A stretch of DNA of 63,505 bases, counting the filler, from Kipferlia bialata (Eukaryota), in the NCBI GenBank assembly GCA_003568945.1. It is 6 parts of 6 records of this genome, joined end to end, with 100 filler letters (N's around TTAATTAATTAA, not from the genome) between each part and the next. Parts side by side here need not be neighbours in the genome. Positions count along the whole stretch, not along the records: positions 1 to 11,994 come from BDIP01001147.1; positions 12,095 to 24,085 come from BDIP01001148.1; positions 24,186 to 36,167 come from BDIP01001149.1; positions 36,268 to 48,244 come from BDIP01001150.1; positions 48,345 to 60,320 come from BDIP01001151.1; 1 more part is not named here. One strand, written 5' to 3'. Below the pieces are notes generated by a model that was not told the origin of the DNA, ran no database searches, and saw only the letters and a list, made by a program, of their open reading frames with translations. Within the stretch, counting starts at the first letter, position 1. The number at the start of each line of letters is the position of its first letter. Made by a program: the position numbers and the translations under genes. Of this stretch, positions 1-63,505 are shown piece by piece.

Positions 1-613
1 GACTATGGGGGGGGGGAGGGGGGGGGGGGGGGGGGGGGGGGGTCATATCTCCATGAGCCATTGTAACAGTATACCCTCTCCACCCACCATCATCCATGTC
101 CACCCTCTCCTCTCTCTCTCTCCTTCCACCCATGCCGGTGTAGGTGTGGTCTGTGTCGTCAAGTGCAATGTGTGGGTTGGTCTTACTTGTCCGTGGGTTA
201 CACACGACACTTCAGTGATGGAGAGAGAGTCAACACGTTCACCACTCCTCTTGACCCTTTCTAAAGACTTTTGTCCCAGAGATTCACGGTGAATCATTCA
301 CCATATCTTCCCCCCGTATCTCTCTATCGAAGACTCCATCCCTCCTTCCATCGTCTCCTTGTGACACTTCTACAGAAGGAGAGTATGTCCTCACTTGCAA
401 GTGTAGGTAAGTCCTTGGAAGCTTCCGCCTTCACAGGGAGAACCTAACCAACAACCCTCTCATTCTTCTCTCTGCTTAAGATATCAAAGACAGTAAAGGG
501 TAAGTCTCTTCCTGGTAATCCCTCTAAGAGCGCGGAGCACTCTGAGTACATTATTAGATACATTAGACTATCACTCCACTATGCAGACAGGATGTACTTG
601 GCAAGTACTACTT

Positions 614-654
<41 letters not shown>

Positions 655-683
655 CTCATGTCTCTCTGATACCAGGTACAGAC

Positions 684-3600
684 ATGCCAATGGTAGAAGA
701 GGCTACGAAGCTACATGCGGATCGCTATGCCGAGTTGTTACAGAGAAATGCAGAGCTGGAGCAAGAGATAGCCGACATGAAGAGACAGACACAAGACCTG
801 GAGAGAGAGAGTGCAGAGATTGCTGCCTTACGTTTCGGTCCTGTACCTAGTGTGAGGACGGATGAGGTATGTACATATACTAACTATATATATATATATA
901 ATATATTATATGTATATATATACTCTATGGATGTGAGGACAGATGAGGTATATGCTAATGACAGAGAGTGTATTGATACTGATTCTCTTACAGTATACGG
1001 TAATTAGCATCCGCTCTATCTATATCTCTGTATCTCACCATGTATAGACTGAATTTGTATATACACAAAATGGAGTATAGTTACGGACACCACGCTGCTT
1101 CCCACATCTAGTGGGGGTATGCGATGTCTCGGGTGTGTAGCTTACATATCAGGTGTACAACGCATTGCTGCAGCACAGAGTCAAGTGCATGGATCGAGGA
1201 GAATACGAGAGCATCCGCCTGTCTGTCGACTGCCCCCTTCGCAGGATGTTCTATGACATGCCAGGTCAAGAAATGAGCATGTATTACAAGTATACAGCAG
1301 AATTATGTAACAGTATATCCATGAATATACTTATGCCTCAGAGGTCAGATACATATACATAGTGTGAAGTGCATATATCCAGTCCCCCTCTAATCTAATG
1401 ACAGCCAAATCCTGAATATACATGATATCCAGTCACCCTCTAATGACAGCCCCTGCCCCAGTCTGGCGGGGTGACACCAGTCTATACCCACAGATGGGGG
1501 GTGAGACACCATCCGACATGGACAGATTCCGTCTGGATATGCTGCACTTCCTCAGGTACACATGTGATATCAGCTGAATATATATGTGTCAATCTCTATT
1601 ATCACACCTCCCACTCCTCAGGTCCCACCTCCTCCCCCCTGGTCTGAGGTCTGCCTGTGACACAGCACACCTACCATTCCTCAGGTATCCATATGATATC
1701 AGTATATATATATATATACATGTCATACCTGCCACTGCTCAGGTACCAAGGATATACTATATATCATGAGTATATATGAGATATTTGCGCATAATGTATA
1801 TGCATTATCTGCCATTCCTCAGGTACCCATGCGATATCAGTGTGTGTGTGTATATGTATATATATAGATATATATGAATATATATCATCCTCCCATTCCG
1901 CAGGTACACGCAGGGGGAGAGGACAATGCCAACAGGCGCATGCAACCAGCTCCACTACCCAGACATAGGTGGGGGCATATAATATATGATATATACTGAT
2001 CCTCCGTGCAGCACTATACTATTTCTTTTCTATCCATAGGAGCATTACCTTACGGCCTATGTCTTGATGCCAATAGTATATAATACACTCATGCATAGGT
2101 GTGCACCAGGTCCTGCGGGACGAACAGGGGTCAGTCATAGAGGAGTCTTTCCATGAGCTCCTTCTGACCTCTCTGGTGGTATGGGACTGTGTTCAAAACG
2201 TATCTATTACCGTACCTAGTGCCTCATACTGTCTGTCTGTCTGATACCATTGAGTGACCATTTTGGGTCTCAATATGGTACTCTATTATTCGGACTCTAT
2301 GTAGACGCCTACCCCAGTACCTGTCTGATGAGAATATACTTTACTAGGTATACCATTGAGTGACCATTATGTGTCTTGATATCTGTGCTGTATTAATTTG
2401 TTACACATAAACCCACTCCAGTACCTATCTGACGGGGTTGGGAGGTCATTCACCCCTGCTGAGAAGGGGCAGGTCATGGAGAACTCAAAGTGAGTGTGAA
2501 ATGACTGACACACACATATATATTCATGTACATCTGTTCTTGTCCTGTGACAGGTCCTGTCTGTTTCGTTTGGACCTTCAGTTTCGGTACGTGCCGGCGG
2601 TTATTACTTAGGCTCTTAGAGGATCGCTCAATTTGCCTTTCTAAATGAGCGATCTTCATAGATAACTGTTTTGTTGTTCTACTTTCACTCGATCTCTCCA
2701 GTTCTCACCCCTCTAGGCGTCTGTATGAGGTTCATTCGGCGCGGGCTGAGATTGTCTCCCTCCTTCTGAGTCCAGATAGGTTCATGGTGTTCTCCACATA
2801 CATGAGAAGGGGGGAGTATGGCTATATGGACTCTATTAGGTATGAGTAATGCATTGTAGGCACTGTGTGTACCCACAGTGATACTGATACCAGCTACCAG
2901 GGGAGTGTGGAGTACTCCCTCCCAGAGAACCTTGGGTTGCTCTCCCAGGTCCTTGCCAGGCCAGCACCCAAGCTTGGGCTGGTCTTTCCCAAACAACTGT
3001 GGGGAGGAGAGGGTGAGAGTGAGGGAGAGACACCCATCCCTCCAGTGACGCTGCAGTTCCCTAGTATCGGTAGAGGGGGCACATGGGTGGCCTTCAACGC
3101 CACACACCATACATCACAGGCATCAGAGGCCGTGCATGATTGCGACAATACCATTGAGGGGGTGATTAAGATTACCCATAGAACCCTCGATCCAAACCAT
3201 GGCTCTCAGTGGAGAATTGATGAGGTGGGACTAATGATTGCTGTTATCATATTTCTCTTACACTGCTTCGATCTTATCTGACATAGATACTAGGAGATGG
3301 CTACCCTCCGTGTAGATATATCTCCATCAGTACCCACTACATCATGTAGTATCTGATACTGGATATACTATATATACAATTTGTATATCCAACACTGATG
3401 CTAATGCCTAGGAGATGGCCACCCTCCGGCACCTGCACACACTAGATGGGGTAGTGCATCTTGTTGATGTGCCATTGGGTCCAGGTGCATGTATGGTGCA
3501 ACCAAGGGGGACCCGGGTAGGCCTAGAGGGGGAGCCAAACAGGTACCAGCAAGTGTCTGTCGATCATCCTTCATGTCACTAACTGACTAATCTGTACTCT

Positions 3601-4616
3601 CACCCAGGTGGACTGTAGCCCACTCCCTGCACCTGCTGACCACCCTCGACACCTTGCACAGACAGTACCACACAGTCAACAGAGATATTAGCCCATGCAA
3701 CGTGGCGTTGGACCTCAGCAGGAACGATAGTATCAGTATCAGTACTCAATACTATGTATACTATAGACTGATACTCAGGAACGACGGTGTGCCCAGGTCC
3801 CTACTATTTGACTTCAGCACAGCAGTCAAGGTGGGGGAGAGACACTGCTTCGAGGGCACCTTGGCCTATGCCTCGTACCGAGTGCTCTATCTCTTGTATG
3901 CAGGTGACCACCACAGAGAGTTGGTGTTCGAGCCACAGGATGACATGGCATCGCTGGTCAGACTCACAAAGGTGTGTTTCTTCTGGCGATTTGGTGTTGT
4001 GTATTTCGGTTTATACTGTTTACTCTCTGAACAGTGGGATGTATATACACTGACTCTAACTCACTGGATAGACTCACAAAGGTGTAATAGCATGTACATG
4101 TGTATATGTGTGGATACTGTACATTCAGTGTATTGTATTTAGCATAGATATGTCCTTTGAACTGTTGAGTCTTCCTACTCCAGGTGTTCCTATATCTCTG
4201 ATACTTTGCATATAGATGTACTCTTGAGACTCAAGTTGAGTTCTCACTCCAGGTGTTCCTAGACCTTGGCACAGGAGCCAGGCTCGGCAGCCTGCTGAGG
4301 AGTCAGCCCAAGGGCAGGGAGGACCCTGTGCAGTTAGTCACTTTCTGGGCAGAGGTGGGTGTCTTCACTTGTCATGAGTATACGGATTACTTGCAACTTC
4401 CAAGTTGGAAGCTTGGTTGGTGTATACGTGATAATTCTGTCAGGTACCCCACTAGTAAAAACTGAGAGCCGTATACTCTTATACTAGGCCTAGTAGAAAT
4501 GTATGAGCTTACCTCAGGAACTGGCTGAGCACCCCTGGAGGGCACTTGAGGAGGCAGCTGTGGCAGGGGATGTGCCTAAGATGAGAGAGGTGCTGGAGGG
4601 TATGCAGGAGACATAG
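684..4616 (+). CDS. Multi-exon Crinkler/RHS-like protein: N-terminal coiled coil, degenerate restriction-endonuclease-like domain, C-terminal FunK1/fungal-type protein kinase
   Basis: Spliced exons give kinase motifs IGRGGTWVAF (Gly loop), VIK, EMATLRHL, VNRDISPCNV, LLFDFS and GTLAYASYRVL...QDDMASL, with stop TAG at 4614-4616. The middle region YPDIG...FTPAEKGQVMENSKRLYEVHSARAEIVSLLLS resembles the CR-REase pattern. The true start may lie upstream (acceptor at 675). Confidence 0.8.
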
Positions 4617-4921
4617 GACACTATCCTAAGGGCATTTACCTATTCATGTCGGTCTGCCGCAGGTGTAGACTTACAGTGAATGGTATCATCATAGACTGAC
4701 ACACTGTGTGAGGAAGAAGGACTGAGAGATGGTCAAGTTCCGGAAAGTAGACACATTCATTATGAAAGAATTCTTAGTGTCGGCATGCTATCTAGTACAG
4801 TTGTAGTAGGTGGCCTACTCATTCTGTATATGTACAGAGGTTGAACAAAGCACTGAAGTTGACGTGGCAATCGATATGACCAGTCAAGAAGTGGACACTT
4901 GTGTGTTGACATGTCGTCAGG

Positions 4922-5011
4922 CTCTACAGTGACATCTTGTCACTGTAGAGTCAGACTCGTCACCACAAGATAGTCACTGTAGAGGGGCGTCAGTGACATG
5001 ACTCATGTCAC
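4922..5011. promoter_or_regulatory. Two perfect inverted repeats upstream of the ATG at 5060
   Basis: ctctacagtgaca-tct-tgtcactgtagag (4922-4950, 13-bp arms) and gtgacatga-c-tcatgtcac (4993-5011, 9-bp arms). A regulatory role is inferred from position only. Confidence 0.3.
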
Positions 5012-5059
5012 CCACCTCTCTTTCACACTGACACTGACACTGACTCAGATCTCTCTGGA

Positions 5060-7529
5060 ATGGATCCCATTATCCTGCCTGACCCAGGAGAGATTGTTAG
5101 AGTCGGTGAGTGCATTAGATCTACTAGAGAGTCAATTGGATTGGTTCTCAAGATGACTCGGATTCATTGTGGACTTGCCCTACACGGAACGATGATGATT
5201 GCTTACGATGGTCAATTGCTTGTCTCTCTCTAAGAATGTCTTCGAATACTTACTGACAGGCCGTTCAGAACTGTTAGAGTCTCTGATTGCCAAGCAGGTA
5301 CCATCTCTTGGTGAAACACTAGCGGGGATTCCGAAACAATATTTCCCTCACATTCTTCTGCTGTTGCGAATAGTATGAGTCCATTCTAAGGGAATACTAG
5401 AGAATCCTTTGTTGGCGTGTTTAGTGAGGAGTATGCGTAGGATTATATCTAGTACTCTTGTATGGGTTTTCACCACACTGCCGAAGTATGATACTGTGGC
5501 AGTGTGCAACATATATATATAACTCTATACATTAGTACCACGTATTACAGACTCTGTATTACAGAGTCTCTATTGCTAACCAACAGGATGACGTCATTGA
5601 CGATCTCAAGAAGAGACTCTCCAGAGTCGAGAACCGTGACAATCTGGAACAAGCTTCCAAGTCTCGCAGATGCTGCTTCATTCTCTCTCATGTGGTACTA
5701 TGTGCAACTGTAGTCCTCTTGGCCCTCCTGTTACTTGCATCGCATCAGTACACGACTCAGATATCTGAGGTATCACTATGTATTTCCGTGACACTGTGTA
5801 TACACTTCATACTAAACACATATACATTGTGCCTCAAAAGACAACATACTTTCTAAAACTTACTCTCCAGAACGTCTCTCGTCTCTCTACACAGGTGAAG
5901 GGCGTCTCTCTAGACAACCTCAGAGAGCACACGAGTGCAGCTGTCACAGACGCCAGGACAGATATCATGGGACAGGTACATCACAGCCTAGTAGCCACAC
6001 TTTACTCTGTTACCAATTTCCAATAGTGTACGACCCAAACAATGCCTTACACCAGCTAGATACTGCAATGAAGATGTCTACTGATCTGTACACCACTATG
6101 GCTACTGACCTAGCGAAGAATCTGGAGGCAGATGTTCAAATCCTACACGCTAACACCGCTCAAGCCTCTGACCTCTGTCTCTCCAAGAGTCAGACACACG
6201 ATGCTCTGTTCAAGGTTGTACATCATAGGTTGGAACAACTGGAAGCTGGTGCCGCTCAAATGGGCTCCACTGTGTTATCCCACGCCTCTTCTCTTCCTAC
6301 GGTGTTCGAGAGAATGGAAGCACTTGAGCGCTCCCTTGATGCGAGCGAAGATGTCACATCGGTGATCTCAACATCATTGGCTACATTGTCTGACACTGTT
6401 GTGGGTCTTTGTACTGTATCAGATACACTTGTCACGGACATGTCTAGAGTGACATCCCACACATCCGCTCTCAGCCAGAATATCGCCGATATAGGTGCAT
6501 TGGACGTCTATATCACTTCAACCAAGAGTGATATCAACGCCGTCTCTGCATCAGTCGCTAGCAATGCTGGCGAACTAATCAACTTGAGCGCCTTGTTCAA
6601 CGGGCTGAAACATACCACTGCTACTCTGACCAGAGCGGTTGGTGAGCATACTAGCACTCTTTCCACGGTGTCGTCTTCCCTGGGCCGCCTTCGTAAAGTG
6701 GTGGATACTCTCGAACACTCTCTCACAGAGTCTGTGTCAGATATTAACACCGATAGAGAGTTCATCAAGTCACAGCTGTCGAGCATGTCTGCAGTCAGTG
6801 CAAGCCACGCTACCAAGATTCTATCCCTGGGTGATGATGTCACAGCTGTCCAGCGTCACGTGTCTGATCTCGCTGTATACGCTGACCCCAGCTATAGCTA
6901 TAGTGATATCAACTTATCACTGATGACCGGAGTCTCAGTGAATGTTCCATCCTATACCAGGTATGTTGCTTGCCATGTCAAAATACACCTCCTATTCAAT
7001 CTCGAACATCTCTTATGACAGAAGTCGACCAGTAACGGCTGAAGACGCGTTGGCTGCTGTGAGAGCATCCTATACCGGTGTGACAATATGGGACACAGTC
7101 GAGAGGGAAATCGCTGACGTACGATTCTCTTCGGTTCTACACTCTGACAAGCACGAATACGGGAGTCAGTTCACCCTCGGATACAAGGGTATTGGCCCTG
7201 GTGCTTGGTCACCACACTCTAACACATATGGTCAGTTCGCTTTGGTTGTCTATGATACTCCTAGAATGGTATGCGCTATAGCTACTGCTGGACGGCCTTC
7301 AGGGCACGCCCAGTATGTAACGTGGTACACCATTGAGTACTATGACCCCGCCAAGAAAGAGTGGGTGTCTGTTGTAGAGGGCGAAGACTCTTTCATTGGA
7401 AATATGGGCACGGATACCATTGTACTGCACACACTGGCAGAGCCTGTCGTGGCCCAGAGAGTACGCATCACTCCACTCAAGTGGTATCGCAACATAAGCA
7501 TGAGACTGGAGGTCTATGGATGGCTGTAG
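5060..7529 (+). CDS. Long coiled-coil protein with C-terminal F5/8 type C (discoidin) domain
   Basis: ATG at 5060 with donor at 5106, several small exons, then a heptad-rich exon 6026-6960. A GT-AG intron at 6961-7021 joins it in frame to GAWSPHSN...AIATAGR...QYVTWYTIEY...FIGN...PVVAQRVRITPLKWYRNISMRLEVYG, the classic discoidin signature. Stop TAG at 7527-7529. Confidence 0.85.
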
Positions 7530-8498
7530 TAGGTCAAGTTGACAGTCCACTTAACATTGTCATATAGAACTCAATGAGGGAAACTAGTATTGGTCTCTGT
7601 TGAACAATGTGATAGAACATCTATCATAGAAGTATATTAGGAAGTATGTGGGGCAATCATAACGAGACACAGATGTCAAGTGGGTTGTCGGTCTCCAAAG
7701 TGAATACTAGTATATACAATATTCTACATATATTATATACTATATAACCACTTATAGGCTGGTTTGACCAGCACATCCACCAGCAGTGTCGGTTAGTAAG
7801 TCTAACTAACTAACTAACTAACATATGTCTAACACACAATGATGGCACTATAATGTTTGTAATATACACTAAACAGAGTAGTACTCTGAGAGTACCATGT
7901 CCACCTTTGTGTTGTTCTGAGCGTCTCGTACACTCCCTCCCCTTTGCTTCTGTGACAAGGATGTGCCCCATCACTATCAGTTACTGATACATAATCAAAA
8001 GACTATCGAGAGATTCTCTGATATATATTCTTCAGCAATATACAACTCCCCCTCCTGAGTCACCGTGACGAGTATAGTGGCCAGAAAGGTACCTAAGTAG
8101 GGTGGGCTAGCGACTTAGTTGGCCGACATGTTGCATATGCGTCCCATGATTATCCACCCTGCGACCTTTGCGACCTTACTAGGTAATGGTGAACACTCAA
8201 TGAGGTACACCAATTAGAACTCTATCTATTGAGAGTTCATACAATTACTCCGTGTGTACGTTGACAGAAGAACAGTAAACAGGATTCATCAGCTGTTGAT
8301 TCAGTAATCTACTTCTGTTATGAGTATCACCTCTGGGATATTCACTCAATGTCTGGCCCCTTATATATAAGTGTACGTGCACATGTATTCATATTTGTAG
8401 GTGTCTCACTCCTCTGTCACTGTCACTGTGACCAGCATAGTGCCAATGTATAGATAAATATCGGAAAATGTATTTGTCTACTCATGTATATGCGTGGT

Positions 8499-8950
8499 TC
8501 AGTGCATCTCCTCCCCCTCCTCTGTCACTGTGACCAGCATGGTCCCTGACACAGTGTGTAGGACACCATAGAGGGACTCATAGTCACCTCCAAACATACA
8601 CCCAGACCCGGCATAGAAGTTGGAACTGGGGTGAACGAGAAGGAGAACGCAACAAGACAAATACTTGCTTCCTGATCCACATCAATCTAGTGAAACCTAA
8701 GACACTAATCAATCTATACCTTTTCTTTGGAGCCTCTCCTTCTATCCTCGGCACTCTCTCCTCTGACCACTCCAGGGATAGAGTGTCTAGACAGTGGTAC
8801 TTGCCCTGGTGTCCATGCCCTCCTACCACGACGGTGGAGCTGGGGTGAGTATACTCTCTCTCTCTCACACACACATACACACACACATATATAATAGTCC
8901 CTGGTGTCCATGGCCACCAACCACTGCGGTGGTGCTAGTGTCAGTATACT

Positions 8951-8991
<41 letters not shown>

Positions 8992-10194
8992 TAGTCCCTG
9001 GTGTCCATGGCCACCAACCACTACGGTGGTGCTGGCATGAGTATAAATATATACACATACACATAAAGCCCTTCATTTACAGTGACAATGGCGGTGCTGG
9101 GGACACACACACATATATATATTCATACGTCCCCAACTCTATGCAGTGACAATACTCCCTACACAACATTACCCACTCAATATATAGTTCCTCCCTGATC
9201 TACACATACGAGGTATAATATAGTGCCTAGCACTATTGTAGTGCGACTGGTACCCACCCTGGTATAGATAGCTCAGCTGCCCCACTAGACCTGAATGGCA
9301 TAGGAAGAGTGGACCAGACAGCCACATACTCTTGGAGGTTAGAAGCAGTACCAGTATCAGCATTAGTAACAGCATGTATATATATGATATATATATATAT
9401 GATATATATATATATGATATATATATATAAGGGTGGACCAGACAGCCACATACTCTTGGAGGTTAGAAGCAGTAGCAGCAGCAGTCTCAGTATCAAGAGT
9501 TGCTGTCTACAGTCAAACAAACACATAATCCCAATACCTGAAGAATATCAACTCCATTGTAGCGCCCACCAGCATACATATTGATGATATTATATATCAG
9601 AGTATACACCATTGAGCATACCGGTGCAGGGTGTAGTCCCCTCTGTTGTCGTTATGCTGTACAATGTACACACAAGGCAGTCACCTGGTGTCAGGTACAC
9701 AACCACACACACACACACACATATATATATACACATATATGTATATACCAAGCAATACTTTGCCCACTAGTATCACAGCTAAATACCTCCCCTCTTTCCC
9801 CCTGACCCCGAGACTGTTGCTGTTCTCGTGGTCTGGGGTGCCACCCTGACATTGACGTCATGGCAGTGGAGGGTGCCTGGGTCAGATACACTTACTATAT
9901 ATATATATATATATATGTGGAATAGTACATTTATACTATGTACTGGTGACAATATAGCAGTGGATGTCGCCTGGGTTAGATATTAACGCTTGTCTTTTTC
10001 TCTATCTATGTATTCATATATATTCATTGTTTCCAGAGTGGTGAGGTCAGAGTGGCTGGGTTTTGGTGTCACATAAGTGTATATATATATATATGGTCAC
10101 TCCAGCTCCCTCACCTCTCTTTGTGTACTCTGGCCCTGACTCACTGGGCACAGGGTGGGAGGGGGTGGAGTGAACTACCTGGGGATAAGAACTC

Positions 10195-10230
<36 letters not shown>

Positions 10231-11900
10231 GACATAGATATATACAAATATATATATATATATAGGTGGAGTCATGCTTGCCAGCAACCAACATGAATCC
10301 ACATGTACATTAAGTATCAACACAATACAGCATGTGCACTTCTCAGTAGTGGATGCCATGTCACACTGCTAACCTCACCCCATATACCAGTAGACTATAA
10401 CTCCACACCCATACACTATATACATACTTTCATATGTAAATGGTAATCAAATAATATATATGTGTGTAGTTACAAGCATAGAGTGTCATCACCTCACTCC
10501 AGACACCGGTGGATGGGTCATGCACCCAAGGGTATATAATTGATATGTATACATATGGTTCACAGTACATATATAGAGATATATACATACATACCTCACT
10601 CCAGATGCCAATGGATGGGTCATACACCCACGAGTCATAGACACCCTCTCCTGTGTTGTCATTGCCAGCTGGGGGTAGAGGGATTTGCAGATAACAGGGA
10701 ACACCATCAATATATCCCAAATACTTGTCATTGCCAGCTGGGGGATGAGAGAGGTTGTGTCACAAATATCAACACATATACAAATATGTCCATCTACATG
10801 TTGTCAAAACACTTGCGAGGGACTCTGTCTGCATACATTGTGAATTCGCATATACTAATAGGTTATTAGCATGGATGCAGTATTATCATTAGTTCATATA
10901 ATGATGTGCCATACAGTTTGGTGAGTATGTTACATTTTGGCACCTGATATGAAGAAGTAATATATATTTACATACATATATATATGTGTGTACGTGTATA
11001 CGTACCTGATATGAAGAAGAGTCCATCGATGCAGCCAGACAGACAGCCACCCCTGGGTTGAGGAAGAGACAGGTAGAGAATGCTATAAGACAAAGAGAAC
11101 ACCTATATATATAATATATAACGGTACATAGAGAGTATATCCTCATACTCTCTTACAAGTGGAGTGTGTTGTACATGACTAGGCCAAGTATTTCGAAAAA
11201 CTAGATATGCACTCTCACCCACCTGGGACATGGCCACTACTATTATATATACATATATATATACAATGAATACAATTACAATATAGGTTGTATCCACACT
11301 CTATCCCACCTGGGACATGGCCACTTGATACCCCCTGGGGAGTAGTCATACGGGATGTCCTGCCACTCCCGCCTCTTCACCTGGGGTGATGTATATATAC
11401 ACACATATATATATATATATATACATATCTATATATACTAACAAGATCTTCACCTGGGGTGAGATGTATATATAACACCCATAGTAGAAGTGTTTGATAA
11501 AGCTACTTGTTACTAGGCGAAGTTATACAGACATATGCCAACCCACCTCCTTCACATTCAATCCTCCCACCGTCTCCCACGTGTCTGTGTCGACAGTGTA
11601 TCGGTGGAGCTCACTGACGAACACCTCAGACCCCTCGTCATACCCACCGAAGACATACACGTGGGGGCCCACCCTACGGTGGGAGAATGTTCAGTGTTCT
11701 TGGTATACAGAGTAGAATGAGTATATATATATATATATATATATAGTACCTTTCCACCGCACTGCCGTACAGTCTTGGGTTGACAGGGGAGGGACTGATC
11801 ACGTCCTAGAGTGAGAGTGCAAGATGGAGTTACACTCAACATGCCTACATATGTATAAAGTATACATCCAGGCAGTGGGTACCTTGAGTGTGACTGTGAA
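8499..11900 (-). CDS. Kelch-type beta-propeller protein (5' part lost in gap)
   Basis: Exons encode VGPHVYVFGGYDEGSEVFVSELHRYTVDTDTWETV, GVYDSWVYDPSIGIWSE and VVVGGHGHQGKYHCLDTLSLEWSE. Probable stop TGA at 8499-8501. Confidence 0.8.
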
Positions 11901-11994
11901 CTAGGTATATATATATACATTGATATATATAGAAATATGTATACATATTCAGTACCTTGAGTGTGACTGTGTCCCCCTCTATATACATTCATAT

Positions 11995-12094
11995 NNNNNN
12001 NNNNNNNNNNNNNNNNNNNNNNNNNNNNNNNNNNNNNNTTAATTAATTAANNNNNNNNNNNNNNNNNNNNNNNNNNNNNNNNNNNNNNNNNNNN
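11995..12094. other. Artificial contig linker (N-run with TTAATTAATTAA)
   Basis: 100-bp block with stops in all six frames. Identical linkers at 24086-24185, 36168-36267, 48245-48344 and 60321-60420. Confidence 0.97.
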
Positions 12095-12147
<53 letters not shown>

Positions 12148-12149
<2 letters not shown>

Positions 12150-48979: not shown

Positions 48980-51462
48980 CACCTGTACCTGCACCTTGCG
49001 AGGGAGTTTCTTACGCTCAAGACCCCACCCCCTGGGCATTAACTGACAGAACACGCATACATACAGGGGAACATGTGTACAAATACCACACACATATGCA
49101 AACCAAGTACGATTACGACACCGGTATAGCAAACTCGGAGGGTGGTATACAACTGATACACACCTGAGGAGTACATATACGTAGGAGACACTGATACTGA
49201 CACTGATACCTGAGGAGGACTGATATGGTGAGGCTTGGTATGCAGTCTGGGAGCACATAACACAGCGGAATGTACAGGGGGCGGGGGAGGTAGTTGCCTG
49301 GGCATGAGGTCCAAACTGACTGATACTATAAGGTCCATACTGACTGATAACATGGGGATGGGGCACATACAGAACATACATCAGCATCGGTATCAGGTGG
49401 CGACACTAACATACACAATACTTCACCAGAACCCGCCTTTGAACCTGCTCTTCACACCAATTACAGGCAATGTACATATAGCAAGCTATACAAATATATG
49501 TACCTCAGTACGCTGTGTGTACCTGTGAGTGGCCTGTGTGCAAACCCAAATGCCCTACACAGGGAACAGACGGCACCGACACTGGATGCAATGCCTAGAG
49601 GTCAGTGCCCATGGAAGGATGGACATACGTATATGTATATATATGGATATACATATACATATGTGGCAGGTACTGACACTGAAATACTGCACCATGCAGC
49701 ACACCTATACACTCATACCTATGTACATAGACACATTCCTATACACTCATACTAATTCACATATACACATACCTATACACTCATACCTCTATACATAGAC
49801 ACCACCTATATACTCACACCTATAGGCATATATACCCATACCTACGTGGAGTGACAGGTTGTGCATCTCTGGGGATGCCTTGAAGGACATGGCCTGCCTG
49901 AAGACATCAGGGGGGAGGGGTATACATACTAGTATACATATACAGATATAGAGATATCCAGACACCTCAGCTCCCGTATCATGTGGAGACCCCCCAGTGC
50001 AAAGAGCAGGGATATGAACACCCCTGCCAGGGCCATGAAGATTGTGTTGAACTCATAGAAGGGATGGCCCTCCCGCTCATCGGGCTCCTGAGAGTGGGAG
50101 GACACACCCACCCACACACAAACTCATATATACACATGATATGACATGAATGGGTAGGTAATAGCCAAGTGGGTTCCACGCCGAGGGCAAACAGGACATA
50201 TAGACATATAGGTTACTCACCACAATACCATAGTATACTAGAGTATCAGAATAATAATACATACAGACACTGTCACTGCCACTGATAGCATATAGAGTAT
50301 CAGTCTGAGCATGGTATCAGTATAAGTCTATCAGTCTTTCAGTCTATCAGTGTGTCTACCTGGAACGAGTACCACACTATGATGGCCAGGACCCCACCCA
50401 CCACAGCAGCAGAGGTCCAGGTCACAATGTGGAAGGAGAGGGGGCGGCGGGAGGAGTACTTGCTGCTAACCAGGAAGCACCTGACAATTGAGTATATATT
50501 AGGGGGAATACTCTATGGGATGTCCATTAGTGGCAATAGAGTACTGGTCACTGGAATGACAGGAAGAGAATGTACACTGATCATATGACACATGGCAAAT
50601 GACATATGATCAATGAGCCTGTCACAGCATATATTGTGCACATATAATGGCTGTCATCATGCACCTGTTGCATGACCTATATCCATAGTGTTATGTCCAT
50701 ATGGACTATGCACGCACCTGTTGCAGTACAGGCTGAAGGACAGGAGCAGTATTATATACAATGTATACAATATCATGTAGTATCAGTATTAACTGTCATG
50801 TACCTGTTGCAGTACAGGCTGAAGGATAGGAGCAGAGCAGCCATGGATATCCTGGGTCAGTAGGGCACATGCCTAGAAGGGGGTGGGGAGGGGTGGGGCG
50901 AAAGAGTGATAGGAAATAGATTGAGACTCAATCCTTGAGTGGGACTCAGAGAGGTAGGGAGGGGTAGGGAGAGGGATGGATGCCCATATCCACAGGAGAG
51001 ATGTAGGCTCCACCCGTTACCTGATACCAACACATCAGATGGGGAATACATCGTGCAATACCTGTTGATGGCAAAGTCGAAGTGGGTGTCGTCGATGTAT
51101 CTCCGTGCCACGACCCACCCTATGCGGCACAGGTGGCCCAGGCAGGCCAACAGAAGGGTGGCGGTGTCCCTGGGATCAGGAGGGGAGATATTCTGGCATG
51201 GATATCGAGCAAGGACCAAAGGCTGAATAGGGAGAGAGAACAGCCATATACATGTGGTCAACACCAATAGGTGACATGAAAGTATATCATGTACTACACC
51301 GATGGGGGGCAGAAACAAAGCATGGATAGTTGCAGAATATACCCACCTCGGTGTTGCCCTCCGGGACTGGTGGAGCCTCACACACACATATGCTGCCACC
51401 ACCAGTGCCACGCCCTCGACCCCACACCCGAGACCCACCTCCAGGGGATACAGCACGCCCAT
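48980..51462 (-). CDS. THH1/TOM1/TOM3 (GPR137-like) seven-transmembrane protein
   Basis: Seven hydrophobic segments. Motifs HLCRIGW, FAINR, EREGHPFYEFNTIFMALAGVFISLLFALGG, CSLCRAFGFAHRPLTG and LCYVLPDCIPSL. 3' end approximate. Confidence 0.65.
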
Positions 51463-51919
51463 GTCGACCTGGGGTCAGATATACACACTATACATACTGT
51501 CAGTGGAGACATAGACAACAGTGTCGAGGAGGGAGAACCATATGAATACTACAGACAAAGGCACTTGTTGGCAACTATGCATATCTGACTTACACTCTCA
51601 ATGACACTTCTCTGGGAGTTACAACCACCCCACGGTCTGGTAACCGTCGAACAATAACTCTATTAGTAATTCAACCCCAACCTAAGGATTGGACTCAGTG
51701 AGTCCACAGATCCGCGGAGTCTAGAGGAACAGGGACAGTATTTGACTAGAAACATGTCTTAGAGTTCTAAGACTTAGACATGACACATGAGAACCCTTTT
51801 TTCGTTTTTAGAACTGTCTCAGCTGACTCAGTCTGAGGACCTCTCCAGTCAAGGTTTGTGAACTCTAGGCGTGGAGATCATAGTGGTGATTCTACAAATC
51901 TATCTGTAGCCCCTAGACA

Positions 51920-52869
51920 ATGTATACTTCACATGGGTCACAAGGCGTGGGGGCTGAATCTAGAGAACAGATTGTACTGGGTCAGGAAGCTTTTGCTGAG
52001 ACCACCCGCAGCCATATCCGCAGCCAGCTGGACACCACCTCAAGGATTGAGGCCAGCCGCCTGCAGGACCGTTATCGTAGTGTTCAGGATCTAGAGAGGG
52101 AAATGATGCATAGGTCAGTATGGGTGTGTCCTTCCATCTCAATGCTACTGGCCGTTTGGAGTTATTACGGTTTGAGTCGCGACGCCAAGGATGTGTATTT
52201 ACCGACATGCATGTGTGTGTCTCTCCACTCTTGGGGATATCTCTGTATATAAGCATTCTGCCGAATGTATTGTTCACTCTTTCTGACCTGGATGTCTCTT
52301 GTTACTGCAGGTGCACGTACGTGGTACTGATAACAAGTCTGTGATATCAGTGACCAGGTCACTTCATAGGTTGTCATGTGTGTATCTAACCTTACTCACC
52401 ATCAGGCAGGAGGCCGCCATTGTCGAGGACTTCGATGACTATGTGGATGAGTCCTACAACGTGAGGTCCATACCCATTGAGCCTCTGCGGCTGACAGACT
52501 ACTCTACAGATGAGGGGTACCTGCCCGAGGAGAGGTACGCGAGTGTGTATGTGTGGGTGTATGGACGTATGTATTGTCTCTGTGATGGTGGGTGTACGTG
52601 ATTGGTATGAATGGTTTGCCCGAGTACCCACGCCAGGGAGGATGATATGCTGGAGAGAGAGAGGGAGAGGGAGAGGGAGGACATCCTGCTGTGCCGCCAG
52701 GCAGAGTCTCTGTCGCGGCTGAGGAGTGAGTTCAGCCAAGAGATGGAGGCAGCCCAGGGGATACCCCTGCCAGAGCACGAGACAGAGAGTGACACTGAGA
52801 GGGAGAGGGAGACCGAGACAGTGCCCGAGGGCATGGGGAGGGAGCTGTTGGTCATGGCAATTGAGCTAG
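51920..52869 (+). CDS. Acidic coiled-coil N-terminal region, possibly the start of the MIB-HERC2 gene across the N gap
   Basis: ATG at 51920 and spliced exons (…LEREMMHR, EAAIVEDFDDYVDESY…, …LLVMAIEL|). Ends at the 52934-53865 N gap. Confidence 0.55.
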
Positions 52870-53966
52870 GTATTGGCGCATATGTATGTACCCCCCCCCC
52901 CCCCCCCCCCCCCCTCCTGCGGGGGGGGGGCGCNNNNNNNNNNNNNNNNNNNNNNNNNNNNNNNNNNNNNNNNNNNNNNNNNNNNNNNNNNNNNNNNNNN
53001 NNNNNNNNNNNNNNNNNNNNNNNNNNNNNNNNNNNNNNNNNNNNNNNNNNNNNNNNNNNNNNNNNNNNNNNNNNNNNNNNNNNNNNNNNNNNNNNNNNNN
53101 NNNNNNNNNNNNNNNNNNNNNNNNNNNNNNNNNNNNNNNNNNNNNNNNNNNNNNNNNNNNNNNNNNNNNNNNNNNNNNNNNNNNNNNNNNNNNNNNNNNN
53201 NNNNNNNNNNNNNNNNNNNNNNNNNNNNNNNNNNNNNNNNNNNNNNNNNNNNNNNNNNNNNNNNNNNNNNNNNNNNNNNNNNNNNNNNNNNNNNNNNNNN
53301 NNNNNNNNNNNNNNNNNNNNNNNNNNNNNNNNNNNNNNNNNNNNNNNNNNNNNNNNNNNNNNNNNNNNNNNNNNNNNNNNNNNNNNNNNNNNNNNNNNNN
53401 NNNNNNNNNNNNNNNNNNNNNNNNNNNNNNNNNNNNNNNNNNNNNNNNNNNNNNNNNNNNNNNNNNNNNNNNNNNNNNNNNNNNNNNNNNNNNNNNNNNN
53501 NNNNNNNNNNNNNNNNNNNNNNNNNNNNNNNNNNNNNNNNNNNNNNNNNNNNNNNNNNNNNNNNNNNNNNNNNNNNNNNNNNNNNNNNNNNNNNNNNNNN
53601 NNNNNNNNNNNNNNNNNNNNNNNNNNNNNNNNNNNNNNNNNNNNNNNNNNNNNNNNNNNNNNNNNNNNNNNNNNNNNNNNNNNNNNNNNNNNNNNNNNNN
53701 NNNNNNNNNNNNNNNNNNNNNNNNNNNNNNNNNNNNNNNNNNNNNNNNNNNNNNNNNNNNNNNNNNNNNNNNNNNNNNNNNNNNNNNNNNNNNNNNNNNN
53801 NNNNNNNNNNNNNNNNNNNNNNNNNNNNNNNNNNNNNNNNNNNNNNNNNNNNNNNNNNNNNNNNNATATAATTGTATATGTTCCCTTATTTGTATATGTG
53901 GATCCGCTATCTCCCCCCCCCCCCCCACCCCCCTCGTTCCCTCATCCCCAACTGATTAATGCACAG

Positions 53967-56900
53967 GAAAGCTACACCCTGGTAGCGAGGTGATCAGGGG
54001 TAGGGACTGGGAGTGGGGCAACCAGGTGGGTGTATGTCTACATGCTGTAGACAACTACGCTGTCTCTTGTGGGGCAACGTGGTATATGTATATGTGCCAT
54101 ATAATTAACTATATATATTATACTATGTATAGTATATAGCATATAATATATACATACTAGATGACAGTGCAGTAGGAGAGTAAGACAACCATCTATTTTC
54201 CCCCCCATACCCACAGTATAGATTTATACACTAATATATATAGATACACCCAGATAGCTTTGACCTCGCCTTCCTCTCTGTGAACCTCTGTCCCTCTGTC
54301 CTCCCCTGTCTACCCATCTCTATCCCATTTCTCCCTCTTTCTAACACCATTCCTGCCTATATATAGATGAGGATAGTAGGGCAGGGAGGGGGGGGGGGGG
54401 GGACTTTGAGAGAGAGATAAGAAGAAGAAAACCTACAGTCATCTACTCACCTGATACTGACACTGATACTGATGCCAGGATGGAGGAGACGGTTGCAGAG
54501 GCACCCTGCTAGGCCCCCACAAGGGCGAGGGGTGGGTGGTGGTCCATTGGCACGAGACAGGTACCCCCCCCCCCTCTCTCTCTACTATTCTCATTCACAC
54601 ACTTTCATCGGACACCTATTCATATATGAATATTTCTGGTCAGTCTGATGGGACATTATTGTACATTGTAGATGGTGACTGTTTGTAACTACATCTCTGT
54701 CTCTCTTTCTATGTGTGTTGACACAGGCGAGCGTGAGGTGTACCGTGCCGGTGCCCATGCACTGTATGACCTTCTCTACGTACCAGGCAGGATTGAAACA
54801 ACCACTCCCTTACAGTCCAGTACCTCTCAGACGGTATCCAGGTGCATATATACAAGATACATATATATGCCCCGCATGTGCCATTGACCCCTGTCCACGT
54901 GTATTACCACCCAAAGGGCTCTCCACCTATTCCCTGAGCATTCCTATCTGTATACCCCCCAGTCTGTTATTGACTCTCAGTATCAGTATCTATATAATGG
55001 TAATACTGATACTGACTCTCAAGGCCCCCTCCCGAAGGAGCTGTGCACGCCGGTGGGTCCTGCAGACGTGGTGCCTCTGTGTCCAGGGGTAGGGACTGGC
55101 GGTGGGAGGACCAGGTATATATGTATGGATATGGGTACACTCTCCACACCAGGGTGGGGTTGTATGGGATTTCTGTTTGTTTGCTATCCTCACCTCATAT
55201 ATATATATATACAAATATATTTGTACACATGTATATATACACATGAGTATTGGAACATGCCCCCCTGACCAATAGGACGGCCATGGCCTGGGTGTGCTCC
55301 TGGACAACGTAGCCTCTGCCCCAGGGTGGGTCAAGGTCACATGGGGCAACGGACTGACCAACCACTACAGAGCAGGTGGGTGATTCTGTGTCTTGCAGTA
55401 TGTGTCATTCACTATACTATGGTCTTCAAGTATATTTGGTTTACCTTCCCTTCTTCCTGGATTTCCAGATTGTCTCAGAGTTCGTAGTCCCCGCCCAGGC
55501 TGGGCCCCAGCCATCATCTTGCCTTAAATGTTCCCTCTCCCCTTCACCCCCAGGTGCTGACGGGGCCTTCGACCTCCAGTATGCAGTGAGTGACAGGAGA
55601 ACTGGTACGTCCCTCTCTCTGACACTGTATATGCATAATGTTTGCACATCAATATATATGCATAGTAAAATATGTATAATCAGCAATGCTCAGGATCGAT
55701 TGCATTAACAGACCCATTATCAGTTCATTGTCATTGCGTGTATTCTCACTAACTAGCAGGGACGCCTATGTACCGGCGTATGGACACTCGTACTCCAGCA
55801 TCACTTGTATCTTCCCCTGTCTTGGACCTTGTCCCTGACTACGTCCCCACTCCCATAGAGTTCCTGCCTACCCAAGCCGCAGAGGAGTCTTCCTTCTCTG
55901 ACTCAGACCCTTTCATCAGAGCTCCCATGCCCCCTTCTTTCGGAGAGATGTATCCCCCTGTCCCCCAGAGGAGAGACAGAGAGATAGATTGGGACAAGGC
56001 TGTGCCACTTATAAGTGAGGTGGGTATTGGCTAGATCTATACATATGTCTTCACTCGTTTCATACGTTACTGCTTCACCCTCCTGCTACTCATTTCAGAC
56101 ATCCCCCGTTCAGTCAACCCCCGTCAAGGCACCGAGCGCTCCAGCAGGTTAGTATCAGCTAGATGCAGTATCCTCTTCTTTGCGTGGGGTATTCAATATG
56201 ATGTCATATAATGTCTTTGCATGTCTTTCCATGTCTTACCCATGTCTTACCCATGTCTTACCCTGTCTTACCCTGTCTTACCCTGTCTTACCACCAGGCC
56301 AGACCAAGCTGGAGAAGGCTGCGTCCTCCAAGGTGGCAGGCCTCCTGTCGATATTTGTGCCCCTAGTGGACAAGGTGGGTAGATATACACATTCATATAC
56401 ATACGTAGTACCTCTAGGATATGTATGCAAGCGCTGACCACAGCTCTGCACCCCTATCAAGAACGGGGAGAGCACCAAGGACGCCGCCAGGGAGCTACTG
56501 GAGAGGGTGCAGTACAGTGAGGTATTGTCTAGTATTGTCTAGTCAGTACGTCCAACAAGACAATACGCTATTTCACCATTAGGAGACACTCAAAATCGTG
56601 CAAAACCTCGTGGAAGCCAATGAAGAGTACGAGAAGGTGTGCGGAAAGAGTCTGAAGAAGGTAACACGACTGAGAAGGAACAATCTACCATGTATACCCC
56701 CTTTCGTCTCGGTTCCAATTCACAGGCCAACAGTGTACTCAACGAGGTCTATGCAACTGTCAGAGACTTCAACAGCAAGGGCGCTCTGGGACACGTGCTT
56801 AAGAGCAGTGACTTCCAGGTGAGACGTTACTGATACATTGATCTCTACTCCTCCCAATGCCATCACTATGATCTTCACTAGCCAAGTATGATATTGGTAG

Positions 56901-57383
56901 CTGTGTGGCCATATATCTGCGTTCCCGCATCTGTCCCACTCCCCCGTAACCACTAATCCTTAGGACAAGCTGACGCCTCTCAACACATCCTTCGCTGATG
57001 CCATCGTGGCAGTCACATGCTCACTCACTGCTGTAAGGGCGGTCCAGGCCAACGAGGTATGGGAGGGTGGCACTCATTGGCAATTACACTACTCACTCAT
57101 TGGTCCTTGTGCTTTTTGACTCATCCCAGGACCGTGTGAACCGTGCCAAGATGATGGAGAACCAGCATGTGATCATGAAGGTACCTTGATTGGATCATAT
57201 TTGTATATTTCACTATATATACTACTATATATTGCAGGGTCACCTCGTCTCTTGTTGCTAGAAAGTGAATATCCTCGAACCTATTGATATTGATTTGACA
57301 TGCAGCAACTATCTCACCTCGACATCGGAAACTGCGAGAGCAACAAGGTCATAGATCACACCGCAACCCCACTCATGGTATAG
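53967..57383 (+). CDS. Protein with two tandem MIB/HERC2 domains and a C-terminal MLKL-N-terminal-like four-helix bundle
   Basis: GSEVIRGRDWEWGNQ|DGGDGCRGTL...GWVVVHWHET|GEREVYRAGAHALYDL and GASVSRGRDWRWEDQ|DGHGLG...GWVKVTWGNGLTNHYRA|GADGAFDL. Then STKDAARELLERVQ...SLKK|ANSVLNEVYATVRDFNSKGALGHVLKSSDFQ|DKLTPLNTSF. Probable stop TAG at 57381-57383. Confidence 0.8.
56218..56292 (+). repeat. Intronic 10-11 bp minisatellite (c[a/c]tgtcttacc)n
   Basis: About seven tandem units immediately before the acceptor at 56297. Confidence 0.85.
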
Positions 57384-57753
57384 ATGAGACCATACACATC
57401 ACTCACGACGACAGAGTAAGTGTATAGCTGTAGGTGTTGCACTCTTACCAATACATGTGTCGCAGTTGACCCGTGTTTCCCTCGCTCAGATAAATGTGTA
57501 CATTATAGTGGAGGGTTCAAGTTGCTACTGTCTCTATGGTGTTTGAATGGAGTCTGTTTGGGACCCCTAAGATCATGCTTTTGCAGAGAGAGAGTACAAT
57601 CAGTATCAGTATCAATGATCAACGTAACGTGAAGTGGTGATGCCGCAATGCACACCAAGAATATTGGACTCGATCTATTACATCGAGCGTTAGTTAATTC
57701 GTGCGGTATTACAATACAATCATACATGGGACCAAACTGACACGCCCCACCCC

Positions 57754-59370
57754 TCACACCCTCTTGAGCACCACTACCATGGAGTCCTCAGGCTCAAACT
57801 CCTCATACCGATGCATAGAGACAACGGTAAACAGACCCTTGATGGCAGTGGCCAGGGTCTCCTCGGTGTGGTACTGGTGGAGGAGGGTGCCTGGGGTGAG
57901 ACGGTGTATGTCGATGTATATATAGAATACACTACTTACATATGTATATATATATATGGTACTGGTGCAGGAGGTTGCCTGGGGTAAGGGTATTGTATAT
58001 ACATACACACACATATATATATATGTATAATTATATACTATGTACATATATATACTACTATTATACTGATGAATGAGGATACCTCAGTGAGTCGGTCTGA
58101 TATACACATAGTGATATGCGTTGGTAGGTGGGATATTTAGATACACACACACACAGTGTCACTCTAACCTATGAGAATAATAACGCTATGTATATAGGAC
58201 TAGATCCCGACATGTGAACAGAGTATATATGTCTACACTATATTCACACATACTATCAGCACCAGTATCCACCAGAACTACATCCACCCACCACTGACCA
58301 TTATACACAATATACTGTATATACACATCCCCCCACCTGTCATCATTGAGTCTGTCCCATACCACAGGGAGTGGCACGCAAGGCCCCCCTCCTAGAGGTC
58401 AGGGAGAGGAGTGTGTAAAGGGTAAAAACAGACTCTAAACTATATGTACTGGCTCAGTACTATAGCGACACGGCCACCCTTCTAGGCAATAGGAGAGAGG
58501 ACTACACGAGAGTTGAATGTGTGACGTCAGAGTAGAATCAAATATACCTTGAGCAGCCTGTGCTGTGACTGGAAGGACGCCCTGAAGGAGGGGAAGTCCA
58601 GGTGCTGAAGGACCTTAGGGTGAGAGGGGTGTGTGTATATGACGGAATGTAGAATCTGTACACAAAACTCGTTGCCACAAACCTTGTTTGAGAAAACGAC
58701 GTCTCTAGAGGCAGGAGGCAGGTTTATATCAGATGCATCCACGGTGACAGCAGAGAGGCCTAGGGACTGGAGGCGCTTGACAAAGAGAGAGGAGTGGTCT
58801 GAGTGTAAGAGAGTGGGAGAGAGAGGGGGATAGGAAGGGGCAGACAAGAGGGTTAAGCTGAAACAGAGAGTATTCTGTAACTGTATTGGTGTGTGAAGGA
58901 ATGGGGGAGGGGGGGGGGGGGAGAGAGAGAGAGAGAGAGACAGACAGACTCAGAGACGTAAAGAAACAAGATTCGGTGTGACCATCATTCAGGTACAGGT
59001 CAGTATTGTAGGCATATTACCAACCAAACAGATCAGCATAAGGACTCATATATAGGATGGCTTAGAGGCAGGGAATGCCAGTGACGGAGGGCCAAACGTC
59101 TAATAATAGTATAGCAACTGTGATATATACTTGTGTATGCACCACACACCCACCTGAGAGGAGTGTGTCCTTGAAGAAGCTGCTGAGGTACTTGCCGTCT
59201 GTGCCGGGTCCAGACCCCAGCTCCAGCACACTACTGGCAGCTGTGTCCACTCCCTGCACCTTGCACTCAGAGACCAGGGTGTCTACCAGGTGGTACCCGT
59301 CACAGCCCTCACAGGAGGCAATGTACTTGTCCACGTTGGTCTGGTCCTCGAAGAATGGGGTGGGGGTCAT
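57754..59370 (-). CDS. Class I SAM-dependent methyltransferase (5 exons)
   Basis: ATG at 59370. Motif I VLELGSGPG, then LS|DHS, VDASD, DVVFSNK|VLQHL, LLK|EGGLACHSLW and YEEFEPEDSMVVVLKRV*. Confidence 0.9.
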
Positions 59371-59533
59371 TGTATCCAGAGTTAAGTGTATTAGGAATGG
59401 TGGGTGGAGACTCTCCACTGGAGAGGCAATGGATTTCCTAGACCCTCACAATCAAAAAGACGATTGGAGTACGGCCCACTCAGAGTGGGCCTCTTAATGG
59501 TCTATTGAACATGAGCTGTCTCTCGCTCTGCCC

Positions 59534-60295
59534 ATGATATCAGAGCCAGATGTGAACCTCATCAGTATAGTGTGGATGTGCGTGGCTGTGGTGGTGTTGC
59601 TGCTGCTGCTGAGTGGCATCAGCGCCCCCTATGGCAGATACACCCCCTCCTCCTGGTCACTCAATCTGCCTAACAGGACAGGGTGGGTGCTGATGGAGCT
59701 ACCCTCTCTCTTGATCATGGCCGTAGCAGCCGGGGGGTGGGTCAGGGGGGTGTACCCTCTGATGCTGGCTGGGGTGTGGATACTCCACTACACATATAGG
59801 TGTGTGTGACAGGTGTTGGTAAAGTGTTGGTGTCTCTCTACTGTTTTACCCCTCTCTCACCCAAGGGCTCTTGTATTCCCCTTCCGCCTCCGCACCTCTG
59901 GGAAGCGCATGCCCCTCATCCTAGCCCTGGGGTCTATACTGTTCAACGCAGTCAATGCCACACTGAATGGGTACTACCTGGCATTCTATCAGCCAGACAC
60001 CACCCTTGTATCAATCAGAGTGCTCCTGGGCCTTGGTGTAGTGGCCACAGGTACATACACCCACATAGTGAGTGACTCATACCTCATGTCCCTGAGGCAG
60101 CCTGGGGACACTGGCTACAGCATACCCACCCACCCCATGTTCAAGTATGTGTCATGCCCAAACTACGCGGGAGAGATGTTGGTGTGGGTGGGGTACAGCA
60201 TACTGGCTCTCTCCCTGCCTGCTCTGTCATTCCTAGTGTGGACAATGGCCAACCTGGTACCCAGGGCTAGGCAACACCACAGGTGGTATAGGGAG
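59534..60295 (+). CDS. SRD5A: 3-oxo-5-alpha-steroid 4-dehydrogenase (SRD5A/DET2 family), last exon missing
   Basis: APYGRY, GWVLMELPS, HYTYR|ALVFP, SDSYLMSLR.PGDTGYSIP, FKYVSCPNYAGE and ANLVPRARQHHRWY. Intron at 59800-59865. Confidence 0.93.
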
Positions 60296-60436
60296 GTATG
60301 TCATCCCCCCCCCCCCCCTANNNNNNNNNNNNNNNNNNNNNNNNNNNNNNNNNNNNNNNNNNNNTTAATTAATTAANNNNNNNNNNNNNNNNNNNNNNNN
60401 NNNNNNNNNNNNNNNNNNNNATCCACCCCCCCGCAA

Positions 60437-60468
<32 letters not shown>

Positions 60469-60770
60469 TGTCCCATTCATTTGTGATATCAGACACTATA
60501 TATATACTCTATTATACTCTATATATATCACCAATAATTCCAAATAGTATATACTATATATACTGTACTATACGATACAGCTACTATACACTATACACTA
60601 TACACTATACACTATACACTATGTATATTTACTCTTGAGCATTCATACCATTTCCACTCTGACAGATAGGCAGCCGCCCGTAGCAGCCTCCCTGTGCTCT
60701 GACTTCACCATTACACACATATATATGTATATGCATTCGTATCCCATACTATTCACTGTCTGACGCTTAG

Positions 60771-63210
60771 GTAGACAACCCTAGCACCCTCCTGTCCCTA
60801 TGCTCCGTGCGCAGTCATGGTGTAGTGCGGAAGGATGCCATACCCTACCTGTGCATAGGGGCAGAGATGAAGAGGATGAAGGATGTGTCTTTTGCCACCA
60901 GGCGCTGTAAGACTGTACCCCTGCCTCCATTAGTCACACAGCCATACGCTAAAGCAGCCTCTACCGCGTGGAAGGCTCTCTCTAGGTGCCTGGGTTCCAG
61001 GGACACCGGTCTCTCTGATGATGTTGTTGACCTTCTGTGCTGGGCTGGGGATGTGGTGTGTGGGGTTGAGGTTGATGGTCTCTTCTACACATCTTGCACT
61101 CAGGCAGAGGAGGGGCAGCTGGTAGAGGTCCTCTCTCTCTGGCTGGGTGAGAGTAGACTGCACGTGATGGACGGGGAGTTTGGGTGTGCCTCTCTACCCC
61201 GTATCATAGTGAGGGCCACAGAGAAGGGGGTGAGAGTGGGGCTGCAGAGATCTGGGAGACCTAGCCATAGGCGCAGAGCTGCCAAACCCACTCCACAGCG
61301 CCTACTCTCCTCCCTTGCCTGGGACCAGTGGGACTCTACGGGTATACCCACGCTGGTCTTTATGAGAGACACCCCACTGGCTATGAGTCACATATTTTCT
61401 CAGGTAGTTACGACTCGCTATTTGTGCCTCCTGATATGATTATATGGATAAGTTGTGTCATGCCTCTGTACTCTGAGTGAATTGTATATTCACTCACCCC
61501 AGAGACATGAAGTGTTCTCCTTTACTAGATCCCTGAGTGCCGTGAAGGAGCACATCCGGGGGAGTGGGCCGCAGGTGCCTGTTGATAGAGATAGGAGATA
61601 CATGGGCTAGCCTTGTCACAGTTTGTATTACTATTATTGTCTTGGGACTGATATCAGGCATTGTATGATGCAGTAACCCACCGCAGAACTGAGAGGAAGG
61701 AGAAGTGCCGCCTAGCCGCGCTTGCGTCAGCCTCTCTGCTGCAGCCTAAGGCAAGTCAGCCCTGTCAAACCCAAAGTGTTTAACTCCTTCATCTATACTT
61801 CTGACCCAGGTTGGATCCTGGGTGCCCCTGCCCCTCCTGGCTGCCGCCGCCCACCTCTCCTCCTGGTCTGAGGCATCAGCCCTCAAGGGACACATTGGCA
61901 CTGGCCTGCTAAAGGAGGTACTGTCATACACTGACTTACCATATATATATTATATAGTTATAGTGCAACGTAGGTTGCTGAATCAGGTGGGCATGCCATA
62001 GTCTTCATTCATTATATTACTCTTTGAAGGCCCATTGTCTTATGTATGTGTTCCTCTGACAACAGACATACCGTAGCTTACGTGACTCTCGTGTATCGGT
62101 TACCAGTCCCGAGGAGTCATGTCCCCCCGAGGCGGAGGAGTGGAACGAGGCTATCGTGGAGCTAGTCCAGAGGTATGTGGCAATACAGTATATGGTGGCA
62201 TGGGAGACTACTTCATGTATGTACTCATACTACAGTGGAGAGAGGATATCGAATAGCTGGTACAGAGGAATGTATACATGTATATGTAGCAACACACGAT
62301 GTTGTTGTAGTAGAATCTCTGCTTCATAATTGTACTCATACCCCAGTGAGAAGTGCACTGCCATCCCTGGTCACACACTGTCTCAGCAAGGGTGGCAGTT
62401 GGTGTTAGAAGGTCTCTCGGCTCAGGTATGAGTGGAATGTATTGTTCGTCAACTAATTATTGTTATTATTGCACACGTCTATGGTCTGAAGTGGTTTTGG
62501 AATCGTGTCCTTCCCCCTCCCTATATAACACCAGGGAGATACTCCTACTGAGGGTCTTGGCGTCCTCTTAGACCTGCAGTGCTGTCTCCACTCCCTGTGT
62601 GTCTACAATCCACACGATGAAGACAGTGACACTGAGTCAGCCTCTGGTGATACACAGACTAGCAGGAGGGAGAGAGAGAGAGTGCTCGAGGCGAGGTGTG
62701 AGTCCTTGGCTGGCTCTCTGGAAGACAAGACAACTGAGTGTGATCGGGTGAGGCACTCAAACGAGGTGCTCACAGAGGAGAACAGTGGTCTGACTAAGAA
62801 GCTTAGAGATGCACACACGACAATTGAAGAGAGGGAGAAGAAGATCGAGACTTGCGAGGAGGACCTTCATATAGCTGTACAGGAGGACCAGGTGGAGTAT
62901 GAGGTACTCAGGGCGTCATACCTACGGGTTGAGGGGGAGAGGGATGCTGCGGTCGAGAGGGCAGAACAGGCTGAGAGGACCCAGGCCAAGTCGGCCAAGG
63001 GTGAGGCCCGGGCGTTGAAGGCCCTGTACCGGGAGTTGAAGGCCAAGCAGAAGCCCAAGAACCGGTCACGCAGAAAGGTATGTGTATACCCCAGTTGGAC
63101 CTCATCTCTCTCTCTCACCTCTCTCTCTCCCAGTCGCTTTTCTATTTCTCCCTGACCATAAGAGGTAAAGAGACTCAGGGCTGAGAGGAATGGGTATAGA
63201 GATGCCATGG
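60771..63210 (+). CDS. Multi-exon hypothetical protein with C-terminal coiled coil (both ends uncertain)
   Basis: Open exon 60771-61403, further GT-AG exons, and a charged coiled-coil exon ~62535-63077. Confidence 0.6.
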
Positions 63211-63505
63211 TTTGCATTGCACACCCAGATAAGTGGTTGAAAGTGTGACACGAGAGTAATGTGAATGAGTGTGGAGATATGAGTATATGACTTCCGAATA
63301 GAACATGAACTAGATATAGTACACCCAGGGTCAGGTTAAGAGATGTCAATACTGGAAATGTCAGCCATACTGTGGGATTCAGTGCTGGGTCCACTCAAGA
63401 GCATATAGGTCATTGACATTAGCTAGTAATCTATTGAGTTTGTAACGAAAACAAGTGCCTCTAGGCCTCAACAACAGCCTAACAGGAGGCATTAATACAA
63501 GGGGG

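What the first reader, a model, noticed from the sequence alone, without database searches (positions are those of the whole stretch)
850..58000. Intronic 'echo' copies of exon ends that diverge mainly at synonymous sites: a possible undescribed gene-architecture system
Seen: in most multi-exon genes on five independent contigs, introns hold 1-4 tandem copies of the neighbouring exon end (about 20-60 nt) together with its intact donor or branch+acceptor, spaced by AT or CT microsatellite. Examples: 931-950, 2316-2332, 3293-3310, 8900-9035, 12148-12342, 23884-24085, 24261-24400, 26435-26493, 27687-27727, 28750-28998, 34817-35270, 36000-36040, 43467-43501, 57958-57985. Codon comparison shows most differences are silent, including first-position Leu/Arg changes (TTG>CTG, CGA>AGA). 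Established: dead intronic duplicates should mutate at all codon positions. Inference: the echoes were coding very recently or still are. Options are (a) arrays expanding and contracting by unequal recombination so copies cycle through the functional position, (b) capture of divergent alleles or paralogs, (c) gene-conversion cassettes, (d) unusual splicing. The spliceosome must also ignore several perfect decoy sites.
Basis: partly seen in the sequence, partly recalled or inferred. Interest (0 to 1): 0.92.

Follow-up and report, generated by a model that had tools for sequence, protein, structure and literature searches.

The report
Exon-end echoes archive diverged alleles
In the free-living protist Kipferlia bialata about one intron in four holds short copies of the neighbouring exon end that differ from it mostly at silent positions, likely because uneven recombination between diverged alleles left them behind as likely dead copies, which would make a single genome a record of the species' past genetic diversity.

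Summary
The window is Kipferlia bialata. In 32 of 121 modelled introns there are copies of the adjacent exon end, against about 0.06 expected by chance. In all there are 59 copies in 42 arrays, and 51 of 58 keep GT/AG. A DNA contig reproduces one array, and an RNA contig splices only at the exon-contiguous copies.

Silent changes are about half of the differences (67 of 131), not most. The right null is d0/d4 about 0.5, because the exon itself drifts silently. Observed is 0.24 (CI 0.14-0.40; simulated null 0.53), or 0.34 (P=0.05) with looser alignment. The copies look dead now: random-like amino-acid changes, 4 stops, no usable alternative splicing.

The layout is a known kind: amphioxus 'mirages' and the F7 VNTR. 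The scan noted similar arrays in sea urchins, worms and sharks, with the silent bias there put down to exon-only selection. New here are the density and a bias beyond that null. The best explanation (about 50%) is unequal recombination between alleles about 15% apart at silent sites. No second isolate was available to test it.

The parts
851..951 (+). exon end 851-866 and donor-side copy 932-947 (ACG>ACA, silent; GT kept)
1548..1903 (+). repeated exon-end/donor unit. Copies at 1809 and 1889; the 1889 copy ends at the intron's own acceptor AG (tandem-duplication-like intron 1685-1903)
3294..3428 (+). acceptor-side copy 3294-3310 of exon start 3412 (1 silent change)
8804..9031 (-). kelch gene: exon start (8839 downwards) and two 36-nt acceptor-side copies, 8899-8934 and 8996-9031
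10493..10668 (-). kelch gene: exon 10595-10668 and a 36-nt donor-side copy 10493-10528 (3 missense codons, 1 silent codon)
12148..12342 (+). three copies of a kinase exon end (IIHRDIK-type) with GT; the live exon is not on this contig; not counted in the statistics
23804..24085 (-). exon start (23848 downwards) and copies 23879-23923, 23976-24018 and a partial third. Both full copies have private silent changes (star-like)
24261..24577 (+). acceptor-side copies 24261-24292 and 24371-24400 before live exon 24502-24577. RNA uses 24502; a DNA contig spans the array unchanged
25340..25607 (+). live exon 25340-25392 and donor-side copies at 25458 and 25575. The RNA carries the live-exon letters
26288..27238 (+). 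59-nt donor-side copy at 26433 (3 of 3 changes silent) and four 29-nt acceptor-side copies (26610, 26830, 26980, 27092) of exon 27195-27238
27376..29129 (+). further copies in the same gene: 27376, 27688, 27994, 28058, 28302, 28758, 28899, 28972
34820..35484 (-). KIPB_005067 region: exon 35329-35484 and four donor-side copies (35209-35270, 35092-35141, 34931-34966, 34820-34851); 10 silent and 4 missense; one four-gamete pair
35723..36036 (-). exon 35831-35911 with a donor-side copy ending at 35747 and an acceptor-side copy 35998-36036 (includes CGA>AGA)
36585..36724 (+). exon end 36610 and two decayed donor-side copies (36648, 36699), each with a stop codon
39052..39226 (+). exon end 39091 and a 40-nt copy at 39187 with 2 missense and 0 silent changes (counter-example); the intron part is alignable
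40187..43499 (-). 14-exon gene with copies at 40322, 40418, 41094, 42023, 42150, 42233, 42508, 43038, 43237, 43499
50718..50851 (-). exon 50804-50851 and a 32-nt donor-side copy 50718-50749 (1 silent change)
57869..57985 (-). exon start (57890 downwards) and acceptor-side copy 57957-57978 (1 silent, 1 missense)

Best explanation
The echoes are junction-spanning tandem copies ('mirage'-type) that are likely dead now and were likely taken from other, diverged coding alleles of the same gene by out-of-register recombination between homologous chromosomes. Shown: the copies exist, keep their splice signals, are skipped in the RNA where it could be checked, and differ from the exon about four times more at four-fold than at zero-fold sites. 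Inferred steps follow. (1) A break in a TA-rich intron is repaired off a homologue and joined out of register, leaving a seed copy of the exon end. (2) Copies that stop inside the exon survive, because the spliceosome takes the site contiguous with the exon body. (3) Later unequal exchanges between an echo on one homologue and the live exon end on another add or refresh units with that allele's sequence, reusing the same outer junction. (4) Each unit then decays neutrally (about 6%). The silent excess corresponds to alleles about 0.15 apart at silent sites.
For: p0=0.059, p4=0.219, d0/d4=0.24 (bootstrap over 42 arrays 0.14-0.40). The exon-only-selection null, simulated with the same detector, gives 0.53 (0.34-0.82), and 0 of 600 runs reach 0.24. 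The value is stable without CpG sites (0.24), without the 3 junction bases (0.23), for single-copy arrays (0.26), for donor (0.27) and acceptor (0.20) sides, and in five leave-one-gene-out sets (0.22-0.25). It vanishes in shifted frames. Copies also differ from each other silently: 16 of 52 four-fold against 21 of 233 zero-fold sites vary (P=0.018 against a two-fold excess). Changes in a nearer copy where a farther copy has the exon letter: 10 of 118 four-fold against 8 of 562 zero-fold (P=2e-4). A toy model with alleles 0.15 apart gives p4 0.226 (fitted) and 0.074 for that second statistic (observed 0.085; snapshot model 0.018). In 9 of 12 multi-copy arrays the copy lengths are within 2 nt, so the outer junction is shared. 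There is one four-gamete pair of silent sites. GT/AG loss (7 of 58 copies) is similar to p0, consistent with post-capture decay. Echo introns are TA-richer than echo-free introns of >=150 nt (0.10 vs 0.05, P=2e-4). K. bialata has no Ku70 entry, four Dmc1 entries, five Rad52 entries and one Pol theta entry (PMC8516963 Supplementary Data 2), and the fornicates examined lack Rad51A (section 8). DMC1 is described as mismatch-tolerant (PMC7809202, listing only). A eukaryote with silent diversity near 0.2 is known (PMC9305300).
Against: No second allele or isolate was seen. Two runs of another sample laid nothing, and two metagenome scans found no relative. One KIPB_005067 exon matched only itself among proteins of 48-2000 aa. 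The published assembly has one eukaryote coverage peak (PMC5874029), so the sequenced strain shows no sign of such heterozygosity. With a looser mismatch penalty the ratio is 0.34 (0.20-0.54, P=0.05). Outside the kelch and kinase-like genes it is 0.29 (0.15-0.60, P=0.07). The nearer-copy test assumes position equals age; with orders chosen to minimise it, it gives 3 of 118 against 15 of 562 (no excess). Silent diversity of 0.15 is near the top of the known range. Only about 38 four-fold differences carry the result, and the frames come from hand models, RNA-checked for one gene stretch only.
Confidence: 0.5

Rival explanations
1. Ordinary mirages: local tandem duplications on one chromosome that die at once. 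The silent bias comes only from the live exon continuing to drift, helped by rate variation, non-chronological order or chance.
For: It explains the layout, the retained splice sites, the random-like missense changes and the stops, and intron-only and 3'-flank duplicates occur too. The looser alignment gives 0.34 with P=0.05, genes outside the kelch and kinase-like set give P=0.07, and the order-free test shows no excess.
Against: It predicts about 0.53 and 0 of 600 simulations reach 0.24. Four of five detector settings exclude 0.5. It needs silent exon sites to change 2.5-3 times faster than dead intron DNA, yet intron parts differ by at least 18% where alignable (113 of 611) and are recognisable in only 24% of 55 copies. 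Four copies have >=3 silent and no missense changes.
Confidence: 0.22
2. Cycling on one haplotype: arrays expand and collapse (single-strand annealing between exon end and echo), so that copies pass through the functional position and only missense-free ones survive there.
For: Direct repeats about 100 nt apart flank TA-rich DNA, and metamonads are reported able to use single-strand annealing and to lack NHEJ (PMC8516963). Shared outer junctions and one mosaic pair fit.
Against: Only one copy per chromosome is under selection at a time, so three versions each with private silent changes (23804-24085) are hard to get. 30 of 42 arrays are single-copy yet show 0.26. Two-way conversion should raise, not lower, d0/d4 (my reasoning, not simulated).
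Confidence: 0.13
3. The copies were captured from close paralogues rather than from alleles.
For: The bias is strongest in kelch and kinase-like genes (0.15 vs 0.29).
Against: No close paralogue of the KIPB_005067 exon among proteins of 48-2000 aa, although that gene's four-copy array has 10 silent and 4 missense changes. Copies always sit beside their own exon. The whole genome could not be searched.
Confidence: 0.1
4. The copies are functional now, as alternative splice sites, exchangeable exon ends or diversification cassettes.
For: 22 of 56 scored copies have a splice-site score at least equal to the real site. 7 of 17 in-frame copies give a stop-free extension.
Against: In-frame spacing is 17 of 51, the chance rate. 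Stop-free is 7 of 17 against 36 of 136 controls (P=0.25). 0 of 51 are flanked by sites that would allow an end swap. There are 4 stops and random-like missense changes. The RNA contig uses the exon-contiguous copy in 3 of 3 arrays crossed (contigs hide rare forms).
Confidence: 0.04
5. Assembly artefact: haplotypes stitched in tandem at microsatellites.
For: Short-read SPAdes draft (PMC5874029); contigs break at microsatellites inside arrays. One extra 123-nt DNA contig with another copy has about half depth (235).
Against: A separately assembled contig runs through the array 24250-24729 with 0 differences at full depth (possibly the same reads). Copies and their flanks share too little exact sequence for a k-mer join.
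Confidence: 0.02

Closest known systems
Amphioxus 'mirages' (Adh3, BflGb6/BflGb9, troponin C, PGBD5; PMC3087553, PMC3902484)
   Same: Tandem duplications spanning 5' or 3' exon-intron boundaries. Many keep AG/GT, mRNA is spliced normally, unit lengths are similar (up to 160 bp), and they were proposed as a route to intron gain.
   Different: Reported for single genes in a chordate. Here they occur in 32 of 121 introns in a fornicate protist, mostly as single copies, with the intron part of the unit often unrecognisable. The passages I read report no codon-position analysis. Copy-number differences between haplotypes are shown in amphioxus and untested here.
Human F7 intron 7 37-bp VNTR (PMC1557585)
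   Same: The first unit spans the exon-intron boundary, and identical downstream donors stay silent because the most upstream site is chosen.
   Different: A single high-copy, near-identical minisatellite on the donor side only. No silent-site signature is mentioned in the abstract.
Intron gain by tandem genomic duplication (Rogers model; ATP2A1, PMC3265369)
   Same: Duplication of an AG|GT-containing segment. Intron 1685-1903 ends in a copy of its upstream exon end.
   Different: Nearly all echoes duplicate an existing junction and enlarge an intron (median 284 vs 108 nt) instead of making one. No window-wide duplication signature at intron ends.

Membership tests
Mirage-type junction repeats | Tandem copies spanning an exon-intron boundary | tested here: met
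   59 copies in 42 arrays; null 0.03 per side
Mirage-type junction repeats | Many copies keep GT/AG | tested here: met
   51 of 58
Mirage-type junction repeats | Normal mRNA, spliced at the exon-contiguous copy | tested here: met
   3 of 3 arrays crossed by one RNA contig; rare forms are not visible in contigs
Mirage-type junction repeats | Whole unit (intron part too) homogenised like a minisatellite | tested here: inconclusive
   Intron part above the null 95th percentile in 24% of 55 copies; median intron-side match about 8 nt
Mirage-type junction repeats | Copy number differs between haplotypes or cells | not testable with these tools
   No second isolate or long reads
F7 IVS7-type VNTR | Pseudo-sites work when the authentic site is removed | not testable with these tools
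   Needs a minigene; 22 of 56 copies score at least as well as the real site
Intron gain by tandem duplication | Intron ends resemble the flanking exon sequence | tested here: inconclusive
   Mean identity 2.64 vs 2.56 of 10 (P=0.24); 3 of 121 introns reach >=7 of 10 vs 0.67 expected (P=0.026); 0 on the donor side
Intron gain by tandem duplication | Intron absent from orthologues | not testable with these tools
   No orthologous loci found
Mutually exclusive exons / exchangeable exon ends | Copy bounded by both splice sites in register and in frame | tested here: not met
   0 of 51 swap-capable; in-frame 17 of 51
Gene-conversion diversification cassettes | Open donors enriched in amino-acid-changing variation | tested here: not met
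   Differences are biased to silent sites, with 4 stops in 63 amino-acid changes

The most novel reading that the evidence does not exclude
Kipferlia, which lacks Rad51A and NHEJ and recombines with Dmc1 alone, routinely repairs intron breaks off diverged homologues. A quarter of its introns therefore store fossil exon ends from other alleles. One draft genome would then hold tens of thousands of allele snapshots showing hyperdiversity (about 15% at silent sites) and outcrossing in a free-living fornicate, plus a genome-scale natural test of how a reduced spliceosome ignores perfect decoy sites.
Probability: 0.4. Interest if true: 0.78.

Novelty: new variant of a known kind. Interest (0 to 1): 0.58.

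Why it matters
The published genome lists 124,912 introns (PMC5874029). If the window's rate of 32 in 121 holds, tens of thousands of introns carry such copies, so the dN/dS test becomes decisive at genome scale with public data. If the copies are captured alleles, population diversity and recombination between homologues could be read from one genome, in a lineage with unusual repair machinery. Even under the plain reading, the arrays explain much of Kipferlia's intron length variation (median 284 vs 108 nt), give thousands of natural decoy-splice-site experiments in a reduced spliceosome (87 of 174 proteins found, PMC6679479), bear on whether its introns are ancestral or gained, and can mislead gene prediction.

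Tried and rejected
No whole genome is held, so there was no genome-wide count or paralogue search. No RNA holder is on record as such: X2 is RNA by the tool's guess, and X3/X4 held 0.02 and 0.00 of the words and laid nothing, which is no evidence. Reads were laid on 1.35 kb only, so the other 39 arrays have no read check. Metagenome scans with two proteins found no relative. A protein search with exon 41798-41938 found no hit. Pfam named 3 of 19 queries: kelch, steroid reductase and weak MIB/HERC2. Conservative amino-acid change as a sign of selection on the copies was not significant. CpG decay, junction bases or a single gene as the cause of the bias were rejected. The order-free version of the nearer-copy test showed no excess. 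Frame-preserving or swap splicing was at chance level. There was no window-wide Rogers signature. The Adh 'mirage' paper PMC117041 is not held and was not seen. Searches that found no description of these repeats in Kipferlia. The genome paper's main text has 0 hits for 'duplicat' and 'heterozyg'; its supplements were not opened.


Full report
What the DNA is. The window is six scaffolds joined by N-linkers, with one internal gap. An exon on the third scaffold is 100% identical to Kipferlia bialata KIPB_005067, on a contig of the same length, 11,982 nt. K. bialata is a free-living fornicate with 124,912 GT-AG introns in a short-read SPAdes draft (PMC5874029; passages and sections 7 and 12 read). 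No whole genome was available to search.

The observation. An annotation-free search gave 111 local direct-repeat pairs. I built gene models by hand from open reading-frame chains: 121 introns, median 151 nt. Two acceptor or donor coordinates around one 23-nt exon stayed off-consensus. A codon-blind scan anchored at each exon end found donor-side copies in 21 of 121 introns and acceptor-side copies in 16 of 121, against 0.03 expected per side from other genes' introns. In total 32 of 121 introns carry a copy. With 16 flanking or partial introns added there are 59 copies in 42 arrays. GT is kept in 23 of 29 donor copies and AG in 28 of 29 acceptor copies. The copies are unevenly spread (9 of 17 gene groups by complete introns, P=0.01), and echo introns are richer in TA repeats than echo-free introns of 150 nt or more (0.10 vs 0.05, P=2e-4).

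Real, and skipped by the spliceosome. Reads were laid on 24250-25600 only. A DNA contig runs through the acceptor array 24250-24729 with no difference, at depth 423 against 406 next door. This run may be the window's source, but its contigs are assembled separately. A 123-nt contig at depth 235 holds a further diverged copy ending in the CT repeat where the scaffold starts. It is most likely the next unit upstream, though an allele is not excluded. One contig of a run guessed to be RNA joins 24502-24577, 24637-24724, 24976-25045 and 25340-25392 to the next exon. In all three arrays it crosses, it uses the copy contiguous with the exon body, and at the 25340 exon it carries the live letters. 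Contigs cannot show rare forms.

The silent bias. Of 131 non-redundant differences, 67 are silent, 60 missense and 4 nonsense, and 56% fall at third positions. A dead snapshot should give d0/d4 of about 0.5; simulated with the same detector it gives 0.53 (0.34-0.82). Observed, counting each array once: p0 0.059, p4 0.219, d0/d4 0.24 (0.14-0.40), and 0 of 600 simulations reach this. It survives removing CpG sites, junction bases or any of five genes, and it disappears in shifted frames. Against it: a looser mismatch penalty gives 0.34 (0.20-0.54, P=0.05), although the other four settings give 0.17-0.25, and genes outside the kelch and kinase-like set give 0.29 (0.15-0.60, P=0.07).

The copies also differ silently from each other: 16 of 52 four-fold against 21 of 233 zero-fold sites vary (P=0.018 against a two-fold excess). 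Changes in a nearer copy where a farther one has the exon letter number 10 of 118 against 8 of 562. That test assumes position reflects age, and with the least favourable order it gives 3 of 118 against 15 of 562. The 23804-24085 array is star-like, with each of two copies carrying private silent changes, and the 34820-35484 array has one four-gamete pair.

Dead now. The 63 amino-acid changes are no more conservative than random, and 4 are stops (about 4% expected). Use of an echo site would be in frame for 17 of 51 and stop-free for 7 of those 17, against 36 of 136 controls (P=0.25). None of 51 could swap exon ends. Splice-dinucleotide loss (7 of 58 copies) is similar to the zero-fold divergence, so about 6% decay since capture is a consistent reading (inference).

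Mechanism (inferred). The pattern is what would result if two versions of an exon end were both coding for most of their separation and one then died. Alleles on different chromosomes meet that condition. A toy model in which each copy comes from an allele 0.15 away at silent sites gives p4 0.226 (fitted) and 0.074 for the nearer-copy statistic (observed 0.085; snapshot model 0.018). Nine of 12 multi-copy arrays have copy lengths within 2 nt, so later units reuse one outer junction. This is expected if an echo on one homologue pairs out of register with the live exon end on another. Seeds could come from break repair in TA-rich introns. K. bialata has no Ku70 entry, one Pol theta, four Dmc1 and five Rad52 entries, and the fornicates examined lack Rad51A (PMC8516963; passages, section 8 and rows of Supplementary Data 2; one supplementary file was unreadable). 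DMC1 is described as mismatch-tolerant (PMC7809202 and PMC6719624, search listing only). Silent diversity of about 0.2 is the known eukaryote maximum and few species exceed 0.15 (PMC9305300, two passages), so the required value is high but not unheard of. That TA tracts are break-prone is recalled, not shown here. Only partial exon copies would be tolerated, and choice of the exon-contiguous site has a precedent in F7 (PMC1557585, abstract).

The main weakness is that no second allele was seen. One KIPB_005067 exon matches only itself among proteins of 48-2000 aa, the draft has one eukaryote coverage peak, and no environmental relative was found. The alleles would have to be past or elsewhere in the species. 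My odds: allele capture 0.5, plain decay 0.22, one-haplotype cycling 0.13, paralogues 0.10, functional 0.04, artefact 0.02.

What is known. Junction-spanning tandem copies that leave splicing intact are amphioxus 'mirages' (PMC3087553, abstract and section 16 passages; PMC3902484, one passage; the Adh paper was not held) and the F7 VNTR. I took both leads from earlier scan notes. Those notes, report similar arrays in annelids, urchins and sharks, with silent bias attributed to exon-only selection. I had already set up that null, and here the data go beyond it. The echoes work like mirages and meet three defining features; whole-unit homogenisation is inconclusive and haplotype variation is untestable. 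Intron gain by duplication (PMC3265369, abstract) fits one intron, 1685-1903, but not the window as a whole. Five searches found no description in Kipferlia; supplements of the genome paper were not seen.

Verdict. Real, and a new variant of a known kind, not a new gene-architecture system. What is surprising is the density in a protist with odd repair machinery and a silent bias about twice the correct null. Both are directly testable on the public genome. Interest 0.58.

Noticed in passing
window 3720-3780 and 25960-26290: Two introns keep the reading frame most simply if the donor is AG|GA rather than GT (after 3722 and after 25964); both sit in duplicated junctions. Alternative GT donors with a shorter protein are possible, and there was no RNA check.
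   Followed up: partly
window 32798-32866 vs 33078-33140; 8395-8445 vs 8500-8548 (minus strand): Decayed copies of a gene's last-exon end lie in the 3' flank, so the duplications are not limited to introns.
   Followed up: partly
window 13783-13897, 49703-49824, 56211-56293, 1375-1445, 2244-2377: Tandem duplicates with no modelled exon part (47-, 34- and 10-nt units and two pairs).
   Followed up: no
all 121 modelled introns: The upstream exon ends in AG at 92 of 121 junctions, 60 are AG|G and 22 are AG|GT; CCCAG is the acceptor in 40 of 121. This is a strong proto-splice context.
   Followed up: partly
window 35329-35484 (minus): An in-frame 156-nt exon with four donor echoes is missing from the database protein KIPB_005067; the echoes may have misled gene prediction, or the exon is skipped.
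   Followed up: partly
window 1462-1903: Two consecutive exons end in similar sequence (HFLR, PFLR) and their introns start alike, suggesting that the exon 1622-1684 unit arose by duplication.
   Followed up: partly
window 40109-43380 (minus): A 14-exon, 375-aa open chain. One exon had no database hit and six exons had no Pfam hit.
   Followed up: partly
window 17485-23848 (minus): A large Ser/Thr-rich protein gene with one 1229-codon open frame; no metagenome relative.
   Followed up: no
window 59540-60295, 53967-57180, 9258-11975: A steroid 5-alpha-reductase-like gene, a MIB/HERC2-domain gene (13 introns, no echo) and a kelch gene (6 of 10 introns with echo).
   Followed up: no

What the first reader, a model, noticed from the sequence alone, without database searches (positions are those of the whole stretch)
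53967..57383. MIB-HERC2 x2 fused to a C-terminal MLKL-like four-helix bundle: candidate cell-death or membrane-permeabilising switch
Exons 56298-57056 encode LLSIFVPLVDKLCTPIKNGESTKDAARELLERVQYSEETLKIVQ...SLKKANSVLNEVYATVRDFNSKGALGHVLKSSDFQDKLTPLNTSFADAI. This follows the MLKL_NTD/MCAfunc/RPW8-type pattern (K..x..L.ERV...L..L; L...L.E....V..F..K..L..L....F..KL..LN). Established: this fold is the membrane-disrupting executioner of necroptosis and normally sits N-terminal to a kinase or NLR. Here it is C-terminal to two peptide-binding MIB/HERC2 domains and a Pro/Ser-rich linker, which suggests release by cleavage or ligand gating in a protist immunity or death pathway.
Basis: partly seen in the sequence, partly recalled or inferred. 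Interest (0 to 1): 0.8.

Follow-up and report, generated by a model that had tools for sequence, protein, structure and literature searches.

The report
Back-to-front MLKL-like protein in Kipferlia
A spliced gene of the free-living flagellate Kipferlia places a helical domain of the family that includes the cell-killing protein MLKL at the tail of a protein, behind small binding domains, where it likely cannot kill unless cut free and so likely serves as an adaptor; its function is untested.

Summary
Fifteen exons (53967-57383, +) give one open 450-codon frame, the C-terminal part of Kipferlia bialata KIPB_005072. One RNA-like contig splices 14 of 14 introns exactly, so both parts share a transcript. 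Two MIB/HERC2 domains are clear (E 8.7e-28). The C-terminal domain alone just passes Pfam's MLKL_N cut-off (27.2 vs 27 bits, E 3.1e-6), and its Atlas neighbours are MLKL-like (0.93-0.94). The fold test was inconclusive: the model is weak (pLDDT 51), matches generic four-helix bundles, and MLKL is not listed. No homologue of the bundle was found. New here: the annotated N-terminus is not supported. The transcript has 646 further 5' bases hidden in an assembly gap, likely holding a third MIB/HERC2 repeat. N-terminal fusions silence MLKL killing but keep membrane recruitment (PMC9709077), so the intact protein is more likely a non-lytic adaptor (0.45) than a cleavage-released killer (0.25). This is a new arrangement of known domains in an orphan gene.

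The parts
52934..53865 (.). Assembly gap (932 N) that likely hides the real 5' exons: 646 nt of the transcript, likely with a third MIB/HERC2 repeat
   Evidence: N run; record 2 position 647 = window 53962; loose end before 55356; depth arithmetic
53967..54841 (+). Exons 1-3 (53967-54025, 54479-54560, 54727-54841): MIB/HERC2 repeat A (P0001 191-251) and spacer
55024..55604 (+). Exons 4-6 (55024-55114, 55276-55375, 55554-55604): MIB/HERC2 repeat B (P0001 about 287-345)
   Evidence: (HECTD1 Mib/Herc2 structures 3dkm and 2dk3, E about 3e-11)
55760..56147 (+). Exons 7-8 (55760-56019, 56099-56147): Pro/Ser/Thr-rich linker, about 105 aa (P+S+T 0.36, net charge -5)
   Evidence: no secondary structure over most of it in the model
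56298..57056 (+). Exons 9-13: MLKL_N-like helical bundle (P0001 about 458-590). Helix 1 (467-485) is the most hydrophobic 19-mer of the protein and is amphipathic
57130..57383 (+). Exons 14-15 (57130-57180, 57306-57383): brace-like helices and short tail to the stop codon; no kinase domain follows
51920..52869 (+). Three upstream exons that the public annotation joins to this gene (acidic helical 186 aa). They lie on a separate RNA contig, and the annotated splice across the gap is not supported
   Evidence: location; record 1, 796 nt

Best explanation
The gene encodes an array of MIB/HERC2 barrels (two seen, a third likely), a Pro/Ser-rich linker and a C-terminal MLKL-family helical bundle, and the intact protein likely works as a non-lytic adaptor whose barrels would bind partner peptides while the bundle would cluster the complex and may bring it to a membrane. 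Shown: the gene, its splicing, the two barrels, the profile match of the bundle and its C-terminal position. Inferred: peptide binding (from Mib1, whose MZM region binds the Notch-ligand N-box), oligomerisation and membrane contact (from MLKL), and lack of killing (helix 1 is capped by at least 280 residues, and capped MLKL still reaches the membrane but does not kill). It would be a natural counterpart of the engineered non-killing cargo-MLKL recruiter.
For: One ORF and one spliced contig. MIB_HERC2 E 8.7e-28; repeat A keeps all 10 columns invariant among 12 aligned sequences. MLKL_N 27.2 bits, E 3.1e-6, plus DUF7792 E 0.008. Atlas features 0.94/0.93/0.93 with 187-203 of 256 shared, neighbours MLKL_N/MCAfunc/RPW8 clusters. 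The model has a short helix between the third and fourth long helices, a feature described for human and plant MLKL (10.1101/2021.05.03.442385). EGFP or an 8-residue peptide fused N-terminally blocks MLKL killing while light-driven membrane recruitment stays (PMC9709077, section 10). HET-S/HELL killing depends on the extreme N-terminal helix (PMC12881547). N-terminally extended fungal MLKL-likes are of open function (10.1101/2022.03.16.484565). No Met lies within 40 residues before helix 1 (nearest M415), and no RNA covers intron 8. The bundle is not basic (net -1).
Against: Helix 1 is still strongly hydrophobic and amphipathic (mean hydropathy 1.65, moment 1.5), as expected of a pore-forming helix. 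The blocking data come from human MLKL with tags next to helix 1, whereas here a roughly 105-residue flexible linker intervenes and may leave helix 1 free. A FLAG tag only attenuated killing. No partner, oligomer or membrane binding was tested. The fold was not confirmed as MLKL-like. Up to about 215 hidden N-terminal codons could hold a domain that changes the reading. No homologue exists to test conservation.
Confidence: 0.45

Rival explanations
1. Latent executioner released by proteolysis. The barrels recruit a protease or bind a foreign protein, the unstructured linker is cut near helix 1, and the freed bundle oligomerises and permeabilises a membrane: the reverse order of a gasdermin.
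For: Intact hydrophobic, amphipathic helix 1. Bundle followed by brace-like helices, the unit that suffices for toxicity in plant MLKLs (10.1101/681015). Long exposed linker. Sea-cucumber MLKL is activated by caspase removal of 17 N-terminal residues (PMC11932488).
Against: No recognisable site next to helix 1: the only caspase-like xxxD motifs in the scanned span lie at 375 and 427, 40 or more residues upstream, so a long leader would remain. No protease partner among the neighbours checked. No necroptosis regulators were found in 67 protists in an earlier sequence search (PMC7539657). No homologues conserve a site.
Confidence: 0.25
2. Ligand-gated switch without cleavage. The MIB/HERC2 barrels fold back onto the bundle and hold it shut until an outside peptide competes them off. 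A candidate internal ligand is the Ile-Lys-Asn at residues 485-487, which recalls the Asn-centred N-box that Mib1 binds.
For: The Delta N-box begins with the same three residues and its Asn is essential (PMC11887331). The linker is long enough for fold-back. MLKLs are held shut intramolecularly.
Against: A three-residue match is common by chance, and Lys-Asn after helix 1 is also a recalled MLKL-family feature. Mib1 binds the N-box with a barrel-ZZ-barrel unit, and no ZZ finger is present here. Helix 1 would remain tethered after release.
Confidence: 0.1
3. The C-terminal domain is a generic four-helix bundle (a FAT- or vinculin-tail-like interaction module) whose match to MLKL_N is convergent or too eroded to keep any MLKL-like activity.
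Against: Two methods, a profile HMM and language-model features, point to the same superfamily; 10 of the 10 best Atlas hits with a family share a family or clan (a third of shuffled proteins also get that). Both structure models were single-sequence or low-confidence, so the fold searches carry little weight.
Confidence: 0.17
4. Gene-model artefact: the barrels and the bundle belong to two genes.
For: Only one run, of guessed RNA type, stored as unstranded contigs; such contigs can merge neighbours, and this one probably does at its 3' end.
Against: The parts are joined by in-frame GT..AG splices on the + strand at every junction, including linker-to-bundle (14 of 14); overlap of neighbouring transcripts cannot produce that.
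Confidence: 0.03

Closest known systems
Animal MLKL and plant MLKLs (AtMLKL1-3); Pfam MLKL_N PF22215
   Same: Profile match over positions 20-115 of 142; predicted helical bundle followed by brace-like helices; hydrophobic amphipathic helix 1.
   Different: The bundle is C-terminal, not N-terminal. No pseudokinase follows; the protein ends about 45 residues after the matched stretch. The bundle is not basic. No pairwise sequence match to any solved MLKL.
Fungal HeLo-like / basidiomycete MLKL-like (BaMLKL) / Goodbye-like domains, oomycete stand-alone MLKL_N clusters, plant MCAfunc and RPW8
   Same: Nearest Atlas clusters; often near or under the Pfam threshold, and some are N-terminally extended with open function.
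   Different: Those sit at or near the N-terminus of NLRs or kinases, or stand alone. None of the Atlas rows listed carries both MIB_HERC2 and MLKL_N. No NACHT/NB-ARC domain in the visible part.
Mind bomb 1/2 MZM region and HECTD1 Mib/Herc2 domain (PDB 4xi6, 3dkm, 2dk3)
   Same: Two MIB/HERC2 barrels with the conserved Trp/Gly/Tyr-Arg-x-Gly pattern.
   Different: No ZZ finger between the barrels, no SH3_15 repeats, ankyrin, RING or HECT domain in the visible part; a third barrel is likely.
Apostichopus japonicus MLKL (cleavage-activated; PMC11932488)
   Same: An N-terminal extension sits before the bundle; a model for the cleavage rival.
   Different: Its extension is 17 residues with a caspase-1 site next to the bundle, and it keeps a kinase-like domain; here the extension is at least 280 residues with folded domains and no adjacent site.
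Engineered non-killing EGFP- or SsrA-MLKL(1-140) membrane recruiters (PMC9709077)
   Same: Cargo placed N-terminal to an MLKL bundle plus brace.
   Different: Synthetic, human, and oligomerised by light; here natural, with an unknown trigger.

Membership tests
MLKL proper (bundle-brace-pseudokinase) | Four-helix-bundle domain matching MLKL_N | tested here: met
   27.2 bits vs cut-off 27, E 3.1e-6 on residues 457-636; 24 bits on the whole protein
MLKL proper (bundle-brace-pseudokinase) | Bundle at the N-terminus | tested here: not met
   At least 280 residues are spliced in frame upstream of helix 1
MLKL proper (bundle-brace-pseudokinase) | C-terminal (pseudo)kinase domain | tested here: not met
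   Stop at 57381-57383 inside the RNA-covered last exon; no kinase family in Pfam
MLKL_N / HeLo-like / RPW8 superfamily | Profile or feature-level similarity to the superfamily | tested here: met
MLKL_N / HeLo-like / RPW8 superfamily | MLKL-type bundle fold with brace helices | tested here: inconclusive
MLKL_N / HeLo-like / RPW8 superfamily | Hydrophobic amphipathic first helix | tested here: met
   467-485 is the most hydrophobic 19-mer of 636 residues (1.65), moment about 1.5
MLKL_N / HeLo-like / RPW8 superfamily | Oligomerisation and membrane permeabilisation | not testable with these tools
   Needs cell-death and liposome assays
MIB/HERC2 domain (PF06701) | Profile match above the curated cut-off with conserved Trp/Gly core | tested here: met
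   96.5 bits vs 33.5, 2 stretches; alignment; PDB matches
Mind bomb / HECTD1 / HERC2 E3 ligases | ZZ finger between the barrels (MZM) | tested here: not met
   No ZZ hit; the about 35-residue spacer is Ser/Thr/Pro-rich
Mind bomb / HECTD1 / HERC2 E3 ligases | RING or HECT catalytic domain | tested here: inconclusive
   None in the visible 636 residues, but 646 nt of 5' transcript are unseen
All-in-one NLR with MLKL-like head | NACHT or NB-ARC domain C-terminal to the bundle | tested here: not met
   The protein ends after the bundle and brace

The most novel reading that the evidence does not exclude
A reversed-order lytic switch in a metamonad: an array of MIB/HERC2 barrels senses or recruits a partner, the linker is cut, and a C-terminal MLKL-like bundle is released to permeabilise membranes. 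This would be a kinase-free, NLR-free MLKL system with a folded N-terminal cap, in an anaerobic flagellate lineage where no necroptosis-type effector was reported in the papers searched.
Probability: 0.25. Interest if true: 0.8.

Novelty: new variant of a known kind. Interest (0 to 1): 0.48.

Why it matters
In the systems read here, MLKL/HeLo/RPW8 bundles sit at or near the N-terminus because their first helix must be free. A natural, spliced protein with the bundle at the C-terminus tests that rule directly. If the free bundle kills and the full-length protein does not, it is a new activation logic and evidence for lytic death machinery in Metamonada, where an earlier survey of protists found no necroptosis regulators (PMC7539657). 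If neither kills, it is a clean natural case of the fold reused as an adaptor, which would caution against reading 'cell death' from every MLKL_N hit in protists. Either result needs only two constructs. The weight is limited because the protein is an orphan from one genome.

Tried and rejected
No whole genome is held, so paralogues could not be counted. Homologue searches for the bundle found only the protein itself: 1 of 1032 candidates at 349-1113 aa, E <= 1; 0 of 110 candidates under 349 aa, E <= 10; 1 hit among 1.84 billion representatives, E <= 0.001; cluster of 1. Proteins over 1113 aa were covered only. With no alignment, both structure models were single-sequence and weak (pLDDT 41 and 51). 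MLKL was not among the rows listed by Foldseek on PDB, VIA wide (top 50 of 48,161 chains) or BFVD; this neither supports nor excludes the family. Sequence search of PDB with the bundle gave only weak unrelated hits (best E 0.17). NCBIfam and PADLOC: 0 families. Metagenome scan: 12 MIB/HERC2 loci; tblastn of the bundle against all 12 gave a best E of 0.45. That locus, L011, is MIB/HERC2 plus LRR. Pfam on ORFs from 9 of the 12 loci showed no MLKL_N; L006, L007 and L010 were left out as near-copies, and these are exon-level ORFs. An alternative start in intron 8 (three in-frame ATGs at 56198, 56201 and 56231, open into exon 9) was set aside: no RNA cover there, and the region is a 10-11 nt tandem repeat. 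The complex prediction of barrels with bundle was not available, so fold-back binding is untested. No run on record as RNA was listed; X1 is a guess, supported by its splicing. Literature: Mib-Herc2 + MLKL 0 papers; Mib Herc2 + unicellular + domain + protists 0; Kipferlia + MLKL 1; none of 12 listed names Kipferlia; none of 15 listed names MLKL_NTD. The recalled likeness of plant U-box N-terminal domains to MLKL was not confirmed by the 10 papers listed. The Mib1-Jagged1 structure paper is not held, so ligand-contact residues were not checked.

Full report
1. The gene. The window is a concatenation of contigs separated by N-flanked linkers. Fifteen exons from 53967 to 57383 on the + strand, all bounded by GT..AG, give one open frame of 450 codons and a stop (one search was a first try with coordinates off by one). 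A search with the linker exon returned one protein among 28 candidates, P0001, 636 aa, named by its sources KIPB_005072 of Kipferlia bialata. My model equals its residues 187-636.

2. One transcript. One public run, X1, holds the stretch; it is guessed to be RNA and stored as contigs. Its record 2 (3397 nt) skips 14 of 14 introns at the modelled lengths, including those joining linker to bundle, and the length budget closes exactly. Overlap of neighbouring genes cannot produce in-frame splices, so barrels and bundle share an mRNA. Limits: one run, one study, possibly the source strain, unstranded.

3. The N-terminus is not what the annotation says. The annotation joins three acidic exons (51920-52869) to 53967 across a 932-N gap (52934-53865), an intron of about 1.1 kb against 61-453 nt for the other 14. 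In X1 those exons lie on a separate contig (record 1, 796 nt, depth 62.4), and depth there is fully explained by record 1. Record 2 reaches 53962 at its position 647; the five bases it matches before the acceptor differ from the end of the annotated upstream exon. So 646 nt of transcript lie on nothing visible, most simply in the gap. In one search only two records lie partly on the stretch; record 3 owns the loose ends at 55196 and 55228, so the loose end 'before 55356' falls to record 2. The depth of that bin equals 25.0 nt at record 2's depth against 19 expected, fitting a second short match of the same record. Read by eye, the loose letters continue in frame into exon 5's TNHYRAG and give the Val-Lys-Trp-x-Asn-Gly half of another MIB/HERC2 repeat. 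A third barrel in the hidden part is therefore likely (inferred; a paralogous transcript of depth about 75 would also fit the numbers). Whether record 1 and record 2 are one mRNA or two genes cannot be told.

4. The barrels. Pfam MIB_HERC2 scores 96.5 bits with two stretches. The PDB sequence search gives MIB1 (4xi6) and HECTD1 (3dkm, 2dk3) as its only 3 hits. Repeat A keeps all 10 columns invariant among 12 aligned sequences. There is no ZZ finger, SH3_15, ankyrin, RING or HECT domain in the visible part. Mib1's barrel-ZZ-barrel unit binds the Asn-centred N-box of Notch ligands (PMC11887331, passages); peptide binding here is an inference from that.

6. How it most likely works. In the systems read, the bundle is N-terminal and its first helix does the damage (PMC12881547 and PMC9950082, passages). 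EGFP or an 8-residue peptide placed before human MLKL(1-140) blocked killing while membrane recruitment remained; FLAG only attenuated it (PMC9709077, passages and section 10). Here at least 280 residues, with folded domains, precede helix 1. There is no nearby Met, no RNA over the in-frame ATGs of intron 8, and no caspase-like site within 40 residues of helix 1. I therefore favour a non-lytic adaptor (0.45): barrels bind partners, and the bundle plus brace clusters them and may dock on a membrane. Every functional step is inferred. Release by cleavage (0.25) has a precedent in sea-cucumber MLKL (PMC11932488, passages) and fits the intact helix 1 and exposed linker. Norovirus NS3 shows the bundle working in a non-kinase protein (10.1101/2023.03.17.533118, passages). 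Fold-back gating (0.10) rests on a three-residue likeness to the N-box and could not be modelled. A generic bundle (0.17) and a two-gene artefact (0.03) complete the set.

7. Comparison and novelty. It is not an MLKL (bundle not N-terminal, no pseudokinase), not a Mind bomb ligase (no ZZ; no ligase domain seen) and not an NLR. It is a new order of two known modules. I found no paper with both Mib-Herc2 and MLKL. The one paper naming Kipferlia and MLKL reports no necroptosis regulators in 67 protists, 'data not shown' and by sequence homology only (PMC7539657, passages; supplements not opened). No Atlas row listed carries both families, nor do the 12 metagenome MIB/HERC2 loci show the bundle, but these tests are shallow: no domain-architecture database was available. 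MLKL-like bundles as such are widespread in fungi, oomycetes and plants (10.1101/2022.03.16.484565, passages and section 21; 10.1101/681015, passages). Unchecked notes of this scan list several protist cases, one with the bundle behind a ubiquitin-like domain, and protist MIB/HERC2 heads on a caspase-fold protease and on a kinase. So the lineage and the C-terminal position are the new parts, not the domain. A listing title says an RPW8/HR protein acts as ligand of an NLR (10.1101/682807, search listing only), a further hint that the fold has non-pore uses. The neighbours examined (a likely methyltransferase, a steroid-reductase-like gene, an unidentified upstream gene) suggest no immune cluster.

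8. Verdict. Observation confirmed and extended; interpretation partly supported; new variant of a known kind; interest 0.48, or 0.8 if the cleavage-released killer (probability 0.25) is true.

Noticed in passing
window 52934-53865 and 51920-52869: The public gene model KIPB_005072 bridges an assembly gap with one splice that the RNA contigs do not support; 646 nt of transcript are missing from the model, and the acidic 186-aa N-terminus may be a separate gene.
   Followed up: partly
window 57754-59370 (-): Convergent spliced gene with a glycine-rich motif typical of class I SAM methyltransferases (recalled motif; single exons gave no Pfam hit). Its 3' end lies within the RNA contig that carries the finding's 3' UTR.
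   Followed up: partly
window 59498-60316 (+): 3-oxo-5-alpha-steroid 4-dehydrogenase family gene (Pfam Steroid_dh E 3.9e-38), divergent from the methyltransferase-like gene and cut by the contig end.
   Followed up: partly
window about 48900-51740 (-): Spliced, RNA-covered gene upstream on the minus strand (loose end at 51680) with hydrophobic stretches; 3 reading frames scanned gave no Pfam hit.
   Followed up: no
window 56148-56297: Intron 8, just before the bundle's first exon, holds a 10-11 nt tandem repeat and three in-frame ATGs open into exon 9; an alternative start here would give a nearly free bundle, but no RNA covers it.
   Followed up: partly
window 11995-12094, 24086-24185, 36168-36267, 48245-48344, 60321-60420: N-flanked 12-base linkers mark joins between separate contigs, so gene neighbourhood across them is meaningless.
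   Followed up: partly
L011:119-1018: Metagenome ORF with a hydrophobic signal-like N-terminus, a MIB/HERC2 domain and LRRs: an apparently extracellular MIB/HERC2 domain. L003:835-2889 joins MIB/HERC2 to ephrin-receptor-like Cys repeats.
   Followed up: no
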